Shown here: positions 1-64,000 of the stretch, in pieces | How positions within the stretch are numbered: position 1 is the first letter of the stretch | How the letters are laid out: every line of letters begins with the position of its first letter | Virus record (IMG/VR): IMGVR_UViG_3300028920_000022 | Location: 310,001 to 374,000 of that record | DNA length: 64,000 nucleotides | Direction: 5' to 3' (one strand) | Notes under the pieces: model-generated | The model's input: the letters and a program-made list of their open reading frames with translations, nothing else | Databases searched by the model: none | Told to the model about the DNA's origin: nothing | Made by a program: the position numbers and the translations under genes

Positions 1-2
1 TT

Positions 3-3000
3 TCGTTCAGCCGCACAGATATTTTTGGAACTGAGCTATATTACGACAGTCAAATTTTGACAGCAACAGCTAACACAAATAGATTATTGGTTGGGCAATA
101 TCAGATAGATTATCGCAATGGAATAGTTTATGTTGGTGTAAGTGCTAGCCAAGATTTGGATTTGGGAACCATTAATTATAAAAACGGTGTAATAAGACCG
201 GAAAACCAGCACGTCACTGCTGTTTCTGAAGTTTATTATAGTATTAGCAACATTACCGGTATAGCAGAACGTTTAGAATATGACAGTTTTGCAGATCAAG
301 CTATTACACCTAGTGACTATGATGTTACTGATGAGCGATTTTTGAATGAAGACACTACATTACCATATATTAACAGTGCTGGTCAAATCACAGTTTCTGA
401 TGATATCAAAGCTGTGCGCGGAGTATATGACGCTTATGACTTGAATAATCATGCTGAGGTAACTAATTTTGCTGTTGGAGCTACGGTTTCTTCAAACGTT
501 ATTACGCTGGACTCTGCCGGCGTAGAAAAAACAGAAAATTATACAATTAGTGCTGGCGGAACCGTGGTTGTTGATACTATTACTGCTGGCGCAGCTATTG
601 TGGGTGTGACGAGCGTTCTAAGACTTGCTGATAATGTAGAGTTGTGGGACAATGGCGGAGTATTTAACTCATACACGATTACCTTGTCTGGCGCCGGCAC
701 TCCTGTTGTCGGGCAAGCAGTAAGAGTTATTTATAATGTACAATTAAATGGTGGTGCAACCCCGGTGGTTGATTACAACCGTGGGGATTATTTTATTGAT
801 TATGAATATTTGGCGGATGAAATACTGGTAAGTTACGAATATGGTGATAATAAGATAGATTTTCGTAGTAGCTTAGCAATAGATGAAGGAGAAACTTACT
901 ACGTTACTTATAGTATCGGGGCGTTGCGTAATTCTTTATTGAGCAATTTTGGTAGTTTGGTGGATGTTCCTATTCTGAATACATTTGATGTTTCTTTGGA
1001 TAGAGAAATTTATCGTGATGCATTACAAGCGGCTTTACAGTCGTTTACCAAAGGTCCCACACTACCCGCCATTAGCCTGTTGGTTTCTCAGATTACCAAA
1101 ATTGATCCTCGTATTACCGAGTCTGTGTTTGATATTTGGTCTTTAGGGGTAAGTAATCTGTATTGGAATGCGGTAGATTATACCGGAACTCCCACCTTAA
1201 TGGCAGGAAAATTTGATAATGGCGTATTGTTGGATACATCCGGTCAGACCATCACTTTTCCTGTGTCCAGCAATTTGCGATTAGAAGAAGGCACGTTGGA
1301 GTGTTGGGTAATTCCAGAGTGGGACGGTTTAGATAATGATGCCACTTTGACCTTTTCTGATTTGACTCGGGATGGGTATCGTCTTTCTACTTCTAATATT
1401 TTTATTGGAGCCGATAGCCATAATCCAACTTATTCAGATACTTATACGTTTTCTGTTAACAGGACAGACACTAACAGCCCAATTGGCTTGCCTTCTGCTG
1501 TATATACTCAGGCTGGCTTATTTGTTTATTATGATGATGTGTTGAAGCGATGGTATATGTTAGTAAAGGATCGTCCAGACGGTTACACATATCAAGGAAC
1601 CATCCAATCATCTGGTGAAGTTTACGACGTAAATTATATTACCGATTTAGGTGAAATTACCGATTCTACTCGTAGTTTTACAGATAAAATAGAATTTTCT
1701 TTAAAGTTAGATACACACGATGCGTTAAGTCCTGACGGATATACTACCGGGGATGGTTATGTACCCGGCTATTCTTTTGATGGGATTACGTTTATGGCAG
1801 ATGATCAGCATTATATTTTTGATGCTGGTGGCACCACAAGTACCAACCGTTTTTCCATTTATAAGGATGGGCGCGGGTATTTGAATTTTGCTGTATGTGA
1901 CAATGGTCGTAGTGCTAGCGGTAAACATACTTATAAAGTAAGTGCGGATATATCGGATTGGTTAGCTGGACAAGCTCATCATTTGGCTATTTCTTGGAAA
2001 CTTAACTCTTCTGATCGCCGTGATGAAATGCATTTATTCCTGGACGGAGAAGAGGTTCCAAACATTTTACGCTTTGGTGGTCGTCCGGTATCTTCAGGTA
2101 CTGATAGGTTTAGGACAGTTAAGCCAGAATATGTGGTTGGGGCGGTTCCTAGACCTGCGTTGACTAATGATGATATGACAACCACAGTCGGTTCGGACAC
2201 AGTCGTTTCTGCTAGTGTAAACTTTACTACAGCAGGTATACTTCCCGGCGATACTATTGAAATACTAGAGGTGGGTTTTGGAACCTACACTATTTTAGCA
2301 GTAGCTGGTAATACTTTACAGTTAAATGCCGCTGTTCCTTCCAGTTTTAGTGATGCTAGGTTTACTGTTAATCAATATGCGGTAGTGGTAGAAAGCGCAA
2401 TTGATTTGTATAGCAATATAGCCGTTTCTCTGTTAAGAGGGGGTATTGAAACAGAGCTTCCTGGTGTGAGGGCAGATATCCCAGGGTATAGTATAAGTAA
2501 AAACGCCCAATTACAGAATGTTTTAACAATATTAGGAAACGCTCAGGTTGGTGATCAAATTGTTATTCGTACTTTGGGTTTGAATTTTAGGCGATGTAGA
2601 GATCGTATCTATTTATGGGGGGACATCACCAGTGTTTTAAAGACACAATTGCCGCCACCTATAAACCTGGACGAAGTCACAATAGTGCCTGTTTTGTTGC
2701 CATTGACACCAATAGGACCCAGCAACGCCACGTTGGTGGGTGGTAATTTTGTTGCTACTGGCATTGCTGCAACTCAGCCATCCAACGAAACTGAAGGCAG
2801 GGTATTAGCAGTTAGAGTGACTGGAGGAAACGTTGACTTTAGTACAAACGTAACCGTTACTATTAATGGTGCTTCAGATGGCGGAGCAACAGAGGTATTG
2901 TCGTTTAGTGCTGCGGGAATTACAAACACCGCAAACCGGTGGCAAGTTGTAACTTCTGTAGATGTTACATGTAAACCCTTAGTAACAACCTCAAACTCTA

Positions 3001-4820
3001 CCGCTGTAGAGATTAAAGAAGCATATAGCATTACCGATTCTGATGGCAACACTATTTACCCAATAATACGTTTTAGCTTCAAAACTCAAACTGGTGCCAC
3101 TTTAACAGGAGATGGATCAACAACAGTTAGCGATAGTAACGGTGTGTTTGTTGACTCTGATATTGGAAATAAAATGGTTATTAGTGCACCAGCGGCTGTG
3201 GCTGGTACTTACACCATTATCGCTCGCACATCTACTACAGAAATTAGAATTACTCCCGCTCCCGGTATAGCATTTGCCAACGGGACTTATGACATATATA
3301 ACGTTTCTCTCGGCAGAAGCGGTTTCCAGAATGGGTTTTTTACTTTTGAAACTGCTGGGCAAGTAGATGGTTATTACAATTTGCCCCAGGGCTATTATGA
3401 TTTTGATTATTCTGCATACTTAGAGGTACCATTAGATCCAGTACAAAATTCTATTGCATATATTGGGTCCGATCTAAACGGAGAAAAACAAGCTAAAGCA
3501 ATAATTGATGAATTTAGAATTCTTTCTGAAACCAGAACGGATACTCGTACAGGAGAATCTATTGATAGTAGTGAGCAGTCTATTACTACAGATTACAATT
3601 CGTTGACAGCATTTACTTCGGATAGTAGCACTTTAATGCTTCTGCATTTTGATGAATTACCATTTGTTAATGATTCTGAGTTTTGGATTAGTTCTAATAG
3701 GGATTATTTGCAGTCCGGCTCTAGTATCAATAGCAATTTTAATCAAAGCATTGTAATAACCGACCAACCGTTGGTAATTGATAACACCGGCAGATTATCC
3801 ACTACTTCAGAGGGCACCATTGAATTTTGGGTTAGCCCCCGTTTTGATACATATAACGATCCAAATGTACGTTTTTATTTTGATGCTTCCGGTTCCATAG
3901 TAGAAAACTCTACTTCCTTAACCGTAGGAACTGTACAAACGGCAGGCAGGGTTTCTAGTGTAGTAAGTGTGCGGTTACAAACTGATACTCAAAACACAGG
4001 AACTGATTATTTTGTAGGGGGAAGCGTTGCTAGCGATTATAGAACTATTAATTTGGGCAAGGCACTACCTTCTCAGAATACTCCCGTCAAGGTAACATAT
4101 GTTCCGGCAGGGCTGTCTGGAGATCGTATTTCTATATACAAAGACAACACAGGGTTCCTTAATTTCAACGTTACAGCTTCAGGAATAGACTATCAGGTAC
4201 GGCAGCCCATCTTTTGGCAGAGAGACACTTGGCACCGAATAATGGCAACCTATAAATTCAACACCTCCAGCAATTTAGATGAAGTTCGTTTATTTGTGGA
4301 TGGTGAAGAGCGTGGTATGATTTTGTTTGGGGCTGGGTTAATATTTGGCACAGGAGCTGTATTTGGGCAGGGGTTAGCCGGGCTAGATAATAGTCATTTA
4401 ATTGCAGATATTAACTTCTATGATCCTATAAATCAGTTCTACGTTGGTTCCGACTATCTTGGAGCCAATACAGCCCATGCTCGGTTTGATAATTTAAAGC
4501 TAAGTAATATCGCCAGGACTCCTACAACTATCGTGGGACAGGCTAAAGACATAAATTACAGTTCCAATTTGAGTGTGGTTTATCCTGTGGTAGAAGATGT
4601 ATACACTACATATTTGATTAATTTTGACCAACTTGTTACCAAGACCGAAGATTTGGCAGTATTAAGAGATGCTGAATATGGCATTTTCAACTTTACCTTA
4701 GACATCATTGATTCTTTTGGTATAGTAACGGAAGACGCTAAAGTGCAGCAAATTATAGAAAATCTCATTACCGCCTTGAAACCCGGACAGTCTAAGGTGA
4801 CAATTAACTATATTGAGTGA
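3..4820 (+). CDS. Large virion structural protein (baseplate wedge-like) with LamG/ConA-like domains; 5'-partial
   Basis: Frame is open from position 3, so the gene starts upstream of the window. LamG-like motifs EGTLECWV..HHLAISW..MHLFLDG and EGTIEFWV..WHRIMATY..VRLFVDG. FTKGPT and the C-terminal ALKPGQSKV resemble baseplate wedge termini. 5 DGY motifs. Confidence 0.6.
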   Translation, partial: SFSRTDIFGTELYYDSQILTATANTNRLLVGQYQIDYRNGIVYVGVSASQDLDLGTINYKNGVIRPENQHVTAVSEVYYSISNITGIAERLEYDSFADQAITPSDYDVTDERFLNEDTTLPYINSAGQITVSDDIKAVRGVYDAYDLNNHAEVTNFAVGATVSSNVITLDSAGVEKTENYTISAGGTVVVDTITAGAAIVGVTSVLRLADNVELWDNGGVFNSYTITLSGAGTPVVGQAVRVIYNVQLNGGATPVVDYNRGDYFIDYEYLADEILVSYEYGDNKIDFRSSLAIDEGETYYVTYSIGALRNSLLSNFGSLVDVPILNTFDVSLDREIYRDALQAALQSFTKGPTLPAISLLVSQITKIDPRITESVFDIWSLGVSNLYWNAVDYTGTPTLMAGKFDNGVLLDTSGQTITFPVSSNLRLEEGTLECWVIPEWDGLDNDATLTFSDLTRDGYRLSTSNIFIGADSHNPTYSDTYTFSVNRTDTNSPIGLPSAVYTQAGLFVYYDDVLKRWYMLVKDRPDGYTYQGTIQSSGEVYDVNYITDLGEITDSTRSFTDKIEFSLKLDTHDALSPDGYTTGDGYVPGYSFDGITFMADDQHYIFDAGGTTSTNRFSIYKDGRGYLNFAVCDNGRSASGKHTYKVSADISDWLAGQAHHLAISWKLNSSDRRDEMHLFLDGEEVPNILRFGGRPVSSGTDRFRTVKPEYVVGAVPRPALTNDDMTTTVGSDTVVSASVNFTTAGILPGDTIEILEVGFGTYTILAVAGNTLQLNAAVPSSFSDARFTVNQYAVVVESAIDLYSNIAVSLLRGGIETELPGVRADIPGYSISKNAQLQNVLTILGNAQVGDQIVIRTLGLNFRRCRDRIYLWGDITSVLKTQLPPPINLDEVTIVPVLLPLTPIGPSNATLVGGNFVATGIAATQPSNETEGRVLAVRVTGGNVDFSTNVTVTINGASDGGATEVLSFSAAGITNTANRWQVVTSVDVTCKPLVTTSNSTAVEIKEAYSITDSDGNTIYPIIRFSFKTQTGATLTGDGSTTVSDSNGVFVDSDIGNKMVISAPAAVAGTYTIIARTSTTEIRITPAPGIAFANGTYDIYNVSLGRSGFQNGFFTFETAGQVDGYYNLPQGYYDFDYSAYLEVPLDPVQNSIAYIGSDLNGEKQAKAIIDEFRILSETRTDTRTGESIDSSEQSITTDYNSLTAFTSDSSTLMLLHFDELPFVNDSEFWISSNRDYLQSGSSINSNFNQSIVITDQPLVIDNTGRLSTTSEGTIEFWVSPRFDTYNDPNVRFYFDASGSIVENSTSLTVGTVQTAGRVSSVVSVRLQTDTQNTGTDYFVGGSVASDYRTINLGKALPSQNTPVKVTYVPAGLSGDRISIYKDNTGFLNFNVTASGIDYQVRQPIFWQRDTWHRIMATYKFNTSSNLDEVRLFVDGEERGMILFGAGLIFGTGAVFGQGLAGLDNSHLIADINFYDPINQFYVGSDYLGANTAHARFDNLKLSNIARTPTTIVGQAKDINYSSNLSVVYPVVEDVYTTYLINFDQLVTKTEDLAVLRDAEYGIFNFTLDIIDSFGIVTEDAKVQQIIENLITALKPGQSKVTINYIE

Positions 4821-4821
4821 C

Positions 4822-7748
4822 ATGACAAAGAGAATAGATGTATCTACAGTTCAGAATACCTGGCATGACGCACAGTTCGTTGATAAAGCGGATATGGACG
4901 TTGAACAAAACTACAATAACGTTTCAAACTCTGCTATTGTCAATAACTTCATGGGTTCCGGAGTTTTGCCAGACAACCCCCAACAGCTAGTTTTATTCGA
5001 TTCAGATGATTTGACCGGAACACAGGCGGAAATCTTAGCCGCTGGCAATTTGATGGTACCGGTTTAGATGTGCATTCGCAACCCAGCGATACTACTTTGG
5101 GGAACCAAATTGAAGTAGAGCTAACCGGATCTGATGTATTAGGCAGATTGAGTGTAAAGGTGCTAATTGTGGGCTTGTCTTTTGATGGCGAACTACAAAT
5201 GGACCGTATGTACTTCTATGTTAACGAAAAACAGGTTACGTCCAAGCATTATGCCGAAGTTTTAACCATTATGTTTAATGACTTCAAGGGCAATAATAAT
5301 TGTTCTCGCGCTCTTGGTGGCAGGATTGTGATGCGGGAGGCGAACTCTTTTCAACTTTCTCGCGATGCCAAGATGGTAGCGCAAGATATCATGCCGGATT
5401 TGTTTTTCCGAGATTTTAAAGTGGCGGATCAAAGTGTTGGTTTGTTTGCTACTTTGCAGGCAGGAATTGGTTCAGAACATGATGTAGACGCTCTTGCAAT
5501 CAACGTGACCGGCAAACAGCCACATCGAACTATAAACCCCAATGATGTTACAACCCAAATAGGACAGAAATTCTTGGCACGTTCTGACAATATTCAGAAG
5601 GTAACTTTATTGTTGGGCGTTGAACGAAATACCTCTGCTACCGAAGATGCTTGGTATGATTGGTCTGGGGATTTGGTGGTAAGCATTTATTCTTTGCAAA
5701 CTACCGTCAATTGTCCAACACAAATAGTTCCGGGTTTGGACATTGAATATGATCCTAGTGCAGCTCCTTTGGCAGAGGTAAGTTTTAGCCAGGCAGAGCT
5801 GGAAAGTGTAGGATATGTATTAACCGCTGTAGCTCAGCCTGTAGATTTTGTTTTTAGTAATACATCTATAGCTAGCGCTGGTGGAATCACTTCTGGGAAC
5901 TATTATGCAGTTACTTTTAGACGATCTGGTGCTGCAGCAGACGGATACATATTTTCCGAAGTAGCTACTAACAAGATAGACGATTCCAGGTTAACAATAT
6001 ATAGTGGAATATGGACCGATGTTGTAGAAGAAGATTTGTGGTTCCAGGTATGGTCTGATGCCGCCAAAGTATCTGATGGTAAGGGATATGATGCCGGAAA
6101 CGGAATACAGTATAATAAAACTGTTTTAAGTTCAACAACCGGTGCCTACATAGACAATGAAGTTGGCGGATTTTCGTTTGTAAACACCGGGCAGGGAATT
6201 ACAAACACTGGTATAATTCAAGCCACCACTCAACAAAGTGTTACGACTCAAGACGAACGTACCGGTGATAATACCTATTCGCGCAAACAGTATATTCCAT
6301 CATTTAGTTTTGTAAACTCTACTACTTTAGCTAGTTTGAAGGTAACTTCTGAACCATTAATTATTGGTTGCGCCGTTGATATTAACCCTCAGGTTACAGA
6401 TACTATCACTGGAAATCAAGATTATCCAGGTCTAGCTAAAGGTGACGAATTTACCATAATTAACCCCGATGCTTCTTTACTTTCGCTTCGGTTGATGGGT
6501 AGAAAGCTAATTCCAAACAATACCTGCAACGCGGTAGGTTATCGTATATATGGTGTTGATTTGTGTGTGGATGGCTATGGCGATGTTAATGGAGACGGAT
6601 ATATAGACAGTTCCGATGTTGCCGCCGCTGCGGCTCTTTTAGGAGAAAGCGTTTGGTCTTCTTCTACTCAGCAGAAAATAGTTGATGGCTATATTACTAC
6701 GTTAGAACTATTGCGGGCGGATGTGGACGGAGATGGGTATATTACATCTAACGATGTTGATTTAATTACAAATTTTGTAAACCGTAGTATTAATGCGTTC
6801 CCCGTAGGCACATCATTCAACCACCTTACTCTGACGGTACAACAGAGTATAGGGCGATATGATGGGTATTTCGATTGTAATGGTCGTGTCAGGCTGGATG
6901 GATATAGTGGATATAACATTGTTGATCCTTCCAGTTTAAGTGCTGCTGAGCTGATTTATGATGGATATTTGTCCGCGGTCAGTATTGATGGTAGTGACAG
7001 CGCTTTTACCACAGTCCCATTTGTTACAGTACCTTATCAAGTAGAGTTCCAACCATTCTGGCAGGACTATTTGTTGTCCTTTTCCAGTAGTGCCAGAATG
7101 CTACCAGCTTCATTTACTTATGCCACCAGTGCAACTGCGACCTCCTGTGCTACAGCCACCACGTTTGAATGTACCAACAGGAATGAGGGGACCCCTTCGT
7201 GCGATCCTGGTAGAACAGAAATTATGGTTCCTTCTAATCTAATCATTGGTACAGGAGGAGAGATCCTTCGACCAGATGGCAATCATTATAAAGTGGATAT
7301 GGAAATTGGTACGGTAATATTACGTTTGCCGGATAGCCCACTTTCCGAATCGGTAATTGATGTTTTCCGCAGTTTCGTAGCAGATCGTGGCGATGGGTTT
7401 ACCAACCATGCGTACCCTGCCATGCGTTATGCTGATTGTACTACTGTTCAACCGGAAGATTTGGCTTTAAATAAGGTACGTTTTGGCGTTTCACTGCAGT
7501 CATTTGCCCCCAATTTGGATGGCTATACAGATGCCGATGGTTATGGCATTATTATTGATGACATTATTGGCGTTTATATGGACCATAGTTCCGGTATTTT
7601 GAAGTTAACAATTAAGGATTTGTCTGTTGATAGCATTTATCTTACTCTGGTGACAAAGATTCAAATCCAGGTTTTCCTGAAGAAGGGAGGGTGGAATAAC
7701 AGTGTTTTGATTGTGGAACCAGATGAAGTCTCAGGGCTAATTTCCTAA
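4822..7748 (+). CDS. Virion structural protein with dockerin/EF-hand-like Ca-binding pair; one gene interrupted by a 1-nt frameshift near 5049-5051
   Basis: ORFs 4813-5067 (probable ATG 4822) and 5070-7748 join as ...AAGN-F-DGTGLDVHSQPSD if one T is added to AATTTGAT. Contains GDVNGDGYIDSSD and ADVDGDGYITSND. 10 DGY motifs. Confidence 0.6.
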
Positions 7749-7763
7749 TCGCGCGTTATATAG

Positions 7764-7796
7764 AAAGCCGGCTATCAAAAGATAGCCGGCTTTTTT
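7764..7796 (+). terminator. Rho-independent terminator
   Basis: 13-bp perfect stem AAAGCCGGCTATC / GATAGCCGGCTTT, AAAA loop and T6 tail, just after the structural gene stop. Confidence 0.9.
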
Positions 7797-7833
7797 GTCG
7801 AGAGCATTCTAGCATTACCGTTTCAAAATTCTT

Positions 7834-9000
7834 ATGAAGATCAAAATTCAACAGTTTTTATTTGGGAAAAACCATTCTTGGGCAGTTGTTGGACAAAATA
7901 TTGGACGAGCATTATTAAAAAAAGGTCACGAGGTTCATTTTGTATCTACGGATGGCATTAAAGAAAAATTTATCCCAGAAGACTTGAAACCTCATATTAA
8001 AGAAAAACCTCAAGGTTCGTATGATATGCAGATTTCATATACAGCAATGAAGAATTTTCCAGCTTTCCTAAGTAGCGGAGATAAAAATCGTTTTGGTATT
8101 TGGAATTATGAAACTACAATAATTCCTCCAGGTTTTGCGAAATACTATAAATTTACTGATAAGTTTTTGCCTTCTTCAGAATTTGCTGCAAAAATATTTA
8201 TTGATAATGGTGTTCCGTCCGATTATGTGCGCGTTATCCCACACGGAATTAATGTACAAGAATATTTATCTTATGACGTTTATCCATTAAAAACTAAAAA
8301 ACGTTATAAAATATTAGCCAATATTGCTCAACCGCATGTGAGAAAAAACATAGACGGTTTATTTGAATCTTATGGTATGGCTTTTACCCAAGATGATGAT
8401 GTATGTTTGGTGGCAAAAGTGAGCGCTAAAAGACTTGCCCCCACCCCACAAATAACCGCTAGAACTAGACGCGGCGCCAGGAAACAACAAGCTAAACAAC
8501 AGCTTGATGACAATAGAACTCGTGGTTTTGAAGTAGATTTCTTTGACATTTATAATAAATTTTGTAAAAAATACCCAAAACATGCTGAAGTAGAAATAAT
8601 AAACGAATTTGTGCCCAGCATGGTTTCTATTTATAACGCTTGTGATATCGTTTATTCAGTGACTCATGCCGAATGTTTCTGGCTTCCCGGTTTGGAAGGA
8701 ATGGCTACTAACAACTTGGTTATTGCTCCAAATTGGGGAGGACAATTGGAATACATGAATGAGGATAATTCTTTGTTGATTGCAGGAAAAGAAGGTAGAG
8801 CACCAAAGAAAATGCAATATTGGGTTCCTTCACCTTATGCTGTTACGTTTTTGCCAGATTTGGATGATTCTGTTGCCAAATTGCAAATGGCAGTAGGAAA
8901 CTATGAGAACTTAATGAAAAAGTTTAAACCAGGAATGAAAGAACAACTGGAAAGATTAACTTGGGAAAATGTTGCTGGAAAGATTTTGGACCTCACATGA
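7834..9000 (+). CDS. Glycosyltransferase, GT4-like (GT-B fold)
   Basis: RKNIDGLF and ECFWLPGLEGMA (E-x7-E motif), VIAPNWGGQLEY. Confidence 0.85.
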   Translation: MKIKIQQFLFGKNHSWAVVGQNIGRALLKKGHEVHFVSTDGIKEKFIPEDLKPHIKEKPQGSYDMQISYTAMKNFPAFLSSGDKNRFGIWNYETTIIPPGFAKYYKFTDKFLPSSEFAAKIFIDNGVPSDYVRVIPHGINVQEYLSYDVYPLKTKKRYKILANIAQPHVRKNIDGLFESYGMAFTQDDDVCLVAKVSAKRLAPTPQITARTRRGARKQQAKQQLDDNRTRGFEVDFFDIYNKFCKKYPKHAEVEIINEFVPSMVSIYNACDIVYSVTHAECFWLPGLEGMATNNLVIAPNWGGQLEYMNEDNSLLIAGKEGRAPKKMQYWVPSPYAVTFLPDLDDSVAKLQMAVGNYENLMKKFKPGMKEQLERLTWENVAGKILDLT

Positions 9001-9716
9001 AACTGTCTATTGTAATACCTGTACACAATAATTTTAACTTTACCAAGGCGTGCATAAACGATCTGCGTAGATTACCAAAAGATCACGAAATTATTATTGT
9101 GGATAATGGATCTAGCAAACCAGACAAGAAGAGAAAAATGATTACGGATCGAACTGCACCATATGTTTCTATGCTAGCTAAAGAAATGGAAAATTTGGTG
9201 TACATCAGGAATGATGAGAATCTGGGGTTTGCCAAGGCATCCAATCAGGGCTATGCGGCATCACAAGGAGAGTTTGTGATGTTTTTGAATAACGATATTC
9301 GAGTCAAAAGCGATCATGAAACCTGGACACAACCGATTATGGCGGCTGCTGAGGATGGCTCTCTTGTTGGTCCAACTGGGGGTCTGTTGGACGAGAACTT
9401 AAAATTCCTGAGAGAAGAAGATAAACTTATTGATTCTAAATATTTCTATATGTGTGCTTGGAATTTGACCGCTAAAAAAGAAACGTGGGAAAAACTTAAG
9501 GTGGATGATTGTGTTGGACCGTTTATAGAAGACTGGGGGTCCTATTTTGAAGATACTGATTTGTCATTTAGAGCTAAAGAACTAAATATTTCATTTAAAA
9601 TACTACCCGCCCCTGTTTTACATTTTGGTCGGATGACAGGAAAGCAGCTAGGCTTGCAACAACTATATGCAGAAGCACATACAAAATTCGTTAACAAGTG
9701 GGTTGGTCGCATATGA
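8997..9716 (+). CDS. Glycosyltransferase family 2
   Basis: KLSIVIPVHN, IIIVDNGS, NLGFAKASNQG, FLNND, YFEDTDL. ATG 8997 overlaps the upstream stop (ATGA). Confidence 0.9.
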   Translation: MKLSIVIPVHNNFNFTKACINDLRRLPKDHEIIIVDNGSSKPDKKRKMITDRTAPYVSMLAKEMENLVYIRNDENLGFAKASNQGYAASQGEFVMFLNNDIRVKSDHETWTQPIMAAAEDGSLVGPTGGLLDENLKFLREEDKLIDSKYFYMCAWNLTAKKETWEKLKVDDCVGPFIEDWGSYFEDTDLSFRAKELNISFKILPAPVLHFGRMTGKQLGLQQLYAEAHTKFVNKWVGRI

Positions 9717-10567
9717 AAGTACACATACTTACATTGAACTGGAATGGAAAGCATTATCTTTCTGAGTTATCCAAACAGCTCGGTTGGGAAACCGGATTTT
9801 GTTGGGAGGATGGTAAGATAAAAGAGGATTGGGATTATCCTGTTTGGCATATTAGGGACAACGGTTCCAAAGACGGTTCTATAGATGAGATCAATCGTTG
9901 GCAGCTTATGAGTGACTGTAGGATTTCGGCGAAGGTATATGATATTGGACACAACCGAGATAGTTTTGCTAAGGGCATGAATTACCTATTTGATCAAGCA
10001 AACCCGGCGGATGATGATTTGGTTTATTTGTTGAATAACGATGTTTCTTTTACTTGTCAGGGAAAGCCGGTTTTGGAAACAATGTGGAATTTACAGAAGA
10101 AAACCAAAGCAGGAGTGGTGGGTGTTCGTTTACTTTACAATAATACTGATAAGCTACAGCATGCTGGAGTAATTTTTAGTCACAGGTATAACGATCTACC
10201 TTTTCATTTCAGACCAGGAGAGAAGTCTGACGCTAATGCTAAGAAAAACAGGTATTTTCAAGTGGTAACTGCAGCTTTATGTTTGGTCAATCCTATAAGT
10301 TGGCGAAGAGTTGGTGGTTTTGATGAGAGGTATTCGTGGGCATTTGACGATGTTGACTTAAATCTAAAAATAGGACAAACAGAAAAAATTGCCTACTGTG
10401 GGGAAACATTTGCCTATCATGAAGAAAGTGCATCATTAAAAAAGAACCCAGCGCATAAGCTATTTATGAATCAAAACGTTAGGATTTTGAGAGAAAAGTG
10501 GGCTGGTAAATATAAAATAGATCATGATAGATATCTTAAAGATCCTAATTATAACATAATAAAGTAA
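9713..10567 (+). CDS. Glycosyltransferase family 2
   Basis: TLNWNG, RDNGSKDGS, LLNNDV, LQHAGV, GGFDERY, DDVDL. Confidence 0.9.
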   Translation: MKVHILTLNWNGKHYLSELSKQLGWETGFCWEDGKIKEDWDYPVWHIRDNGSKDGSIDEINRWQLMSDCRISAKVYDIGHNRDSFAKGMNYLFDQANPADDDLVYLLNNDVSFTCQGKPVLETMWNLQKKTKAGVVGVRLLYNNTDKLQHAGVIFSHRYNDLPFHFRPGEKSDANAKKNRYFQVVTAALCLVNPISWRRVGGFDERYSWAFDDVDLNLKIGQTEKIAYCGETFAYHEESASLKKNPAHKLFMNQNVRILREKWAGKYKIDHDRYLKDPNYNIIK

Positions 10568-11523
10568 TGCCAAAAACTATAAACACGAAATATTTTCCAT
10601 TTGCACCAGGATTACCATATAAAATCAAAAATGGAAGATATGTTATTCCTACTATGGATTATTCTTATTGGCAAAAAGCTTTAGATTGTGAAGAAATAGT
10701 TGTAGCAGCTTATAAAGGTTTATTTGAATCTTTGTTTTCTTTATCTATATTCGAAGCAATAAATTATGTGTTTCCCGGAAAAACACTATACTGGTCAGGT
10801 AATACAGAGTTTAATCAATTGGTTTATTTAAATGGTCTGGGATCTTCTGCTTATTTTTTAAATCAAGAGCAGCTTGAACAATATCCGGTTCCAATATTTT
10901 TTGATGCAGAAGGTAGAACTTATTTTAATTGTTTGAATAATTATATTGATGTTAAAACTTATCAAGGAGAATTTAGATATCAAGACCGAAAACCGGCAGC
11001 TGAACAGTTGTTTCGTAACGCTTTGGTAGATTGGTCTATTCAATATTTGCCTAAATGGCGGCATTTGGCAGAACCTCCGGATTTAAAAGAATGGTCAATA
11101 GCACATCATTTTAGGGCAAACAGATCATTCGTGTTGTTTGTGGAAGGTTTATCTGCCCATGAACCTTCAGGTTTAAACTGGTCAATCGCAGATCTTCGGT
11201 CTTTTTCTGCCATGCTCAGATCTAGCCTATTACCTTTTGTGGTTTTAACTCAGCGCCCTCAGAAATATGCAGGGCTCAATGTCTACCTGCCCCCATTCGA
11301 ATTAAATACAGCCCTGTATCTAATTTCTAAAGCGCATTCTGTGTTGTCTCCGGATATGGACTGGTTATTAGCCGCTATGTTGATGGAAAAATCAGTCGTG
11401 GGAAATTCCCAAAAGGGTATATTTGATTTGGAAAAAAATAAACGATATTTAAAGGTGGATGGTAAAATATGTTTTTTTAAAGACATTACTCCACTTCAAG
11501 CCTTTGGAGCCGTCAAGATATGA
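10567..11523 (+). CDS. Hypothetical protein in glycosylation cluster (possible degenerate GT-B/GT9-like)
   Basis: 318-aa ORF coupled on both sides; only weak resemblance to GT9 C-terminal features. Confidence 0.45.
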   Translation: MPKTINTKYFPFAPGLPYKIKNGRYVIPTMDYSYWQKALDCEEIVVAAYKGLFESLFSLSIFEAINYVFPGKTLYWSGNTEFNQLVYLNGLGSSAYFLNQEQLEQYPVPIFFDAEGRTYFNCLNNYIDVKTYQGEFRYQDRKPAAEQLFRNALVDWSIQYLPKWRHLAEPPDLKEWSIAHHFRANRSFVLFVEGLSAHEPSGLNWSIADLRSFSAMLRSSLLPFVVLTQRPQKYAGLNVYLPPFELNTALYLISKAHSVLSPDMDWLLAAMLMEKSVVGNSQKGIFDLEKNKRYLKVDGKICFFKDITPLQAFGAVKI

Positions 11524-12320
11524 TTTATGCTTTAACATTAACATGGAATAATTGTGAAAAATTGCAAAACCTTTATAATTCTTTAATTGAGGTTAGAAAA
11601 TTTACAGATTTAAAATGGTTTGTGCGGGATAATAATTCACAAGATGAAACTGAGGAATTTGCGAAAACAATGAATCCTGAGTTTGTGTATTACTATAAAT
11701 ACAAAAACAATGATGAAAGTTTTTCGCAAGGTAATAATTTTCTTTTTAATAAAGCAAAAGAAGCGGGGTTAGGCGGGGATGATTTTATTTTATTGTTAAA
11801 TGATGATATTATTTTTAAAAACCCTGAATCTTTAAAAAATATGTTATCTTTAATGACGGAAAGAGTGGCAATAGTAGGAACTAGATTATTATTTCCGGAT
11901 GGGCATTTGCAACATGCTGGGGTGGTGTTTGTAGAAAATGATAAAGGTAGATTTCCACACAATTACAGATCTGGAGAACCAGATGATTCTATTGCCCAAA
12001 TGAATAGGGAATTTCAGGCAGTAACCGGAGCCTGTATGCTAATTAGGGCAAAATATATACATTCTGTTTTACTGGACACGAATTATATTTGGGGATACGA
12101 AGATGTTGATCTTGCCTTACGCATGGTTGCAAAAAAGAAACGGGTTTTATATTGCGGAAATACGCACATCATACATGATGAAAGCTCGTCACTGAATAAA
12201 AACCCACAAAACAAAAAATTCTTCTTTAAAAATCTAGCTTATTTTAATCGACAGTGGGCTGGTAAATTTGATGTGGATATAGAAAAGTATCGAAAAAACC
12301 AATTATATAGGGCTCTATGA
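11520..12320 (+). CDS. Glycosyltransferase family 2 (paralog of 9713-10567)
   Basis: RDNNSQD, LLLNDD, LQHAGV, AVTGACML, YEDVDL. Confidence 0.9.
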   Translation: MIYALTLTWNNCEKLQNLYNSLIEVRKFTDLKWFVRDNNSQDETEEFAKTMNPEFVYYYKYKNNDESFSQGNNFLFNKAKEAGLGGDDFILLLNDDIIFKNPESLKNMLSLMTERVAIVGTRLLFPDGHLQHAGVVFVENDKGRFPHNYRSGEPDDSIAQMNREFQAVTGACMLIRAKYIHSVLLDTNYIWGYEDVDLALRMVAKKKRVLYCGNTHIIHDESSSLNKNPQNKKFFFKNLAYFNRQWAGKFDVDIEKYRKNQLYRAL

Positions 12321-13105
12321 CAGACACAACAATAATGATGGTAACTTTTAATCGCTTAGAATTAACCAAAGATACGTTTAAATTATCATTAAATACTACT
12401 GGTAAAAAGTTTAATTTAGTAGTGGTGGACAATGGTTCAACAGATGGGACCCAAGAATGGTTAAAAAATAAGGAATTTGATTGTCCTTGTTTGGCAAGTT
12501 TGACGTTGTTATTGCTACCGGAGAATAGAGGTATTGCTTATGGCAGAAATGCGGCGTTGAAAGCCGCCAAGGAAAAATACCCTGAAACAAAGTATTTTTG
12601 TACATTAGATAACGATATTGGCATACGAAACGATTGGTTAGTTGATTGTTGTGATGTTGTGGATGAGGTTCCGCGGGTAGGTATGTGTGGTGTTAACCTG
12701 GAAGGAAACACATATCCCAGAACAAATGTAAAAATTAAAGGGAGATCATTAACAATTCAGGTGAAACCTAGAGGAAATTTGGGGGCAGTGTGTACTGTAT
12801 TTACTAAAGAAACGCAAGAAAAAATTGGCTATTTTTGTGAGGAATATAAAATGTATGGTCACGAAGATGCGGATTATGGGTTTCGCATTCGAATGTTAGG
12901 GTTGGGTTTAGTTTATTTGAACGAGCCTGGGGTAGATTTATGTGCCGTTCATAAAGGCATTGATGAGGGAGAATACAGAGAATTTAAAAACAAGTTATTT
13001 AAGGAAAACCTAGGAGCTTTTCAAAAGAATGCGGCTAGTTATGCACGCAAGACCAAGCCCATATATGTAGACTTTTCTGAGGATATTTCGGCATTTATGG
13101 GGTAA
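12317..13105 (+). CDS. Glycosyltransferase family 2
   Basis: VTFNR, VVVDNGSTDGT, NRGIAYGRN, TLDND, YGHEDADY. Confidence 0.9.
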   Translation: MTDTTIMMVTFNRLELTKDTFKLSLNTTGKKFNLVVVDNGSTDGTQEWLKNKEFDCPCLASLTLLLLPENRGIAYGRNAALKAAKEKYPETKYFCTLDNDIGIRNDWLVDCCDVVDEVPRVGMCGVNLEGNTYPRTNVKIKGRSLTIQVKPRGNLGAVCTVFTKETQEKIGYFCEEYKMYGHEDADYGFRIRMLGLGLVYLNEPGVDLCAVHKGIDEGEYREFKNKLFKENLGAFQKNAASYARKTKPIYVDFSEDISAFMG

Positions 13106-13107
13106 TC

Positions 13108-15177
13108 ATGCAAATTAAACCAGACGAGTTAAACAAATATACTTCATCTTATCGTTCATGCAGCTTTACCCCATCCGGTTGCGTGCTAGCCCCAAGAAAC
13201 AGCATGTTATCTTTGGATTTTTCCTCTATAGAATGTCCAAATGAATGCACGCTACAGTTTAAACGCAAAAGCGGTAATGGCAAAATGACAATTCGTGCTG
13301 ATGGTGTAGCCAGCAGAACTTTTGCGAGAGCCATAACTACGCAAGGAATTACGGTTTCACTTGGTGGCGATAGGAAGGTTGATGTTTTAAGAGTAGCAGA
13401 TTGTTCTGGGGAAATATTGCTGTGTGGCGTAGAAATAAATGAAAATGGTTCTGCTGGCAAAGCCACTAAGAAACCTACTGTTTTAGTTCCACAGGAAACG
13501 AATTGGGATACGGTTTTGAAAGCCTGTGGCAAATATCGTGGACTTAAACTTTCAAAAGATATTTTATATGCAATCGAAGGGGCAACCATTGACGCTTATA
13601 ATATTGATAACATAGAGACTGAGCCACAGAATGTTGCGAAGTGCACGGGGGATATTATCAAGTTCGCGTATCCTTGTCAAATTTTATCCATAATTTTGAA
13701 TGACGCAGTACAGATTAAAGATCCTAAATACGTACACATGCAAAATTCGGCAATAGTGTCAGTTATAAAAAGCAAATCTGGTGACAAGAAAGTAAGTTCT
13801 GATGCTACATTACCACTGAAAACAGTAACAGACGTTTATGATAGTGCTGGCAAATGTTTATTTGAGGTTGCAACTCAAAAGAAAGACGTAGAGCGAAGTG
13901 GGGACAGTGTTATTTTAAAACGGCACGGAGAGATTACTATACCCATCGTTAATTTATCTTCAAGCATGATTTATACTGTAGTTCTTACGGTAGGGCGCAT
14001 AGGTGGAAATGGAAAAATTAGTGCTGAATTTGTTAACAAGCGTGGCATAGGACAGGGCACATCTACGTTCATTGCTTATGAGCGTGTACAGAACGGAGTT
14101 ATGCGTTTAGAATCTGGCATGGGACAAGCTGGTGAATATTCGTTACATATCTTTAGACCAGAAACTTCTGTAGGAAATGTACGAATCGATAGCGTTAAGA
14201 TTCCAGATGGTAAGCAGCATAACTTTGTTAATCCCATAATGTTACCAGACGTTAATTATAATACAGGAACACCTGCTCCCAAAGGATCTGTACGTAAAGT
14301 TTCTGATTATAGTCTTAGCGTAGTTAATGAGGACATTAAAGATATATTTAAATACTATGCTGTTTTAAATTCTCCTACGTATAAAAATGTTTATAATGAC
14401 GTTTCGGGTTCGGTGAATTTAATCGGGGCTGGTGCTAAACAGTGGTTTAATAAAATTTCGCCTTTATTTCCAAAAATAACGAAACAAGTTTGTGATTTTA
14501 CTGTTTGTTCTATTGGTAGTATAGTGCCGGCTTCAGTGGTATGGTTAGAGGAGTTTGATCATAATGTTAGGTTCGAAGATGTCGAATTATTGAAACCAGT
14601 TAATATTATTTGTACCCCATCATTGTCCAATTTGTATATGTTAAGGCGTTGGTTTCCTGATAAAAATGTAAAAGTGCAGCACCGTCCCTGGCCAATATTA
14701 GGTCCAAAAGCAAAAAGCAAACAAGATTATTATGTTTATTTAGAAAAAGACTCTAATGTTACACAATTATTATTACAATTGTGGAAAAAAGAATATGGAA
14801 AATTATACGTGGTTGGCGCTAGATGTAAGATACCTGAACATATAAATTATATTTCCGAATACGAGCCATACAATGAATTATACAAAGTAATTGCTGGCGC
14901 ATATGGCATTATAGATATTAGTGCCAATTCTCATTATATTTCTGGAATCCTAGAGTTAGCCTGTGTATTGGGTTTGCAAGTAATCACTAACAATCATAAG
15001 TATTTATCATATACTCCATATATAATTAGAAATAGCCGTGGTAATAATGAATATTATGTATTAAAAAAGGACATTATTTCAACTATAGAAAGATGCATAC
15101 ACGGTAGTTTTGTACCGAAACCAACACATTATAATACCAAAATGGCGATGGCAAAAATGTTGGAGATCAAATGTTAA
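13108..15177 (+). CDS. Multi-domain hypothetical protein (beta-rich N-terminal domains, possible degenerate GT-B C-terminus)
   Basis: 689-aa ORF. C-terminal ELACVLGLQVITN resembles the GT-B EA..G.PVI motif; N-terminal part looks like beta-sandwich domains. Confidence 0.45.
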   Translation: MQIKPDELNKYTSSYRSCSFTPSGCVLAPRNSMLSLDFSSIECPNECTLQFKRKSGNGKMTIRADGVASRTFARAITTQGITVSLGGDRKVDVLRVADCSGEILLCGVEINENGSAGKATKKPTVLVPQETNWDTVLKACGKYRGLKLSKDILYAIEGATIDAYNIDNIETEPQNVAKCTGDIIKFAYPCQILSIILNDAVQIKDPKYVHMQNSAIVSVIKSKSGDKKVSSDATLPLKTVTDVYDSAGKCLFEVATQKKDVERSGDSVILKRHGEITIPIVNLSSSMIYTVVLTVGRIGGNGKISAEFVNKRGIGQGTSTFIAYERVQNGVMRLESGMGQAGEYSLHIFRPETSVGNVRIDSVKIPDGKQHNFVNPIMLPDVNYNTGTPAPKGSVRKVSDYSLSVVNEDIKDIFKYYAVLNSPTYKNVYNDVSGSVNLIGAGAKQWFNKISPLFPKITKQVCDFTVCSIGSIVPASVVWLEEFDHNVRFEDVELLKPVNIICTPSLSNLYMLRRWFPDKNVKVQHRPWPILGPKAKSKQDYYVYLEKDSNVTQLLLQLWKKEYGKLYVVGARCKIPEHINYISEYEPYNELYKVIAGAYGIIDISANSHYISGILELACVLGLQVITNNHKYLSYTPYIIRNSRGNNEYYVLKKDIISTIERCIHGSFVPKPTHYNTKMAMAKMLEIKC

Positions 15178-16112
15178 CGATTTTATATTTGCCCATCGGA
15201 TCTCAGCCGGGAACTGTAGATGCTTTTAAGAAAACTGGTGCAACGGTGCATGTGTTTGATTTTTTGGAACAAAAAGCATCTGCCAATGAGATGTTTCTAC
15301 GGTTTGTGGAGCGTTATAGTCCTGATTTAGTTCATATGCAGCTGCAGATGACTAACGCCATTAGACCAGAAACAATACAAAAAGCTAGACAAATTAGTCC
15401 AAAAACTATATTTACCAATTGGAGCGGAGATATTCGTAAACAAGCGGATCGTTATTTCGTTTCAATTTCTAAAGTTGTGGATTATTCTTTATTATCTAGC
15501 GTTGGACAAATAGAATTATATAAAAAAGCTGGCGCAAAAAATCCAGTTTATTGGCAAATTGGATATGATCCCAAGTTATATTATCCGAAAAATAAAACTG
15601 AATTTAAGTATGATGTTTCATTTATTGCCAATGCACATGCAAGTAATTTGTTTCCGGACGCTGCGTTGAGGAAACAAATAGTACAAAGGTTAAAAAATGA
15701 ATTTGGTGCTCGGGCTGGGATGTATGGATCTGGACATGGTCGCGGAATTGGTACCATTGACATTACTAAAGTAAACGAAGTATATACTGATAGTATTTGT
15801 GTGTTAAGTGTGAGCAACTTTAACGACGTTCCGCATTATTTTTCCGATCGTTTGTTGATGTGTATTGCATCTGGGCGACCAACAATTGCGTATAGGTTCC
15901 CCGGAATAGATAGTTATTTTGCCGAGAATGGTGATATTTTGGTTGCCCGAAACATAAATGATATAGTTTCGTTGGTTAAAAAGTGTAAAAATGATTTAAG
16001 TTTTGCCAATCGTGTCGGAAAATACGGTGGTCTCAAAGCTGCTGCCGAGCACACTTTTGAGTCTCGAATATGGGAATTGTTGGGGCTTACCAAACTGACT
16101 GGAAAATTATGA
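15171..16112 (+). CDS. CgeB-like glycosyltransferase (Glyco_trans_1_2)
   Basis: GYDPKLYYP, YDVSFIAN, FSDRLLMCIASG, AEHTFESRI. Confidence 0.8.
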   Translation: MLTILYLPIGSQPGTVDAFKKTGATVHVFDFLEQKASANEMFLRFVERYSPDLVHMQLQMTNAIRPETIQKARQISPKTIFTNWSGDIRKQADRYFVSISKVVDYSLLSSVGQIELYKKAGAKNPVYWQIGYDPKLYYPKNKTEFKYDVSFIANAHASNLFPDAALRKQIVQRLKNEFGARAGMYGSGHGRGIGTIDITKVNEVYTDSICVLSVSNFNDVPHYFSDRLLMCIASGRPTIAYRFPGIDSYFAENGDILVARNINDIVSLVKKCKNDLSFANRVGKYGGLKAAAEHTFESRIWELLGLTKLTGKL

Positions 16113-16735
16113 ACATTAATTTATACCTTAATCATTATGTAGATAAAAACCCAACCCGTCAGGGAGAAATAGAGGTATGTTTAAAGAAAAACTTATCCAA
16201 CCCATCCTTTAATGTTGTACTTTTTGAGTCACAGTCTAGAGTTAGATATCAAGATTTTTTTGATTTTATAAACAAATATTCTGCAGACGATGATATTAAT
16301 GTTATTGCTAATTTAGACATATATTTTGATGAGACTATTGATTTATGTCGAGACATGGAGAAAAACTCATTTTACGCTTTAAGCCGGTGGGATGTAAAAA
16401 AGAACAGAATTGTAGCGCACTATGCACGAGCCGAGAGCCAGGATGTGTGGGTATTTAAGGGCAAAGTAAATATTAAAGGTGATTTCTTTTTAGGGCTACG
16501 TGGGTGTGATAATAGGATTGCTTATGAAGCAAAAATGGCCGGTTACAACGTATTTAACCCTAGCCATACAATAAAAGCATATCATTATCATTCATCAAGG
16601 ATTAGGAATTATAGCATTAGGAACAAGAACGATGTTGTTCCTGGACCATATGTTGTAGTGCCACCTTGTGCTTTAAATTCTATGAATCCTTCTGCGGCTT
16701 ATGTTGTGGGATCTAGTCGAAGGAAACGCCGATGA
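16109..16735 (+). CDS. Putative GT-A fold glycosyltransferase-like protein
   Basis: IANLDIYFD, ALSRWD, SQDVWVF, GCDNRIA, HYH. Confidence 0.55.
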   Translation: MNINLYLNHYVDKNPTRQGEIEVCLKKNLSNPSFNVVLFESQSRVRYQDFFDFINKYSADDDINVIANLDIYFDETIDLCRDMEKNSFYALSRWDVKKNRIVAHYARAESQDVWVFKGKVNIKGDFFLGLRGCDNRIAYEAKMAGYNVFNPSHTIKAYHYHSSRIRNYSIRNKNDVVPGPYVVVPPCALNSMNPSAAYVVGSSRRKRR

Positions 16736-17397
16736 TAGAGCGTAAAATTCATATGTTATGGGTAACTGCTCGTCCTAATGTATTTAAAAAAACCCAGGCT
16801 GAATGGTTGTCCAAAGCTAAGAATCCTAAAGATGTTACTACTAAGGTTGCTGTAGACAATGTATGGGATGCTAGTTTTTTAGACGGTTATGATGTATTAG
16901 TCACTAATCCGCCCAGAAAAGGTGTAGCTTTTCCAGCTTATTGTCTCACAACCACTTTTTCGATTCCTAGTTTAAATGATATAATTATTTTAGCTTCTGA
17001 TGATTTTTATCCTCCCGACCAATGGGATGTGTTTATTAATCAAGAAATGGAACAAAGACGTTGTTTATTGGTTAATGATGGGGTTGTTAAATTAGACGCC
17101 AATGTAGTTACAATACCTATAATGGACGGTTATGCGTTTATGGCTTTAAATAGAATATTATACCATAAAGCTTATAGGCACATGTTTAGTGATGCTGAAT
17201 TATATCAAAACTGTAACGAACTGGGTTTAATTAAAAATATAAGAGACAAGGATGTAGTATTTCAGCACAAGCACTATACACACAAAACAAGAGAAAAAGA
17301 TTCGCTTGATTATCACAATCAAAAGAAATTTTATATTGATAAGAAGATTTTTAATTACCGCATGCGCAAAAGTTTGAAGTTTCGGATTAAAATATGA
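16732..17397 (+). CDS. Putative GT-A glycosyltransferase
   Basis: ILASDDFYPP, LVNDG, TIPIM, YRHMFSDAE, FQHKH. Confidence 0.6.
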   Translation: MIERKIHMLWVTARPNVFKKTQAEWLSKAKNPKDVTTKVAVDNVWDASFLDGYDVLVTNPPRKGVAFPAYCLTTTFSIPSLNDIIILASDDFYPPDQWDVFINQEMEQRRCLLVNDGVVKLDANVVTIPIMDGYAFMALNRILYHKAYRHMFSDAELYQNCNELGLIKNIRDKDVVFQHKHYTHKTREKDSLDYHNQKKFYIDKKIFNYRMRKSLKFRIKI

Positions 17398-18140
17398 AAA
17401 TCGTTAAACAAGAGAAAAAGAAAATAATTTCTGTATTGGGAGCCCCTCATACAGGAACGACCATTGTTAATAATATATTAAATTCAATGGACAATGCTTT
17501 TTGTATTTCTGAGCCACACTGGGTGTTGTGCAAGAACAGAAAGAAACTGAAGCTGGATAAAATTAAGAATATTAACTTTACTGACAAAAATGATTTTATG
17601 GAAGGTTTGGCTAAAAAATTACACAAAAGTGGATATGATTTTGGTGGAGTAAAAGAAACCTATAGGCACGGAGAAAACAAACTAAAACAAATATATCAAA
17701 AAATAATTAATATGTCAGATATCGTAATATTTGTATACCGAGACCCGGCAGCTTTATATAATAGTCAGAAAAAGATCAGACCTGAACGAAGCGATGATGC
17801 AAATGCTCGTGCTATTAAAGGTATGATGTTTAATTTTGAAAAACAATATGAATTAATGAAAAGTTGTGAAAATAAAGCTGTTAACATTGTATTGGAAGAT
17901 TTGTGTGGCGCAGGCAACAATAAAGCTATTAAATATTTGAACACAGTTTTTGCTGGAAAAGCGCAGTTTGAGGGACCATTTTCTTTACATAAAACAGATT
18001 TTATTTTTGGGAACCCTCAAGCGAATAGGAGTAACAATTTGCGCCCAGCTAATATGGACACTTCGTTAGTTACTAACAAAGAACGTCGCAAACTAAATGC
18101 TATTTATCAAACCTATGAATCCTTAAAGGTAAAATTATGA
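17394..18140 (+). CDS. Sulfotransferase-family (PAPS-binding P-loop) protein
   Basis: VLGAPHTGTTIVNNIL..SEP (5'-PSB-like loop) and VYRDPAALYNS (3'-PB-like). Confidence 0.7.
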   Translation: MKIVKQEKKKIISVLGAPHTGTTIVNNILNSMDNAFCISEPHWVLCKNRKKLKLDKIKNINFTDKNDFMEGLAKKLHKSGYDFGGVKETYRHGENKLKQIYQKIINMSDIVIFVYRDPAALYNSQKKIRPERSDDANARAIKGMMFNFEKQYELMKSCENKAVNIVLEDLCGAGNNKAIKYLNTVFAGKAQFEGPFSLHKTDFIFGNPQANRSNNLRPANMDTSLVTNKERRKLNAIYQTYESLKVKL

Positions 18141-19027
18141 AAAAAGTATTGGCTAGTCATCTTATACGCGCTTCTACTAAATGCGCTCATGGGGGTTTAT
18201 TTTTAGTTGATGTTGAAACCGGCAAATATAAAAAATTATTTGATTGGGATGAAGATATTGAACTTGTAGGTAGAGCCGGAGATAGGGGATTGCGCGGAAT
18301 ATCAGTTTATAAGAATAAAATATATGTTGCTTCAGCAAAAAGTATTTTAATATTTGATAATAAATTTAAACTTATTAACAGATTAAAGAATGGCTATCTG
18401 GGGGCATGCCATGAAACTATGGTTTTTAATGATAAATTATATATTGTATCTACTGGATTTGATTCATTAATAGTATTTGATTTGACTAAAGATGAATTTG
18501 AATATGGTTTGTTAGTACGTGGTAAAAATGCAAAAAAATTTAATTGTAATAAACCAAATCAAATAAAAAAGAATGAAACTATTCATTTAAATAGTGTTTG
18601 TAATTTTGCTGGTAGTGTGTTCTTTTCTGGAACACACACGAGGTCTTTGTTAAAAATAGAAAAAGATATGAAAATATCTCGCAAATTGGGAATTCCAGCT
18701 GGAACCCATAATTGTTACATTATAAACAAAAGAGAGATAATAAAAAACGATACGCAAGGTAACAGAATAGTATTAACCAATCATGGTGGTAAAGTATTAA
18801 AAAGTGTAGCTATTAAGAGAGTACCTTGTAAGAAAACAGAAGTAGGTGAAAGTGTTGCTAGGCAACCATTTGCTAGAGGTTTGGTTTATGATTCCAAATA
18901 TGTAGTTGGAGGCTCTTCTCCAGCAATGGTATCGGTTTATGACAGGAAGACTCTTACAAATATTAGAGACATTATTATGTCAGATGATATTCGTATGAGC
19001 ATACATGGTATTGCCATTTGGGAGTAA
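18137..19027 (+). CDS. Beta-propeller protein
   Basis: Repeated blade motifs GLRGI, ACHE, IHLNSV, GTHN, FARGL. Confidence 0.55.
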   Translation: MKKVLASHLIRASTKCAHGGLFLVDVETGKYKKLFDWDEDIELVGRAGDRGLRGISVYKNKIYVASAKSILIFDNKFKLINRLKNGYLGACHETMVFNDKLYIVSTGFDSLIVFDLTKDEFEYGLLVRGKNAKKFNCNKPNQIKKNETIHLNSVCNFAGSVFFSGTHTRSLLKIEKDMKISRKLGIPAGTHNCYIINKREIIKNDTQGNRIVLTNHGGKVLKSVAIKRVPCKKTEVGESVARQPFARGLVYDSKYVVGGSSPAMVSVYDRKTLTNIRDIIMSDDIRMSIHGIAIWE

Positions 19028-19741
19028 ATGAAAGCAATTGTATTAACATATGATGAGCGGGCAACTTTTGCTGATTTAACTATTAGCAGTTACATGCAGT
19101 CGTGGAAAAAATGTCCATTACAGTTTGTGGTACCGTATAATAACGAGAAACCTTATTATAAAGATAAGTTTGAAAACATAGAGTTTGTAAAAACAGACAA
19201 GAGCGTAAAAAATACCATGTGTTCTTTGTTGCAGCCAATTAATGATAATGAGTTTGTATATTGGTGTTTAGATGATATTTATCTTCATGAAATTAAAAAT
19301 CAACATTTGTTGAACTTTATATTTAACATTGCCAATAAAAAAAACACATTTGATGTCTTGAGATTACGTAACCCACCAAGAAGATTAAGGTGGGAAAATG
19401 TTGTTATTAAGAATAAACATTTTTATAGAACAGGATTTGGTCATAGCCAGTTTTGGTTTCATTACTTTGTCCGAGCAAAAGTATTAAAAAAGATATTTTT
19501 TTCTGATATAATAAAACCTAATGCCACAATAGGCAAAATAGGAATAGAAAGGAGAAAAATATTAACGCCCAATTATTCTGTTTTATATCCACAACGTGAT
19601 GTTGTTATTTTTGGAGAAAGCACACGGCGTGGTACTAACACACTAAATTGTAAGGAGGCGTTGGAAAAATACAACATTAAACATAATATTACGAAGTTTA
19701 GTAGGATTAGAATATTTAATAACTTTATAAGGAGGGTATGA
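19028..19741 (+). CDS. Putative GT-A glycosyltransferase-like protein
   Basis: AIVLTYD start and YWCLDDIYL acidic motif. Confidence 0.5.
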   Translation: MKAIVLTYDERATFADLTISSYMQSWKKCPLQFVVPYNNEKPYYKDKFENIEFVKTDKSVKNTMCSLLQPINDNEFVYWCLDDIYLHEIKNQHLLNFIFNIANKKNTFDVLRLRNPPRRLRWENVVIKNKHFYRTGFGHSQFWFHYFVRAKVLKKIFFSDIIKPNATIGKIGIERRKILTPNYSVLYPQRDVVIFGESTRRGTNTLNCKEALEKYNIKHNITKFSRIRIFNNFIRRV

Positions 19742-20643
19742 GAATAATATTTTTTAATAATTGGCATTATGGTGATTTACATGTTTCGCGTGGTTTTGTT
19801 GATGCCATTCGCAATTATGTAAAGGCTGATGAATTTTTGTATGCCCATAATAATAGTCATGTTTTTGGCGGGTCAATTATTGAAGACAAAAAATTATTGC
19901 AAGGTTTAGATAAGTGGGTACCGTTCATTAAAAAGGGAAACGATTTATTTATAAATACTTGGTATGGAACTAGTAAAAGAAAATATGTATACCAGGAGAC
20001 CTTAAGTTTTTCTTGTTTATATTCGTTGTTTGAAAGTACGTGCAAGGAAGCTTTGGGTATAAATTTGTCTGAAATACATTCGGACCCATGTAAATTTTAT
20101 CCTCAAATAGATTATAGTTTATATAAAATTGATTCCATAAACAGTTTTATGGAAAAGCACAAAGGTGTACGCAAAGTTCTTGTTTGCAATGGTAATGTTA
20201 ACTCATGCCAAGCGGTAAATTTTGATATGTGGCCAAGTATCCAACATGTGGCTAAAAAACATCCACGCACATTGTGGTTAGTAACTAATAACAACATTAA
20301 AACACAAGGAAACATTATTTATACACCAGATATAATTCAAAAAGAAAATGGCAATGACTTGAATGAAAATTCTTACATAAGCACATTTTGTGATTTAATT
20401 GTGGGAAGGTTTTCAGGACCACACACATATTCGTATACTAAAGATAATTTATTTAATTCAAACAAAACCATACTTTCATTTTATAATTCACGAAATAAAG
20501 TTATAGCTTCGACTGATTGGATAGGTAATAGATTTAGAAATAAGATAAAGTATTCTGCTAAAATTGTAGATTCTGTTTATGTTGACACAAAAAACGTAGC
20601 AAACGAGATAAGTAAACAAATAAAATTAAGGAAAGGAAAATAA
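19738..20643 (+). CDS. Putative GT-B-like hypothetical protein
   Basis: NNWHYGDLHVSR N-terminus and CDLIVGRFSGP, GT9-like. Confidence 0.45.
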   Translation: MRIIFFNNWHYGDLHVSRGFVDAIRNYVKADEFLYAHNNSHVFGGSIIEDKKLLQGLDKWVPFIKKGNDLFINTWYGTSKRKYVYQETLSFSCLYSLFESTCKEALGINLSEIHSDPCKFYPQIDYSLYKIDSINSFMEKHKGVRKVLVCNGNVNSCQAVNFDMWPSIQHVAKKHPRTLWLVTNNNIKTQGNIIYTPDIIQKENGNDLNENSYISTFCDLIVGRFSGPHTYSYTKDNLFNSNKTILSFYNSRNKVIASTDWIGNRFRNKIKYSAKIVDSVYVDTKNVANEISKQIKLRKGK

Positions 20644-20952
20644 ATGTCAGATACACTAGGGTCTTTAATTGATAAATTATTAACTGCCGATTTAAAAATG
20701 TGGCACAACCAAGAAGTGCTTTATCAAATACGTCGTATGACTTTTGATGAATTTAAAGAAAAATATTGGCAAACTGAAGATGGAGCAGAAAAACTGTGGC
20801 AAGCATTAAAGAAGGCATGTGATCTGAATGTTCAGCGTAATCAGTTAATTGACGAAGTGGATGAAAAGATTGTGGAAATGATTGCTGACGCAAAAAATGG
20901 GGAAAATTTAGATAATGGAAAACATATTCAAAGAAAACATAAAACCTATTAA
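20644..20952 (+). CDS. DUF4254-like helical protein
   Basis: TLGSLIDKL and DLNVQRNQLIDEVD; purine-rich RBS (GGAAAGGA) upstream. Confidence 0.5.
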   Translation: MSDTLGSLIDKLLTADLKMWHNQEVLYQIRRMTFDEFKEKYWQTEDGAEKLWQALKKACDLNVQRNQLIDEVDEKIVEMIADAKNGENLDNGKHIQRKHKTY

Positions 20953-21400
20953 TATAGAATGTAGAGTTTTAAAAAATACAGACGTTGATAGTTTAAGTAT
21001 TTTTTTTGATGAAATTATGTCCAATAATGATAATGAATTGTTTTGTCCGCACCCATTTACAAAGGAGTATGCACATAAAATTTGCAATTATAGTGGTTTA
21101 GATGTGTATTGTGCTGTGTTTGGTGATAAAAACATATTAGGTTATGGAATGTTGCGGGGATGGGATGAAGGATTTGAAATACCATCTCTTGGTATTGCAA
21201 TTAGTAGAAGTGCTCGTGGGATAGGCTTGGGTAAAATGTTTATGTTGTTTTTGCACAGCTTCGCAAAATGTAGGGGTTCAAAATATATAAGACTAACAGT
21301 ATATGATAAAAATATAATTGCTAAAAATTTGTATAATGAATTGGGTTATAGTTTTAAACGATATGATGAAAACAGCGCTGTTGGTATTTTGGAATTATGA
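20915..21400 (+). CDS. GNAT N-acetyltransferase
   Basis: SLGIAI..ARGIGLG and LTVYDKNIIAKNLYNELGY. Confidence 0.85.
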   Translation: MENIFKENIKPINIECRVLKNTDVDSLSIFFDEIMSNNDNELFCPHPFTKEYAHKICNYSGLDVYCAVFGDKNILGYGMLRGWDEGFEIPSLGIAISRSARGIGLGKMFMLFLHSFAKCRGSKYIRLTVYDKNIIAKNLYNELGYSFKRYDENSAVGILEL

Positions 21401-22221
21401 GTTCACGATTAGAGTTAAAACTTTCTATACGTTTAGGGCTGGGAGATTGTATTTATATATGGGGAGCCTTAAATGGTGTTAAAAATAATTATAAGCGAAT
21501 TTATGTTAACGCCGACTGGCACATATTAAAGTTATATAAAAATAATTCGCAAAAATATAAGAAGTTTTTTATAAAATTTATGGAACTGGTATATAGCGAC
21601 CCCTGTTTTATATTAAATAGTAAAACAGAATGTCCTGGTAGAAATTTGGTTAACAAATGGTTTCCCGGTATTCCGCCAGCAATTCCAAGAATTTCAAGAT
21701 TGTGTGACAACCATCCGAAAAAACCAAATGAAGATTATATAGTTATAACAACTAAAGTAAGAGAGTTTAATAGACAGTGGTTTGTTGAATTGCAGAGCGA
21801 ACTAATGGCAGAAATTAAACGGTTATCTGAAAAATACAAAATTGTAGTGATAGGCGAAAGAGAAGTAGAAATGAATGCCGAATATAAAATTCATGGATCG
21901 TTAAAAATATATTCATTGTACAATGATTTTAATAATGAATTTAATTTTATAGATTTAACAGTACCGACATTATGCGGAGAACTACCGCCCGATATAGACA
22001 ACATAAAGATAGATTGTGGGTTAATGCGCGATGCGAAGGCAGTAATTACAATCGGTAGTGGTGGAAACCTTGCGTTAGCCACAGCTACAGCTACAAATCT
22101 AATTGGGATAAGAAAAGATCGTTATAGGTTTATGGATTCAATTTATAAAAATTATACCAACAACATTAAAGTTAGCGATAACGCATCGCAATTTTTAGAA
22201 AGATTACGTGAAGTGAAGTGA
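21397..22221 (+). CDS. Hypothetical GT9-like protein
   Basis: GLGDCI N-terminal motif, IVVIGE, ITIGSGGN. Confidence 0.45.
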   Translation: MSSRLELKLSIRLGLGDCIYIWGALNGVKNNYKRIYVNADWHILKLYKNNSQKYKKFFIKFMELVYSDPCFILNSKTECPGRNLVNKWFPGIPPAIPRISRLCDNHPKKPNEDYIVITTKVREFNRQWFVELQSELMAEIKRLSEKYKIVVIGEREVEMNAEYKIHGSLKIYSLYNDFNNEFNFIDLTVPTLCGELPPDIDNIKIDCGLMRDAKAVITIGSGGNLALATATATNLIGIRKDRYRFMDSIYKNYTNNIKVSDNASQFLERLREVK

Positions 22222-22222
22222 A

Positions 22223-22963
22223 ATGAATTTAATATTATGTTGTTATAACCGTGTAGGGTATGAAATATTAAATTATACCATTAATAACTGTAAATTTTCT
22301 CGAATTGCGGTATTTACCCATGATAACGGCATTGATGGCAGAATTATAGATAAATGTAAAGATAATAATATATTTTGTTCAACAGAGAATATAAACAAAG
22401 TAGATTTGCCATTTAAACCGGATATTATCTCTAGTGTTTATTACAGGTATATAATTAAGGAACATGTTATAAAAGCGTGTAATGGTAAAATATTTAATGC
22501 GCACCCATCATTATTGCCAAAGCATAGAGGGTGCTCCTCGGTACCTTGGGCTATTATCGAAGGAGATCAAGTAACTGGAATTACTTTTCATTATATAGAT
22601 AAGAACATAGATACTGGAAGGATATTGTTACAAATTTCAATACAAATATCAAAAGATGAAACTCAGGAAAGTTTATATAATAAATGTATGGATAAAGTAA
22701 GAGATATTATGGATAAAGTAAGAGATATGTGGCCGGCGGCTTTATCTTTGGTACAAAATGGTTTTGTTGGAATTTGCCAAGAAGGAATTTCTTCATATCA
22801 TAAAAGAGGAGTACCTTATGATGGAAAAATTGATCCGAATTGGAACGAAGATAAAGTGTGTCGTTTTATAAGGGCAATGTATTTTCCTCCATTACCAGGA
22901 CCTACGTTAAATGGTAAAGTAATTACATCAATAAAAAGTTTCCGAGAGGAGGTTTTAAAATGA
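22223..22963 (+). CDS. Sugar N-formyltransferase (Fmt/ArnA/WbkC-like)
   Basis: FNAHPSLLPKHRG, TGITFHYIDKNIDTG, FIRAMYFPP. Confidence 0.88.
   Translation: MNLILCCYNRVGYEILNYTINNCKFSRIAVFTHDNGIDGRIIDKCKDNNIFCSTENINKVDLPFKPDIISSVYYRYIIKEHVIKACNGKIFNAHPSLLPKHRGCSSVPWAIIEGDQVTGITFHYIDKNIDTGRILLQISIQISKDETQESLYNKCMDKVRDIMDKVRDMWPAALSLVQNGFVGICQEGISSYHKRGVPYDGKIDPNWNEDKVCRFIRAMYFPPLPGPTLNGKVITSIKSFREEVLK
22687..22728 (+). repeat. Perfect 21-bp tandem duplication, in frame
   Basis: TATGGATAAAGTAAGAGATAT twice, encoding MDKVRDI-MDKVRDM. Confidence 0.95.
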
Positions 22964-23769
22964 AACATTGTTGCTTTAGTATTTTGTATAACGAACTTCC
23001 GTTTTTAAAACAAAAATTACCATTTCTTTATAAGTATTTTGATCAAATAATTTTATATGATTTACATGTTGATTCGAAAACATTTTCTACAGATGGCAGC
23101 CACGAGTACATTAAAAAATACCCAGATCCAAAGAATAAAATAACATTGATAGAAAAAAAAGATTTGTCTGGTGTTAAGGGCGTGGGTATAAGCTTTGAGA
23201 CAAAAAGAAAGATGTTTGCTGTTGGGTCTAGATATGTAAGAAATGATATTGATGTTTTTTGGTGTCCAGATTTAGATGAGTTTTTTTCTAAATCGTTAAT
23301 TTCTAAAGTTGAAAAACTTTTCTCATCTAAAAGTGGTACTATAATGATCCCTCACGTTATATTTTTTAAAAATGAAAAATTTGTTTTTTGTAAAAAGAAC
23401 GGTGATGATAGAATAATATTACCGTACTCAAGAATAGCAAAGCATAAACCGGGAAACGTGTATGGGCATTGCAACATACAAAACCAACATAAGCCATTGA
23501 TTAGAATTTCTGACGAATTCCTGTTTCATTTTGCTTATGTTGGTAAAAACAAAATGAAATTTAAAAAAGGTTTGTATGCCAGATTTACCCCTAAAATTGT
23601 TGGGTACTACAATGATGTGTGGAAAAACTTTGATGAATCAAAAGTAGGAGATGATGTGTATGGTTTTCCCAACATGCACCCGGCTCTACAAGTAGGTATC
23701 AAAAGACATTCTTATAATTTCCCGGATTACATAAATATTCATGAAATGATTAACGATTTGTATGTCTAA
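22960..23769 (+). CDS. Glycosyltransferase family 2-like
   Basis: ILYNE, STDGS, WCPDLDEFF (DxD), HFAYV. Confidence 0.65.
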   Translation: MKHCCFSILYNELPFLKQKLPFLYKYFDQIILYDLHVDSKTFSTDGSHEYIKKYPDPKNKITLIEKKDLSGVKGVGISFETKRKMFAVGSRYVRNDIDVFWCPDLDEFFSKSLISKVEKLFSSKSGTIMIPHVIFFKNEKFVFCKKNGDDRIILPYSRIAKHKPGNVYGHCNIQNQHKPLIRISDEFLFHFAYVGKNKMKFKKGLYARFTPKIVGYYNDVWKNFDESKVGDDVYGFPNMHPALQVGIKRHSYNFPDYINIHEMINDLYV

Positions 23770-24854
23770 AATAATACTAAATGATAATGATCTGGTGACT
23801 CATCCGCTATCAAGCGGTTCTGTTTTTTATTATAAAGATAAATTATACGTATCTTGGAACCCTATCGGTTTAAATATATTGGAAAAACTTCCGATACAAA
23901 AAGTGAAACCAACTAACTTTTTGTATCTAGAAACCCCAGTGTGGGAGTTAAATAACTATGAACATAGGGTTAGAATTCAAGAATGTACTCCGTACATGGT
24001 TAAAGAACTGTTATTAGCTTTGTGTAATTTACACATTGAATTGCACAAATGCGGTTTATTTTTACATGATGTGCACGAGGCTAACATAAATTATACACAA
24101 GATGGTATTGTTTGGTTAGATTTAGGATCTATAAAAGTAGGGAAGGGACATACAGAACCTGCGTTTTTTGGTACATGTTATCTTGCGCAAAAATATTTAT
24201 ATAATGATTTTAAATTTGGGCATACTAAATATAACATAAAACAGTTACAAAAAAGCACAGCTCCAATACGCAATCTTGTCACAATAAAAGAAAATACACT
24301 TGTTTGGAATGAATTTAAAAAAATAATTAACAATAAAGAGGTAAAAATTAAAAAATCATAAAAATGTTAATAAAAAAGCCTGTATAGTTACCGATATGAT
24401 GAATGATATAAGTTTTAGAACTGTAACCGATGTGGCGTGTAATAAAGGATATTATGCGATGTATGCCGCAAAACGTGCGCAGTCGGTGGTTGGTTTTGAT
24501 GTAGATGTTCAATGTGTTCATGAAGCTACAAAATTAGCAAAGAAAAGGAAAGCCAATGCTATATTTGCTGTGAAAAACGTGAATACTTTAGTTAATTGCA
24601 AGCTGCATGAAAATTTAAGATTTTACTCAGATTTAGTGTTGGCTTTGGCAATTGTTCATCATTTAAATGGAGTGGTTAAACCAAAGGCTTTTGCTAGAGG
24701 ACTTAGTAATATTTCAAATAAATATATTCTTATAGAAGATATTAATTCTGCAAAATTATATAAAGATGAGTTTGTAAAATTGGGATTTGAATTAATCAGG
24801 CGTGAGGAAAGCTATCCTTTGCCAAGATCGTTGTCGTTATACAGGAGAAAATAA
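23762..24854 (+). pseudogene. NoeA-like kinase-fold/SAM-methyltransferase gene split into two ORFs (23762-24361 and 24396-24854)
   Basis: First ORF has LHDVHEANI..WLDLGS (kinase-like). Second has DVACNKGYY, VGFD and LALAIVHH, and its frame is open upstream to 24345, overlapping the first in an A-rich tract. Confidence 0.55.
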
Positions 24855-25472
24855 ATGTATTATGGGCAATTTTTAATTGATAAATATTTGCATCAAACAT
24901 TTTTTAATGATAAAAAGCGTGGTTTTTTTGTAGAATGTGGCGCTTTAGATGGCAAGTTGGAATCATCTTGTTTGTTTTTTGAGCATTCGTTGTCGTGGAC
25001 TGGAATGAATATAGAAGCTGTTCCTCCATTATTTAAAATGTTGCAGAAAAATCGCCCAAACTGTATTAATATAAATATAGCATTATCTAATAATAACGAT
25101 GAAGCAATTTTTAAACATGCAATCCACCCTAAACACGGGATGTTGTTTGGGAACGGATCTTTGGGGCACCACGAATCCCACATGCAAGATTTATTAAAAC
25201 AAGGGTGCAACTTTAAGGAATACAAAGTACAATGTAAAAAATTTTCTCAAGTGTTTAAAAATGAAGTTCCGATTGATTTATTTGTTTTAGACGTAGAAGG
25301 ACATGAGCTACAGGCTCTTGAAGGAATTTTGGAAATAGACGATGAATTTTTGCCTAAGATATTTTGTATCGAATATACTTTTTCTGGACTAGATAACATT
25401 TCTAATATGTTAAAAAAATATAAATTACACTCAACGCGCCAACAAAACGCTATATATGTAAAAAATGTCTAG
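24855..25472 (+). CDS. FkbM-family methyltransferase
   Basis: FFVECGALDG, WTGMNIEA, LDVEGHELQAL. Confidence 0.88.
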   Translation: MYYGQFLIDKYLHQTFFNDKKRGFFVECGALDGKLESSCLFFEHSLSWTGMNIEAVPPLFKMLQKNRPNCININIALSNNNDEAIFKHAIHPKHGMLFGNGSLGHHESHMQDLLKQGCNFKEYKVQCKKFSQVFKNEVPIDLFVLDVEGHELQALEGILEIDDEFLPKIFCIEYTFSGLDNISNMLKKYKLHSTRQQNAIYVKNV

Positions 25473-26088
25473 ATTACAGTTTGTTCAACCAATTTTAGAT
25501 ATTTCTCCATCGATTGCTATCGTTGGATCAAGTGGGAATCTGTGTAATCATAAATATGGAAAAATTATTGATCAGTTTCAGGATGTTATTAGATTTAATC
25601 GTGCTCCAACAAAAAATTATGAAGAAATAGTTGGACATAAAACTACTCTTCGTGTAGCTAATAATCATGTTTTTATTAATCTTGCTCCATCACTAAAAGG
25701 ATTTACTGATCAGCCGCCAGATTTTATTAGGAATCTTCGTAATAGTAGAATTTTGTACATGGGTCCGAGTATGGAACAAGAAAATAAAGAAAAGCATACC
25801 CATGCAAGTAATGAGTTGTTTGTGTTTAAATTTGAAAGTTTGGGAGATTTAAAACGCGCTGTTGGATTTGTTTCGCCTCGTCCTCCCAGCGTAGGGTGTA
25901 TAATGATTTGTTTATGTGTGATAGCGAACATAAAACCATATTTATTTGGATTCGATTTAAATGTAAATGATTCATCTAGAACGCATTATTGGGAAGATAG
26001 ACCAAGCTTAAGCCCATGTCATAAAATAGATTATGAGAAGAGGTTTTTAAACAAATTAGCAAAAGCGGGGAAAATAAAAATTAAATGA
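25465..26088 (+). CDS. GT29 sialyltransferase-like glycosyltransferase
   Basis: Sialylmotif L (IAIVGSSGNL..YGKIID..VIRFNRAP..VGHKTTLR), motif S (PSVG..C..LFGF), HYW, and VS-like H-x4-E (HKIDYE). Confidence 0.8.
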   Translation: MSRLQFVQPILDISPSIAIVGSSGNLCNHKYGKIIDQFQDVIRFNRAPTKNYEEIVGHKTTLRVANNHVFINLAPSLKGFTDQPPDFIRNLRNSRILYMGPSMEQENKEKHTHASNELFVFKFESLGDLKRAVGFVSPRPPSVGCIMICLCVIANIKPYLFGFDLNVNDSSRTHYWEDRPSLSPCHKIDYEKRFLNKLAKAGKIKIK

Positions 26089-27047
26089 ATACAAATCTTA
26101 AAAAACATTGGTCTAATATGCACGGTGAGCGCAGACATCTTTTGTCAAATTTGCCGAAGTGGAAAGTTAAGAGAATTATTTCTAATTTTAATAATTATTT
26201 TGTAAATAATTTACCTATGGAAAAAATTAACTTTGCAATAGATTGGGGCTGCGGCGGCGGGGTTTTAACAAATGAATTGAAAAAAGTAACTTCCGTATTG
26301 GCTCTTGATATTTGTGAAGATAGCCTTAGTAACTGTGTAAAATATGCAAACCCAGATCGTGCCGAATTACTACCTAACAGCTTGTGTGATTTTAAATATA
26401 ATTACGGAAAAGCTGATTTAATTTTAGCACATGCCGTGGTCTGGCATTTCCCTACGTTGGAATATTTTAAACAAGTAGTTGACATTTGGACTAATGATAT
26501 ACAGGCAACATATATTGCCTTCAATACAAAAAAAATAACTAAACAGAACTTTGTGCAGGCTACAAATTACAAAAATGATTTTTTAGACGCTTTACTTTTA
26601 AAAGATGAGTTTGTTATAGATTTGTTTAATTCAAAAGGTTATTCGTTGTTGTTTTCAGGTACATTTAATAGGAAACCAAAGCCTCAAACATATTTTATAT
26701 TTTTTAAGGATCCGCGTAAAATATTGATAGATATAGATGAAACTATCTGTACTACTCCTGGAAACAAAAATATACCGAGAGATTATAATACAGCATCCCC
26801 GATTATCGAAAATATAAAAGCAATTAATAAATTATATGATACTGGGCATCACATAACCTATTGGACGGCTAGAGGATCTGGGACTGGAGTTGATTGGTCC
26901 GACGTTACATATAAACAATTAAAAAAATGGGGTGTTAAATATCATAAAGTGTTGTTTGGGAAACCAGAGTATGATTTGTTTATTGATGATAAAGTGTTAA
27001 ATGTTAGAGATTGGGAAAAAAATAAACGATTTTTGCCAAAATATTAA
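26085..27047 (+). CDS. Fusion of class I SAM methyltransferase and HAD phosphatase
   Basis: N-terminal DWGCGGG; C-terminal DIDETIC, WTARG, GKP..DLFIDDK. Confidence 0.8.
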   Translation: MNTNLKKHWSNMHGERRHLLSNLPKWKVKRIISNFNNYFVNNLPMEKINFAIDWGCGGGVLTNELKKVTSVLALDICEDSLSNCVKYANPDRAELLPNSLCDFKYNYGKADLILAHAVVWHFPTLEYFKQVVDIWTNDIQATYIAFNTKKITKQNFVQATNYKNDFLDALLLKDEFVIDLFNSKGYSLLFSGTFNRKPKPQTYFIFFKDPRKILIDIDETICTTPGNKNIPRDYNTASPIIENIKAINKLYDTGHHITYWTARGSGTGVDWSDVTYKQLKKWGVKYHKVLFGKPEYDLFIDDKVLNVRDWEKNKRFLPKY

Positions 27048-27063
27048 TATTTTGCTGTTTAGA

Positions 27064-28023
27064 ATGTATGAGAAAATGTATAATAGAAATATTAGAATGT
27101 ATGATGAGCCACACGCTCCTGTTTTTATCAGCAAAAATAAATGCAAACATAAGAGTGTAATTGCTATTCCGCCATCTTATTATAAAAATGAATGCCTTGA
27201 CGTTCAGGGTGTTTTAAAATATATACATTATTTAGTTGAATGCGGTGCTACAACGCTAATGACTACTGCAGGCACATCACAATTTAATCTATTAACAACA
27301 AATGAAATTCATATATTTAATAAAGTGGTGGCAACAGCCAAATGCTCAAAGATATTTGGAATACCTCCTATTTCTTCAAATGAATCTGTTAAGTTTGTGC
27401 GACGGGCAAAAGAATATATTGGCAAATCAAATCTTATGGTTTTGTATCCAGATAGGTTTTATGATTATGGGTCTATATATTCCCATATTGCAAAAATTAG
27501 GGAGGCGTCTTTATATCCAGTGTATTTACACGCCATGCCAATGCGTAAAGGTACTGGTGGAGAATGGAACTTTACTTCTGATATAATATCAAGTTTATTT
27601 GAAAAAAAACTGATATGTGGAATAAAAGAAGAACATAGTAATCTTCAAGAGTCATATAATTTTATTAGAAATTTGCCCCCGAATTTAGACGTGATCGTTG
27701 CTGGTGGTAGCATGAGACGTCATCAGTTTTTAAAAACGGCCGGAGCTAATTCATTTTTGTCTGGAATAGGAAATTTATTTCCACAAATAGAAATCAATTA
27801 TTGTAACGAAATAGATAGTGGGCGTTTTGGTGACAGTCAAATAGCTTTAGAGTCGAAATTGTTCGATGTCTTTTTAAAATATGGGTGGCACCCAAGTTTA
27901 AGAGTAGCCTTGGCTCATTTGGGCTTATTGAGTCATTATAATCGTAATCCGTGGCCTAAATTAAGCGGTGCTGCGATTGATGAAATTAAAAATGTAATAT
28001 CCGAGGTCGTAAATGAAAAATAA
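27064..28023 (+). CDS. DapA/NanA-family (DHDPS-like) aldolase/lyase; start uncertain (27001, 27064 or 27097)
   Basis: MTTAGTSQFNLL, GIKEE Schiff-base Lys region, GANSFLSG. Confidence 0.65.
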   Translation: MYEKMYNRNIRMYDEPHAPVFISKNKCKHKSVIAIPPSYYKNECLDVQGVLKYIHYLVECGATTLMTTAGTSQFNLLTTNEIHIFNKVVATAKCSKIFGIPPISSNESVKFVRRAKEYIGKSNLMVLYPDRFYDYGSIYSHIAKIREASLYPVYLHAMPMRKGTGGEWNFTSDIISSLFEKKLICGIKEEHSNLQESYNFIRNLPPNLDVIVAGGSMRRHQFLKTAGANSFLSGIGNLFPQIEINYCNEIDSGRFGDSQIALESKLFDVFLKYGWHPSLRVALAHLGLLSHYNRNPWPKLSGAAIDEIKNVISEVVNEK

Positions 28024-28789
28024 AGTGTGGATTTTGGGTCCCTGTAGTTTAGAGGGTAGAGATTTATTTATAAACACATTATCAGCAATTGAACCAATTA
28101 TGCGTGGAAAACAATGGTATATGAAAGCTAGTTTTGATAAGGCAAACAGAACATCTCTGTATGGCGGTAGAGGTCCGGGATTAGAAGAGTCACAAAAAGT
28201 TTGGAAAGAAGCCCACGAACTTTTTCCACACGTTAAATTTATAACTGACGTTCATGAAGTACATCAGGTAGAAAAGCTGGTAGGATATGTAGATGTTGTA
28301 CAAACGCCAGCCTTTTTGTGCCGACAAACAGATCTTATCGTTGAATGTGCGAAGCATTTTCAAGCCATCAATATTAAAAAGGGACAATGGATAGGACCTA
28401 ACAATCTTATCAAATCTGTGGATAAAGTAAAAGAAACAAACCCAAATTGCGAAGCATGGATTTGTGATCGCGGATCTAATTTTGGATATCATGATTTGTT
28501 CGTTAATTTTGGAATTGTTGACGAATTAAAAGAATATTATGATAAGATTATTTTGGACTGTACGCATTCTACCCAACGGTCAAGAAAAGTACATGGAAAA
28601 CAGGGTGATAGAGTTTTGGCAGAACGATATTTTGTGTCTGCTGATGTTTTTAATTATGATGGCGTTTTTGCAGAAGTTCATCCAAACCCGCCTGAATCTG
28701 TTTCTGACGCTGATTGTGTTTTAGATTTGTTTAGATTAAAAATGTTAGTGCAAAAAGCAGATGCCGTTGGGAAGGTGGTTTGTGAATAA
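28013..28789 (+). CDS. kdsA: 3-deoxy-D-manno-octulosonate 8-phosphate synthase
   Basis: GPCSLE, KASFDKANRTS, TDVHE, PAFLCRQTDL, NIKKGQ, RGSNFGY, DCTHS, EVHPNP..SDA. Confidence 0.9.
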   Translation: MKNKVWILGPCSLEGRDLFINTLSAIEPIMRGKQWYMKASFDKANRTSLYGGRGPGLEESQKVWKEAHELFPHVKFITDVHEVHQVEKLVGYVDVVQTPAFLCRQTDLIVECAKHFQAINIKKGQWIGPNNLIKSVDKVKETNPNCEAWICDRGSNFGYHDLFVNFGIVDELKEYYDKIILDCTHSTQRSRKVHGKQGDRVLAERYFVSADVFNYDGVFAEVHPNPPESVSDADCVLDLFRLKMLVQKADAVGKVVCE

Positions 28790-29450
28790 ATTAGCTGTAA
28801 TCCCGGCAAGAGCAGGTTCAACTCGTCTAAAAAATAAAAATATATATCCATTAGGAGGTAAACCTTTAATAAGATGGGTTACTGAAGCAGTCGTTAATTC
28901 TGGGTGTTTTGATAAAATATTGGTTTCTACTGATGGAGATAAAATATTCGATGCCGTAAAGGATTTACCGGTAGAAAGGCATGTTAGACCGGCTAGTTTA
29001 GCAACTACAAAATCTACAGTTTTAAACGCTATGTTGGATTTAATTGAACATAGTAATGTAGAATATGATGTTTTTTCATATTTTTTGCCAACCTGTCCAT
29101 TTATTAATTGCCAAGATATACAAAATGGTATCAGACGAATAGATAAGTCTGATTTTGTAATAAGTATGACCGAGTTTTCTGAAACAATTCAGTTAGCGTG
29201 TTTAATTAATAATAGCAACGTTATTCCAGTTTTTGATAATTTAGAAATTGGCGCAACAAATAGCAAGTTTATTAAAAAGTACTACAAACCTTCAGGTGCA
29301 TTTTATATTGGTAAATGGGATAAAATTTTAGAATATAAAAATTTTTTTAGTGGAAATGTTCAGGCTGTTATTGTCCCAAAAGAACGCTCAATTGACATAA
29401 ATAACCACTATGATCTTTTATATGCCGAGAGTGTGTTAAAATTACGTTAA
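28782..29450 (+). CDS. CMP-ulosonic acid synthetase (NeuA/KdsB cytidylyltransferase family)
   Basis: IPARAGSTRLKNKN, LGGKPLI, VSTD, PTCPF, SIDIN. GTG start overlapping the kdsA end. Confidence 0.88.
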   Translation: MNKLAVIPARAGSTRLKNKNIYPLGGKPLIRWVTEAVVNSGCFDKILVSTDGDKIFDAVKDLPVERHVRPASLATTKSTVLNAMLDLIEHSNVEYDVFSYFLPTCPFINCQDIQNGIRRIDKSDFVISMTEFSETIQLACLINNSNVIPVFDNLEIGATNSKFIKKYYKPSGAFYIGKWDKILEYKNFFSGNVQAVIVPKERSIDINNHYDLLYAESVLKLR

Positions 29451-29458
29451 ATTTATCA

Positions 29459-30541
29459 GTGATGATTCCCGTTTATAAACCCTATCTTCCCAAACATATA
29501 TTACGATATGCGCATGATGCCTTAGGTTCCGGCTGGCTGTCTAGAGGTAAGTATAATGCACTAGCCTCTGAAAAACTTCAAGAAATTTTGAGAGTAAAAC
29601 ATGTGCTGCTGACTAGTAACGGAACTACTGCCGGGCACCTTGTCGCAATAGCTTTAAAAGATTGCTTTGGTTATAATGAAATAATTATGCCGAATAACGT
29701 TTACGTCGCTGCGTGGAATGTTTACAAATACGAAAATATCAAAATTAATATCGTGGACGCAAATATAAAAACTTGGAATTTCGATTATAAATTGTTAGAT
29801 AAAGCAATACGGAAAAATACAGATTGTGCAGTTGGTGTTGTCCATAATCTAGGGAATATCGTAAATGTCCCAAACTTAAAACAACAATATCCGAATACCA
29901 TGTTTGTTGAAGATGCATGTGAAGGGTTTTTAGGAGAGTATTCCGGAAAACCAGTTGGAAGTGAATCGCTTTCTTTTGTTTCTTTTTTTGGTAATAAAAA
30001 TATCACCTCCGGCGAAGGCGGGGCGGTTTTAATTAATGATACGGATATATACGAATATTTGAATTGTAAACATGGTCAGGGACAACATTTTGATGATGAG
30101 CGTTTTGTGCATAGAATGTTGGGTTATAATTATCGTATGACCAATGTGCAAGCTGCTTTATTGTGTGGACAGTTGGAATGTTTGGACCAAATTAAAGAAA
30201 ACAAGAAAAGAGTTTTTGATACCTACTATAAACATCTTGGCTCTGAATTTGTTTTGCAGGAAACCGATCCTAATACCGTTTCTGCTAATTGGATGTTAGG
30301 TATAAGAGTTTCCGGTTCAAACTATAAAAATGCAGAAAGTCTATTTTCGAGTCGTGGTATAGAAATAAGACCAATGTTCTGTGATGTTGGTTTGCATGGA
30401 CATTTTGGCGGAATTTCTACTTTCAATAATGCCTATCTTTTGCGCCGGGAATGTATTGTGCTGCCAAGTTATCCAGAGTTAACCGAAGACGAAATAAAAT
30501 ATATTGTTAAAACTCTAAAAGAATATAAAGAGAACCTATGA
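29459..30541 (+). CDS. DegT/DnrJ/EryC1/StrS aminotransferase (perosamine synthase-like)
   Basis: SNGTTA, VEDACE, SFFGNKNITSGEGG, GYNYRMTNVQAA. Confidence 0.9.
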   Translation: MMIPVYKPYLPKHILRYAHDALGSGWLSRGKYNALASEKLQEILRVKHVLLTSNGTTAGHLVAIALKDCFGYNEIIMPNNVYVAAWNVYKYENIKINIVDANIKTWNFDYKLLDKAIRKNTDCAVGVVHNLGNIVNVPNLKQQYPNTMFVEDACEGFLGEYSGKPVGSESLSFVSFFGNKNITSGEGGAVLINDTDIYEYLNCKHGQGQHFDDERFVHRMLGYNYRMTNVQAALLCGQLECLDQIKENKKRVFDTYYKHLGSEFVLQETDPNTVSANWMLGIRVSGSNYKNAESLFSSRGIEIRPMFCDVGLHGHFGGISTFNNAYLLRRECIVLPSYPELTEDEIKYIVKTLKEYKENL

Positions 30542-31515
30542 AAGCATGTTTGACTGGGATTACGGGACAGACCGGGTCTTATTTGGCAGAATTGTTGCTA
30601 GAAAAAGGCTACGATGTCTATGGACTGGTACGTAGAACTAGCTCTTTTAGTACAGGACGTATAGATCATATCTATGATAAATTGCACCTTACTTATGGTG
30701 ACTTGGCGGATTATTCCTCCATCTCTTCTTGGGTGGGAGATATAAAACCGGATTTGCTATTTAACATGGCGGCTCAAAGCCATGTTAAAGTCAGCTTCGA
30801 TATTCCGGAATATACAGCCGATGTAACTGGTACTAGCGTAATTAGAGTTTTGGAAGCTATTAGAAAAAATAGCCCCAAAACAAGGTTTCTTACGGCCAGC
30901 ACGTCAGAGTTGTTCGGTAGTAGCCCTCCGCCTCAAAATGAACAAACTCCCTTTCACCCTCGCTCCCCATACGCCGTAGCTAAATTGGCGGGATTTTGGG
31001 CAACTATAAATTATAGGGAAGCATATAATCTTTTCGCTACTAATGCTATTATGTTTAATACCGAGTCGGTGAGACGTGGAGAAACTTTTGTAACCAGAAA
31101 AATTACCAGAGCAGCTACTCGTATCAAACTTGGTCTGCAAGATAAACTGGTTCTAGGTAATATCTCTGCTAAACGAGATTGGAATCATAACAAAGATACC
31201 GTCAGAGGTATGCTCATGGCTATTACCGCCAACGAACCAGATGATTATGTGATTGCTTCCGGCGAAATGCACTCTGTTCAGGAATTCGTAGAGTTGGTAT
31301 TCTCTAAGCTAGATTTAGATTGGGAGAAATACGTGGAAATAGATGAACGCTATTATCGCCCATCTGAAGTTGATGCTCTTTGTGGTGATTCTACCAAGAT
31401 TCGTAATAAATTGGGTTGGGAACCAGAATTTTCTTTTAATGATCTAGTAGAGGAAATGGTCCAGCACGATCTCGCCCTGGCTGGTAAAGAAAAGCTTTTG
31501 AAGGAAGCGGTATGA
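30538..31515 (+). CDS. gmd: GDP-mannose 4,6-dehydratase
   Basis: TGITGQTGSYLAELLL, AAQSHVKVSF, PRSPYAVAK, RGETFVTRKIT, YYRPSEVD. Confidence 0.95.
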   Translation: MKACLTGITGQTGSYLAELLLEKGYDVYGLVRRTSSFSTGRIDHIYDKLHLTYGDLADYSSISSWVGDIKPDLLFNMAAQSHVKVSFDIPEYTADVTGTSVIRVLEAIRKNSPKTRFLTASTSELFGSSPPPQNEQTPFHPRSPYAVAKLAGFWATINYREAYNLFATNAIMFNTESVRRGETFVTRKITRAATRIKLGLQDKLVLGNISAKRDWNHNKDTVRGMLMAITANEPDDYVIASGEMHSVQEFVELVFSKLDLDWEKYVEIDERYYRPSEVDALCGDSTKIRNKLGWEPEFSFNDLVEEMVQHDLALAGKEKLLKEAV

Positions 31516-32477
31516 AAATTCTAGTCACAGGTAGTTCCGGGTTTCTAGGACATCATGTTCTGGAAGAATTTTATAACAAATCTAAAGAAACCATTATTTC
31601 TCCAGGAAGTATAAATTGCGATCTAACAAACCCTAATGATGTAGATAATTATTTTAAAAATACTAGGTGTGATTGTATTCTACATTTGGCTGCTGTTTGT
31701 GGCGGAATCTTGGCGAATCGCAATAGCCCTGCAGATTTTTTAGTTAAGAATTTGCAAATGGGAATAAATATATTCGAAGCTGCAAGAAAAAATGATATTA
31801 AATACGTGTATACTCTGGGTAGCGTGTGTGGTTATCCAAAGTATTGCCAAGTTCCTTTTAAGGAGGATAACCTGTGGAATGGTTATCCTGAAGGGACTAA
31901 TGCCCCGTATGGGCACGCAAAACGTACCCTTCTAATGCTTCAAAACACTTACCGAAAACAATACGGTATTAAAGGAACACACCTAATACCGGTGAACCTG
32001 TTTGGAACCCAAGACCATTTTGATCTAATCAATAGCCACGTAATTCCTGCATTAATTCGCAAGTTTCTTACTGCTGTAGATGAACCTGCTCCATCAGTAG
32101 AATTATGGGGTAGCGGGGAAGTCAGTAGGGAGTTTCTGTATGCTCCCGATTGTGCGGAAGCAATAGTTAAAACCGTTCTTATGAAGCTAGATTATCCAGA
32201 GCCCATTAATCTAGGGACAGGACGTGATATATCTATAAGGGAATTGGCAGAAACCATTGCCAAACTATGTGGATATAAAGGAGATATTGTCTTCAATACC
32301 AATATGCCAGATGGGCAACCTAAACGCAGATTAGATGTATCTAGGGCAAAAGAAGTTCTGGGTTGGGAAGCTAAAACTTCTCTGCTGGAAGGGTTAACCC
32401 ATACAATCACGTGGTACGAAGATAATAGGCACTTGACAGAGGATTCAAATGACAAGAACAACCAAAAAAGCTCGTAA
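31512..32477 (+). CDS. fcl: GDP-L-fucose synthase
   Basis: HLAAVCGGILAN, YGHAKR, SHVIPALIRK, WGSG..SREFLY, PDGQPKR. Confidence 0.9.
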   Translation: MKILVTGSSGFLGHHVLEEFYNKSKETIISPGSINCDLTNPNDVDNYFKNTRCDCILHLAAVCGGILANRNSPADFLVKNLQMGINIFEAARKNDIKYVYTLGSVCGYPKYCQVPFKEDNLWNGYPEGTNAPYGHAKRTLLMLQNTYRKQYGIKGTHLIPVNLFGTQDHFDLINSHVIPALIRKFLTAVDEPAPSVELWGSGEVSREFLYAPDCAEAIVKTVLMKLDYPEPINLGTGRDISIRELAETIAKLCGYKGDIVFNTNMPDGQPKRRLDVSRAKEVLGWEAKTSLLEGLTHTITWYEDNRHLTEDSNDKNNQKSS

Positions 32478-33033
32478 GACCACCAAGAAAACTAGCAAGA
32501 AAACTAGCAAGAAAACTAGCAAGAAAACTAGTAAGAAAACTGTAAAGAAAGCAAATGGCACCAAGGTAAGACGTGTTACTCCTGACAACACTATTAATGT
32601 TTCAGAAATAGCCTCTACATTGGGATATGATGAGTTGGCAAAACAGCTAACTGTCGAAAAACCAAAACCTGTAGTTACCGATGTTACCAGGAATGGCAAG
32701 AACGTTTATAAGCGGTATGACAATGCAAAGGTAGAGGAATCTTCGGATGAGTTTTTGCGTAAGTTTTCTGACATGAGTGAGACAGAGTTTGCTGCTTGGA
32801 TTTTGGGTAGAGAAGCTGCTGAAAAGATCGTTCAGGCTGAGGAAACCTTAGCCAAGCTGACCAAAGAATATTGGCAGGCAAAACGTAGGCTTATTTGTGC
32901 CACTCAGGCGCTTAATGCAGCTTATGCTAAACTAGAGGAAAAAGGCACTTTAGTCACTTCTAGTGAATTGTCCAAGAGCGAAGCCCGAACTGTTGTAGCG
33001 AAAGCATTAGAGGAAGAACTCTGGAATAGGTAA
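32449..33033 (+). CDS. Hypothetical protein with histone H1-like Lys-rich N-terminal tail and predicted coiled coil
   Basis: KKARKTTKKTSKKTSKKTSKKTSKKTVKK N-terminus. Confidence 0.6.
   Translation: MTRTTKKARKTTKKTSKKTSKKTSKKTSKKTVKKANGTKVRRVTPDNTINVSEIASTLGYDELAKQLTVEKPKPVVTDVTRNGKNVYKRYDNAKVEESSDEFLRKFSDMSETEFAAWILGREAAEKIVQAEETLAKLTKEYWQAKRRLICATQALNAAYAKLEEKGTLVTSSELSKSEARTVVAKALEEELWNR
32485..32541 (+). repeat. 12-bp tandem repeat (AAGAAAACTAGC), about 4.75 copies
   Basis: Three perfect units, one ending T, and one partial; encodes KKTS. Confidence 0.95.
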
Positions 33034-34010
33034 TGGGTAGGACCAAAATTTTATGCACAGGTAGTGGCGGGTTTATATTTTCTAATTTTGTTCGTCAAAT
33101 ATTAAAATTTAACCCACCATCTGTAAAAGCCAAATATGAAGTTGTTGGTGTGGATAAGTGTACTTTACCTAAAGTATTGAATACTATTTATACCAACAGA
33201 GGTCATAAGTTTCATATTGGTGATGTAACAGATAGACATTTTATGAATATTATATTTGAGCTAGAACGCCCAGATATAGTAATTCACGCTGCTGCCGAAA
33301 CTTTTGTTGATAATGCAATTGAAGATGCTAACAAATTTGTTAAAACAAATGTAGAGGGAACACAAGTTATAATAGACATGTGTTTAAAATGGAATGTAAA
33401 AAGATGTGTGTACATCTCTACTGACGAAGTATATGGGCATCTGGTTAGTGAAGATTTATCGTCTTGGACGGAACATTCTATTCTTAATCCACGCAACCCA
33501 TATTCTGCCACCAAGGCAGCTGGCGAGTTGCTAATAAGAGCTGCACATGAAACTCATGGATTGCCCTATAATATTACTCGATCTTGCAACAATTATGGTC
33601 CCAGACAACCAGTTCGTAATCTAATCCCTAAAATTATTGCCAACATTCATCATGAGAGACCGGTGCCTATTTTTGGCCAAGGTATGCAGATACGTGATTG
33701 GATCCATGTTCAGGACTGTTGTGCTGCAATAATTAAAATAATAGAAGATGCTCCACTTAATGAAATATATAACATATCTGCAAAACAGGAATATACGAAT
33801 ATAGAGGTATTTCATGAGATTTGCAATATATTGGGTCGAGGGCATGATCTATTAAAGTTTGTTGAAGACAGAAGGGGACATGATTTTCGATACTCAATAA
33901 ACAACCAAAAAATGTTAGATTTAGGTTGGGAACCCAAATTCAAGTTTAAAGCTGGGTTAGAGCATACGGTCGATTGGTACATGAAAAACACTTGGTTTTT
34001 GAAGGATTAA
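33033..34010 (+). CDS. rfbB: dTDP-glucose 4,6-dehydratase
   Basis: TGSGGFI, HAAAETFVD, ISTDEVYG, PYSATKA, NNYGPRQ, RDWIHVQD, DRRGHDFRY. Confidence 0.9.
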   Translation: MGRTKILCTGSGGFIFSNFVRQILKFNPPSVKAKYEVVGVDKCTLPKVLNTIYTNRGHKFHIGDVTDRHFMNIIFELERPDIVIHAAAETFVDNAIEDANKFVKTNVEGTQVIIDMCLKWNVKRCVYISTDEVYGHLVSEDLSSWTEHSILNPRNPYSATKAAGELLIRAAHETHGLPYNITRSCNNYGPRQPVRNLIPKIIANIHHERPVPIFGQGMQIRDWIHVQDCCAAIIKIIEDAPLNEIYNISAKQEYTNIEVFHEICNILGRGHDLLKFVEDRRGHDFRYSINNQKMLDLGWEPKFKFKAGLEHTVDWYMKNTWFLKD

Positions 34011-34013
34011 ACT

Positions 34014-34289
34014 GTGGGCAAGAAAGTATTTAAAAATGTGGAAGAGTTTTTGGAATCCGTATTGGCTTATCCACGCCGAGTAAAATTAAACGAAACTTCA
34101 AAATATGTTTCTTTTAAGGCAGATGACGGAGTTGTGTTTTCTATTAGCAAATCAGATTATGATAAAGGTATAAAAAAGGCAAATATTCCATATAGGGTTG
34201 GTGTTTTTGCTCAAGCTATGACCAGCAAAGCGGGGCAAGAGAAGTATTGTGAATCGTTGAACTATGGAAAGCCAGATTTTGAGGAATAA
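34014..34289 (+). CDS. Hypothetical protein
   Basis: 91-aa ORF in the operon; GTG start preceded by AAGGA. Confidence 0.5.
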   Translation: MGKKVFKNVEEFLESVLAYPRRVKLNETSKYVSFKADDGVVFSISKSDYDKGIKKANIPYRVGVFAQAMTSKAGQEKYCESLNYGKPDFEE

Positions 34290-34291
34290 AT

Positions 34292-34651
34292 ATGGATAAT
34301 TTAATTGATAAGATTGTACCATATTTACAAGCCAGGCTGTCAGATTCTGATGGGCAAGTTTTTGATATAGAAGATTTAAAGAAATTTATAAGAATATCTA
34401 TAAGTATTAATGCGCCATATCCTGATAATGATTTAGATAATTACTTTAAAATTCATTTGGAAAGCATAGTTAGTTATGCTGCTGTTAAAGCTTTGGCTGC
34501 ACATGCGTTGAAAGAAAAGGGTTGCGAGTTTAGAGATGTCACTGACACCACATTGCCACCTAAATTGAGTGAGTTTTTGTTACAGGCGTCTCAACAAGAG
34601 TTTGATAGTTGGATGCGTATAAAAGAATTAGAGGAAAGAAATGGGAGTTAA
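34292..34651 (+). CDS. Hypothetical protein
   Basis: 119-aa ORF with GAGG RBS. Confidence 0.55.
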   Translation: MDNLIDKIVPYLQARLSDSDGQVFDIEDLKKFIRISISINAPYPDNDLDNYFKIHLESIVSYAAVKALAAHALKEKGCEFRDVTDTTLPPKLSEFLLQASQQEFDSWMRIKELEERNGS

Positions 34652-36011
34652 AACAGAAGTAGTATCTGAAAAACCAGAAGAAATTGAAGATGACATTTCG
34701 CAAGAACCAGTTTCCGCCTCAAACGAAGATGAGGGTGTGAATCAGGACAAATTAGCAGAACTGAAAGCCAAAATGGCTTCAAAAAAACAAGGAGACAAAG
34801 TGCCACCACGTATAGTAGAAAAAAAGAAAAAGAGTCTTAATTTGGGCATTATAGGAAGCGGACAAGGAGGTTCGCGCGTTGCTTCTGCCTTCTATTCGCT
34901 AGGTTATAACGCTATTGTTTTTAACACTGCGCCTCAAGATTTAGAAGCAATTGATATTCCTGAAGATAAAAAATATCTTTTGGAGTATGGCATCGGTGGT
35001 GCCGCTAAAGATATACAAATTGGACATGATGCCGCAGAAGCTCACCGAGATGGTATAAACGCTTTAATCCAAGAGGAGTTGGCTGACGCCCAGGTTTTTG
35101 TGCTGTGTTTTAGTTTGGGTGGGGGCTCGGGCGCAGGATCGTTTGAGACAATAGTTGAGATTTTGGCAGAAACTGGACGACCTATTGTGGTTATTACGGT
35201 TCTTCCCATGAGCACAGATGATGCTTTAACTAAAAACAATTCATTACAAACACTATCTAAACTAAGCCAAATAGCACAAAATAAGGGAATTAATAATATC
35301 ATTGTTGTTGATAATGCTAAGCTGGAAACAATTTATAGTGATGTTGGTCATATGGATTTCTTTAAAGTAGGAAATCAGGCTATTGTTGAACCAATTGATG
35401 CTTTTAACCATCTTTCGTCTTTGGCGTCTCATGATAAGAGTATGGACCCAATGGAGTGGGCAAAGGTGCTTACTGATGGCGAAGGGTTTTGTGTGTATGG
35501 CGAAATGACTGTAGAAAACTATGAAGAAGAAACTGCCATTGCTGAGGCTGTATTGAACAACTTAGACAAGGGACTTTTGGCTAGTGGTTTTGATCTTGAG
35601 CAAACCAAATATGCTGGCGCGTTGGTCGTAGCCAATGAAAACGTGTGGAAGAAGATCCACCATGGTAGCGTAAATTATGCTATGAGTTTAATTAAAGAAA
35701 CCTGCAGCAGTGCTGAAGGTGTTTATCGTGGAACCTATGAAGTAGATATGGACCGAGATGTGGTCAAGGTTTATTCTATCTTCTCAGGTCTGGGACTTCC
35801 TGATAGCCGTGTACAACAGCTTAAAAAGGAAGCCGAAGCTGAAATTGCTAAAGCAAAACAACAAGCTAAAACCCGTAATACTAAGTTAACTCTGGATACT
35901 GGGACAGATAAGGTTGTTTCAAAGGCAGATGAAGTACGTGCGAAAATTGCCAAACGTAGCTCCTCGTTTGGTAAGAACTTTGCCAGTGGCAAAGATTTTC
36001 GTAAAAAGTAA
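34641..36011 (+). CDS. Tubulin/FtsZ-family GTPase (PhuZ/TubZ-like)
   Basis: GSGQGGSRVA, NTAPQDL, GGAAKD, signature SLGGGSGAG, VVDN; acidic N-terminal extension and basic C-terminal tail. Confidence 0.88.
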   Translation: MGVKTEVVSEKPEEIEDDISQEPVSASNEDEGVNQDKLAELKAKMASKKQGDKVPPRIVEKKKKSLNLGIIGSGQGGSRVASAFYSLGYNAIVFNTAPQDLEAIDIPEDKKYLLEYGIGGAAKDIQIGHDAAEAHRDGINALIQEELADAQVFVLCFSLGGGSGAGSFETIVEILAETGRPIVVITVLPMSTDDALTKNNSLQTLSKLSQIAQNKGINNIIVVDNAKLETIYSDVGHMDFFKVGNQAIVEPIDAFNHLSSLASHDKSMDPMEWAKVLTDGEGFCVYGEMTVENYEEETAIAEAVLNNLDKGLLASGFDLEQTKYAGALVVANENVWKKIHHGSVNYAMSLIKETCSSAEGVYRGTYEVDMDRDVVKVYSIFSGLGLPDSRVQQLKKEAEAEIAKAKQQAKTRNTKLTLDTGTDKVVSKADEVRAKIAKRSSSFGKNFASGKDFRKK

Positions 36012-37522
36012 TGCCAAAACTGATAATTGATAACAATAAACGGTGCCACCTTGATGACGAAAATGATGTTGATTTTCTCAGGGAGCTAGATACAGAATTA
36101 TCGTTTAATGTTCAAGGGGCACAATATACTGCGGCTTTCAAACATGGGTGGATGGATCCGTTCGAGGGGAAGTTTGTCCGCTGGGATGGAACGCAAAGAT
36201 TCCTGGAAGAAACGAATCTAAGTTTTCCTATTGGTTTGCGCCGCAGAGTAGAAGAGTTTTATGCTGGAAAAGCCAGGGATTTGGAAATATCAGATCTCCG
36301 TCCTCAGAAAACTATAAGCGATTGGGATCAATATCAGTATCCTGATGTTATTGCCCGGTTGCAAGAATGGGGGAAAATTCCGTACCCTCACCAGTTGGAA
36401 ACATTAAACGTTGTTAAACAACATGATCATGGTATTATTCGTATTGGTACCGGAGGGGGTAAAACCATCTGCGCAGCACTAATTGTCGCTAATCGTTGTA
36501 AAAAGTCTATCATTTATGTGGTAGGAAAAGACTTATTATATCAGATTTATAAACTGTTTTGTGCACTGTTTGATCAAGATAAAACAGAAATTGGTATTGT
36601 TGGCGATGGACAATGCAAAATAGGTGATATAAACATTGTCAGCGTTTGGACAGCAGGTTGCGCTTTGGGTATGAAGAAGGGCAATGTCTTGTTTGAATCT
36701 GATGGAGACGAAGCTCCGGTAGAGCCAGCAAAATATGTTGCTATCCGTCAAATGATGAAGGATGCCAAGCTCCATCTTCTGGATGAGTGTCATGTTGCTG
36801 CTTGCCAAACTATTCAGGAGTTGTCCAGACATATAAACCCTGAGTTTCTTTATGGTATGTCTGCTTCCCCTTGGCGAGATGATGGGGCAGATCTTATGAT
36901 AGAAAGCATTCTCGGAAATAGAATTATAGATATTTCCGCCAGCACGCTAATTAAACAAGGTCTTCTTGTTAAACCAATTATTAAATTCAAAAGAGTGCCG
37001 GGAACAAAAGTGGGAACAAATTACCAATCTATTTATAAAAACTATATAGTAGAAAACGATATAAGAAATAAAATGGTAACAGATTCCGCAGAAAACTTGG
37101 TCAAGAAGGGATATAAAACATTAGTTCTGTACAATAGTTTAAAACATGGAAAAATATTGGAAAAGCAAATTTCCCAACGAATACCTTGTAAGCTTTTGAG
37201 CGGGAAGGACCCTACTAGTGTAAGGGAATATGCCAGAGAGGATTTATTAAATAACAAGATAAATTGTATTATAGCATCAAGAATCTTTGATCTTGGGGTA
37301 GATATTCCTGAGTTGTCGGGATTAATTGTTGCCGGAAGTGGAAAAAGCTCAGTAAGAGCGTTGCAAAGGATCGGTCGAGTCATTCGTAGCAACCCAGGAA
37401 AGAAGGTAGCAGCCGTTATAGATTTTGTGGATGATGCCAAATATTTAAAGGATCATGCTCAATCTAGGAAACGAATCTATAGCAGCGAAGAAGAATTTGA
37501 TATTCGATGGCCAACCAAATGA
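36011..37522 (+). CDS. Superfamily II DExH helicase (UvsW/ResIII-like)
   Basis: GTGGGKT, LDECH, MSASP, GVDIPEL, QRIGRVIR. Confidence 0.92.
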   Translation: MPKLIIDNNKRCHLDDENDVDFLRELDTELSFNVQGAQYTAAFKHGWMDPFEGKFVRWDGTQRFLEETNLSFPIGLRRRVEEFYAGKARDLEISDLRPQKTISDWDQYQYPDVIARLQEWGKIPYPHQLETLNVVKQHDHGIIRIGTGGGKTICAALIVANRCKKSIIYVVGKDLLYQIYKLFCALFDQDKTEIGIVGDGQCKIGDINIVSVWTAGCALGMKKGNVLFESDGDEAPVEPAKYVAIRQMMKDAKLHLLDECHVAACQTIQELSRHINPEFLYGMSASPWRDDGADLMIESILGNRIIDISASTLIKQGLLVKPIIKFKRVPGTKVGTNYQSIYKNYIVENDIRNKMVTDSAENLVKKGYKTLVLYNSLKHGKILEKQISQRIPCKLLSGKDPTSVREYAREDLLNNKINCIIASRIFDLGVDIPELSGLIVAGSGKSSVRALQRIGRVIRSNPGKKVAAVIDFVDDAKYLKDHAQSRKRIYSSEEEFDIRWPTK

Positions 37523-38094
37523 CTATACCAACTGATGGGCTTTCTAAACATTGGCAAAAATTCTTTAAGCGGTTTGATGAAATTGATACCCTTAAAGTAT
37601 CACAATGGAAAGAAGTTCATTTTCTAGCTTATATTTGTAAACGTTTTAAAGATACGTTTGGTAGAAACTTTTCTGTCACTATTCAAAATTGCCCATCAAA
37701 ATCTCCAGATATTTATGCAATAAAAAGAATTATTGCTATGTTGGGAACCACCAACATGCGCACAGTAAAAGAATATATTGATTGGGTTTATGATAAAAAG
37801 ATAGTGCCAAAAAGAACACGTATAAGAAAAGTTGGATATTTTCTTACATCCGGGTTTGGTAATGAGTTTTATTTTGATAGGAAACAGGCGCCTAAAATAA
37901 AAAGATCAACTGAACTTCCCGATGATTATAAACGTGTTGCTACCACCTTGGGTGTCTCAGCTTCTACTTATGGCGATTTGGCGTTTATTAAAATGGCAGC
38001 CGATCAATCCCAATCGAGCCCATATAACGTGTTGTTTGCTAATTTGGAGGCAATGGGGTTCGATCTTGATATATTAAAGGAGATTGCAGAATGA
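37507..38094 (+). CDS. Hypothetical protein in replication module
   Basis: 195-aa ORF between the helicase and the loader. Confidence 0.55.
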   Translation: MANQMTIPTDGLSKHWQKFFKRFDEIDTLKVSQWKEVHFLAYICKRFKDTFGRNFSVTIQNCPSKSPDIYAIKRIIAMLGTTNMRTVKEYIDWVYDKKIVPKRTRIRKVGYFLTSGFGNEFYFDRKQAPKIKRSTELPDDYKRVATTLGVSASTYGDLAFIKMAADQSQSSPYNVLFANLEAMGFDLDILKEIAE

Positions 38095-38585
38095 GTATTG
38101 ATATTCCACAAAAAGATGATCAAATATTTATTAAATTGGTTGGAGCAGCTAGCGGTGATTATTGTTCGGTTATAGATTGGGGAGCAGACGGTTGGAATCA
38201 GAAATGGGCAATTTTAAATGTAAATGGCACAAAGTGTCAAATAAATATATCTCAAATAGCCCATTTTAACATTATTAAACGTGGTGATTCTAAACAATAT
38301 ACAATTAATAAATCTGCTAAACATGATAATCCCGCTTTAGCTAGAGCAACAAAACAGGCAATAGCTACAGTTACTAAAATGGAAAAGAGAGTCGAGCCCG
38401 ATCCAGATCCTACACCAGAATTACAAGGAGTGACTGATCCGACTCTGCGTGCCTTGAAATTGGTGGATTTGCGTAAAACACAGCAGAAAATTAAGGCAGA
38501 GCAAATTAGGGATCATATGACCGATTCGGAATTAAAACCTGTGAAACATCATTATGAAATGCCCAGCTTTAAGAAACGTACCTGA
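38091..38585 (+). CDS. Hypothetical protein
   Basis: 164-aa ORF with AAGGAG RBS and ATGA coupling. Confidence 0.55.
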   Translation: MSIDIPQKDDQIFIKLVGAASGDYCSVIDWGADGWNQKWAILNVNGTKCQINISQIAHFNIIKRGDSKQYTINKSAKHDNPALARATKQAIATVTKMEKRVEPDPDPTPELQGVTDPTLRALKLVDLRKTQQKIKAEQIRDHMTDSELKPVKHHYEMPSFKKRT

Positions 38586-39249
38586 AAATAAATTAACATT
38601 TGCTTTAAAACAAATAGATGAGAATTATGACGACGATTCCGTAATGGTTCGTCGTAAAGCCTGTCATAGATATTTCGATGCCAATATTCCCGTTAGATAT
38701 TGGAATCTGGAAATGCATCGGGATTTTGAGGGCGATAATGGTATCCTGTCTTATTATAAAAACCTGATAACGGACATCCCGAAATTATATAACGAGGGAT
38801 TAGCTATTATTTTAGCTGGGGGCTTTGGACGTGGCAAAACGATGGTTGCCACCAACTTGCTTAAACGCGCCTTAGAAAAAGGATATACCGGTCTGTACGT
38901 CGGTCTCAATGATGTTATTTCTGCAATTACATCTAATGAGAAATTTACAGCCAGACGGGAATTATTAGAAGCACATTTTCTAGTAATAGACGAATTTGAT
39001 TCCCGGCACATGGCGCAAAGCGGAAATGCTCAAGATTTCTTCGGAAGAATTATAGAAGATATCCTAAGAATACGTTTAAATAACCAAATGCCGATCATTT
39101 TGTGTACTAACAATATTGATGTAGTTTCCGCATTTAGGGACAGTTTGCAGGAGAGTTTAGCCAGTTTGATGAACTATATGGATATTGTGCCGGTTTTGGG
39201 TTCAGATTATCGTCCAATAGAGAAACAGAAAAGGCTTAGTGGAGAGTAA
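38554..39249 (+). CDS. DnaC/IstB-like AAA+ helicase loader
   Basis: ANIPVRY, Walker A GGFGRGKT, Walker B LVIDE, R..NQMPIILCTN; adjacent to DnaB. Confidence 0.85.
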   Translation: MKCPALRNVPENKLTFALKQIDENYDDDSVMVRRKACHRYFDANIPVRYWNLEMHRDFEGDNGILSYYKNLITDIPKLYNEGLAIILAGGFGRGKTMVATNLLKRALEKGYTGLYVGLNDVISAITSNEKFTARRELLEAHFLVIDEFDSRHMAQSGNAQDFFGRIIEDILRIRLNNQMPIILCTNNIDVVSAFRDSLQESLASLMNYMDIVPVLGSDYRPIEKQKRLSGE

Positions 39250-39251
39250 TT

Positions 39252-40697
39252 ATGGATTGGGACTTATTAAGAGCCATTTCTCAACATCAAAAATTAGCAT
39301 TAGATTTTTCTCTCCAATATGATGAGAGGATGTTTCTTGACAATAATGCCCAGCTTTTAGGTAGAGCATTTATTGATTATGTAAGAACATTCAAGAATCG
39401 TCCCACCAAACGTTCCATGTCTGAAGTCTATTCTTCAGATACCCAAATGTTGGGATTGATCGAAAATTTCTACAACAAACATAATACTCCCTATGATGAG
39501 GCAGATTATAGTTTTGATTTAGCTAGACTCAAACAACGATTTGGGGAAACCAAAATCAAAGAGGTCAAGGAATATCTCAATGCTGGCTCTTCTACAGATC
39601 TCACCAGTGCTATAAAGCATATTCAGAAACAGATTAACGAGGTTAAATCTGTTAGTTCTTCTAATCAAATATTTGCTCGTCAGACTCTAAAAGATCATAT
39701 TCCCGACTTTAAGAGAGATTATGTAGCCAAGACAAAAGATAAGGATCTTGGTAGGGGGATATTAACTGGTTACTCTTTTCTTGATTATATAAATAATGGG
39801 TTTAGACCGTCAGATTTGGTGATTATTGCAGCCGAGACTGGTGCGGGGAAGTCTATGTTTATGAGCAATATGGCGATCCAAACTTGGATGCAGAAGAATC
39901 AAATTACCACTCCAACGGATCAATTGCAAAAAGGATATAACGTTACTTACTTCAGTTTGGAAATGCCATATAGGGATTGTTTTCGTAGAGTTTTAGCTAG
40001 GCTCGCTGATGTTCCAAATTATGGTATTCGAGACGCAACTCTAACCCAAGCCGAGGCAGAATCGGTAATAACTGCGTTTGATTTTATCCAACGTTACCCT
40101 CATGAGTTTGACATTGTAGATGTACCCAGAGGGTTTTCAGTAGAGCAGTTGGAGCTGAAATTCGAGGAAATAAAAGCTGATTATACTCCAGATATTATAT
40201 TTATTGATTATATGGGTTTAATGGAGGATATGGATGAAGATTCGGAAGACTGGTTGGCATTGGGCAAATTAGCGGGGAAAATACATGAATTTGCCCGTGT
40301 ATATGGAATACCGGTAGTAACAGCTGTACAATTGAATCGATTGGCTCCCAGCAAAAATCAAACCGAGGTTCAGACAATAGGATTGCATAGAATAGGGCGC
40401 TCTTCTTTAATGGCACAGCATGCGACAGTGGTTATTCAGATTGAATCCCGTCCAGATGAGGATACCCACGATGATTTCATTTATCATATAATTAAGAATC
40501 GTGATGGGGAATCACGCAAGAAACATACCATTTGGAAGAATTTTAGTCATTCTTCGATTACGGATAAACCATATAATTCTAAAGATAATGAGAATTGGTC
40601 AGAGGAGGATGACATTTCAGTGGATATGTCAGGAATATTAGGACTTTTTGCGGATGAAAACACCAAAACAGACAGTAGCCAAAGCGATCAGGGTTGA
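39252..40697 (+). CDS. dnaB: Replicative DNA helicase
   Basis: TGYSFLD..GF, AAETGAGKS, FSLEM, IFIDY, TAVQLNR, IIKNRDG. Confidence 0.92.
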   Translation: MDWDLLRAISQHQKLALDFSLQYDERMFLDNNAQLLGRAFIDYVRTFKNRPTKRSMSEVYSSDTQMLGLIENFYNKHNTPYDEADYSFDLARLKQRFGETKIKEVKEYLNAGSSTDLTSAIKHIQKQINEVKSVSSSNQIFARQTLKDHIPDFKRDYVAKTKDKDLGRGILTGYSFLDYINNGFRPSDLVIIAAETGAGKSMFMSNMAIQTWMQKNQITTPTDQLQKGYNVTYFSLEMPYRDCFRRVLARLADVPNYGIRDATLTQAEAESVITAFDFIQRYPHEFDIVDVPRGFSVEQLELKFEEIKADYTPDIIFIDYMGLMEDMDEDSEDWLALGKLAGKIHEFARVYGIPVVTAVQLNRLAPSKNQTEVQTIGLHRIGRSSLMAQHATVVIQIESRPDEDTHDDFIYHIIKNRDGESRKKHTIWKNFSHSSITDKPYNSKDNENWSEEDDISVDMSGILGLFADENTKTDSSQSDQG

Positions 40698-40833
40698 GCA
40701 CGATCCAGACTCTGATGACTTATTTTTGGTTTTTGAGATTGTAGATGATGATTTCAAACGAAGAATCAAGCGAGATTGGACCGATGATATAGAATTAAAG
40801 TTGATAGGTAAAAATCTCGTATTGGAGGAATAA
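40654..40833 (+). CDS. Small hypothetical protein
   Basis: MKTPKQTVAK...; TAATG-coupled to the next gene. Confidence 0.5.
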   Translation: MKTPKQTVAKAIRVEHDPDSDDLFLVFEIVDDDFKRRIKRDWTDDIELKLIGKNLVLEE

Positions 40834-41150
40834 TGCCATTTTATGATCATGAATGTGATTTTTGCGGGTATATTTGGGAGGATTTTTATTCCATGGTTGA
40901 TGATCCGCCCACAACCTGTCCCAGCTGTAACACTACCGGAAAAGTAAAAAGGCTTATTTCCAACAATATAGCCGTGAGGGTAGCTTTACATGGTCAGGAA
41001 TTAAAAGACAAAATTAATGAAGACAGAAAGAAAATGTCCAGAGAAGTAGCTAAAGATGAGAATCTGAGGGCTAATATTATGGGTGAGGATAAATATCATC
41101 AAGATCAGATTCGAAGCAAAGAATTGGATGATAATCTTAAACAATTATGA
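40833..41150 (+). CDS. FmdB-family zinc ribbon protein
   Basis: MPFYDHECDFCG...CPSC...VKRLIS; GGAGG RBS. Confidence 0.8.
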   Translation: MPFYDHECDFCGYIWEDFYSMVDDPPTTCPSCNTTGKVKRLISNNIAVRVALHGQELKDKINEDRKKMSREVAKDENLRANIMGEDKYHQDQIRSKELDDNLKQL

Positions 41151-41278
41151 AAAGTCGTTTAATCGCAATATTAAAAATATTACTTGATATAGATGATATA
41201 GAAATTATCAAATGTGTTATCGAGTCTTTGATTGAAGAGCTTGGTGACAACGATAGTTCCATTGACAAAGGAGATTAA
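41147..41278 (+). CDS. 43-aa small protein (below ORF-track threshold)
   Basis: MKSRLIAILKILLDIDDIEIIKCVIESLIEELGDNDSSIDKGD; ATGA overlap upstream and TAATG overlap with the sigma gene. Confidence 0.6.
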   Translation: MKSRLIAILKILLDIDDIEIIKCVIESLIEELGDNDSSIDKGD

Positions 41279-41937
41279 TGAGTTCACCAGATCCGGCTGA
41301 AATTAATAAAATTGCTAATGAGTTTTTGAGATTAAAGAAATTAGTTGCTAAATACCCGAATGATATTAAAAAACTTAAGAAATATAGGCGGTTCCAAGAT
41401 TATTGTATGAGAAAGATGGCATATCTAGTTAATGTTCGTGTTGGTAAATATAAGCAATTTTCTAATTATAATGATTTAAAGCAAGATGGTTTTGAAGCTT
41501 TATTGATGGCATTTGAGACCTATGATACAAAGAAGGGCAATTTTTGTTGGTGGGCAGATCGTTACATAAACACCAGGATTTATAGATCAGCGAATGCTCA
41601 TTCTACTATTCGTTTTCCATTACGTAGAGCCAAAGAAACGCCCCCTCACAAAACCAACTCTATGCCAATATTGGTTGACCAAGAAAAAAACCCCAGCCAA
41701 CAAGTCGAGGAATCCCAGAATTTAGACTTTATTATGGACATTATCAATGAACTTCCTGAAGCACAAAAACAGGTTATTTTAATGCGTCACGAGTTCGATG
41801 GTGGAAAGAATTGTTCTGTAACTAAAATGTCTTCTTGTCTTAAAATATCTAGGAACACATGTAAACAATTACTAGAAGAAGCTGAACAGTTTTTGAAAGA
41901 TAAACTAACCCCTTACTACAGTGAAGTTCGAGGATAG
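41278..41937 (+). CDS. Sigma-70 family RNA polymerase sigma factor
   Basis: Region 2 DLKQDGFEALLMAFETYD..KGNFCWWA; region 4 LPEAQKQVILMR..HTH; AAGGAG RBS. Confidence 0.8.
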   Translation: MSSPDPAEINKIANEFLRLKKLVAKYPNDIKKLKKYRRFQDYCMRKMAYLVNVRVGKYKQFSNYNDLKQDGFEALLMAFETYDTKKGNFCWWADRYINTRIYRSANAHSTIRFPLRRAKETPPHKTNSMPILVDQEKNPSQQVEESQNLDFIMDIINELPEAQKQVILMRHEFDGGKNCSVTKMSSCLKISRNTCKQLLEEAEQFLKDKLTPYYSEVRG

Positions 41938-44900
41938 ATGTTTAAACAAGATATTTGTTATGAGATCTGGGGCGGGGAAAGCGGTAAGTATAGACTACGT
42001 GATAGTGATGGTACAGCCATTGATCAAAGTCCTGAAGATACTTGTGCCAGGGTAGCGAGGGCTTTGGCTGATGTAGAACCAGCAGATCAAGAAAAATGGT
42101 ATAAGGAGTTTGTTAGAGTTTTAGGAACACGGTTTGCTGGCGGTGGAAGGATTATGGCCAATGCCGGGGCTGGCAAATATAAGAAAGAGACCTCATGTAT
42201 AAACTGCGTTGTCATGCGTCAGCTGCCAGATTCGATGCTTGGGATAATGTCAGTTGCAACCGAAGCCGCTCTTACATTAAAAGCCGGCTGTGGTGTTGGT
42301 TATGATTTTTCTTCTATTCGACCTAAAGGTGCACATGTATTTGGGGCTGGTGCTGCCACTTCTGGAGTAATGTCCTTTATTGAAATATTTAATTCAGTAT
42401 GTCAAACTGTTATGTCTGGAGGGGGACGTAGAGGCGCACAGATGGGTTGCCTTGACGCCCAACATCCAGATATAGAAGAATTTATTTTGTCCAAACGAAA
42501 AGATGGTGCCTTTCGTTATTTCAATTTTTCCGTTTTGATTACTGATGCGTTTATGCATGCTGTAGAAAATGGTGATGATTGGGACCTATGGTTTTGGAAT
42601 AAATCAAACAAAACCAAAGATGAAGTTGATGTTAAAATAATTGAAAAGAACGATATACCATATAATCACCCGGAATCTCAGTATTTTAGTTTTGCTGAAG
42701 ATCATGTGGAGTGTGTATATAGTAAGAGAACTCCAGATGTTGTTTTTGAGAAGAAGGTTTTTAGGACATTAAAAGCCAATGAATTATTTGAACTAATTAC
42801 TAAATCTACTTATAATTTTAGTGATCCTGGTTTCATATTAATTGATAAGATGAACCGGGAAAATAACTTATATTTCTTGGAAACCATTAGATCAACAAAT
42901 CCATGTGTAACTGGAGATACATTAATATCAACCAATGAAGGGCTGGTTCCGGCAAAAAACTTGGTAGGAAAAAAGATTACTGTTCCTGTTGATTTTAGAA
43001 TGGAACGTGGGGTTAATGCTGAAACATCTTATTGGAAGAAGACTAGAGAAGATGCTCAAATTTTGAAATTACAGACAAAAGAGGGTTATTCTATTAAAGC
43101 TACTCCAGATCATCGCATTATGACCAATGATGGTTGGAAGGAATTGCAAAACTTAAGTCCTGGCGATAAAGTTCATATATACCAAGGCAATGGTGCTTTT
43201 GGTAGCAAGGGATCGTTTGGGGAAGGTGCGGTTTTTGGTTGGTTAGTTGGAGATGGGACTATTACGGGTCAAAAAGCTGTATTATCTTTTTGGGGAGAAG
43301 AAGAACATATATTGGCAAAATCGATGGCGAAGTATGCCAGCAAAATGGTTGCTAATGAGACTAGTGCTAAAGCCAACCGATCTTATGATGAGCTGTGTGC
43401 ATATTCAGTAGAAGAGCGCAATGAAAGTCGTGTAGCTTCTGTAAGGCTGCGAAGGATTGTGGAACGTGAAGGTTTGGTTGAAAACAAACTTCAGGTACCA
43501 CCATCTGTTTGGGCTGGCACAGAAGCAATGCAAAGAGGATTTTTGAGTGGGTTGTTTAGCGCAGATGGGACTGTGGGAAATAAAAACAGCGTTTCTGTTC
43601 GTTTATCATCCACATCTCCTGATTTATTGTCACAGGTTCAAGTTTTACTACAAGGTTTTGGTATTGCTAGTAAAATATATTTAAATAGAAATCCCGCAGG
43701 ATATAGATCTTTGCCCGATGGGCATGGAGGACATAAAGAATATTTGTGCAAAGCGGGTCATGAGTTGATAATTTCCAAGTATAATCTTGTTAATTTTATG
43801 AACCGAATTGGTTTTTTGTTGCCTTATAAACAAAAAGCCCTGCTAAACAACATAGATAGTTTGAATGTGTTGGGTCCTCGTCCTGAGCATTTTACAGCTA
43901 CAGTAGAAAGTGTGACTAAAGATGGAATTGAGGATGTATATGATTGTTCAGTACCTGGAGTAAATGCATTTATAGCGAATGGTTTAGTTATTCATAATTG
44001 TAGCGAACAGCCACTATCCCCCTTATCCAACTGTCTTTTAGGTTCCATGATGTTGCCGGTATATGTAAGGAACCCATTTACCTCTGATGCTTATTTTGAT
44101 TGGGAAGGGTTTGCCAAAGATGTCCGTGTGGCTTCTCGTATGTTGGATAATGTTATTGAGATTAACAATCTACCTCTACCAGAATTAGAGGAAAACCTAC
44201 GATATCAGCGCCGTCATGGTTTGGGTTTTACCGGATTAGGCTCAGTACTAAATATGTTGGGTATTAAGTACAATTCCTCAACTGGTGTTGCTTTTGGCGA
44301 AAAGATTTCTAAAACCATGGCACAACAAAGCCTGTTAGAATCTATTCATTTAGCTAGAGAAAAGGGTCCTGCACCATTTTCTGAACTAATAGAAAACCGG
44401 GCTAGGTTTTTAAATTCCGAGTATAATAAACGTTTATTGGAAACTTTTCAAGAAACACAAGCTATTATTGAACAGGTTATGGAATATGGTGTACGCTGGA
44501 GCCACGCTACATCTTTAGCTCCAACCGGCACAATGTCTCTTACTTGGGGTAACAATTGTTCTAACGGTTTAGAGCCGGTATTTATGAATTCGTATTTGCG
44601 AAACATAAGAATGCCAGGGAAAAAGACCAAAACTCAGATGGAAGTTTTCGATTATGCCTATTATGAATGGAGACAATTATTCGGAGACGATCCGCTACCT
44701 AATACCTGGGTAACAACGGATGATTTAACCATTGAAGACCATTTAAATATGCAGGCAGCAATTCAGAAATATGTTGATTCTGCCACCTCTAAAACAATAA
44801 ATGTACCCACCGAATGTTCATATGAAGATTTTAAAAATGTATATATTGAAGGATGGAAACGAGGATTAAAGGGAGTAACGACTTATCGTTTTAATCCAAA

Positions 44901-45081
44901 GATTACATCAGGAGTATTGGTAAGGAAGGAAGATATTGCTAATACTAGTTATGTATTCGAGCTAGAGGATGGAGAAGAAATCACTCTACGAGGTGACGAA
45001 AAGGTAGAATATGATGGTGAAACTCATATTGCTGCTAATTTATACGAGGCGTTAAAAGAAGGTATTTACGGTAACATGTGA
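41938..45081 (+). CDS. nrdJa: Class II (B12-dependent) ribonucleotide reductase, large part, intein-containing
   Basis: GGRIMANAG, SCINC, GGGRRGAQM, TNP[intein]CSEQPL, APTGT, SKTINVP, GLKGVTTYR; NrdJa-type C-terminus EYDGETHIAANLYEALKEG. Confidence 0.9.
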   Translation: MFKQDICYEIWGGESGKYRLRDSDGTAIDQSPEDTCARVARALADVEPADQEKWYKEFVRVLGTRFAGGGRIMANAGAGKYKKETSCINCVVMRQLPDSMLGIMSVATEAALTLKAGCGVGYDFSSIRPKGAHVFGAGAATSGVMSFIEIFNSVCQTVMSGGGRRGAQMGCLDAQHPDIEEFILSKRKDGAFRYFNFSVLITDAFMHAVENGDDWDLWFWNKSNKTKDEVDVKIIEKNDIPYNHPESQYFSFAEDHVECVYSKRTPDVVFEKKVFRTLKANELFELITKSTYNFSDPGFILIDKMNRENNLYFLETIRSTNPCVTGDTLISTNEGLVPAKNLVGKKITVPVDFRMERGVNAETSYWKKTREDAQILKLQTKEGYSIKATPDHRIMTNDGWKELQNLSPGDKVHIYQGNGAFGSKGSFGEGAVFGWLVGDGTITGQKAVLSFWGEEEHILAKSMAKYASKMVANETSAKANRSYDELCAYSVEERNESRVASVRLRRIVEREGLVENKLQVPPSVWAGTEAMQRGFLSGLFSADGTVGNKNSVSVRLSSTSPDLLSQVQVLLQGFGIASKIYLNRNPAGYRSLPDGHGGHKEYLCKAGHELIISKYNLVNFMNRIGFLLPYKQKALLNNIDSLNVLGPRPEHFTATVESVTKDGIEDVYDCSVPGVNAFIANGLVIHNCSEQPLSPLSNCLLGSMMLPVYVRNPFTSDAYFDWEGFAKDVRVASRMLDNVIEINNLPLPELEENLRYQRRHGLGFTGLGSVLNMLGIKYNSSTGVAFGEKISKTMAQQSLLESIHLAREKGPAPFSELIENRARFLNSEYNKRLLETFQETQAIIEQVMEYGVRWSHATSLAPTGTMSLTWGNNCSNGLEPVFMNSYLRNIRMPGKKTKTQMEVFDYAYYEWRQLFGDDPLPNTWVTTDDLTIEDHLNMQAAIQKYVDSATSKTINVPTECSYEDFKNVYIEGWKRGLKGVTTYRFNPKITSGVLVRKEDIANTSYVFELEDGEEITLRGDEKVEYDGETHIAANLYEALKEGIYGNM
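42904..43998 (+). mobile_element. Intein with LAGLIDADG homing endonuclease (365 aa)
   Basis: Begins CVTGDT, block B ATPDHRI, LAGLIDADG motifs FGWLVGDG and LSGLFSADG, ends VYD..VIHN followed by extein Cys. Inserted in the TNP/C.E active-site motif. Confidence 0.95.
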
Positions 45082-45683
45082 TGGAAAAAATATCTAAAAA
45101 AATAGTTGATTGTAGAATTAGCAAAGAAATCCCTCGTAAAGAACATTATCGTAGTGTGCCGGAACGCCCCAAAACTTTACAATCTGAAACTAAGAAAATA
45201 AAATTAGATACCGGCGATGGGGTCAAAAACGCTTATATTACTGTTTCGTTTTATGCTGGCAGCAGAGACCCTTACGAAGTTTTTATAAATACTCCCATTG
45301 GTAATAATTTAAAAGATTTGCAAATATTGGAATTATCTGCGCGAATGACAAGTTTAGCGTTAAGACACGGGGTTCCGGTAAATCATATTGTAAATCAGTT
45401 AAATAAAATTGATGGACAATATATCTATTCAATTCCTGCAAATCTAGCTAAGGCATTGCAAAGTTATATTCCAAAAGAAAAACACGAAGAAGAATCTAAT
45501 AATGAAATTATTTGTGAACCTGAAGAAATGTCAGACGAGGAACTGGATCGTTTAATTTTAGGGGAAGATTCGGTAGAGACCGGGGTAGCGGGAACTAGCT
45601 GTCCTAAATGTAAGAAAAACGCATATATAATGCAAGAGGGTTGTGGAAGGTGTTTAAGCTGTGGTTATAGTGGCTGTTCATGA
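45078..45683 (+). CDS. nrdJb: Class II RNR small part (TSCPD domain and C-terminal Cys ribbon)
   Basis: KISKKIV, ERPKTL, YITV..PYEVFIN, SLALRHG, CPKC..EGC..CLSCGYSGC. Confidence 0.85.
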   Translation: MMEKISKKIVDCRISKEIPRKEHYRSVPERPKTLQSETKKIKLDTGDGVKNAYITVSFYAGSRDPYEVFINTPIGNNLKDLQILELSARMTSLALRHGVPVNHIVNQLNKIDGQYIYSIPANLAKALQSYIPKEKHEEESNNEIICEPEEMSDEELDRLILGEDSVETGVAGTSCPKCKKNAYIMQEGCGRCLSCGYSGCS

Positions 45684-46057
45684 AAGATACGTTATTTTCA
45701 GACCGAGAAGATGTATTCAAAGTTGTAGAAAAGGTTAGATTTTCTTGGTTAAGGTTTATTTTAGAGCAGAGCGGTTTAGATATTGAAGACTGTATGCCGG
45801 AGGACGAAGATCCGGAAAAGATGACTATTGCTCAAAAAGCAAAGTTAAGGCATATTTTAGATAAGAATAAGATTTTAATATTAGATGATCATGACGGAGG
45901 CATTCGGTTATATATAGATGAGGACTTAATTGCCGAGTGGAAAAAGCCCGTATGCGATCTTCGGCATGATAACAAACAACTAGATCCTAGAAAAAAGTAT
46001 TATGTAGGAATTAATATTGACTATTGGTCAGTTTTTGATGAAGAAATGGAGAAGTAA
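45680..46057 (+). CDS. Hypothetical protein
   Basis: 125-aa coupled ORF. Confidence 0.55.
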   Translation: MKDTLFSDREDVFKVVEKVRFSWLRFILEQSGLDIEDCMPEDEDPEKMTIAQKAKLRHILDKNKILILDDHDGGIRLYIDEDLIAEWKKPVCDLRHDNKQLDPRKKYYVGINIDYWSVFDEEMEK

Positions 46058-46332
46058 TGGAAGAAAAAGTTGAAGAAGCTGTTGTTGAAGAAACCATAGA
46101 ATCTACGGAACCTGAGAAGGTTAGCCAGGAAGATTTAACATTAGTTAGCAATGCTAGAAATAAACTTACTCAAGCTAACTTGGAAGCTGAAAAAGCGGTA
46201 GCTATTAAACATATTGCAGAACTAGAATTAAAAAATGTAATTCTGGAACTCTTTAATAAATATAAGATCACTTATGGGGTAGATTCTGTAATGGAAGATG
46301 GCACCATAGTTAAACCTGGAGAGAAAGAATGA
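46057..46332 (+). CDS. Hypothetical acidic coiled-coil protein
   Basis: 91-aa ORF with GGAG RBS and TAATG coupling. Confidence 0.55.
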   Translation: MEEKVEEAVVEETIESTEPEKVSQEDLTLVSNARNKLTQANLEAEKAVAIKHIAELELKNVILELFNKYKITYGVDSVMEDGTIVKPGEKE

Positions 46333-46730
46333 AAGACGAAGTCCTATCGAGATTAGCTAACATTGCAATAGTACAAACTAATGTGCTGCGAGTATTGGGT
46401 ATAGTTCGTGGTGTAATCAGTAGAGAAAAACTACAAGCTTTACAAAACAGATCTCGTACTTTGGATGTAGAATTTGTTGATCTTTTCTTGGCAGCAAACG
46501 AAAATAAGCAAGACGATATTGATATTGCTGAAAAGGTCAAACAGGCTAAAGCTGCGTTGGCAGGACAAAAAAACCTTAAGACATCTGTCGAGGCTGTAGA
46601 TGGAGGAGTAGTAGTTAATGCTCCCGAGGATGAGTCGGAATTGCCAGAACATGTCAAAAAGACAGCTAAAAAGAAGGCAAAAAAGACTACTCGCAAAGCC
46701 AAAGTAAATGCGAAAAATCAAGAAGAATAA
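46329..46730 (+). CDS. Hypothetical protein with Lys-rich histone-like C-terminal tail
   Basis: KKTAKKKAKKTTRKAK near the C-terminus. Confidence 0.55.
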   Translation: MKDEVLSRLANIAIVQTNVLRVLGIVRGVISREKLQALQNRSRTLDVEFVDLFLAANENKQDDIDIAEKVKQAKAALAGQKNLKTSVEAVDGGVVVNAPEDESELPEHVKKTAKKKAKKTTRKAKVNAKNQEE

Positions 46731-47553
46731 TTTTGGTCGTGACGAACTAATTACGTTAAAAGACGAAATATGGCTGCGTTACCAGAAAGTTGCTGGTAAA
46801 TGCGTGGCTAATGTTTTTTCTGCGTGCGCTCAAGAAATAAAAAACCAAACACCCAATTTGTCTTTAAAAAACCTAGAAGAAATTGCTATTTCTAAATGTA
46901 AAGAAATGGATTGTTCTCCTACATTTTTAGGATATCGTGGTTTTCCTAGTGCCATATGTACATCTGTTAATGAACAGGTAGTTCATGGGATTGCTACAGA
47001 TTATGTATTACAAGAAGGTGATTTGATTTCTGTAGATTTAGGCGCAACTTATAATGGTGCAATTGCTGATGCCGCTAGAACCTGGATTTATGGCGAACCC
47101 AAGGAAGACCGTCATGTAGTAATGTTAGAGGCGTGTAAGGAAGCATTGCAACGCGGTATTGATGCTGTTATAGTTGGTAATCAAATAGGTGCTATTGGAC
47201 ATCGTATTTATAAATATGTAGTAGGCGGTTCAGCGGGACATTTTGGATATTTTGGTTTAGTAACAGATTTTGGAGGGCATGGGCTGGATTGGAACCAACC
47301 ACATGCGGATCCGTTTGTATCCAACCGATCAGAACCATGGGAAGGCGCTAGAATTGTTCCTGGTTTGGCTATTGCTATTGAACCAATGTTAACATTGTCG
47401 TTTAAACGTTCTGTAGAAGTGCCTACCAGAATTTTAGATGATAAATGGACTGTAGTTACGGATAGTTTAAGTTGCCATTTTGAAGATTCTGTTACTGTAA
47501 TGGAAGACGGGGTGCATGTTGTCACAGGAGGAAACAGTGAAGATACAGTTTGA
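46708..47553 (+). CDS. map: Methionine aminopeptidase type I
   Basis: CTSVNEQVVHG, DLGA..ADAART, GGHG, AIEPM, HFEDSV metal ligands. Confidence 0.92.
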   Translation: MRKIKKNNFGRDELITLKDEIWLRYQKVAGKCVANVFSACAQEIKNQTPNLSLKNLEEIAISKCKEMDCSPTFLGYRGFPSAICTSVNEQVVHGIATDYVLQEGDLISVDLGATYNGAIADAARTWIYGEPKEDRHVVMLEACKEALQRGIDAVIVGNQIGAIGHRIYKYVVGGSAGHFGYFGLVTDFGGHGLDWNQPHADPFVSNRSEPWEGARIVPGLAIAIEPMLTLSFKRSVEVPTRILDDKWTVVTDSLSCHFEDSVTVMEDGVHVVTGGNSEDTV

Positions 47554-47719
47554 TGAGGGGGGCTTTATTGAAATAAAAGCATCTTCTACCCCTAGCAAAG
47601 TAGATATTATACTTGCGGCAGTAGATTATGATAACCCATTAAAGAAAATTATTAATTCCGTCGAAATAGATGGCAAGGATTTTTTTAAACTAGTTAATTC
47701 GGTAAAACTTTCTGGGTAA
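47537..47719 (+). CDS. Small hypothetical protein
   Basis: GTG start after AGGAGG. Confidence 0.5.
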   Translation: MKIQFDEGGFIEIKASSTPSKVDIILAAVDYDNPLKKIINSVEIDGKDFFKLVNSVKLSG

Positions 47720-47794
47720 TACTGTCGAGGGTTGTGACTTGTATTCCTTATGATTTTCGGAGTTCAGAACTCTATTTTGCAAATAGGAGTGGTT

Positions 47795-48106
47795 ATGAGA
47801 AAGTATATTTCGAAATTTGTGAGGCGGTTGAATCCCAGAAGTTTTAGTAATAACAGACAGAAGGCTTTGTACCGGCTGTTAACCGCCAAGGGTGATGGTT
47901 GGGTGCGTTTGAACGATTTCAGGGTCCCTTCAGCGGGTTCTAGAATTCGAGATTTGCGCAAGAATGATTTTGGCGCCTTTGATGTTCGCTGCCGTTCTGC
48001 TGCAGATTTGGGGCGGGAAGGCGGAACCCATACATTTTACTACAGGTTGGCACAGCGTAATTTGACGCTGGAGAAGATTCGTAATGTGTTTGAAATAGAA
48101 GTCTAG
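47795..48106 (+). CDS. Basic hypothetical protein (possible winged-helix DNA-binding)
   Basis: ATG 47795 after AGGAG; SAGSRIRDLRK recognition-helix-like segment. Confidence 0.5.
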   Translation: MRKYISKFVRRLNPRSFSNNRQKALYRLLTAKGDGWVRLNDFRVPSAGSRIRDLRKNDFGAFDVRCRSAADLGREGGTHTFYYRLAQRNLTLEKIRNVFEIEV

Positions 48107-48130
48107 ACGTAGCTTTATAAATACGTTTTC

Positions 48131-48162
48131 AAAGCCCGGGGCTTATAGCCCCGGGCTTTTTT
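48131..48162 (+). terminator. Rho-independent terminator
   Basis: 13-bp perfect stem AAAGCCCGGGGCT / AGCCCCGGGCTTT, TAT loop and T6 tail. Confidence 0.9.
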
Positions 48163-48228
48163 GTGCCTGCAATCGTATCGGCATAATTCCGAATATATTT
48201 GAATCTCTATGCTTTTTTGCAGGCTTAA

Positions 48229-51200
48229 ATGACACGTTATCCTGATAATGTAGATACAGGCGGGACTGGTGCATCAGCAACTCTGCCAGACGTAATTGAC
48301 AACGTTTCCCCAGTTAGTGCAATAGTAGTAAATAGGCTACGTAATGCAATTCTGGCTATCGAGAACGAGCTGGGTATAAACCCTAGCGAACGTTTTGGTA
48401 CAGTTAGAGACCGTTTAGATTGCTTGGAGTTTGGTCCTTGTGGTAGTGGCGGGGGCGGATCTTTATCTACTATCCTTCAAGATGGCGTCACGGTTATGAA
48501 CAATGTAGAGGCTCTGAATATTATTGGAGCCAATGTTACGGATGCAGGCGACCACCAGGCAGATGTTAATTTTTCTACTTTTATGTTGCTGGACGGATCC
48601 AGAGCAGCTACCGCTAATTGGGACCTGGGCGGAAATCGTATTACTAACCTAGCTGACCCTATTAATCCCCAGGACGCAGTAACAATGGCATATGTAGATG
48701 CTTTGTTCTCAGATGGCTATGCACCCGTATTAGAAACATTAACAGTATCTGCTGATGGACAAACTGTATTTACCTTAAGTCAAGTACCAGAATTACCAGG
48801 CGCTGTAGCGTTTTTCGCAGAGGGTATTAAACAGGAATTTGGTGTAGATTATACAGTGTCTGGTGCGAATATACATTATACCGGCGCAGAACCACTGTTA
48901 ACTACGGACACTATTGATGTTATTTATTATGTGTTAAGCTCTGGTTTTCCTGGTGGTGGAATACATCAGACATTAGCACAAACATTATTTTATGGAAATG
49001 TTACCGGCGGAGAAGATATCGTTGTCTCTGTCACTGACGCTATTACTAGCGAAAACCCCGCTGTTCCCGTATCTGTTATTGGTGACTTAAGTATAACTGG
49101 AAAATTAACTGTAGGTGGACTAATTGATCCAACCGGTCTTGTTCTTGATACACAGGGAAGCACTCCTGGGGGTGTACCTGCAGCTAATAAAGGAACCATT
49201 TGGTATCGCGCAAGTGATGAGCACATGGTTTACACTACAGATGCTGGTTTGGTGATTGATTTAACTACGGGAATAGTACCAACATTGGCAGAGGTTTTGG
49301 ATGCTGGTAACACTACGGATGGTTATGATATTATCATGTCAAATGGTAGTATTATTACCGCAACTACCGGCACTGGTGCCACTGACGGTTCTGATGTAGA
49401 TATATTAGCTGGTCCTGCTACCGGTACAGGGGCAGGTGGAGCAGTTAATATCAATGGTGGGTCAGCGGCAGCCGGAGCAGGTGGTAATGTAGTTATATAT
49501 GGCGGAGATGGTGGTACTGAAGGCGACGTATTAGTTGGGGCGGCTGGGAATACAGTTTTTTCTGTTATTGGTGATGTTTTAGGAACTATTACTTTTGATA
49601 AGGATGTTGCTCCCATTATCAATCAAACAGCTCCAACTTCTGGTGCCGGGTCTGATTTTCGTATTGATGTTCAGGACGCAACAACTACGGGAACTGGCGG
49701 AGATTTTATAGTTAATGCCGGATCGGGAGCGGGAGTATCACAGGGCGGAGCGATTGATCTTAATGCTGGCGGAACAGGAACGGGTTCTGGCGGTATAGTT
49801 TCCATTACTGGCGGGGATGGAACAATTAATGGCGGAACAATAACCCTTGAATCTGGTGCAGCAGCAACCGGCGGGGATTTGGAGTTGTTTGCCGGAGATT
49901 CTGCGGCAGGTACAGGTGGCAACGTTATAGTAAAAACTCAGGGCAACACAATTGGCGATATACAGTTTTTGTTGGATGCCAACACTGTAGCAGAGTTTTT
50001 GGGAAGTGCGCTGGGTACTTTTAGGTTTGGTAGGGCAACCACTCCTGTAATTAATGTTGAACAAAATACATCAGGAGCTGGTGCTGCTTTTACTATCACT
50101 TCACAGAAAGGCGGAAGTGGTGGGGTTAACGATGGTGGTGGATTATTCTTAAATGGTGGTAATGCTAGTGATTTGGGTGGCGACGGTGGAGCTGTTGAGA
50201 TTAGTGGTGGTACCGGAACTAATACTGGAATAATTGCACTTCATACAAATATTATAGAAATTGATGAAAATACTGTTGATATTCGTTCTGTAACCGATGG
50301 GTCTGTAAATGCAGATAGTGGTAGTTTTGCGATTCATTCAGGCAACATTACTGATGCAGGAAATAGTGGCTCGGTTATTTTCAATAGTGGATCTTCAGCA
50401 GGTGGAGATTCTGGCAATTTAGATTTATATACTGGCGGGGCGTCTACCTCAGGATCTATCCAGGCGTATACTGGAGATGGATATACAGATTCAGGTGATA
50501 TTGACATATACACCGGAGACGGGTACACAAGCTCTGGTGACATTGATATAGTAACTGGGGATGCCACTTACGGAACTGCTGGGCATTTACATCTTACTGC
50601 TGGTGATAGTTTATCAGGAAATCAGTCGGATATCTATATTGCTAGCGGAAGGGTGTTAACGGGGACTGATCGTAATCTAGTGAATATTTATGGCGGAGAT
50701 GGGTATTCTAATGGGTCTACGATTAATATTATTGCTGGAGCCGGGTATTGGGGTAGTGGTGGTACTCTTAATTTATATGGTGGATCCGGATCTACCAGTT
50801 CTGTACACGCTGATGATTTAGGACCTGGAGATGGAGGATCTGTTTTAGTTAGTGGAGGGGGTTGCATAAGTGGTACATGTGGTGATGCGAGCCTAGGTGG
50901 TGGCGTTACTGCACACGGAACTGGGGGCAATGTTTATATAAACGGTGGATTTACTCATGATGGACCATCAGCTGGAAGTGTTTATATTTCTGGTGGTGTA
51001 GATTATGGTGGAAATGATGATGGTTATGTAATATTTAGTATGGCTGACGAAGAAGTTGGCAGATTCGGGCGCGATCCGAGTGCATTAGTGTGTTCCTTAC
51101 AGGTACCAATTAAACTGAAGGAAGTTGCCAATCCGGGAAGACCAGCGACAGGATATGCTTATTTGTATTTATCGTCAACTGATGGGCATTTATGGATAAA

Positions 51201-51237
51201 TAAAGATGATGGCTCTGCTAGGGATTTGGAGACATAA
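48229..51237 (+). CDS. Glycine-rich fibre-like virion protein
   Basis: RITNLADPINPQDAVTMAYVD neck motif; many GG-x-hydrophobic-x-I-x-x-G beta-repeats; 6 DGY. Confidence 0.7.
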   Translation: MTRYPDNVDTGGTGASATLPDVIDNVSPVSAIVVNRLRNAILAIENELGINPSERFGTVRDRLDCLEFGPCGSGGGGSLSTILQDGVTVMNNVEALNIIGANVTDAGDHQADVNFSTFMLLDGSRAATANWDLGGNRITNLADPINPQDAVTMAYVDALFSDGYAPVLETLTVSADGQTVFTLSQVPELPGAVAFFAEGIKQEFGVDYTVSGANIHYTGAEPLLTTDTIDVIYYVLSSGFPGGGIHQTLAQTLFYGNVTGGEDIVVSVTDAITSENPAVPVSVIGDLSITGKLTVGGLIDPTGLVLDTQGSTPGGVPAANKGTIWYRASDEHMVYTTDAGLVIDLTTGIVPTLAEVLDAGNTTDGYDIIMSNGSIITATTGTGATDGSDVDILAGPATGTGAGGAVNINGGSAAAGAGGNVVIYGGDGGTEGDVLVGAAGNTVFSVIGDVLGTITFDKDVAPIINQTAPTSGAGSDFRIDVQDATTTGTGGDFIVNAGSGAGVSQGGAIDLNAGGTGTGSGGIVSITGGDGTINGGTITLESGAAATGGDLELFAGDSAAGTGGNVIVKTQGNTIGDIQFLLDANTVAEFLGSALGTFRFGRATTPVINVEQNTSGAGAAFTITSQKGGSGGVNDGGGLFLNGGNASDLGGDGGAVEISGGTGTNTGIIALHTNIIEIDENTVDIRSVTDGSVNADSGSFAIHSGNITDAGNSGSVIFNSGSSAGGDSGNLDLYTGGASTSGSIQAYTGDGYTDSGDIDIYTGDGYTSSGDIDIVTGDATYGTAGHLHLTAGDSLSGNQSDIYIASGRVLTGTDRNLVNIYGGDGYSNGSTINIIAGAGYWGSGGTLNLYGGSGSTSSVHADDLGPGDGGSVLVSGGGCISGTCGDASLGGGVTAHGTGGNVYINGGFTHDGPSAGSVYISGGVDYGGNDDGYVIFSMADEEVGRFGRDPSALVCSLQVPIKLKEVANPGRPATGYAYLYLSSTDGHLWINKDDGSARDLET

Positions 51238-51239
51238 AT

Positions 51240-51626
51240 ATGGGAACTTATTCAGAACGAGTTATTGGGTATGAGTTTGGACCTGTTGTTATTTCAACTA
51301 TCACTACAGTTACTGTGGGAACGATTGATGGAACCGATTTGAGAGGAATAACACAGAATTATAGCGCAGACGTTGAAATTCATGCGGTCCGATATGGAGG
51401 TGCTACGGGTTATACAGGTACAGCTACCAACACCGCGTCTGCGGAGCGAGGCACTGGTGACGTTCTTTGTCATAATGGTACGGCTGTTCTACTTGGAAAT
51501 GGTATAGCGAATGTATCGTTGGATGATAGTGGAACCGACATTTTAGTCAAATTGTCGACTAATCAGAATGGAGCCATGTCACACTTTGTCTGGCTTGTAT
51601 TTCGGGTAGCGGGTGATGTAGCATGA
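51240..51626 (+). CDS. Hypothetical beta-rich protein (possibly fibre-associated)
   Basis: 128-aa ORF directly after the fibre gene, with GGAG RBS. Confidence 0.5.
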   Translation: MGTYSERVIGYEFGPVVISTITTVTVGTIDGTDLRGITQNYSADVEIHAVRYGGATGYTGTATNTASAERGTGDVLCHNGTAVLLGNGIANVSLDDSGTDILVKLSTNQNGAMSHFVWLVFRVAGDVA

Positions 51627-52408
51627 GAATTACTGTTCTTTGCCCAACACATCGCGGTCCAACTGAGTTGCTTAGTGTGACCCGAATGTTTCGGAATCAG
51701 CGTCACCAGGATCGGCGATTGGTGTTTATTGAGAACGGACCTGCGCTGGGCGTCTCACGGTCGTTAGGAATTGTTGCGGATGCTGTGATGCAGTCCGATC
51801 ATTCCAAAGTTTCGGCGCTCAACGTCGGGTTGGCGTGGCTCCGCACGCATGGAGGCGGGGCTTGGGCTTTATGGGATGATGACGACTACTATGGTCCTGA
51901 ATATTTAACCGGAGTAGCTGTTGTTTTGCCAAAATATAATTTGATTGGTAAACGTTCCTTATATGTACGCCGTAATGATGGGCGGTTGTGGTTGATAGAA
52001 CGTTCTGCCGGATGGCCACTTGGTCATAGCTTTGCTGGTTGGTCGGATTGTTGTGATTTTCGTGAGTGTAATAGGTGGGGAGAAGATGATTTCTTCGTAC
52101 AAGATATGTTAGATCATGGTGCACAAATTGGCGACTCTGGCGCCACTTCATTTGTGTGGCAACGATCAGGTGATTTATCGAAACATATTTGGCCAGCTAC
52201 GGATGACCAAATTGCCCAAATTTTAACACTTAAAAGCGCCAATAGTAAAATTATTGATTATGGAAATGCGAATCGCATATTGGTAGACTGTGTTGAGAAA
52301 CAGTCAGGAAGAGTTGTAGAACTTCCTGATTTCGATCCGCTCAACGTACCTGGAATTCCCATCGAATTCCAAGAAAAAATTAAACAGTTGAGGGTTAATA
52401 ATGGTTAG
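51623..52408 (+). CDS. Glycosyltransferase family 2 embedded in the fibre module
   Basis: RITVLCPT, ALNVG, ALWDDDDYYGPEYL, GEDD. Confidence 0.8.
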   Translation: MRITVLCPTHRGPTELLSVTRMFRNQRHQDRRLVFIENGPALGVSRSLGIVADAVMQSDHSKVSALNVGLAWLRTHGGGAWALWDDDDYYGPEYLTGVAVVLPKYNLIGKRSLYVRRNDGRLWLIERSAGWPLGHSFAGWSDCCDFRECNRWGEDDFFVQDMLDHGAQIGDSGATSFVWQRSGDLSKHIWPATDDQIAQILTLKSANSKIIDYGNANRILVDCVEKQSGRVVELPDFDPLNVPGIPIEFQEKIKQLRVNNG

Positions 52409-55400
52409 AACTAGAGAAGGATTTTTAGGCGGAATAACCATATTGGATGAGGATGGTTACGGATTGGTTACAGCTAGTAATGCCCGTATTACCAACGTTA
52501 CCGACCCTGTTAATCCACAAGATGCTGCCACTAAAAACTATGTAGATGGTTATTTTGAAGCTCATAATGAATGGAGTGAAATTTTAGCTATTGGAAATAT
52601 AACTGATGGAAATAATCCTACAATTAGTACTGGAGACAAGATTGTAGGAGAAACAGATCTTGAATTAGACTGTGCTGCTGATGGATATGTAATAGTTAAT
52701 GCTGGTGGAACTGAAATTGTTCGTTTCGGTTTGGGAAGCTTGGCGATGCAGTTTGGGGATTCTGATAATGCAATTATTGGATTCCCCACTTCGGCTACTG
52801 ATGGTGTTAGCCTTACTATTAGGGGACAGGGTGGGAACGCAAGTTTCGCAGATGGCGGAAATGTGTTTATCATGGGTGGTGATAGCGGTGGCGGTGGCGG
52901 TTCTGCTGGTGGAAATGTTAACATTTCATCTGGCGACGGCTCGGGGGGCTCCCCGGGTGACATTAATATTGAAACCCCAGCCGTGACAAGTTCTTGTGGC
53001 GGAAGTATTAATATAAACACCGCCAACTCTAGCGCTTGTGGTCCTGGTGGAATTTTTGTCACTGTTGGAAATACTTCTGCTGGTTATGGTGACAGCTACT
53101 CATATAGTCCTAATGTTGGCTCGATACCATCTCCAGTATCTTATAAACTTGTTTTAAGAACAGAAGACGGATCTGCTGTAGGCAGTTGCGGAGGTATTTT
53201 ATTTAAAGTTGGTGATGCCAATTATACCCCAGCTCCATTGACTTTAATTGGTGGTGACTCATCTTCTGCTACAGGGACCAAGGGTGGAGATGTTATAGTT
53301 CGTTCGGGTAATAGTGACTTTGGTGAAGGTGGGGACCTTTTTATTATATCGGGATCATCTAGTGGTACCGGAGATGGTGGAGATATTTATATTCGTACCG
53401 GAGATGGTGGAGTAGGTGCCGGGGATGGCTATATTATCTTCGAAGCCACTTCGAGTAATGAAATTGCTCAATTTAATAATTTAAACGGAAATCCTACACT
53501 TCAATTTGGCAATCATGGAGCCGCACTAATTACACAAGATAGCATAGCAACTGCCGCTGAAGCGTTTACCATTAGAGCACAATCTTCCACTGGTTCAACT
53601 GGCGGTGATTTAGAATTATATTCTGGTGATTCTGCTTATGCCCAGTACCCAGGTGATGTTAACATTTACAGCGGTGTTGGTGGAGGACAAGTTTATTCTG
53701 GTAATATTAATCTTTCTACGGATTTGGGGTATACTTCGATCGGTGGTGGCGGCAATATTTCTATTACCACAAATCAAAGCAATGGTTTGAGGGGTGGATC
53801 TATTCTTTTGCAAACCGGTGACGCTTCTAGTGGTGGCCCAGGTACTATCACAATTGCAACCGGAAATGCGAATTCTGGCACTGGGAACCAACATATCAAT
53901 ATAACTGCCGGAAACCAAATCGCTTCATTTAGCGGCGCAGCGGGTAGCGTAAATCTTACTTCCGGAAATGGTACCGGAACATCTGATGCCGGAAGTGTAA
54001 CACTTACAGCAGGAAATTGTGATACTGGGGCGCCAGGAACAATTCTTCTTGTTGCTGGAGATGCCGGCGGCGGAGTAGATGGTGGCGACGTTACTATTCG
54101 AAGTGGATCTGGCGGCAGCGGAGCAGGAGATGGTTATATTATTTTTGAAGCCAGTGTTAGCGGTGAAATTGCTCAATTCAACAATTTAAACGGAAATCCT
54201 ACACTTCAGTTTGATAATCACGGATCTGCAGAAATTAATGGATCTCAAAATTTCTCAATCTATGGGTTAGATAGCGGAACCGTTGATACTTTAATGATGG
54301 GATTGAGCGGTGATAATCTTTTGGTTGGCGATGGCACAAGCGTTGATGATGTGAGGTTGCAATCAGCAACCGCGGTTGAAGCATGGGTTGCAGGATCCAG
54401 AGTGATCGAAATGAGTACCGGCAGTCTTTTCTTTGCATCAGCGGTTGCCGGACCGGTTATTCAACAAGAGCAGACAGGCAACGAAAATTGTGATGATTTG
54501 ACATTACACGCTCAAAATGTCGTAGTAACAGCTGGTGGTCCATTTACTGCAGGAGATATGGTCGTTGCAGCCGGGCAGGTTTCATCAGATAGTGGCGCCG
54601 GCACCAGTAGTGGTGGTGATGTAATCTTACAACACGGAAAATACCAAGACACTGGTTTGCTTCAAGGCGCTAAATTAGGACAAGATGTAAATGGACAATA
54701 TATAAGTGTAGGAGCCGCTTCGGTTTCATCAACCGGCATGGTGCGTGGACCGGAAGACTTCTCGATCTATGGATTAAACACTACTCCGGCTAATGCTAGA
54801 TTAATAGCTTTTGATGATGACGATCTTAGAGTTGGTGATACTAATAATAGCAATTTGTATCTTTCAACTGGTCCCGCTGCGGGAGCCGACGGGTATGTTG
54901 TTTTAGAATCTGATGTTAATGAAATTGTTAGGTTTAGCAGTGATGGAACAGGGGATGCATTTATAGGGTTTGATGTTGGATTTACTAATGGTATTGGTTT
55001 AGCCATAGAGGCTCAAACTACCATGGCTGGAATTGGTGGCGAGCTTTATTTAGCCGCAGGTGATAGTAGCTCTGGATTCGATGGAAATGATGTAACTATA
55101 AAATCTGGCACAGCAGGTGCCGGGCCAGGTAGTGATGGATACATTATTGGAATGATTGGCGGCACAACTGAGTTTACAATAGGACCCAATTACTTTGCGC
55201 ATAGCCCTAATGGATGTAATGTTTCTAGAACAGGTTATTGGCGTAACGGAGAAATATTAGACATTGCTGCACTTGTGAACGGAGGAGCGTTTGATGCCAA
55301 TATTTTGTGGTGGTACAATGATACACTTTTACTTGGAGATGCTACTCGTTCTGACTCTTCTACTTTAGCATCTAATACTGCAGTAAATTTGCGTATTGGT

Positions 55401-56765
55401 AATGATGGTGTTTTTAGGGTTCGTAGTGGCTGGGTAGAAATTCACCCTAATGGAGCCGCCAGCTCTGGGCTTGGAACCATTGCCGGACCTGAAAATTTTG
55501 ACATTTATGGGTTAAATACTGTTCCTGCTGACGCAAGACTAATAGGGCTGGATGGTAACGATCTTCGTGTTGGTGACGCTAATAATAGCAATTTGTATCT
55601 GTCAACCGGACAAGCCGTACCATCTGGGGTTGATGGATATATTATATTCGAACGTGGCTCCGGAAATGAAATATTTAGAGTAGATGAAGATGGTTATAAT
55701 AATATAGATCGTATTTTCTTCTATGGTGATCGTGATTATGATACCATGATTACTAGAGATATTCCAGGAGCTACCACTAGTAACTTATCTAGAGATTTAA
55801 TCATACAAGGACAAACTGGATATTATCCAAATAGATCTGGAAATCTTATCTTGTCCAGCGGTGACTTGACTTCCTACGGTAGTGGAAGTCTGTATGGCGC
55901 CATTGAGTTTCATATTGGAGGATATGAGTCCGATACCACCTTTAAGATGAATGATGATGGTAGAATTGAGTGGGGCGCTGATAGTTTGATGGGGCTTGTG
56001 GCTACTAGTACTACAGGCGCCGGTGCGACTATGGAAATATACGCTCAAGAATCTTCCGCCAATAACGGTGGAGATGTAGATATCCGAGGCGGAGAGGCTT
56101 CTGGTGTGACGGGCGATGGTGGTGATGTTGATATCACTGGAGGAGCATGTCCTAGCAATACCGGCGGAAATGTTAATATATATTCTGGTGATGGTGACGC
56201 AAGCGGTGTGGTCAATATAGGCTATAGCGGATCCTTTGATATCGTTACTTTTGGGGTACAGACACTTGTTGAACCAACGACTGCATACTACATTTCTCGC
56301 TCTAGAGTAGCATCTTCTGATGAATACGCCCTGAAAGCTTTTTCTCCTAATTCGGTATTAACTACACTTGCCCCAAATGGTACCGCTGATGGCTATACCC
56401 AACAGGTTATCTTTGAAGTAGGAACAACAACTACTTGGAATGGCGATCAGGAAACCTGTTTGGCCGTTGCTATACCTACAAATTATTATGGGAAAATAAC
56501 TGTGGATGTTACCGCAGAAGACCAGGCTGATCCCCAGAACGCTTATGGCTATGCTAATTCGTTCTTGATCAGTAATGATGCAGGTGTAGTTACCATCAGA
56601 GATAGTAGCCTGGCTCCTACTGAACAAGATCCTCAGGCTACCGGTGTGTCAGCGACAGTAGATGCAAATGGTGATGATGTTAGGGTTAGAGTAACAGGTA
56701 ATGTTGGAGAAAATTGGACCTGGACAGCTATGATGCATGGAATTGTATGTGAGCGTAGTGTATGA
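52401..56765 (+). CDS. Glycine-rich fibre-like virion protein with internal duplicated modules
   Basis: RITNVTDPVNPQDAATKNYVD neck motif, GGD-x-x-I repeats, duplicated modules; 10 DGY. Confidence 0.7.
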   Translation: MVRTREGFLGGITILDEDGYGLVTASNARITNVTDPVNPQDAATKNYVDGYFEAHNEWSEILAIGNITDGNNPTISTGDKIVGETDLELDCAADGYVIVNAGGTEIVRFGLGSLAMQFGDSDNAIIGFPTSATDGVSLTIRGQGGNASFADGGNVFIMGGDSGGGGGSAGGNVNISSGDGSGGSPGDINIETPAVTSSCGGSININTANSSACGPGGIFVTVGNTSAGYGDSYSYSPNVGSIPSPVSYKLVLRTEDGSAVGSCGGILFKVGDANYTPAPLTLIGGDSSSATGTKGGDVIVRSGNSDFGEGGDLFIISGSSSGTGDGGDIYIRTGDGGVGAGDGYIIFEATSSNEIAQFNNLNGNPTLQFGNHGAALITQDSIATAAEAFTIRAQSSTGSTGGDLELYSGDSAYAQYPGDVNIYSGVGGGQVYSGNINLSTDLGYTSIGGGGNISITTNQSNGLRGGSILLQTGDASSGGPGTITIATGNANSGTGNQHINITAGNQIASFSGAAGSVNLTSGNGTGTSDAGSVTLTAGNCDTGAPGTILLVAGDAGGGVDGGDVTIRSGSGGSGAGDGYIIFEASVSGEIAQFNNLNGNPTLQFDNHGSAEINGSQNFSIYGLDSGTVDTLMMGLSGDNLLVGDGTSVDDVRLQSATAVEAWVAGSRVIEMSTGSLFFASAVAGPVIQQEQTGNENCDDLTLHAQNVVVTAGGPFTAGDMVVAAGQVSSDSGAGTSSGGDVILQHGKYQDTGLLQGAKLGQDVNGQYISVGAASVSSTGMVRGPEDFSIYGLNTTPANARLIAFDDDDLRVGDTNNSNLYLSTGPAAGADGYVVLESDVNEIVRFSSDGTGDAFIGFDVGFTNGIGLAIEAQTTMAGIGGELYLAAGDSSSGFDGNDVTIKSGTAGAGPGSDGYIIGMIGGTTEFTIGPNYFAHSPNGCNVSRTGYWRNGEILDIAALVNGGAFDANILWWYNDTLLLGDATRSDSSTLASNTAVNLRIGNDGVFRVRSGWVEIHPNGAASSGLGTIAGPENFDIYGLNTVPADARLIGLDGNDLRVGDANNSNLYLSTGQAVPSGVDGYIIFERGSGNEIFRVDEDGYNNIDRIFFYGDRDYDTMITRDIPGATTSNLSRDLIIQGQTGYYPNRSGNLILSSGDLTSYGSGSLYGAIEFHIGGYESDTTFKMNDDGRIEWGADSLMGLVATSTTGAGATMEIYAQESSANNGGDVDIRGGEASGVTGDGGDVDITGGACPSNTGGNVNIYSGDGDASGVVNIGYSGSFDIVTFGVQTLVEPTTAYYISRSRVASSDEYALKAFSPNSVLTTLAPNGTADGYTQQVIFEVGTTTTWNGDQETCLAVAIPTNYYGKITVDVTAEDQADPQNAYGYANSFLISNDAGVVTIRDSSLAPTEQDPQATGVSATVDANGDDVRVRVTGNVGENWTWTAMMHGIVCERSV

Positions 56766-57685
56766 AAAAGTTAGTACATAATATTCTGCACCCAACAAAT
56801 ATCCCAAATTGCAAATTATGGTGGGAAGGAGATTTTACCCCTAACGCGGGTAACGTTATAGATGCTGATGGTGATGATTATGTTTATTCTTCTATTCCCA
56901 ATCGCGGAGAACTTGGAGGAGACTTTAGTTCTGCCACTTATAAACCATTAGTTTCTCACCTAGAGAGCGGAGGTTTTCCTAGAAGAGTACCATATTTTAC
57001 AGACGGTTATCAAATAAGCTCTTTGGCTCCAAGTAGCTGGAAGTTTTTGCATAAGGAATTTACTCTTGTGTTTGTAGTTTTTTGTGCCGATACAGGTACA
57101 ATATTTAGTACTTTTAGTGATCCTAGTGATTCAGGAATAGATATAGTTTTGTGGAAAGAAGCGGATGGTGGAGATATAACATTGTATGTTGGTGATGGTT
57201 CTGGTGGCGTGGCTATAAATGATAGCGCCCATGGTTTAACGGATAATATATTACATGTGTGTTCAATTAGATTAGCACAAACCGGTTATGATGTTAGGAT
57301 TGATCAAGAAACAAAATTAGAAGATGTTCCAGCTTGGCCGTTAACTGTGGATGATCCCCCAGATACCTTAAACATTGCATGCCGAAGCGGAGTTACTAAT
57401 CAATTTACGGGTAATCTAATCGCTGCTGTTGCATATGATGGCTATCTGGCTTTAGAGCAATTGGAACAAATAGAATATCACTTTATCTCTAAATATGGAG
57501 ATCAAAGCGTTCATGTGGCTCAAAAACCTACTTTTTATTTTAATATTGATATGACACCCTATGGTTATCATATAGACGTTGAAAATCCGGATTCGGGGTT
57601 GTATGCGAATAGATTGGCGGATTTTTCTGGGAATGCTCATGATGCTTTCCAAAATACCAAAAATAAACAGGGAAAAATAGATTAG
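56762..57685 (+). CDS. LamG-like receptor-binding/fibre protein, short paralog of 58273 and 60834
   Basis: CKLWWEGDF..SIPNRG, WKFLH, KPTFYF, DFSGNAH..QNTKNKQG all align with the N-terminal parts of the two downstream genes. Confidence 0.65.
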   Translation: MKKLVHNILHPTNIPNCKLWWEGDFTPNAGNVIDADGDDYVYSSIPNRGELGGDFSSATYKPLVSHLESGGFPRRVPYFTDGYQISSLAPSSWKFLHKEFTLVFVVFCADTGTIFSTFSDPSDSGIDIVLWKEADGGDITLYVGDGSGGVAINDSAHGLTDNILHVCSIRLAQTGYDVRIDQETKLEDVPAWPLTVDDPPDTLNIACRSGVTNQFTGNLIAAVAYDGYLALEQLEQIEYHFISKYGDQSVHVAQKPTFYFNIDMTPYGYHIDVENPDSGLYANRLADFSGNAHDAFQNTKNKQGKID

Positions 57686-57717
57686 CTAATATTTCGACAT
57701 CACAATAAAGGAGAAAT

Positions 57718-58269
57718 ATGAGCGGTTTTGGTCCATCAAGTGTAGCTACTATTCAAGCCGATATTACCGCAATTGAAACCGATCTTGCGTCAATTGAAGA
57801 TCGTGCTGTCACTATTCCCGCTGGTACTACTTCAGTAGCAGAGCGGTTTATTACGCCATTAACGGCACATGTAGCTTCTCAAGCTTTACCTGTAGCTGGG
57901 GCTTTTACAAATCAAGCTTTGGCAGCCATACCTGATGGAGCGAAGCGAATCATATTTTGGGTTGCATTTACCCGAGGCTCTGCCACAAGTTCGGCTAGAT
58001 TTAGAGTAGAATTTAGCCCTGATGATGCCAACGGGTATAGAACTTCTGTTATCAATGATTCTAGTTTTTATTCTTCTGGGCAGGAAGGTAATGTTGAGTT
58101 TTATACAGAAACTGTTGAAGGTCCGGTGCCTGATGCGGCTGCAGCTACGAGGTATATATTAGCTTTTGATATACCATCTGGATCCAGTTCGTTTAGGCTT
58201 TTAGCGGCAGAAATGGGAGATGTGGGAAACCCGGGAACAATAGCTATAGATTATGTGGCAGAAGGATAA
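57718..58269 (+). CDS. Hypothetical virion protein
   Basis: 183-aa ORF with AAGGAG RBS; short N-terminal coiled coil then beta-rich domain. Confidence 0.55.
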   Translation: MSGFGPSSVATIQADITAIETDLASIEDRAVTIPAGTTSVAERFITPLTAHVASQALPVAGAFTNQALAAIPDGAKRIIFWVAFTRGSATSSARFRVEFSPDDANGYRTSVINDSSFYSSGQEGNVEFYTETVEGPVPDAAAATRYILAFDIPSGSSSFRLLAAEMGDVGNPGTIAIDYVAEG

Positions 58270-58272
58270 AAA

Positions 58273-60837
58273 ATGGTTCTTGGTTCATTTGCTAAAAGAA
58301 CATTATTAAACCCTGGTAGTGTAACTAGAGTTTCTGCTGGTACTAAATTAACTTATGCGTCTAATGTGCCGATTCCGACATTATGGGTTGAGTTTGATTA
58401 TGGGACCTCGATTGACTCTGCTTCTGAGCCGTGGGTGTATTCGTCGGTAACGAACCGGGGCACGTTGGGCGGAACATTTTCGTCTGCCGGAGCTGCGAGG
58501 CTTCAGGTCGCGCACATCGAGAGTGGTAGCTTTGCGCGTCAGGTTGCGCGGGGAGACGGAAGCGCGACGTATGCGGACTGGAGTGCTGCCCTAGCGGACC
58601 AGAAGTTCCTGCACGGCGATAAGGTAATGATCGACCTCACCTTGCGAGTGAACAGCTTTACCGCTGGCGACACGGTGATCGATTCCTGCGCTTGGGGCGG
58701 AGGAAACACCGGGATCCTTGTCTACGTGTCGGCCGTTGGGCAGCTGACAATCGTGCTCAATAATGGCACGGGCACGACGTGCGTTGCCTACACAACCGGT
58801 AGTAACAATATCGTAGCTGGTACGGTTCACACCGTGACCTTGATCCACGATTCGACCCGTTCGCCGCAGACCGAAGTTCTAGTCGACGGAGTGCAGGTCA
58901 ACACCCATGCCATGACGGGTACGCCGTCTACCGGTAATGCGACCTATTCGTTGCGCTTGGGACACCGCAATTCGGGCGGCACCGCGTTTGATGGTCAAAT
59001 CCTTGCGCTCGTTGCTCGTGTTGGCACGTATGTAGCGGCAGAGGGTGCGCTAGTGCGTGGCTACCTCTCCGCGAAGTACCAGCAGCAGAACGCTCAGTCT
59101 CTCCAAGTGCCGACATTCTATTTTAATCTTTCTGTTTATGACGATTATACGATTGACACTGGCAATGCGGAGCCGGGAGACCAAGTAAATCGAATTATAG
59201 ATCTTAGTGGAAATATTCATACTGCGATCCAGAACACCGACGCCAAGCAAGGCACCCTCGGCACCGACAGCGACGGTAACACCGAGATCGCGGTGGACGG
59301 AACGGCGGACTACTACGGGGTTGCGGCTGGTGGCGGTTGGCCGTCGGGAACAAGCCACACGATCTGGGCCGAACTTGACAGCGACAACCCGACTGTCCCA
59401 ACAGAGTTTTTGTTCGATTTCCAAACCGGGCGACTTGCGCTTGGGACGCGGATGGGCGGGACCGGAAAGGCAGGAATATACATATCCGGATATACCGGAG
59501 TCGCTGACAACATCGCTGGTGAACAGTCACTAGAGTGGCACCTCGACGACACCGCTAACACGGTAAGCATGTACCGGACCGGGCAATACTTGGGAGAGGG
59601 CGCGTACATTGGATCAATTGCTATGGGCGGGACCGTCACCCTGGGCATTCACCACAACGGTAGCTCAGCCCCATGGGACGGGGCATTCCAAGAACTCTGG
59701 GCCCGCGATTCCCTCCAGTCCACTACCGAAATCTTCGAGTCCCGCGCCGCACGAGCCGCACGCTACCCGACGCGGTGGGCGGACACGCTGCCGCTGGTTG
59801 TACCGGTGGGCCCCGAAGGTTGCTGGTTCGATACGAGTGACGCGGCGAATTTCGTGCTGGATGGGACCGACATCATCGTCGCCAAGGACTGCAGCCGGCT
59901 GATTGACGATCCGGTCAGCAATGGGGACTTTGAGACGGGCAGTCCGCCGAGCGATTGGACTGCTATTAGCGGTGATACCCTGTCGGCACAGGCAGGCGCG
60001 CGAACCGGCGGCAGTGGTTCACAGATCCTTCGCGGTAGGATCGAGATAGGAGACACGCTTGGATATGCCGTGCAGTCCTGCCTCACGGTTGGACAGCGAT
60101 CCATGTTCGACATTTGGATGCGCGGTGACGGTACCAACGGCTACCCGAGGGTAACGGACAGTGGCGGGGTGAATGTCTGGACCGGGACCACATCCAACAC
60201 GTGGCAGCACGCAATAGCTGTCGTGAACTCGAACCACGCCGATCTAACGCTGCAGACACGTGGTGACAACGCGACCCAGGACTACGCCGAATTTGACGAC
60301 CTGATCGTCACCCCCGGCAACCACGCCTACCAGCCCACCGCCGCGAACCGGCCGACGTATGACGTGGCGAACGGGTGTATGAACTTCGTGGCGGCGAACT
60401 CGGAGTGGGCGGACACGGGGATCGTACCGGGCGTGGCTGGGTCGGTTGACTTGTGGGTCAAGCAGACTGCCGGCACCTACGCATGGGGAGCGTACAACGC
60501 TGGCGCGAACAAACTCTGGCTCCAGAACAGCGGCGGAAATTGGCTCCTCGCGCTGGGGACGGATACGCTGCCGAGCGGGGTTGCAGTGTCCGGTGCGTGG
60601 CAACACGTAACGTGCACGTGGGGTGCCGGAGCATATTCGATCACCGTCGATGGCACGCGAGTGACCGGGACATACACCAGCGGGCTACCAACGATCGCAA
60701 TCTTCCTCGCGTGCCGTAACTTGATCGGCGTAGCAAACACGTTCAGCGATGTCCAAATCAGCGGCTACCAGCATCGCCCCTACGCCATGACTGCCGATCA
60801 AATTGCGTACCTCCACACCCTCGGGCGCAACCCATGA
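58273..60837 (+). CDS. Multi-LamG/CBM-like putative receptor-binding protein (GC mosaic)
   Basis: LamG-like repeats (VDLWVK, WQHVTCTW, ITVDG) and CBM-like SNGDFETG..W; paralog of 60834-63386. Confidence 0.7.
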   Translation: MVLGSFAKRTLLNPGSVTRVSAGTKLTYASNVPIPTLWVEFDYGTSIDSASEPWVYSSVTNRGTLGGTFSSAGAARLQVAHIESGSFARQVARGDGSATYADWSAALADQKFLHGDKVMIDLTLRVNSFTAGDTVIDSCAWGGGNTGILVYVSAVGQLTIVLNNGTGTTCVAYTTGSNNIVAGTVHTVTLIHDSTRSPQTEVLVDGVQVNTHAMTGTPSTGNATYSLRLGHRNSGGTAFDGQILALVARVGTYVAAEGALVRGYLSAKYQQQNAQSLQVPTFYFNLSVYDDYTIDTGNAEPGDQVNRIIDLSGNIHTAIQNTDAKQGTLGTDSDGNTEIAVDGTADYYGVAAGGGWPSGTSHTIWAELDSDNPTVPTEFLFDFQTGRLALGTRMGGTGKAGIYISGYTGVADNIAGEQSLEWHLDDTANTVSMYRTGQYLGEGAYIGSIAMGGTVTLGIHHNGSSAPWDGAFQELWARDSLQSTTEIFESRAARAARYPTRWADTLPLVVPVGPEGCWFDTSDAANFVLDGTDIIVAKDCSRLIDDPVSNGDFETGSPPSDWTAISGDTLSAQAGARTGGSGSQILRGRIEIGDTLGYAVQSCLTVGQRSMFDIWMRGDGTNGYPRVTDSGGVNVWTGTTSNTWQHAIAVVNSNHADLTLQTRGDNATQDYAEFDDLIVTPGNHAYQPTAANRPTYDVANGCMNFVAANSEWADTGIVPGVAGSVDLWVKQTAGTYAWGAYNAGANKLWLQNSGGNWLLALGTDTLPSGVAVSGAWQHVTCTWGAGAYSITVDGTRVTGTYTSGLPTIAIFLACRNLIGVANTFSDVQISGYQHRPYAMTADQIAYLHTLGRNP

Positions 60838-62465
60838 CGCGCATTTTAACCTCAAAGAATTTATTTAGTGTAACCGGTTCCGACAAAATCGGATGGAGCC
60901 CCGCCTCAATCGCAGATTGTCAACTGTGGTGGGAATGTGATTTTTCAGATAAAAGAGGAAGATCTATTACACCCGGACCGCCAGATGTATATGATTCAAT
61001 TCCAAATTTAGGCAGATTTCTGGGTACGTTTGATGCCGCCGCAGCTGCGCGCCCTACCGTTGCCTATATAACCTCAAATGATGTAATTAGACAAGTTGCC
61101 CTCTTTGACGCTACCAATGATAGATTGCAAAGTAGCTTGGCTGCCACTAATTGGAAAAATTTGCACTCAGGTAACTTTACCATATTTGCCGTATATAGAC
61201 CTACGACTGATTCTGCTGGATATATTTTCGCTACCCAGGAAAATAACGCCAATAATACCGGAGTAGCTATATATTTCAATACCGAGGCTAATGGTGGAGG
61301 GTTTACCGTAAGTAATGGAACCGGCGTTTATGTCATTAATCAAAGCTCTGGCGTTGATACAGTAACCGTTGGTGAAGTGTGTATCCAGGAAGTATACGTA
61401 GAACAAGGAGCTATTACCGAATATGAAATTGTTATCAATGGTATAGCTAATGTTGGAGGACCATTAATAGGCGATCCGTCTAGTGGAGATCCCACAAATA
61501 CCGCAGCAATTGGGGCTGGAAGTAATGCTTCTACAGATCCTTTCGGTGGTCAAATAATGGCGATTATTGGATACGATCGATCACTTACAGATTTAGAAAG
61601 AGCGGTGATTAGGGATTATTTAGCAAGTAAGTATCAAGAGAATGGAGTTTCGGTAGAACAGAATCCTACGTTTTATTTCGATTTTAGTACAAAAAGAAGT
61701 TACCATATAGACACAGGAAATGCTCAAGCTGGGGAACAGGCGGATATTTTATATGATTTAAGTGGAAATGCTCATCAGGGTATTCAAAATACAAATAATA
61801 AGCAGGGTACTATGGGTTTTGATGATGATAATAATAGGGAAGTGGAAGTTGATGGGACGGCTGATTGTTATGCATTGAGCGCCGCCGCGGGTTGGCCGGC
61901 TGGAACGAGCCACTCGTTTTGGTGTGAATACGATCCTGACGGCTCCACCGGCGCAAATCAGTATTTCGTGGACTTCGCCACCGGGCGCCTAATCTTTGCG
62001 CACCTTGGCGTGACCGGAAAATTGGGTGTGTACGATGGGTCATGGAGAGGATTGGGATCTGCGATTACCGGTGAGCAGTCAGTGGAATTTCACTGCAACG
62101 ACACAGCCAACACGATCGAGGCTTACCGAACCGGCACCCTAGTTGGACAGGCTACTTACGGCGCATCCGTGGCGATGGGCGGAACCACTGCGCTGTTATC
62201 GCACAATGGGCAAGCGGCTGGGTTTATTGATGGTTCCATCCAAGAACTCTGGGGCCGCGATTCCCTCATGTCGACCACCGAAATCTTCGAGTCCCGCGCC
62301 GCCCGTGCAGCAAAGTATCCTACTCGGTGGGCTGATACTTTACCATTAGTTGTACCAGTGGGACCGGAAGGATGTTGGTTCGATACTAGTTCAGCTGATA
62401 ATTTTGTATTGGATGGCACGGACATCATCGTCGCCAAGGACTGCAGCCGGCAGATTGACGATCCG
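59687..62465 (+). repeat. Dispersed direct repeats between the two LamG paralogs
   Basis: 59687-59750 similar to 62239-62302; 59869-59913 vs 62421-62465 (44/45 identical). Further blocks outside this span: 60342-60365 = 62882-62905 (24 bp) and 60821-60838 = 63370-63387 (18 bp). Confidence 0.9.
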
Positions 62466-63386
62466 CTGGTGGACGGTGACATGGAAGCGGTGGGGACCGC
62501 TAACTGGGCGTCACTGTCCGGCGCCACGATCACGAAACAGGGCGGCGCATATCAGGGCGCACAATGCCTGCGTGCCGCTCTCGCCGTCGCTGACACGTTC
62601 GGGGCCGCCCGTCAGGTGGCGTTGACGGTCGGCGAGCGGTATTTGGTCGAAGGTGTTGCTCAGGGTGACGGCACCAACGGTTTCCCGCGTCTATATTTTG
62701 GCGGTTCTCAGAACCTGTGGAACGGCACAACGGCCAACGCTTGGCAGGAGTGCGTAGCGGTCGAAACGGCTGGGTTCACTCAACTGGACTTGGGCGTCGG
62801 TGGTGTCAATGGCACGGCTGACTATGCTGAGTGGGATGCAGTCACCATCACCCCCGGAAACCACGGCTACCAGGCTACGAGCGCGAACCGGCCGACGTAT
62901 GACGTAGCCAACAAATGCATGACATTCACGGCGGCGAACAGTGAACTTCTAGACTGGGTGGTCCCGAACGCAAGCGCGGGAACATTGTTGGGGTGGGTTA
63001 AGTTCGGGGGTGTGCAACAAACACTGGCTGGATCATGGGATACCAGCGACTATTGCTTGCTCGAATTGGACGGCGCACAAAAGGTTCGGGCATATGTCGG
63101 AACACACGTTATCGTTAGTACAAACACACTGTCTACTGGTGTGTGGCACCTTCTGGCTATAACGTGGGACGGATCATCTGAAACGTTATACATTGACAAC
63201 TTGCCCCCGCAGTCTAAATCAGACGGGGACTCTGCCAGCACCCGTGCCTTGACCGTTGGGGCGCGTGATTTCAACGGTGCGATCGATTGGTATTTGAACG
63301 GATCGATCAGCGACGTACAGCTTCGTCCCTACGCAATCACGGCGGCTGAGTACGCCTACCTCTACGGCATCGGGCGCAACCCATGA
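60834..63386 (+). CDS. Multi-LamG/CBM-like putative receptor-binding protein (GC mosaic)
   Basis: TLLGWVK, WHLLAITWDG, LYID, YLNGSISDV; collinear with 58273-60837, and both end in GRNP. Confidence 0.7.
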   Translation: MTRILTSKNLFSVTGSDKIGWSPASIADCQLWWECDFSDKRGRSITPGPPDVYDSIPNLGRFLGTFDAAAAARPTVAYITSNDVIRQVALFDATNDRLQSSLAATNWKNLHSGNFTIFAVYRPTTDSAGYIFATQENNANNTGVAIYFNTEANGGGFTVSNGTGVYVINQSSGVDTVTVGEVCIQEVYVEQGAITEYEIVINGIANVGGPLIGDPSSGDPTNTAAIGAGSNASTDPFGGQIMAIIGYDRSLTDLERAVIRDYLASKYQENGVSVEQNPTFYFDFSTKRSYHIDTGNAQAGEQADILYDLSGNAHQGIQNTNNKQGTMGFDDDNNREVEVDGTADCYALSAAAGWPAGTSHSFWCEYDPDGSTGANQYFVDFATGRLIFAHLGVTGKLGVYDGSWRGLGSAITGEQSVEFHCNDTANTIEAYRTGTLVGQATYGASVAMGGTTALLSHNGQAAGFIDGSIQELWGRDSLMSTTEIFESRAARAAKYPTRWADTLPLVVPVGPEGCWFDTSSADNFVLDGTDIIVAKDCSRQIDDPLVDGDMEAVGTANWASLSGATITKQGGAYQGAQCLRAALAVADTFGAARQVALTVGERYLVEGVAQGDGTNGFPRLYFGGSQNLWNGTTANAWQECVAVETAGFTQLDLGVGGVNGTADYAEWDAVTITPGNHGYQATSANRPTYDVANKCMTFTAANSELLDWVVPNASAGTLLGWVKFGGVQQTLAGSWDTSDYCLLELDGAQKVRAYVGTHVIVSTNTLSTGVWHLLAITWDGSSETLYIDNLPPQSKSDGDSASTRALTVGARDFNGAIDWYLNGSISDVQLRPYAITAAEYAYLYGIGRNP

Positions 63387-63447
63387 CCCGTCTCGCCGCG
63401 GTCGCCCCGTTCGTTGCGGAGCCGACCAACAAAGGTTATCGCAAAAC

Positions 63448-64000
63448 ATGAAAGAGGAAATGGAGAAACTGCTGATACGAATTATACTTCTTATTACCGC
63501 TTGCACCCCGCCAATACAACAACCAAATCCCGAACAATCGGCAGCAGTCCTGCTACGTCTTAATCACCCATATTGTGGCGCCGTGGCGGTTAGTCCACAC
63601 CACCTCGTAACCACCGAACATTGTATGATGGGAGCTACTATAGTAGAATACCTGGATCAAGATGGTTGGCGATTCTGGAACCCACATTCGGCAACATTAA
63701 TACGTACCGATAAACCACGAGACCTAGCCCTGCTCGAAACCGAATACCCGCTTACTTCATGGAGTAAACCTCGCACCGAAGAATTAGTTGCGGGTGAACC
63801 GGTATGCACCAGTGCTCGATTTACTTGGATCTGCGGCAAGGTAATACATCCACTCACGCTTGCATGTGTGGATCGTGGAAATGGTAAACTATGTTCGAAA
63901 AAATCCATCGAAGCCCAAGAATGGTTGACTGAAACAGATTTGCCCACTTGGGTTGGATTGAGCGGATCGGGTGTGTGGGATGCACAAGGTAGAATTGTGG
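63448..64000 (+). CDS. Trypsin-like (S1) serine protease lipoprotein, 3'-partial; absent from ORF track
   Basis: Manual translation: MKEEMEKLLIRIILLITAC (lipobox), CGAVAVSPHHLVTTEHC (His), RDLALL (Asp), GLSGSGVWDAQGRIV (Ser). Confidence 0.8.
   Translation, partial: MKEEMEKLLIRIILLITACTPPIQQPNPEQSAAVLLRLNHPYCGAVAVSPHHLVTTEHCMMGATIVEYLDQDGWRFWNPHSATLIRTDKPRDLALLETEYPLTSWSKPRTEELVAGEPVCTSARFTWICGKVIHPLTLACVDRGNGKLCSKKSIEAQEWLTETDLPTWVGLSGSGVWDAQGRIV

What the first reader, a model, noticed from the sequence alone, without database searches (positions are those of the whole stretch)
51240..52408. A GT2 gene wedged between two DGY-rich fibre genes
Seen: a glycosyltransferase about 18 kb from the main cluster, overlapping both neighbours inside the fibre operon and somewhat more GC-rich. 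Inference: a dedicated fibre glycosyltransferase, comparable to adhesin-linked GTs in bacteria. This is independent positional support for virion protein glycosylation.
Basis: partly seen in the sequence, partly recalled or inferred. Interest (0 to 1): 0.65.

Follow-up and report, generated by a model that had tools for sequence, protein, structure and literature searches.

The report
Phage fibre-tip gene paired with glycosyltransferase
A huge marine-sediment phage carries, inside its tail-fibre operon, a soluble sugar-transferring enzyme that in related phages nearly always sits right after a particular fibre-tip domain, which suggests (but does not prove) that it sugar-coats the fibre.

Summary
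The interval 51240-52408 holds two genes, not one. P0001 (51240-51626, 128 aa) is an all-beta protein. It is homologous to the C-terminal tip domain of phage fibres, including the window's own fibre 2. P0002 (51623-52408, 261 aa) has a confident GT-A fold (Z 15.5-17.2 to the GT2 enzymes RmlT, AvpGT, WrtF, TarP and SpsA). Its DDDD/DXD motif is invariant, it has a conserved candidate base (D155), and it has no membrane segment. Pfam, PHROGs and NCBIfam do not recognise it; only sub-threshold GT2 hits appear.

The gene overlaps P0001 by 4 nt and fibre 2 by 8 nt. The GC difference is trivial overall and visible only at third codon positions.

- All four P0001-family clusters in the protein database are followed by this GT.
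- 16 of 22 evaluable loci with a family member scoring at least 100 bits have a large same-strand protein one or two genes upstream (near 16/48 against distal 7/97, p = 1.4e-4).
- Remote homologues below 100 bits show no such linkage.

The genome lacks an integrase, initiating lipid-carrier transferases, flippases and ligases.

The best reading is a fibre or fibre-tip protein glycosyltransferase. The acceptor is inferred, not shown. The main rival is a host-receptor glycan modifier that travels with the receptor-binding tip.

The parts
48229..51237 (+). Fibre 1, 1002 aa. It is Gly/Thr/Asp-rich and has a T7-tail-fibre-like N-terminal motif. Its last ~45 residues (residues 957-1000) are conserved in the upstream fibres of close-clade relatives.
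   Evidence: Composition. Weak PF03906 hit, E 8.9e-4. C-terminal conservation with the L001, L003, L006 and L106 fibres. One of only two ORFs in the genome that are both >=730 aa and >=13% Gly.
51240..51626 (+). P0001, 128 aa.
   Evidence: AF2 pLDDT 90.1. Fold hits to the C-terminal domains of Acinetobacter phage tailspikes, T4 gp9 and the Kp9 fibre. hhalign against fused fibre C-termini: probability 92%, E 6.5e-7 over 109 columns. The control against the GT family gives probability 0.2%. An iterative HMM started from the fused domains recruits all free-standing members. Only 4 clusters exist in 5.8 billion proteins, and each is followed by the GT.
51623..52408 (+). P0002, 261 aa. A soluble GT-A-fold, GT2-like glycosyltransferase. 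The DXD motif is D85-D88, the candidate catalytic base is D155, the catalytic domain is about residues 1-183, and residues 184-261 form a C-terminal extension.
   Evidence: Single copy in the genome. Overlaps P0001 by 4 nt and fibre 2 by 8 nt.
52401..56765 (+). Fibre 2, 1454 aa, Gly-rich. Its N-terminus is conserved with the fibres of L003 and L007. Its C-terminal ~140 aa (56343-56762) form a P0001-like tip domain.
   Evidence: 64-65% identity over the first 34-99 residues, which confirms the start codon and the 8-nt overlap. Tip domain.
56762..57685 (+). 307-aa ConA-like/Laminin_G-like protein that continues the adhesion module.
   Evidence: No Pfam, PHROG or NCBIfam hit. The ESM Atlas feature and structure neighbours are viral Laminin_G_3-type proteins. 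This is a lead only.
58273..63386 (+). Two further large Laminin_G_3 lectin-domain proteins (854 and 850 aa) at the distal end of the fibre/adhesion island.
   Evidence: Pfam PF13385, E 5.5e-15 and 2.4e-14.
7834..34010 (+). Context: the 'main cluster' of nucleotide-sugar synthesis and glycosyltransferase genes, a possible donor-sugar supply. It holds GT4-like, three GT2, GT1-like and GT29-like genes, plus KDO8P-synthase-like, cytidylyltransferase, DegT aminotransferase, GDP-mannose dehydratase, epimerase, formyltransferase and methyltransferase genes.
   Evidence: All three PF00535 hits in the genome lie here.

Best explanation
P0002 is a soluble, cytoplasmic, metal-dependent GT-A (GT2-like, probably inverting) glycosyltransferase. 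It belongs to a small, uncurated, phage-associated subfamily whose gene is coupled to a specific fibre-tip beta-sandwich domain. In this phage it is translated from the late fibre operon in the order fibre 1, tip protein P0001, GT, fibre 2.

Most likely it transfers a sugar from a nucleotide-sugar onto the tip domain and/or the fibre polypeptides before or during fibre assembly, so that the receptor-binding end of the virion carries a glycan. The nucleotide-sugar could come from the host or from the phage's own 26-kb sugar cluster.

Shown here: the fold, the conserved catalytic motifs, the lack of membrane segments, the gene overlaps, and the conserved synteny with the fibre-tip domain.

Inferred: that the enzyme is active, that the acceptor is a fibre or tip protein, the identity of the donor sugar, and any biological effect such as shielding, stability or altered receptor binding.
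For: Enzyme identity:
- AF2 model pLDDT 89.8, pTM 0.86.
- Foldseek probability 1.00 to GT2 enzymes.
- VIA Z 17.2 to RmlT (rmsd 2.8 A over 184 residues), 17.0 to AvpGT, 16.5 to WrtF and TarP, 15.5 to SpsA.
- The family profile aligns the DDDD motif on the DSDD (DXD) of GalT1, with weak GT2 hits at E about 0.005.
- 10 of 13 members give sub-threshold PF00535 hits.
- D85, D87 and D88 are present in 28/28 members, D86 in 26/28, D155 in 25/28 and R181 in 26/28, across members down to about 26% identity.
- No membrane segment: the maximum 19-residue hydropathy is 1.44 or less.

Structural context:
- 4-nt and 8-nt overlaps with P0001 and fibre 2.
- The two flanking genes are the only large Gly-rich ORFs in the 459-kb genome.
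- In L001 the same triad lies between the Phage_GPD/base_V genes and GPW_gp25.

Linkage:
- Every close-clade locus that can be evaluated has the order fibre, P0001-like ORF, GT.
- P0001 is homologous to the fibre C-terminal domains that directly precede the GT where no spacer ORF exists.
- 16 of 22 loci with a member scoring >=100 bits have a large same-strand protein at -1 or -2. Near offsets give 16/48 against 7/97 at distal offsets (Fisher p = 1.4e-4). Position +1 gives only 1/25.
- The neighbours carry fibre hallmarks: Collagen plus Laminin_G_3, DUF2793, DUF5907.
- L003 has an NAD-dependent sugar epimerase inserted in the same operon.

No envelope-glycan machinery and no integrase in the genome: PF02397, PF00953, PF04932, PF01943, PF04138 and PF00589 are all absent, with positive controls.

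Precedent: phage-encoded glycosylation of capsid and tail-tube subunits in mycobacteriophages, as summarised in PMC12619734. GT genes next to tail genes in archaeal tailed viruses have been read the same way (PMC11706807).
Against: - There is no direct evidence for any acceptor.
- Synteny with the receptor-binding tip fits a receptor-modifying enzyme equally well.
- The closest solved structures (RmlT, TarP, TarS, WrtF) act on teichoic acids or oligosaccharides, not on proteins.
- The linkage disappears in remote homologues (2/17 and 0/10). Four members of the near family are not next to a fibre (L009, L011, L015, L019).
- The loci are related by descent, so the Fisher p-value overstates independence.
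- The fibre identity of the neighbours rests on sub-threshold Pfam hits, composition and homology to proteins in baseplate contexts.
- The assignment of D155 as catalytic base is positional inference.
Confidence: 0.5

Rival explanations
1. Receptor-modifying enzyme. P0002 glycosylates a host cell-envelope glycan (LPS, teichoic-acid-like polymer, capsule or S-layer glycan) at the cytoplasmic face. This glycan is the one the adjacent fibre tip recognises. The modification masks the receptor, which excludes superinfection or stops progeny being lost on debris. The gene travels with the tip as a host-range cassette.
For: The best structural matches are polymer-modifying GT2 enzymes, including the prophage-encoded TarP and also TarS and RmlT. 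The tight linkage is specifically to the receptor-binding tip domain rather than to the fibre shaft. From my own knowledge, not tested here: receptor-blocking genes lie next to receptor-binding-protein genes in phage T5 (llp next to oad), and the Gtr-type seroconversion systems of temperate phages modify the phage's own receptor.
Against: The gene is translationally coupled inside a late structural operon. In L001 it lies inside a baseplate module. The genome has no integrase, no GtrA-type flippase, no Wzx, no Wzy/ligase and no initiating transferase. The protein has no membrane anchor. The GT is much better conserved (55-62% identity in the close clade) than the tip domain (24-41%). That is unexpected if both track the same variable receptor.
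Confidence: 0.25
2. P0002 glycosylates some other acceptor, for example another virion protein (capsid, sheath or the neighbouring lectin-domain proteins), or it elongates a glycan started by the main-cluster enzymes. On this reading its place in the fibre operon reflects only co-expression with late genes.
For: The phage has a large separate GT and nucleotide-sugar cluster that may need further transferases. Three Laminin_G-type proteins follow in the same island. Some family members lie away from fibres (L009, L015, L019).
Against: The directional, near-obligate adjacency to the tip domain across deep divergence is hard to explain by timing of expression alone. Relatives such as L001 keep the triad with no sugar cluster within 10 kb on either side of the gene.
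Confidence: 0.15
3. Non-catalytic role. The GT-fold protein is a fibre assembly factor or a virion component that has lost transferase activity. A DNA-modifying role is also placed here.
For: Genes immediately downstream of fibre genes often encode assembly chaperones (my own knowledge, not tested here). No curated GT model recognises the protein.
Against: The DXD aspartates are invariant in 28/28 members, and N38/G39, D155 and R181 are conserved. That argues for retained nucleotide-sugar and metal binding and for catalysis. The location in a structural operon rather than a replication module argues against DNA glycosylation.
Confidence: 0.07

Closest known systems
GT2-family GT-A glycosyltransferases with solved structures (L. 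monocytogenes RmlT, S. aureus TarP/TarS, WrtF fucosyltransferase, AvpGT, B. subtilis SpsA)
   Same: The same Rossmann-like GT-A catalytic domain (Z 15.5-17.2, rmsd 2.2-3.2 A over 170-200 residues). A DXD motif after beta-4 that aligns with theirs. Soluble and single-domain in size, like SpsA and WrtF.
   Different: Only 11-18% identity. Below the threshold of every curated HMM. Lacks the C-terminal oligomerisation and polymer-binding domains of RmlT, TarS and TarP. Encoded in a phage fibre operon. Donor and acceptor are unknown.
Mycobacteriophage virion glycosylation (Freeman et al. 2023, cited through PMC12619734)
   Same: Phage-encoded glycosyltransferases that decorate virion structural proteins. 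It is the only experimentally established bacteriophage precedent found in the literature searched.
   Different: There the modified proteins are the capsid and tail-tube subunits, at their C-termini. Here the candidate target is a fibre or fibre tip, the phage is an unrelated 459-kb marine-sediment phage, and nothing has been shown biochemically.
Bacterial adhesin-dedicated glycosyltransferases (HMW1C with HMW1A; Aah with AIDA-I, TibC with TibA; GtfA/B with serine-rich repeat adhesins). From my own knowledge.
   Same: The same logic of gene arrangement: a dedicated cytoplasmic GT encoded next to the large repetitive adhesin it modifies.
   Different: To my knowledge those enzymes belong to other CAZy families and folds (GT41, heptosyltransferase-type GT-B, GT4). 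P0002 is GT-A/GT2-like. This is analogy, not membership.
Phage seroconversion and host-glycan GTs (GtrB-type bactoprenol glucosyltransferases; prophage TarP)
   Same: A phage-encoded GT2-fold enzyme. The viral structure library returns a 'GtrB' from an uncultured phage among the matches, and TarP scores Z 16.5.
   Different: No transmembrane helices. No GtrA flippase partner and no integrase in the genome. A GtrC-type partner was not searched for. The gene sits in a late structural operon rather than a lysogeny module.

Membership tests
GT-A fold glycosyltransferases (CAZy GT2-like) | Single Rossmann-like alpha/beta/alpha GT-A catalytic domain | tested here: met
   AF2 pLDDT 89.8. Foldseek probability 1.00. 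VIA Z 17.2 to 15.5 against RmlT, AvpGT, WrtF, TarP and SpsA, covering residues 1-183.
GT-A fold glycosyltransferases (CAZy GT2-like) | DXD metal and nucleotide-sugar binding motif at the end of beta-4 | tested here: met
   D85-D88 follow strand 80-83. They align on the DSDD of GalT1 (5hea). D85, D87 and D88 are present in 28/28 members.
GT-A fold glycosyltransferases (CAZy GT2-like) | Match to the curated family model (Pfam PF00535 or NCBIfam) above its cut-off | tested here: not met
   P0002 has no hit at E<=0.1. 10 of 13 relatives hit PF00535 only below threshold, best E 1.1e-4. L011 scores 16.4 bits against a cut-off of 23.3. hhalign to the phage's own GT2s is marginal.
GT-A fold glycosyltransferases (CAZy GT2-like) | Catalytic base (Asp/Glu) at the start of the helix after the acceptor loop | tested here: inconclusive
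   D155, in the WGEDD motif at the start of helix 154-164, is present in 25/28 members. Its equivalence to SpsA D191 or TarP D181 is inferred from the aligned ranges only, and those residue numbers are from my own knowledge. No residue-level superposition was available.
GT-A fold glycosyltransferases (CAZy GT2-like) | Nucleotide-sugar-dependent transferase activity with inversion of configuration | not testable with these tools
   Needs an enzyme assay.
Phage virion-protein glycosylation systems | Phage-encoded GT co-expressed with structural genes | tested here: met
   Overlapping reading frames inside the fibre operon. A baseplate context in L001. Transcription itself was not observed, as no RNA runs exist.
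Phage virion-protein glycosylation systems | Glycan covalently attached to a virion protein, dependent on the GT | not testable with these tools
   Needs mass spectrometry or glycostaining.
Adhesin-dedicated GTs of bacteria (HMW1C, Aah/TibC types) | Homology to GT41 or heptosyltransferase-type (GT-B-like) enzymes | tested here: not met
   All the listed top matches in PDB are GT-A/GT2 enzymes, and the BFVD matches are mostly annotated GT-A/GT2. None of those families appears among them.
Adhesin-dedicated GTs of bacteria (HMW1C, Aah/TibC types) | GT gene adjacent to the adhesin gene it serves | tested here: met
   Adjacency is conserved. That the GT serves the neighbouring protein is not shown.
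Seroconversion GTs (GtrB type) | C-terminal transmembrane helices and GtrA/GtrC partners, in a temperate phage | tested here: not met
   No hydrophobic segment. No PF04138 (GtrA) and no PF00589 (integrase) in the genome. A GtrC-type partner was not searched for.

The most novel reading that the evidence does not exclude
A previously undescribed, phage-specific module exists in which a fibre-tip beta-sandwich domain (free-standing or fused) and a dedicated divergent GT-A enzyme are inherited together. On this reading the enzyme glycosylates the receptor-binding tip itself. Some huge phages would then present a self-made glycan at the point of host contact, for example to tune receptor binding, to evade host or grazer recognition, or to be bound by the lectin-domain proteins encoded next to it. 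This would be the first case of tail-fibre glycosylation in a bacteriophage.
Probability: 0.35. Interest if true: 0.8.

Novelty: new variant of a known kind. Interest (0 to 1): 0.58.

Why it matters
Glycosylation of bacteriophage virions has so far been shown only for the capsid and tail tube of mycobacteriophages. The searched literature holds no report of a glycosylated bacteriophage tail fibre. A GT subfamily whose gene is tied to the receptor-binding tip would give a concrete, easily cloned three-gene system (fibre C-terminus, 128-aa tip protein, 261-aa GT). With it one could test whether phages modify their own adhesins or instead mask the cognate host receptor. Either outcome bears on host range, on superinfection exclusion and on the purpose of the large sugar clusters in huge phages. 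It would also add a currently unrecognised family to the annotation libraries, and it corrects the gene model of this locus.

Tried and rejected
No binding evidence exists either way.
- PHROGs, NCBIfam and Pfam scans of P0001, P0002 and several neighbours gave nothing above threshold.
- tblastn of P0001 and P0002 against 50,697 deposited phage records found no match.
- The promoter and terminator scan of 47.4-58.4 kb was no better than shuffled sequence (28 against 28.2 and 8 against 7.9). It says nothing about operon structure.
- Reverse linkage test by pattern scanning of viral contigs with the tip-domain alignments: A4 and A2 were too divergent to make patterns, and A3 found only its own contig. 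I replaced this with the word-based protein search.
- My first linkage count used a 700-aa cut-off and looked weak. Inspecting the loci showed many upstream proteins of 570-695 aa or cut by contig ends. The recount with a 550-aa cut-off and distal-offset controls is the one reported. The threshold was changed after looking at the data, which is a caveat.
- The spacer ORFs of intermediate-clade loci are not detectably related to P0001.
- The label test on the GT tree showed no clustering of fibre-adjacent against non-adjacent members. The tree is star-like with long branches, so it was used only to show that fibre adjacency is spread across clades.
- No RNA runs hold this sequence.
- The 1.84-billion-protein HMM search was not run, following the operators' cost note. 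The fold had already settled the protein's class, and the claim does not rest on absence of relatives.
- The GC argument for foreign origin was rejected as too weak.
- The Freeman et al. 2023 paper could not be read.
Full report
**What is at the coordinates**

The interval 51240-52408 is not one gene. It holds two same-strand ORFs. P0001 spans 51240-51626 and encodes 128 aa. P0002 spans 51623-52408 and encodes 261 aa.

P0001 starts 2 nt after the stop of a 1002-aa ORF (48229-51237). P0002 overlaps P0001 by 4 nt (ATGA). The next ORF (52401-56765, 1454 aa) overlaps P0002 by 8 nt. The start of the 1454-aa ORF is confirmed by 64-65% identity from residue 1 with fibres in two other contigs.

The window is bases 310001-374000 of a 458,729-bp viral record rated 100% complete by CheckV. 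It comes from a marine-sediment metagenome. It has no close cultured relative; the best DnaB-type helicase hit is 24% identical.

**The neighbours**

Both large flanking proteins are Gly-rich, at 18.6% and 16.9% G. They contain recurrent GG(D/N) and DGY repeats and the motif ITN(L/V)xDPxNPQDAxTxxYVD. That motif gives sub-threshold hits to the T7 tail-fibre N-terminal family. They are the only two of about 737 ORFs in the genome that are both at least 730 aa long and at least 13% Gly.

Downstream lie a ConA-like/Laminin_G-like 307-aa protein and two Laminin_G_3 proteins of about 850 aa. The stretch 48.2-63.4 kb is therefore an adhesion island.

Upstream are replication and metabolism genes: TubZ, helicases, an intein-containing RNR and an M24 peptidase. 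The distance of about 18 kb is correct.

The GC claim is weak. The GT has 45.3% GC against 44.3% and 43.6% for the fibres, and all three are high for this genome. Only GC3 differs (37.8% against 26-27%), and that sits within the genome's spread.

**What P0002 is**

Pfam, PHROGs and NCBIfam give no hit for P0002. A word-based search of 5.8 billion proteins finds only 13 clusters, all metagenomic and unnamed. Their alignment shows an N-terminal VxxPxxR strand, ENG, an invariant WDDDDYYGP and WGEDD.

The AlphaFold2 model is confident, with pLDDT 89.8 and pTM 0.86. It matches GT2-family GT-A enzymes:
- Foldseek gives probability 1.00.
- VIA-align gives Z 17.2 to RmlT (rmsd 2.8 A over 184 residues), 17.0 to AvpGT, 16.5 to WrtF and TarP, and 15.5 to SpsA.
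- The viral structure library returns mostly GT-A/GT2-annotated proteins.

At sequence level the family profile aligns residues 2-105 to solved GT2 enzymes at E about 0.005. That alignment places DDDD on their DXD. Ten of 13 members give sub-threshold PF00535 hits. Comparison with the phage's own Pfam-positive GT2 genes is marginal, so P0002 is not a recent paralogue of the main cluster.

Across 28 family members down to about 26% identity, D85, D87 and D88 are invariant. D86, N38/G39, D155 and R181 are nearly so. No member has a hydrophobic segment.

I conclude that P0002 is an active, soluble, divergent GT2-like GT-A enzyme. The curated-model criterion for GT2 membership is not met. The assignment of the catalytic base is positional inference.

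**What P0001 is**

Its model (pLDDT 90.1) is an all-beta sandwich. The best matches are the C-terminal domains of Acinetobacter phage tailspikes, T4 gp9 and a Klebsiella phage fibre.

A profile-profile comparison of the P0001 family was run against the last 140 residues of the fibres that directly precede the GT in other phages, and of the window's own fibre 2. It gives probability 92% and E 6.5e-7 over 109 columns. The control against the GT family gives 0.2%. An HMM iteration started from the fused domains alone recruits every free-standing P0001-type protein at E 1e-27 to 1e-49.

P0001 is therefore a free-standing copy of a fibre-tip domain. In close relatives the fibre upstream of it ends in a conserved motif of about 45 residues. 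That motif is a plausible docking site for the tip protein, which is inference.

Every close-clade locus that can be evaluated has the order large protein, P0001-like ORF, GT. In the 40-kb contig L001 this triad lies between the Phage_GPD/base_V genes and GPW_gp25, so it is inside a baseplate module. L003 is syntenic with the window from the M24 peptidase to fibre 2. It has in addition an NAD-dependent sugar epimerase between the GT and fibre 2.

The reverse test is limited but clean. The P0001 family has only four clusters in the database, and all four are followed by the GT, including the independently found L106.

I then collected about 100 loci from viral, metagenome and genome collections and stratified them by similarity:
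- Among single-domain members scoring at least 100 bits, 16 of 22 evaluable loci have a large same-strand protein at position -1 or -2.
- Near offsets give 16/48 against 7/97 at distal offsets (Fisher p = 1.4e-4).
- The effect is directional; position +1 gives 1/25.
- Members below 100 bits show no enrichment (2/17 and 0/10). These include bacterial and multi-domain proteins.

The large neighbours carry fibre hallmarks: Collagen plus Laminin_G_3, DUF2793 and DUF5907.

Three caveats apply. The loci share ancestry, so the p-value overstates independence. The 550-aa threshold was chosen after inspecting the loci. Four near-family members are not next to a fibre.

**Mechanism and rivals**

The genome lacks initiating phosphoglycosyl transferases, a Wzy/ligase, Wzx, GtrA and a tyrosine integrase. 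Positive controls worked for each search. Together with translational coupling in a late structural operon and the absence of a membrane anchor, this favours direct cytoplasmic glycosylation of a soluble acceptor, most simply the tip domain or the fibre. I give this about 0.5.

The main rival, at about 0.25, is that the enzyme modifies the host glycan recognised by the adjacent tip, for receptor masking. This fits the specific linkage to the receptor-binding tip and the structural similarity to teichoic-acid GTs. It fits less well with the operon position, the lack of lysogeny or export genes, and the fact that the GT is far better conserved than the tip domain.

Two further rivals are less likely. 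One is another acceptor, or elongation of a glycan built by the main cluster (about 0.15). The other is a non-catalytic or DNA-directed role (about 0.07).

No direct evidence for the acceptor could be obtained.

**Comparison with what is known, and novelty**

Experimentally established phage virion glycosylation concerns the mycobacteriophage capsid and tail tube (summarised in PMC12619734). GT genes beside tail genes of archaeal tailed viruses have been interpreted in the same way, without proof (PMC11706807). A phrase search of the library found no report of bacteriophage tail-fibre glycosylation.

Bacterial adhesin-GT pairs are an analogy of gene arrangement. The fold found here is GT-A/GT2-like. 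That the bacterial enzymes belong to other fold families is from my own knowledge.

The finding is best described as a new variant of a known kind. It is an uncurated GT-A subfamily coupled to a fibre-tip domain, in a phage that also carries a large sugar cluster. It gives positional support, not proof, for virion glycosylation.

Noticed in passing
window 58273-60837 and 60834-63386: The 854-aa Laminin_G_3 protein has the highest GC (58.4%) and GC3 (66.1%) of all ORFs of at least 150 aa in the 459-kb genome. Its 850-aa Laminin_G_3 neighbour is also high (GC3 48%). This could be a recent acquisition or an unusual codon regime at the end of the fibre island.
   Followed up: partly
window 41938-45081: The ribonucleotide reductase large subunit is interrupted by an intein with a LAGLIDADG homing endonuclease domain.
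   Followed up: no
window 34641-36011 and 41278-41937: A TubZ-type tubulin homologue and a sigma-70-like protein lie between the sugar cluster and the fibre island.
   Followed up: no
window 7834-34010: The main cluster holds a GT29 sialyltransferase-like gene (25465-26088). It also holds DHDPS/NAL-like, KDO8P-synthase-like, cytidylyltransferase, DegT aminotransferase, GDP-mannose dehydratase, formyltransferase and FkbM methyltransferase genes. Many ORFs of 220-300 aa in the AT-rich stretch 16-25 kb have no family. The genome has no initiating lipid-carrier transferase, flippase or ligase.
   Followed up: partly
L003 8399-9966: In a syntenic relative, a 210-aa unknown ORF and an NAD-dependent sugar epimerase/dehydratase are inserted between the GT and the fibre 2 homologue.
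   Followed up: partly
L009 10887-11897: A radical SAM/SPASM enzyme gene lies directly downstream of a GT-like family member that is not next to a fibre.
   Followed up: no
window 51959-51994 (P0002 residues 113-124) and 51121-51171 (fibre 1 residues 965-981): Both the GT (YVRRNDGRLWLI) and the conserved C-terminus of fibre 1 (YLYLSSTDGHLWINKDDG) contain a similar beta-hairpin motif, YxxxxxDGxLW. In the PDB sequence search the GT's copy produced spurious hits to designed beta-propeller 'Cake' proteins. It may be chance.
   Followed up: no
window 46708-48106: An M24 metallopeptidase (methionine-aminopeptidase-like) and a 118-aa ORF sit just upstream of the fibre operon. They are conserved in the same position in L003.
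   Followed up: no
L011 9143-10765: One relative is a 540-aa ORF with about 286 extra N-terminal residues of unknown family fused to the GT domain. It is not verified to be a true fusion rather than an over-extended start.
   Followed up: partly
L022 and L023 (Pirellulales MAG contigs); L024-L028 (Labrenzia, Neobacillus genomes): Homologues at 36% identity lie on short contigs binned with a Pirellulales MAG. This could be a hint to the host or simply phage contigs in the bin. Remote homologues (23-27%) occur in bacterial chromosomes without fibre neighbours.
   Followed up: partly

What the first reader, a model, noticed from the sequence alone, without database searches (positions are those of the whole stretch)
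56762..63386. Three-paralog receptor-binding array whose module boundary coincides with a GC switch
Seen: the short AT-rich paralog ends at QNTKNKQGKID. The two long paralogs continue past the equivalent motif (QNTDAKQG, QNTNNKQG), and near there their DNA turns GC-rich (from about 59225 and about 61875). Example counts: 42/60 G+C in 60301-60360 versus 16/60 in 61741-61800. Inference: a resident N-terminal module is fused to C-terminal LamG/CBM modules imported from a high-GC donor, a host-range shuffling locus. The imported parts lack DGY.
Basis: partly seen in the sequence, partly recalled or inferred. Interest (0 to 1): 0.7.

Follow-up and report, generated by a model that had tools for sequence, protein, structure and literature searches.

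The report
Mosaic GC-rich cassettes in phage fibre genes
Three related sugar-binding-type tail genes of a 459-kb sediment phage are real patchworks of AT-rich native DNA and GC-rich DNA, most likely swapped in from high-GC relatives at conserved motifs. This is a clear but ordinary case of tail-fibre mosaicism, not a new kind of system.

Summary
Genes A (56762-57685), B (58273-60837) and C (60834-63386) are paralogs in a 458,729-bp, 39.5% GC jumbo-phage record. Third-codon-position GC is 0.24 in A, 0.66 in B and 0.48 in C, against a genome median of 0.33.

C switches sharply at codon 347/348 (window 61875). B is GC-rich from codon 32 (58366), so its N-terminal module is GC-rich too. A second AT patch lies in C (62305-62418). 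Both patches cover the best-conserved protein motifs.

An independent assembly of the source run spans every junction at uniform depth, so this is not a chimera. Full-length four-domain homologs (LamG-LamG-CBM-like-LamG) occur elsewhere, and all five sequenced homolog contexts have 54-67% GC. One of them sits in the tail-fibre position of a myovirus-like contig. The architecture was therefore not created by fusion here.

A is a truncated copy: domain 1 plus the orphaned first strands of domain 2. The best explanation is homologous exchange of domain-sized cassettes with GC-rich relatives, anchored at conserved motifs. No donor was identified, and receptor binding is inferred only.

The parts
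56762..57685 (+). Paralog A (307 aa). It is LamG-like domain 1 plus about 50 residues that correspond to the first strands of domain 2, then a stop. It is AT-rich throughout (GC 0.374, GC3 0.24).
   Evidence: In the AF2 model, residues 10-246 fold well and the tail 249-307 has pLDDT 38-64. Its start overlaps the stop of the upstream 1454-aa gene.
57718..58269 (+). Gene X (183 aa) lies between A and B. It has native composition (GC3 0.25) and unknown function.
   Evidence: No Pfam or PHROG match. The nearest ESM Atlas clusters are viral hypothetical proteins at score 0.88, which is a lead only.
58273..60837 (+). Paralog B (854 aa) has four beta-sandwich domains: D1 residues 37-270 (LamG), D2 282-497, a linker 498-540, D3 545-681 (CBM-like) and D4 695-850 (LamG). 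Its GC3 of 0.66 is the highest of any large ORF in the genome.
58273..58365 (+). The 5' end of B has native composition: 31 codons at GC3 0.10. It encodes the disordered N-terminus that precedes the conserved LWxExD motif.
   Evidence: Change point at codon 31/32, LLR 22.6. pLDDT is below 50 for residues 1-29.
58366..59112 (+). GC-rich block 1 of B (GC 0.58), which is domain 1.
   Evidence: GARP/FYMINK ratio 1.76.
59113..59227 (+). AT-rich patch in B (GC 0.365; 10/38 GC3). It covers the family-wide conserved motif PTFYFN...DLSGNIH, which forms the first strands of D2.
   Evidence: permutation p<2e-4. It is only about 55-65% identical in DNA to the same stretch of A and C, so it is not a recent conversion from them.
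59228..60845 (+). GC-rich block 2 of B (GC 0.615; GC3 up to 0.93). It covers the rest of D2, the linker, D3, D4 and the ATGAC start overlap with C.
60834..63386 (+). Paralog C (850 aa) has the same four-domain architecture and overlaps the stop of B (ATGA).
60846..61877 (+). Native-composition part of C (GC 0.41, GC3 0.28). It covers D1, the conserved junction motif and the first strands of D2.
61878..62304 (+). GC-rich block 1 of C (GC 0.59), the body of D2.
   Evidence: Change point at codon 347/348, LLR 49.3. The abrupt switch is visible in the sequence.
62305..62418 (+). AT-rich patch in C (GC 0.45; 9/38 GC3) inside the D2-D3 linker. That linker is 93% identical in protein between B and C. 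The patch is flanked by exact 26-nt and 31-nt matches to B.
62419..63430 (+). GC-rich block 2 of C (GC 0.59). It covers D3, D4 and about 45 nt beyond the stop.
63383..63451 (+). A 22-codon GC-rich remnant ORF (MTRLAAVAPFVAEPTNKGYRKT*). It starts in the same ...GGGCGCAACCCATGAC context as C and probably marks the right-hand end of the imported DNA.
   Evidence: (repeat family D3).
63448..64000 (+). Trypsin_2-like gene (227 aa, runs past the window end), GC3 0.38. A gene of this Pfam family is a conserved neighbour of the LamG family in other contigs.
48229..56765 (+). Upstream large genes of native composition (1002, 128, 261 and 1454 aa). Two of them have weak matches to the T7 tail-fibre N-terminal domain. 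They form one co-directional, overlapping block with A.
   Evidence: Neither large protein has a PDB sequence match.

Best explanation
The locus is the distal end of a tail-fibre or adhesin gene block of a 459-kb jumbo phage. It holds three anciently diverged members of one uncharacterised family of multi-beta-sandwich proteins (LamG, LamG-like, CBM-like, LamG).

The GC-rich stretches are domain-sized cassettes obtained by recombination with homologous genes of high-GC phages or prophages. Crossovers fell in the few stretches that stay conserved across the family:
- the LWxExD motif at the start of D1;
- PTFYF...SGNAH..Q.T at the start of D2;
- the D2-D3 linker;
- the ...GRNP stop / ATGAC end of the gene.

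This left short pieces of resident AT-rich sequence at or beside those anchors. B kept only 31 N-terminal codons and a 115-nt patch. C kept D1 and the start of D2. A is a truncated, fully native copy.

Shown: the paralogy, the composition map, assembly integrity, the family architecture, GC-rich relatives and the discordant affinities of the domains. Inferred: the direction and mechanism of transfer, the virion location, carbohydrate or receptor binding, and any effect on host range.
For: - Composition: GC3 change points are far beyond the permutation null. The shift is in GC3 as well as GC1 and GC2 and in amino-acid usage. B has the highest GC3 of all large ORFs in a genome whose median ORF GC3 is 0.33, SD 0.08.
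- Integrity: Logan contigs of the source run cover 57600-59898 on one 27.4-kb contig and 60318-62450 on another. Depth is uniform at 24.6-26.8. Breaks occur only at the exact 31-mer shared by B and C and at a minor-variant branch.
- Family: phmmer against 1.84 billion representatives gives 300 hits, including full-length homologs with the same domain order.
- GC-rich relatives: their contigs have 62%, 54%, 67%, 66.7% and 67% GC, with gene GC3 of 0.46-0.77.
- Position: P0009 sits after Sheath_initiator and Baseplate_J and before the lysis genes in a myovirus-like contig.
- Trees: monophyly of A+B+C in D1 is rejected (AU p=0.02). B and C are sisters at 100/99 in D2 plus linker (60% identity). 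B's D4 is sister to P0026 (99/94, 46% identity), from a 67% GC contig with the same Trypsin_2 neighbour.
- Same sample: low-depth (2.6-5x) GC-rich contigs are present. One is 94% identical to B 60144-60334, with differences mostly at third codon positions. A similar-depth contig is about 91% identical over 60318-60419 and then diverges after the conserved ANRPTYDV region.
Against: - No donor or close relative (over 50% identity) of any segment was found, so transfer is inferred from composition and distant trees only.
- The AU tests do not reject B+C sisterhood in D1 (p=0.12) or D4 (p=0.30).
- The spanning contigs are an independent assembly of the same short-read run. They are not long reads.
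- The genome has another region of raised GC3 (genome 48.7-83 kb), so its composition is heterogeneous in general.
- Nothing shows that these proteins are in the virion or bind a receptor.
- There are no matches in GenBank phages, PHROGs or IMG/VR.
Confidence: 0.68

Rival explanations
1. Reverse polarity. The whole B-C tandem (about 58366-63430) entered as one block from a GC-rich phage that already had a tandem pair. Later, C's D1 and the two about 115-nt patches were overwritten by AT-rich alleles from relatives of the resident phage. The mechanism is the same, but the history and the 'resident' parts differ.
For: - B and C are sisters in D2 plus linker, yet only 60% identical. Their split therefore predates any un-ameliorated import.
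- Both genes end in the same GGGCGCAACCCATGAC context, and a GC-rich remnant ORF starting with MTR follows C.
- The AT patch in C is flanked by stretches nearly identical to B.
Against: - No AT-rich source of the linker patch exists in this genome.
- C's D1 has long-term AT-type amino-acid usage.
- This history needs at least as many events as independent imports.
Confidence: 0.2
2. An intrinsic compositional process produced the pattern rather than import. Candidates are GC-biased gene conversion or repair at a recombination hot spot, or selection on codon usage or DNA structure in the variable parts.
For: The low-GC3 patches coincide with the most conserved motifs and the high-GC3 parts with the variable segments. 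No donor was found.
Against: - The edges are abrupt, changing within a few codons.
- Amino-acid usage shifts as well.
- A, and D1 of C, belong to the same family at the same locus yet stay at GC3 0.24-0.28.
- All five sequenced homolog contexts have 54-67% GC.
- The genome encodes no reverse transcriptase, so there is no DGR.
Confidence: 0.07
3. Chimeric metagenome assembly. The assembler hopped between an AT-rich and a GC-rich phage at shared conserved words.
For: This is a single-sample metagenome record. The family has conserved motifs, and the sample holds other GC-rich family members at low depth.
Against: - All six composition junctions lie inside unbranched contigs of an independent k=31 assembly, at uniform depth of 24.6-26.8.
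- The GC-rich relatives in the sample have depth of only 2.6-5.
- All junctions are in frame within long ORFs.
- The only exact B/C repeats are 24-31 nt long and lie away from four of the six junctions.
Confidence: 0.04

Closest known systems
Mosaic tail-fibre and adhesin genes of T-even and P2-like phages. In these, recombination between conserved motifs swaps adhesin specificity (Tetart et al. 1998 and Haggard-Ljungquist et al. 1992, from my own knowledge). See also the modular gp38 adhesins (PMC3157838) and tailspike modularity with horizontal transfer (PMC10408124).
   Same: Variable, domain-sized segments are bounded by short conserved motifs. The N-terminal part is retained while distal parts are exchanged. 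Tandem paralogs sit at the end of the tail module. There is evidence of exchange between unrelated phages.
   Different: - The protein family is unrelated: globular LamG and CBM-like beta-sandwiches, not trimeric fibre shafts with Gly-rich or His-box motifs.
- The exchange partners differ by about 25 percentage points in GC, so the mosaic is visible from composition alone.
- No donor, receptor or host is known.
Multi-LamG 'structural protein', 'putative adhesin', 'baseplate wedge' or 'minor tail' proteins of cyanophages, jumbo phage PaBG and others (BFVD fold matches).
   Same: They have tandem ConA-like/LamG jelly-roll domains in large phage structural proteins (E 1e-27 to 1e-14).
   Different: Sequence identity is only 9-16%. 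There is no sequence-level match in GenBank phages or PHROGs. The domain order D1-D2-D3-D4 and the conserved junction motifs are specific to the metagenomic family found.
Diversity-generating retroelement targets (variable C-terminal ligand-binding domains of phage fibre proteins).
   Same: Both are a route to diversifying the distal, ligand-binding part of a phage tail protein.
   Different: This genome has no reverse transcriptase and no template/variable repeat pair. The B/C repeat differs mainly at third codon positions with no adenine-specific pattern.

Membership tests
Laminin_G_3 / ConA-like lectin superfamily (PF13385) | Significant match to the Pfam model above the gathering score. 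| tested here: met
   B as a whole scores 56.3 bits and C 54.2 bits, against a cutoff of 27.6. By domain: B D1 E 2.3e-9, B D4 E 6.2e-7, C D4 E 5.1e-12. A and C D1 have no direct Pfam hit but are homologous to B D1.
Laminin_G_3 / ConA-like lectin superfamily (PF13385) | Jelly-roll beta-sandwich fold. | tested here: met
   The AF2 model of B has pLDDT 86.9 and four beta-sandwiches. Foldseek PDB hits are neurexin LNS and laminin LG domains and other ConA-like lectin domains.
Carbohydrate-binding module (domain D3) | Sequence or profile match to a defined CBM family. | tested here: inconclusive
   There is no Pfam hit for residues 480-700. The family profile matches the 8xmz chain at E 1.1e-6 over positions 525-654. 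The module occurs as 2-9 tandem repeats in many homologs.
Phage tail fibre / receptor-binding protein | Gene position in the tail or baseplate module. | tested here: met
   Homolog P0009 lies downstream of the TMP_3, Sheath_initiator and Baseplate_J genes and upstream of the lysis genes in L008. In the window, the genes follow two large proteins with weak Phage_T7_tail N-domain matches (E 9e-4 and 9e-3, below cutoff).
Phage tail fibre / receptor-binding protein | Presence in the virion and binding to a host surface receptor. | not testable with these tools
   No host, proteome or binding data are available.
Phage tail fibre / receptor-binding protein | Match to a known fibre or spike family (PHROGs, GenBank phages). 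| tested here: not met
   No PHROG hit. No tblastn hit in 50,697 GenBank phage records.
Horizontally exchanged tail-fibre mosaic (T-even / P2 type) | Segments with different histories are joined at conserved motifs. | tested here: met
   Composition change points fall at or next to conserved motifs. Monophyly of A+B+C in D1 is rejected (p=0.02), while D2 plus linker gives a B-C sister pair at 100/99, and B's D4 is sister to P0026 at 99/94.
Horizontally exchanged tail-fibre mosaic (T-even / P2 type) | Identifiable donor or near-identical segment in another genome. | tested here: not met
   The best external identities are 30-53%. Nothing was found in phages, IMG/VR or GTDB genomes.
Diversity-generating retroelement | Reverse transcriptase plus a template/variable repeat pair with adenine-specific differences. 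| tested here: not met
   No RVT_1 match in the 458,729-bp record. The repeats differ mainly at codon position 3 (34/52 mismatches), with mixed substitution types.

The most novel reading that the evidence does not exclude
The GC-rich cassettes, and perhaps also the GC3-raised accessory region with ArdC-like and RadC-like genes at genome 48.7-83 kb, may be a fingerprint of the mobilome of a high-GC host. On this reading, a 39.5% GC jumbo phage repeatedly draws receptor-binding domains from roughly 60-67% GC temperate myoviruses or prophages that share its host. The low-depth variant in the same sediment sample is B-like up to the D3/D4 boundary and different beyond it, which would show that this cassette exchange is ongoing within one community. 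If so, composition islands in fibre genes could be used to predict the hosts of uncultivated jumbo phages.
Probability: 0.2. Interest if true: 0.6.

Novelty: new member of a known kind. Interest (0 to 1): 0.4.

Why it matters
Modular exchange of receptor-binding parts is the main way phages change host range. It is usually inferred from comparisons of close relatives. Here the exchange partners differ so much in base composition that the crossover points can be read to within a few codons from a single genome, and they fall on conserved structural motifs rather than at domain borders.

The finding also defines an uncharacterised four-domain lectin-like family. The family has 300 metagenomic relatives and none in cultured phages. 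It sits in the tail-fibre position and has a conserved trypsin-like neighbour.

The practical value is modest. It gives a well-mapped example for studying recombination anchors in fibre genes, and a possible compositional clue to the host of an orphan jumbo phage.

Tried and rejected
- DNA search of the locus against GenBank phages (blastn) and protein B by tblastn: no match.
- IMG/VR scans with the paralog alignment, the upstream 1454-aa protein and the TubZ-like protein: no relatives. The orthologous locus in a sister phage could therefore not be examined.
- Scans with the B-D4/P0026 alignment: nothing in genome contigs, and only a 35-residue match in viral contigs.
- Alignments A2 and A3 were too divergent for pattern scans.
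- The contig of the closest word-search homolog, P0005, has no retrievable DNA.
- DGR hypothesis: rejected, because there is no reverse transcriptase and no adenine-specific repeat pattern.
- Recent gene conversion between B and C as the cause of the 93%-identical linker: rejected. DNA identity there is only 72-81%, with most differences synonymous.
- Recent conversion of B's AT patch from A or C: rejected, because DNA identity is about 55-65%.
- Gene X compared with the small genes upstream of homologs in L005 and L006: no significant similarity. The Atlas look-up gave only sub-threshold viral hypotheticals.
- PDB sequence searches of the two large upstream proteins: no hits.
- The Foldseek PDB matches to lectin-like binding domains of various toxins are generic ConA-like fold similarity at 7-11% identity. 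They are not evidence of a toxin.

Full report
**Context.** The window is bases 310001-374000 of a 458,729-bp IMG/VR virus record that CheckV rates as complete. Genome GC is 39.5%, with an SD of 4.75 points in 500-nt windows. The window encodes hallmarks of a jumbo phage:
- a TubZ-like tubulin (34641-36011);
- a UvsW-like helicase and a DnaB-like helicase;
- a ribonucleotide reductase interrupted by an intein with a LAGLIDADG domain (41938-45081).

It also holds a roughly 26-kb block of sugar-nucleotide and glycosyltransferase genes at about 31% GC. Almost all genes are on the + strand and many overlap by ATGA, including the genes of the finding.

**The three genes.** A (56762-57685, 307 aa), B (58273-60837, 854 aa) and C (60834-63386, 850 aa) are homologous. 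They are the only three copies in the genome: A against C gives E 6e-42 and A against B gives E 6.4e-31. A 183-aa gene X of unknown function lies between A and B.

An AlphaFold2 model of B, built on 20 family members, has mean pLDDT 86.9. It shows four beta-sandwich domains:
- D1, residues 37-270;
- D2, residues 282-497;
- a linker, residues 498-540;
- D3, residues 545-681;
- D4, residues 695-850.

D1 and D4 match Pfam Laminin_G_3. The family profile matches LamG-like and CBM-like chains in the PDB. Fold searches return generic ConA-like/LamG proteins, and among viral models they return cyanophage structural proteins, a putative adhesin of jumbo phage PaBG, a baseplate wedge subunit and minor tail proteins.

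The motif at which the short paralog ends (PTFYFN...SGN.H..QNT..KQG) forms the first strands of D2. It is conserved across the whole family. A is therefore D1 plus the orphaned start of D2. In its own model, D1 folds with high confidence while residues 249-307 score only pLDDT 38-64.

**Composition map.** Third-position GC is 0.24 in A, 0.25 in X, 0.27 in the upstream 1454-aa gene, 0.66 in B and 0.48 in C. The median over 626 ORFs of the genome is 0.33 (SD 0.08), and B is the highest of all large ORFs.

Maximum-likelihood segmentation gives two main change points:
- B at codon 31/32 (window 58366), LLR 22.6;
- C at codon 347/348 (window 61875), LLR 49.3.

The 99% permutation null is about 7 in both cases.

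Two short AT-type patches interrupt the GC-rich parts:
- 59113-59227 in B, with 10 of 38 GC3;
- 62305-62418 in C, with 9 of 38 GC3.

Each is significant at p<2e-4 in 5000 permutations.

The resulting map is as follows.

| Gene | Segment | Composition |
|---|---|---|
| B | 58273-58365 | AT |
| B | 58366-59112 | GC (0.58) |
| B | 59113-59227 | AT |
| B | 59228-60845 | GC (0.615) |
| C | 60846-61877 | AT (0.41) |
| C | 61878-62304 | GC |
| C | 62305-62418 | AT |
| C | 62419 to about 63430 | GC |

The edges are abrupt in the raw sequence.

**Is it real DNA?** One public run, a marine sediment metagenome that is probably the source sample, holds the stretch. Logan's independent k=31 contigs of that run cover it as follows:
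- 57600-59898 on a 27.4-kb contig at depth 24.6;
- 60318-62450 on a 2.1-kb contig at depth 26.8;
- 62422 onward on an 80.6-kb contig at depth 24.7.

Breaks occur only at an exact 31-mer shared by B and C (59869-59899 and 62421-62451) and at a branch caused by a low-depth variant. All six composition junctions lie inside unbranched contigs at uniform depth, and all are in frame. A chimeric assembly is therefore very unlikely, although these are not long reads.

**Is the GC-rich DNA foreign?** Four lines of evidence agree.
1. The shift is strongest at synonymous positions.
2. Amino-acid usage shifts in the same direction. The GARP/FYMINK ratio of D1 is 0.88 in A, 1.08 in C and 1.76 in B, against 1.9-2.35 in homologs from GC-rich contigs. 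This indicates long residence in a GC-rich background rather than a recent local bias.
3. An exhaustive phmmer search of 1.84 billion representatives found 300 relatives. They include thirteen external proteins with the D1-D2 pair, seven of which carry all four domain types in the same order. Many more have 2-9 tandem D3 modules.
4. All five homolog contexts whose DNA could be read have 54-67% GC:

| Locus | Contig GC | GC3 of the homolog gene |
|---|---|---|
| L004 | 62% | 0.68 |
| L005 | 54% | 0.46 |
| L006/L007 | 67% | 0.73 |
| L008 | 66.7% | 0.77 |
| L013-L016 | 67% | 0.76 |

In L008 the homolog follows the tape-measure, sheath-initiator and Baseplate_J genes and precedes the lysis genes, which is the classical tail-fibre position. 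In L006 and L013 a Trypsin_2 gene is the direct neighbour, as it is after C in the window.

**Histories of the parts.**
- In D1 the three paralogs are as far from each other (about 30-38% identity) as from outside homologs. Their monophyly is rejected (AU p=0.02). A+C (p=0.18) and B+C (p=0.12) are not rejected.
- In D2 plus linker, B and C are sisters with 100/99 support at 60% identity.
- In D4, B is sister to P0026 (99/94; 46% identity) from a 67% GC contig. C is only 36% identical to B, although B+C is not formally rejected (p=0.30).
- B's D3 is 53% identical to a repeat of P0005 but only 43% identical to C's D3.

The linker is 93% identical in protein between B and C but only 72-81% identical in DNA. 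Of 52 differences, 34 are at third codon positions, and most are G/C in B against A/T in C. This reflects purifying selection on old copies, not recent conversion. B's AT patch is likewise only about 55-65% identical in DNA to A and C.

Because B and C are so diverged, yet both keep donor-like GC3, their GC-rich parts must have diverged before entering this genome. They entered either as two imports or as one tandem block that was later patched. The shared GGGCGCAACCCATGAC gene ends, and a 22-codon GC-rich remnant ORF after C, fit the tandem-block version.

**Mechanism proposed.** Every composition boundary lies at or beside a stretch conserved across the family:
- the LWxExD motif at the start of D1;
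- the start of D2;
- the D2-D3 linker;
- the gene end.

This is the pattern expected if homologous recombination with divergent relatives can initiate only in conserved islands, as described for T-even adhesin genes and other fibre loci (PMC3157838, PMC10408124; the older primary papers are cited from my own knowledge). The crossovers are not at structural domain borders. They lie 38-67 residues into D2.

The same sediment sample holds low-depth (2.6-5x) GC-rich relatives:
- One 191-nt contig is 94% identical to B 60144-60334, with differences mostly at third codon positions.
- A contig of similar depth is about 91% identical over 60318-60419. It then diverges into a different D4-like sequence just after the conserved ANRPTYDV region.
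- Other contigs share only the conserved anchors.

This is suggestive evidence, though not proof, of a local pool of exchangeable cassettes.

**Rivals.** A DGR is excluded, because the genome has no reverse transcriptase and the repeats show no adenine-specific pattern. An intrinsic GC-biasing process cannot be formally excluded without sister genomes. It fits poorly with the abrupt edges, the amino-acid shift, the AT-rich state of A and of C's D1 at the same locus, and the GC-rich relatives. Chimeric assembly is addressed above.

**Limits.**
- No donor was found.
- No relative of the phage itself was found.
- Function as a receptor-binding protein rests on fold, gene position in one homolog and neighbourhood only.
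- The genome has another region of raised GC3 (genome 48.7-83 kb; small ORFs including ArdC-like and RadC-like genes). Compositional heterogeneity is therefore not unique to this locus.

**Verdict.** This is a real, well-resolved compositional mosaic in a tandem array of lectin-like tail genes. The specific model of a resident N-module fused to imported C-modules at a module boundary is only partly right. The phenomenon belongs to the known kind of mosaic tail-fibre evolution, while the protein family itself is uncharacterised.

Noticed in passing
window 7834-34010: A block of about 26 kb of glycan or nucleotide-sugar biosynthesis genes: GT4-like and Glyco_trans_1_2 glycosyltransferases, methyltransferase, a DHDPS/NAL-like gene, DegT aminotransferase, GDP-mannose 4,6-dehydratase and epimerases. 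Its GC is only about 30-33%, well below the genome mean of 39.5%. It is an AT-rich compositional island in the opposite direction to the fibre cassettes.
   Followed up: partly
window 34641-36011: A TubZ/PhuZ-like tubulin (Tubulin GTPase plus TubZ-like C domain). It sits next to a UvsW-like helicase (36011-37522) and a DnaB-like helicase (39252-40697), which are typical of jumbo phages.
   Followed up: no
window 41938-45081: The ribonucleotide reductase large subunit is interrupted by an intein with a LAGLIDADG homing-endonuclease domain.
   Followed up: no
genome G000:C1:48700-83000 (outside the window; loci L010, L011): A region of about 35 kb of mostly small ORFs with raised GC3 (0.45-0.67, against a genome median of 0.33). 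It includes an ArdC-like antirestriction/metallopeptidase protein (L011:3653-4537) and a RadC-like JAB protein (L010:2274-2735). It may be an accessory or anti-defence region acquired from a GC-richer mobilome.
   Followed up: partly
window 60144-60433 and 63354-63390 (run X1): Low-depth (2.6-5x against about 25x) GC-rich contigs occur in the same sediment sample. One is 94% identical to B's D3, with mostly third-position differences. A contig of similar depth diverges after the ANRPTYDV motif into a different D4-like sequence. Others share only conserved family motifs.
   Followed up: partly
window 63448-64000 (gene ends about 130 nt beyond the window): A 227-aa Trypsin_2-like gene directly follows the array. 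A gene with the same Pfam domain is adjacent to family members in unrelated GC-rich contigs (L006/L007, L013-L015). This suggests a conserved functional pairing of unknown nature.
   Followed up: partly
window 57718-58269: Gene X (183 aa, Ala/Ser/Thr-rich) lies between the truncated paralog A and B. It has no family match. Small unrelated genes occupy the equivalent position upstream of homologs in L005 and L006.
   Followed up: partly
window 3-7748: Two further large putative surface or structural proteins. One is a protein of more than 1587 aa with a Laminin_G_3 domain (not a paralog of A, B or C). The other is an 892-aa protein with dockerin-type and EF-hand-like calcium-binding repeats.
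   Followed up: no
L009 (JGI 3300041075, 481-kb contig): Another jumbo-sized contig at 39% GC encodes a 1745-aa protein with three D3-like modules at native low GC3 (0.24), next to an 1812-aa beta-helix protein. The D3 module therefore also circulates in AT-rich giant phages.
   Followed up: no

What the first reader, a model, noticed from the sequence alone, without database searches (positions are those of the whole stretch)
59751..62420. Same 25-aa peptide in two codon dialects, between near-identical DNA blocks
Seen: YPTRWADTLPLVVPVGPEGCWFDTS is identical in both paralogs, but 15 of 25 codons differ synonymously and 13 of those are shifted to A/T in the second copy (about 62315-62390). The flanks are near-identical GC-rich DNA (44/45 on the right). 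A reciprocal AT-rich patch lies in the first gene at about 59115-59225. Inference: patches of about 100 bp are being exchanged between a low-GC and a high-GC gene pool by fine-scale gene conversion at strongly conserved linker peptides.
Basis: partly seen in the sequence, partly recalled or inferred. Interest (0 to 1): 0.7.

Follow-up and report, generated by a model that had tools for sequence, protein, structure and literature searches.

The report
Mosaic phage fibre genes, two codon dialects
Two neighbouring lectin-like (probable tail-fibre) genes of a 459-kb uncultured sediment phage are patchworks of the phage's own AT-rich DNA and foreign GC-rich DNA joined inside conserved linkers between protein domains. 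This is a very clean example of the already known way phages swap receptor-binding modules.

Summary
The window lies in a 458,729-bp, 39.5% GC virus record. Tandem paralogs g1 (58273-60837) and g2 (60834-63386) are 43% identical proteins built LamG-LamG-CBM-LamG. They share an 82-residue conserved block. In its centre (g1 59749-59868, g2 62301-62420) 24 of 35 degenerate same-residue codons differ. In its flanks only 4 of 33 differ (permutation p about 0.0005), and the right flank is 44/45 identical. g2's patch has the phage's own codon usage (GC3 0.23); its flanks have GC3 0.76. A codon-choice HMM splits both genes into resident and GC-rich segments, while about 3,300 neighbouring codons are almost all resident. 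Every switch lies in a conserved inter-domain joint. dS is far from uniform: 0.0 and 0.23 in the flanks, saturated in the patch and domains. One independent contig covers the patch and both junctions at even depth, so it is not a co-assembly artefact. Three distant relatives from other samples switch composition at the same joints. Best reading: recombination between AT-rich resident and GC-rich foreign alleles, crossing over in conserved joints. It is unresolved whether the 100-bp patches are leftovers between two grafts or back-conversions. This is a known kind of process in a new family.

The parts
56762..57685 (+). g0: short third paralog (307 aa). It has the N-terminal part, LamG1 and the first joint only, uses resident AT-rich codons throughout, and ends inside the first joint.
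   Evidence: It is 32-36% identical to the N-terminal 330 residues of g1 and g2. Alignment. The HMM calls it all resident, GC3 0.24.
58273..60837 (+). g1: 854-aa multi-lectin protein (LamG, LamG-like domain 2, CBM-like domain, LamG). It is the most GC3-rich large ORF of the genome.
   Evidence: Pfam Laminin_G_3 E 5.5e-15. GC3 0.66, the highest among ORFs over 400 aa, against a genome median of 0.33.
58273..58503 (+). g1 resident-dialect N-terminal segment (77 codons).
   Evidence: HMM log-odds -56.7, GC3 0.38. GC3 profile.
58504..59118 (+). g1 GC-dialect segment 1 (LamG1 domain, 205 codons).
   Evidence: HMM log-odds +63.5, GC3 0.67.
59119..59223 (+). g1 resident-dialect patch in joint 1 (35 codons).
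   Evidence: HMM log-odds -23.4, GC3 0.23. Simulation p < 2e-4.
59224..60834 (+). g1 GC-dialect segment 2 (domain 2 to the C-terminus, 537 codons).
   Evidence: HMM log-odds +208, GC3 0.73.
59683..59913 (+). Joint 2 in g1: left flank 59683-59748, centre 59749-59868, right flank 59869-59913. All of it is GC-dialect.
60834..63386 (+). g2: 850-aa paralog with the same four-domain build. Its start overlaps the g1 stop (ATGA).
   Evidence: Pfam Laminin_G_3 E 2.4e-14. AlphaFold model with mean pLDDT 85 shows four beta-sandwich domains: 29-268, 280-475 with a helix at 481-499, 559-674 and 716-845.
60834..61877 (+). g2 resident-dialect N-terminal half (348 codons: anchor, LamG1, joint 1 and the first strands of domain 2).
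   Evidence: HMM log-odds -255, GC3 0.28.
61878..62303 (+). g2 GC-dialect segment (most of domain 2), with a weak resident-like dip at 62016-62090.
   Evidence: The switch lies at the conserved GWPAGT-H motif. This is the same place where relative L010 switches, and L010 is 81% identical in DNA over 42 nt there.
62304..62414 (+). g2 resident-dialect patch in joint 2 (37 codons by the HMM; 62301-62420 by the synonymous-difference partition). It encodes the end of the domain-2 helix, the flexible linker and the next strand.
   Evidence: HMM log-odds -34.3, GC3 0.22. Simulation p < 2e-4. Partition. Model pLDDT is below 50 at residues 503-511.
62415..63383 (+). g2 GC-dialect segment (CBM-like domain, joint 3, LamG-C), with an intermediate stretch at 62979-63221.
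60319..60408 (+). Joint 3 in g1 (its g2 partner is 62859-62948). The two share an exact 24-nt run, 60342-60365 = 62882-62905.
   Evidence: 79% protein identity against 32-43% in the adjoining domains. dS 0.67. Exact run. Low-depth relatives in the same sample match only here.
60757..60841 (+). C-terminal joint with the ATGA overlap (its g2 partner is 63306-63390). The two share an exact 18-nt run, 60821-60838 = 63370-63387.
   Evidence: dS 0.59.
63448..63999 (+). Trypsin-like peptidase gene just downstream (it runs off the window). A relative locus has the same gene order.
   Evidence: Pfam Trypsin_2 E 4.7e-07. In L011 a LamG gene is followed by a Trypsin_2 gene.

Best explanation
g1 and g2 are probably receptor-binding fibre proteins of a 459-kb phage. 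Each is a string of lectin-type domains (LamG, LamG-like, CBM-like, LamG) connected by short conserved joints. Each gene is a recombinant between the phage's own AT-rich allele and alleles from a GC-rich pool of the same family.

The crossovers lie inside the conserved joints. There a junction anywhere gives the same peptide and a folded protein. The N-terminal part, which presumably holds the fibre on the virion, stays resident.

The near-identical GC-rich DNA on either side of the g2 patch is young shared sequence: dS is 0 to 0.23. It was either carried in with the GC-rich cassettes or homogenised between the tandem genes.

The 111-120-bp patch between those flanks is resident-dialect DNA encoding the same peptide. 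It is either the part of the joint left between two grafts that ended 110 bp apart, or a short back-conversion from a resident allele.

Shown: the mosaic, its significance, the position of the switches in conserved joints, non-uniform dS, the same behaviour in relatives, and contiguity in an independent assembly.

Inferred: the fibre function, that the GC-rich parts are the incomers, and the recombination mechanism.
For: 1. Sharp switches between two codon dialects occur in g1 and g2. About 3,300 codons of neighbouring genes (48229-58266) are all resident except one 12-codon blip. The model conditions on the amino acid, so this is not an amino-acid effect. Simulations give p < 2e-4 for both patches.
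2. Codon sharing among identical residues depends on the segment. It is 11/35 in the patch, matching the 0.27 background for GC-against-resident comparisons. It is 29/33 in the flanks, against about 0.5 for GC-against-GC elsewhere.
3. dS is 0.00 and 0.23 in the flanks, saturated in the patch, and 0.6-0.7 in the other joints.
4. The GC-rich parts of g1 and g2 differ by dS of about 2 or more yet both keep GC3 near 0.7. They therefore diverged in GC-rich genomes rather than in this 39.5% GC genome.
5. The family lives natively in GC-rich phage contigs. L005 is 62% GC. L006 is 67% GC, with the gene downstream of tape-measure, sheath-initiator and Baseplate_J genes. L011 is 63% GC. In all three the gene's GC3 matches its neighbours.
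6. Three independent relatives switch composition at the same joints. L009 is a contig with GC3 0.19-0.28 whose gene turns GC3 0.8 exactly at the joint-3 motif. L010 switches AT to GC at the GWPAGT-H motif, as g2 does at 61878. L012 has an AT-rich LamG-C core inside a 54% GC contig, which is the opposite direction.
7. In the same sample, low-depth (2.6-5.2x) GC-rich contigs match only joint 3 (60315-60371, 60318-60419) or the C-terminal joint (63354-63390) and run on as unlike sequence on one or both sides.
8. g1 and g2 are 88% and 79% identical in joints 2 and 3 but 29-49% identical in the domains.
9. The patch peptide is the inter-domain linker in the model, with pLDDT below 50 at residues 503-511.
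Against: - No close allele, neither fully AT-rich nor fully GC-rich, was found anywhere. No donor is identified, and the direction (graft or back-conversion) is open.
- Domain trees do not prove different histories. g1 and g2 are sisters in domain 2 (SH-aLRT 98). In LamG1 and LamG-C they are apart in the best tree, but the AU test does not reject holding them together (p 0.31 and 0.13).
- Crossovers between about 70%-identical AT-type and GC-type joints would need relaxed or microhomology-driven recombination. That step is assumed, not shown.
- The fibre role rests on domain type and on the gene context of relatives. The hits to the T7 tail-fibre N-terminal domain in the upstream genes are below Pfam's cut-off, and PHROGs gives nothing.
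- The sequencing run examined may be the one the record was assembled from. Only contigs, not reads, could be examined.
Confidence: 0.72

Rival explanations
1. Fine-scale patch conversion. The GC-rich sequence came in as long tracts. Short tracts of about 100 bp were later converted back from AT-rich resident alleles of co-infecting relatives, so the patches themselves are the exchanged units. This is a sub-variant of the best explanation, differing only in the direction and size of the events.
For: - The near-identity on both sides of the g2 patch (66/75 and 44/45) is most simply read as one homogenised 230-bp block later interrupted in its middle.
- Both patches are of similar size, 105 and 111 bp.
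- It needs the same number of events as the graft version.
Against: - No AT-rich allele of the GC-rich parts was seen at 80% likeness or better in the sample or in any collection.
- The g1 patch is not close in DNA to g2 or g0 in that joint, so no donor lies within the genome.
- The large resident blocks (77 and 348 codons at the N-termini) look like a retained scaffold rather than conversion tracts.
Confidence: 0.2
2. Assembly artefact. The mosaic is a consensus or chimera of co-assembled AT-rich and GC-rich strains joined at shared words.
For: - The source is a metagenome.
- A 31-mer is shared between g1 and g2 (59869-59899 = 62421-62451), and the graph breaks there.
- A minor strain is present at 60144-60419.
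Against: - The g2 patch and both its junctions lie inside one 2,133-nt Logan contig (60318-62450) with zero mismatches.
- g1's joints lie inside a 27-kb contig.
- Depth is flat at 24.6-26.8 across resident and GC-rich parts.
- No alternative contig of 80% likeness or better lies over either patch.
- The same kind of mosaic occurs in unrelated assemblies L009, L010 and L012.
Confidence: 0.04
3. A purely internal process. The genes are old resident duplicates. Their GC-rich stretches arose in place, by GC-biased gene conversion at a recombination hot spot or by selection for GC-ending codons. The joints escaped this.
For: - Tail-fibre genes recombine often.
- The GC-rich parts have GC3 near 0.7, lower than the 0.8 of GC-rich relatives.
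Against: - GC3 steps from about 0.87 to 0.20 within about 15 codons.
- The joints are not uniformly spared. g1's joint 2 is GC-rich and g2's joint 1 is resident.
- The neighbouring large fibre-like genes show no such bias.
- L012 shows the opposite polarity, an AT-rich cassette in a GC-richer gene.
- The two flanks with dS of about 0 are GC-rich in both genes.
Confidence: 0.03
4. The AT-rich patch is kept for a nucleic-acid function: an internal promoter, a terminator, an RNA structure, or a slow-translation pause at a domain boundary.
For: Both patches lie at domain boundaries.
Against: - No promoter-like or terminator-like site falls in 62304-62414, and the one promoter-like match touching the g1 patch (minus strand, 59144-59115, 9 of 12) is a minimum-score match in a scan whose total is at the shuffled expectation (9 found against 8.6 expected).
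- Folding z-scores are -1.36, -0.08 and -0.25.
- AT-ending codons are the common ones in this genome.
- The same joints are GC-rich in the other paralog.
Confidence: 0.02

Closest known systems
T-even phage distal tail-fibre and adhesin genes (gp37/gp38): recombination within conserved motifs swaps specificity segments
   Same: [quoted passage not shown] 1996 and 1998). The idea of a large shared library of interchangeable binding modules is also the same.
   Different: There is no sequence relation: no Pfam or PHROGs hit to those families. The modules here are whole lectin-type domains of 120-240 residues rather than short hypervariable loops. Here the exchange is visible as a change of codon dialect, which implies partners of very different genome composition. 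The exchange was not shown experimentally.
Horizontal transfer of tail-fibre gene parts among unrelated phages (P2 H/G, Mu, P1, lambda stf), noticed through sequence mosaics and deviating base composition. Cited from my own knowledge: Haggard-Ljungquist et al. 1992, Sandmeier 1994.
   Same: The N-terminal virion-attachment part is kept and distal receptor-binding parts are replaced. Composition differs between the parts.
   Different: Those cases have one or two junctions per gene. Here there are at least three to four switches per gene and a 105-120-bp resident remnant inside a joint, in a huge uncultured phage and an undescribed family.
Gene-conversion cassette systems with conserved joints, such as Neisseria pilE/pilS minicassettes and Borrelia vlsE (from my own knowledge)
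   Same: Short conserved DNA stretches flank variable segments and could guide segmental conversion. The tandem copies share exact runs of 18 to 31 nt.
   Different: The genome holds no library of silent cassettes, only g0, g1 and g2. The variable parts are as divergent as distant relatives. No switching was observed.
Diversity-generating retroelements and invertible tail-fibre segments (Mu Gin, P1 Cin)
   Same: Both are phage devices that vary receptor-binding proteins.
   Different: The differences here are synonymous third-position changes, not adenine-specific ones. The repeats are direct, and no meaningful inverted repeats exist. This is not such a system.

Membership tests
Pfam Laminin_G_3 (PF13385), concanavalin A-like lectin/glucanase superfamily | A match to the family profile above the curated cut-off (27.6 bits) | tested here: met
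   g1 scores 56.3 bits (E 5.5e-15) and g2 scores 54.2 bits (E 2.4e-14), with two stretches each at the N- and C-terminal domains.
Pfam Laminin_G_3 (PF13385), concanavalin A-like lectin/glucanase superfamily | Beta-sandwich (jelly-roll) fold | tested here: met
   The AlphaFold model (pLDDT 85) has four all-beta domains. The best Foldseek matches are multi-LNS/LG proteins, neurexin-1 alpha and laminin LG (E 4e-13 to 1e-9). TM-scores for the whole chain are low because the relative domain arrangement differs.
Phage tail fibre / receptor-binding protein | Encoded in the tail or baseplate module, or shown to be part of the virion | tested here: inconclusive
   Relative P0009 lies four genes downstream of Baseplate_J, after tape-measure and sheath-initiator genes. 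In the window, the upstream 1002-aa and 1454-aa proteins hit the T7 tail-fibre N-terminal domain only below the cut-off (E 9e-4 and 9e-3). There are no PHROGs hits and no virion data.
Adhesin genes shuffled at conserved motifs (T-even gp37/gp38 type) | Conserved motifs alternating with divergent segments | tested here: met
   The joints are 58%, 88% and 79% identical, against 29-49% in the domains.
Adhesin genes shuffled at conserved motifs (T-even gp37/gp38 type) | Recombination junctions located in or next to the conserved motifs | tested here: met
   The codon-dialect switches inside the genes (59119, 59224, 61878, 62304, 62415) fall in joints 1, 1b and 2; the 58504 switch lies near the start of the LamG1 domain and was not mapped to a named joint. 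Relatives switch at joint 3 (L009, L012) and at joint 1b (L010).
Adhesin genes shuffled at conserved motifs (T-even gp37/gp38 type) | Sequence homology to gp37/gp38 | tested here: not met
   There are no Pfam or PHROGs matches to these families and no tblastn match in 50,697 phage records. The locus works like that system but is not a member.
Diversity-generating retroelement target | Template and variable repeats that differ at adenines of the template | tested here: not met
   Differences in the repeated block are synonymous third-position changes, mostly G or C in g1 against T or A in g2. A reverse transcriptase gene was not searched for.
Invertible tail-fibre segment (Gin/Cin/Hin) or shufflon | Inverted crossover repeats flanking alternative C-terminal segments | tested here: not met
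   Only two weak inverted pairs were found (22 nt at 77% and an 18-nt palindrome), and neither is at a joint. The shared blocks are direct repeats.

The most novel reading that the evidence does not exclude
The joints may be dedicated recombination adaptors, kept nearly identical at the DNA level across a community of phages whose genomes range from under 40% to over 60% GC. Lectin-domain cassettes would then move freely, and in both directions, between otherwise unrelated phage lineages (including a 459-kb phage) by short-tract conversion of about 100 bp. The two codon dialects inside one linker would record traffic that is still going on in this sediment community.
Probability: 0.15. Interest if true: 0.6.

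Novelty: new member of a known kind. Interest (0 to 1): 0.4.

Why it matters
Host-range proteins of huge uncultured phages are almost unstudied. Here base composition labels each segment, so the crossover points can be read to within a few codons without any close relative. They fall in conserved inter-domain joints, as in the classical T-even adhesins.

The result also implies gene flow between phages (or prophages) of very different GC content in one sediment community. That bears on how far the shared pool of receptor-binding modules reaches, and on the hosts of huge phages. The conserved joints suggest candidate boundaries for comparing the lectin modules of this family.

It does not reveal a new mechanism.

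Tried and rejected
Searches for close alleles. All found only the window's own genes or relatives at or below about 40% identity, apart from one 142-residue fragment 59% identical to the g2 N-terminus.
- Megablast and tblastn against 50,697 phage records.
- Pattern scans of IMG/VR, of JGI metagenomes (which returned only the source contig Ga0272441_10000008) and of GTDB genomes.
- Three word-index protein searches, including cut-outs of the joints meant to catch fragments.
- An exhaustive HMMER search of 1.84 billion representatives. It returned 1,167 relatives, the best at 37-43% identity apart from a 142-residue fragment 59% identical to the g2 N-terminus.
- The closest relative, P0003, has no retrievable DNA.

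Failed calls.
- One alignment was too divergent for pattern search.

Domain trees.
- They were meant to prove different histories per domain and gave no decisive result. AU p was 0.31 for LamG1 and 0.13 for LamG-C, and domain 2 is monophyletic.

A silent cassette library in the genome.
- None exists. There are only three family copies, and no extra copies of any joint.

Functional elements in the patches.
- The promoter, terminator and RNA-structure scans gave no signal above chance. The only site touching a patch is a minimum-score minus-strand promoter-like match at 59144-59115.

Repeat-based variation systems.
- There are no inverted repeats for an invertible segment.
- The substitution pattern does not fit a DGR.

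Read phasing.
- This was not possible. The only run is served as Logan contigs, not reads.

Full report
**Setting**

The window is bases 310001-374000 of a single 458,729-bp virus record from IMG/VR. Its contig name is Ga0272441_10000008. The record is 39.5% GC. The only public run that holds the region is a marine sediment metagenome.

Genes in the window are almost all on the + strand. They include a tubulin/TubZ-like protein, helicases, a DnaB-like helicase and a ribonucleotide reductase. So this is a huge phage.

The finding concerns two tandem genes:
- g1 is 58273-60837 (854 aa) and g2 is 60834-63386 (850 aa). They overlap in ATGA and are 43% identical as proteins.
- A third, short paralog, g0 (56762-57685, 307 aa), covers only the first domain and the first joint.

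- The 25-residue peptide is identical in both genes (g1 59764-59838, g2 62316-62390).
- 15 of 25 codons differ, all synonymously, and 13 of them are more A/T in g2.
- To the right, 44 of 45 bases are identical (59869-59913 against 62421-62465).
- To the left, 66 of 75 bases are identical (59686-59760).

A two-breakpoint maximal chi-square test on degenerate same-residue codons places the patch at g1 59749-59868 and g2 62301-62420.
- 24 of 35 codons differ in the patch, against 4 of 33 in the flanks (permutation p about 0.0005).
- g2's GC3 is 0.23 in the patch and 0.76 in the flanks. g1 has 0.69 and 0.79.

Nei-Gojobori estimates show that dS is not uniform:

| Segment | dS between g1 and g2 |
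|---|---|
| Left flank of joint 2 | 0.23 |
| Right flank of joint 2 | 0.00 |
| Patch | saturated (pS 0.90, dN 0.074) |
| Domains | 1.9 to saturated |
| Joint 3 | 0.67 |
| C-terminal end | 0.59 |

**The pattern is gene-wide**

I built a two-state HMM on synonymous codon choice, conditioned on the amino acid.
- The resident model came from 116,827 codons of this genome.
- The GC model came from two GC-rich relatives' contigs.

It gave this segmentation:

| Gene | Coordinates | Dialect |
|---|---|---|
| g1 | 58273-58503 | resident |
| g1 | 58504-59118 | GC |
| g1 | 59119-59223 | resident |
| g1 | 59224-60834 | GC |
| g2 | 60834-61877 | resident |
| g2 | 61878-62303 | GC |
| g2 | 62304-62414 | resident |
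| g2 | 62415-63383 | GC |

Two weak intermediate stretches occur in g2. About 3,300 codons of the neighbouring genes (48229-58266) are resident throughout, apart from a 12-codon blip.

I also redrew synonymous codons from the genes' own GC-rich usage 5,000 times. None of the redraws produced a window as resident-like as either patch.

g1 is the most GC3-rich large ORF of the genome, at 0.66 against a median of 0.33.

It sits in a different joint, and it is not similar in DNA to the corresponding part of g2 or g0. So it is not reciprocal in the sense of a swapped segment.

**It is not an assembly artefact, as far as contigs can tell**

Logan's contigs of the run reproduce the region without a mismatch at flat depth (24.6-26.8).
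- One 2,133-nt contig (60318-62450) contains the g2 patch and both junctions.
- A 27-kb contig contains g1 up to 59898.
- The graph breaks only at the 31-mer shared by the two genes (59869-59899 = 62421-62451) and at a low-depth variant.

Read-level phasing therefore remains to be done.

**What the proteins are**

- Both match Pfam Laminin_G_3 at the N- and C-terminal domains.
- Relatives of the third domain carry CBM_4_9.
- An AlphaFold model of g2 (pLDDT 85) shows four beta-sandwich domains. Helices end domains 1, 2 and 4.
- Residues 503-511 of the model have low confidence. They lie inside the 25-residue peptide, which is therefore an inter-domain linker.
- Fold matches are generic multi-LamG proteins such as neurexin and laminin.
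- A relative, P0009, lies just downstream of tape-measure, sheath-initiator and Baseplate_J genes on a 67% GC myovirus-like contig.

I therefore read g1 and g2 as tail-fibre or receptor-binding proteins. This is an inference from domain type and context.

**Joints and domains**

Identity between g1 and g2, segment by segment:

| Segment | Protein identity |
|---|---|
| LamG1 | 29% |
| Joint 1 | 58% |
| Domain 2 | 49% |
| Joint 2 | 88% |
| CBM-like domain | 43% |
| Joint 3 | 79% |
| LamG-C | 32% |

- No other protein among 1.84 billion cluster representatives shares joint 2 at more than about 38% over its length. One matches its right half at 64%.
- The joints also share exact DNA runs: 31, 24 and 18 nt.
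- Domain trees were not decisive. g1 and g2 are sisters in domain 2 (support 98). They are apart in LamG1 and LamG-C, but AU tests do not reject monophyly.

**Evidence from elsewhere**

- The family occurs natively on GC-rich phage contigs: 62%, 67% and 63% GC, with the gene's third-position composition matching its neighbours; a further relative, L008, lies on a 59% GC contig.
- Three independent relatives are compositional mosaics with switches at the same joints:
  - In L009 all other genes have GC3 0.19-0.28. The family member turns to GC3 of about 0.8 exactly at the joint-3 motif.
  - L010 turns GC-rich at the GWPAGT-H motif. That is the position of g2's switch at 61878, and it is 81% identical to g2 in DNA over 42 nt there.
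  - L012, on a 54% GC contig, has an AT-rich LamG-C core bounded by joint 3 and the C-terminal motif. This is the opposite polarity.
- In the same sediment sample, low-depth GC-rich contigs match the stretch only at joint 3 and at the C-terminal joint, and run on as unlike sequence.
- A minor strain at about 2.6-2.9x is about 94% identical to g1 over 60144-60419.
  - All ten of its listed differences over 60144-60334 are transitions, and by my reading of the frame seven are at third codon positions.
  - It diverges just after joint 3. The next residues read VVPNATG in g1's frame, resembling g2's VVPNASAG rather than g1.

**Interpretation**

- The GC-rich parts of g1 and g2 differ from each other by dS of about 2 or more, yet both keep GC3 near 0.7. 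They therefore diverged in GC-rich genomes and are recent residents of this AT-rich genome.
- The resident parts are the N-terminal segments and short pieces inside the joints.
- The simplest account is recombination between resident AT-rich alleles and GC-rich alleles of the same family, with crossovers in the conserved joints. There any junction yields the same peptide.
- The near-identical GC-rich flanks of joint 2 are young shared DNA.
- The patch between them is resident DNA for the same peptide.

Two versions need equal numbers of events and cannot be separated with present data:
- domain-sized grafts that each ended within the joint, leaving a remnant;

I rejected these alternatives:
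- In-place GC enrichment. The steps are sharp, the joints are treated inconsistently, and the opposite polarity occurs in L012.
- A functional DNA or RNA element in the patch.
- DGR or invertible-segment mechanisms.
- A silent cassette library.

**Comparison with the known**

The behaviour matches the classical picture of T-even adhesin genes. [quoted passage not shown] It also matches the older observations of horizontally exchanged distal tail-fibre parts in P2, Mu, P1 and lambda (my own knowledge).

There is no sequence homology to those families. The locus works like them but is not a member.

What is particular here:
- the size of the modules (whole lectin domains);
- the number of switches per gene;
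- the base-composition tag that exposes junctions to within a few codons;
- the implied exchange between gene pools of about 39% and over 60% GC, in a 459-kb phage.

**Verdict**

- The process is a known kind in a new, uncharacterised family.
- Interest is moderate at 0.4. It would be higher only if ongoing, bidirectional, short-tract exchange across GC-divergent phages could be shown.

Noticed in passing
window 60144-60433: A minor strain or relative at about 2.6-2.9x (main strain about 25x) is about 94% identical to g1. All ten listed differences over 60144-60334 are transitions, seven at third codon positions. It diverges completely just after joint 3, and the next residues resemble g2's start of LamG-C. 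This could be a natural joint-3 recombinant.
   Followed up: partly
genome bases 49,500-70,500 (outside the window; L013 = G000:C1:49001-68900): This is a second GC-rich island, up to 57-60% GC in a 39.5% GC genome. It is made of many small + strand ORFs, among them a RadC-like JAB protein (E 2e-33) and a PGDYG protein (E 9e-14), plus one tRNA. It looks like imported accessory genes of mobile-element type.
   Followed up: partly
window 56762-57685: The short paralog g0 ends exactly inside joint 1. Relative locus L010 has the same arrangement: a 336-aa LamG gene followed, with an ATGA overlap, by a longer paralog. Short and long forms may therefore be a conserved pair.
   Followed up: partly
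window 63370-63390: The ATGA stop/start overlap motif at the g1/g2 boundary is repeated after g2 (an 18-nt exact run, 60821-60838 = 63370-63387), although no third full gene follows. It may be the scar of a longer tandem array or of the donor's gene order.
   Followed up: no
window 63448-63999 and L011 1658-2266: A Trypsin_2-type peptidase gene directly follows the LamG fibre gene both here and in a 63% GC relative contig. It may be a conserved partner, for example for maturation or assembly.
   Followed up: no
window 34641-36011: A tubulin/TubZ-like protein (Pfam Tubulin E 1e-14, TubZ-like_C E 7e-11, PHROG 'tubulin PhuZ'), as in nucleus-forming jumbo phages.
   Followed up: no
window 41938-45081: The ribonucleotide reductase large subunit is 1047 aa. 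An internal stretch (about residues 319-590) matches unrelated PHROGs rather than RNR, which suggests an inserted element such as an intein.
   Followed up: no
window 51812-51847: A 12-codon stretch with GC3 1.0 lies inside an otherwise resident-dialect ORF (51623-52408). It may be chance or a tiny foreign patch.
   Followed up: no
window 48229-51237 and 52401-56765: Two very large proteins (1002 and 1454 aa) lie upstream of the LamG genes. Their only hits are sub-threshold matches to the T7 tail-fibre N-terminal domain, at residues 129-161 and 21-52. They are possibly further fibre proteins, and they use the resident codon dialect throughout.
   Followed up: partly
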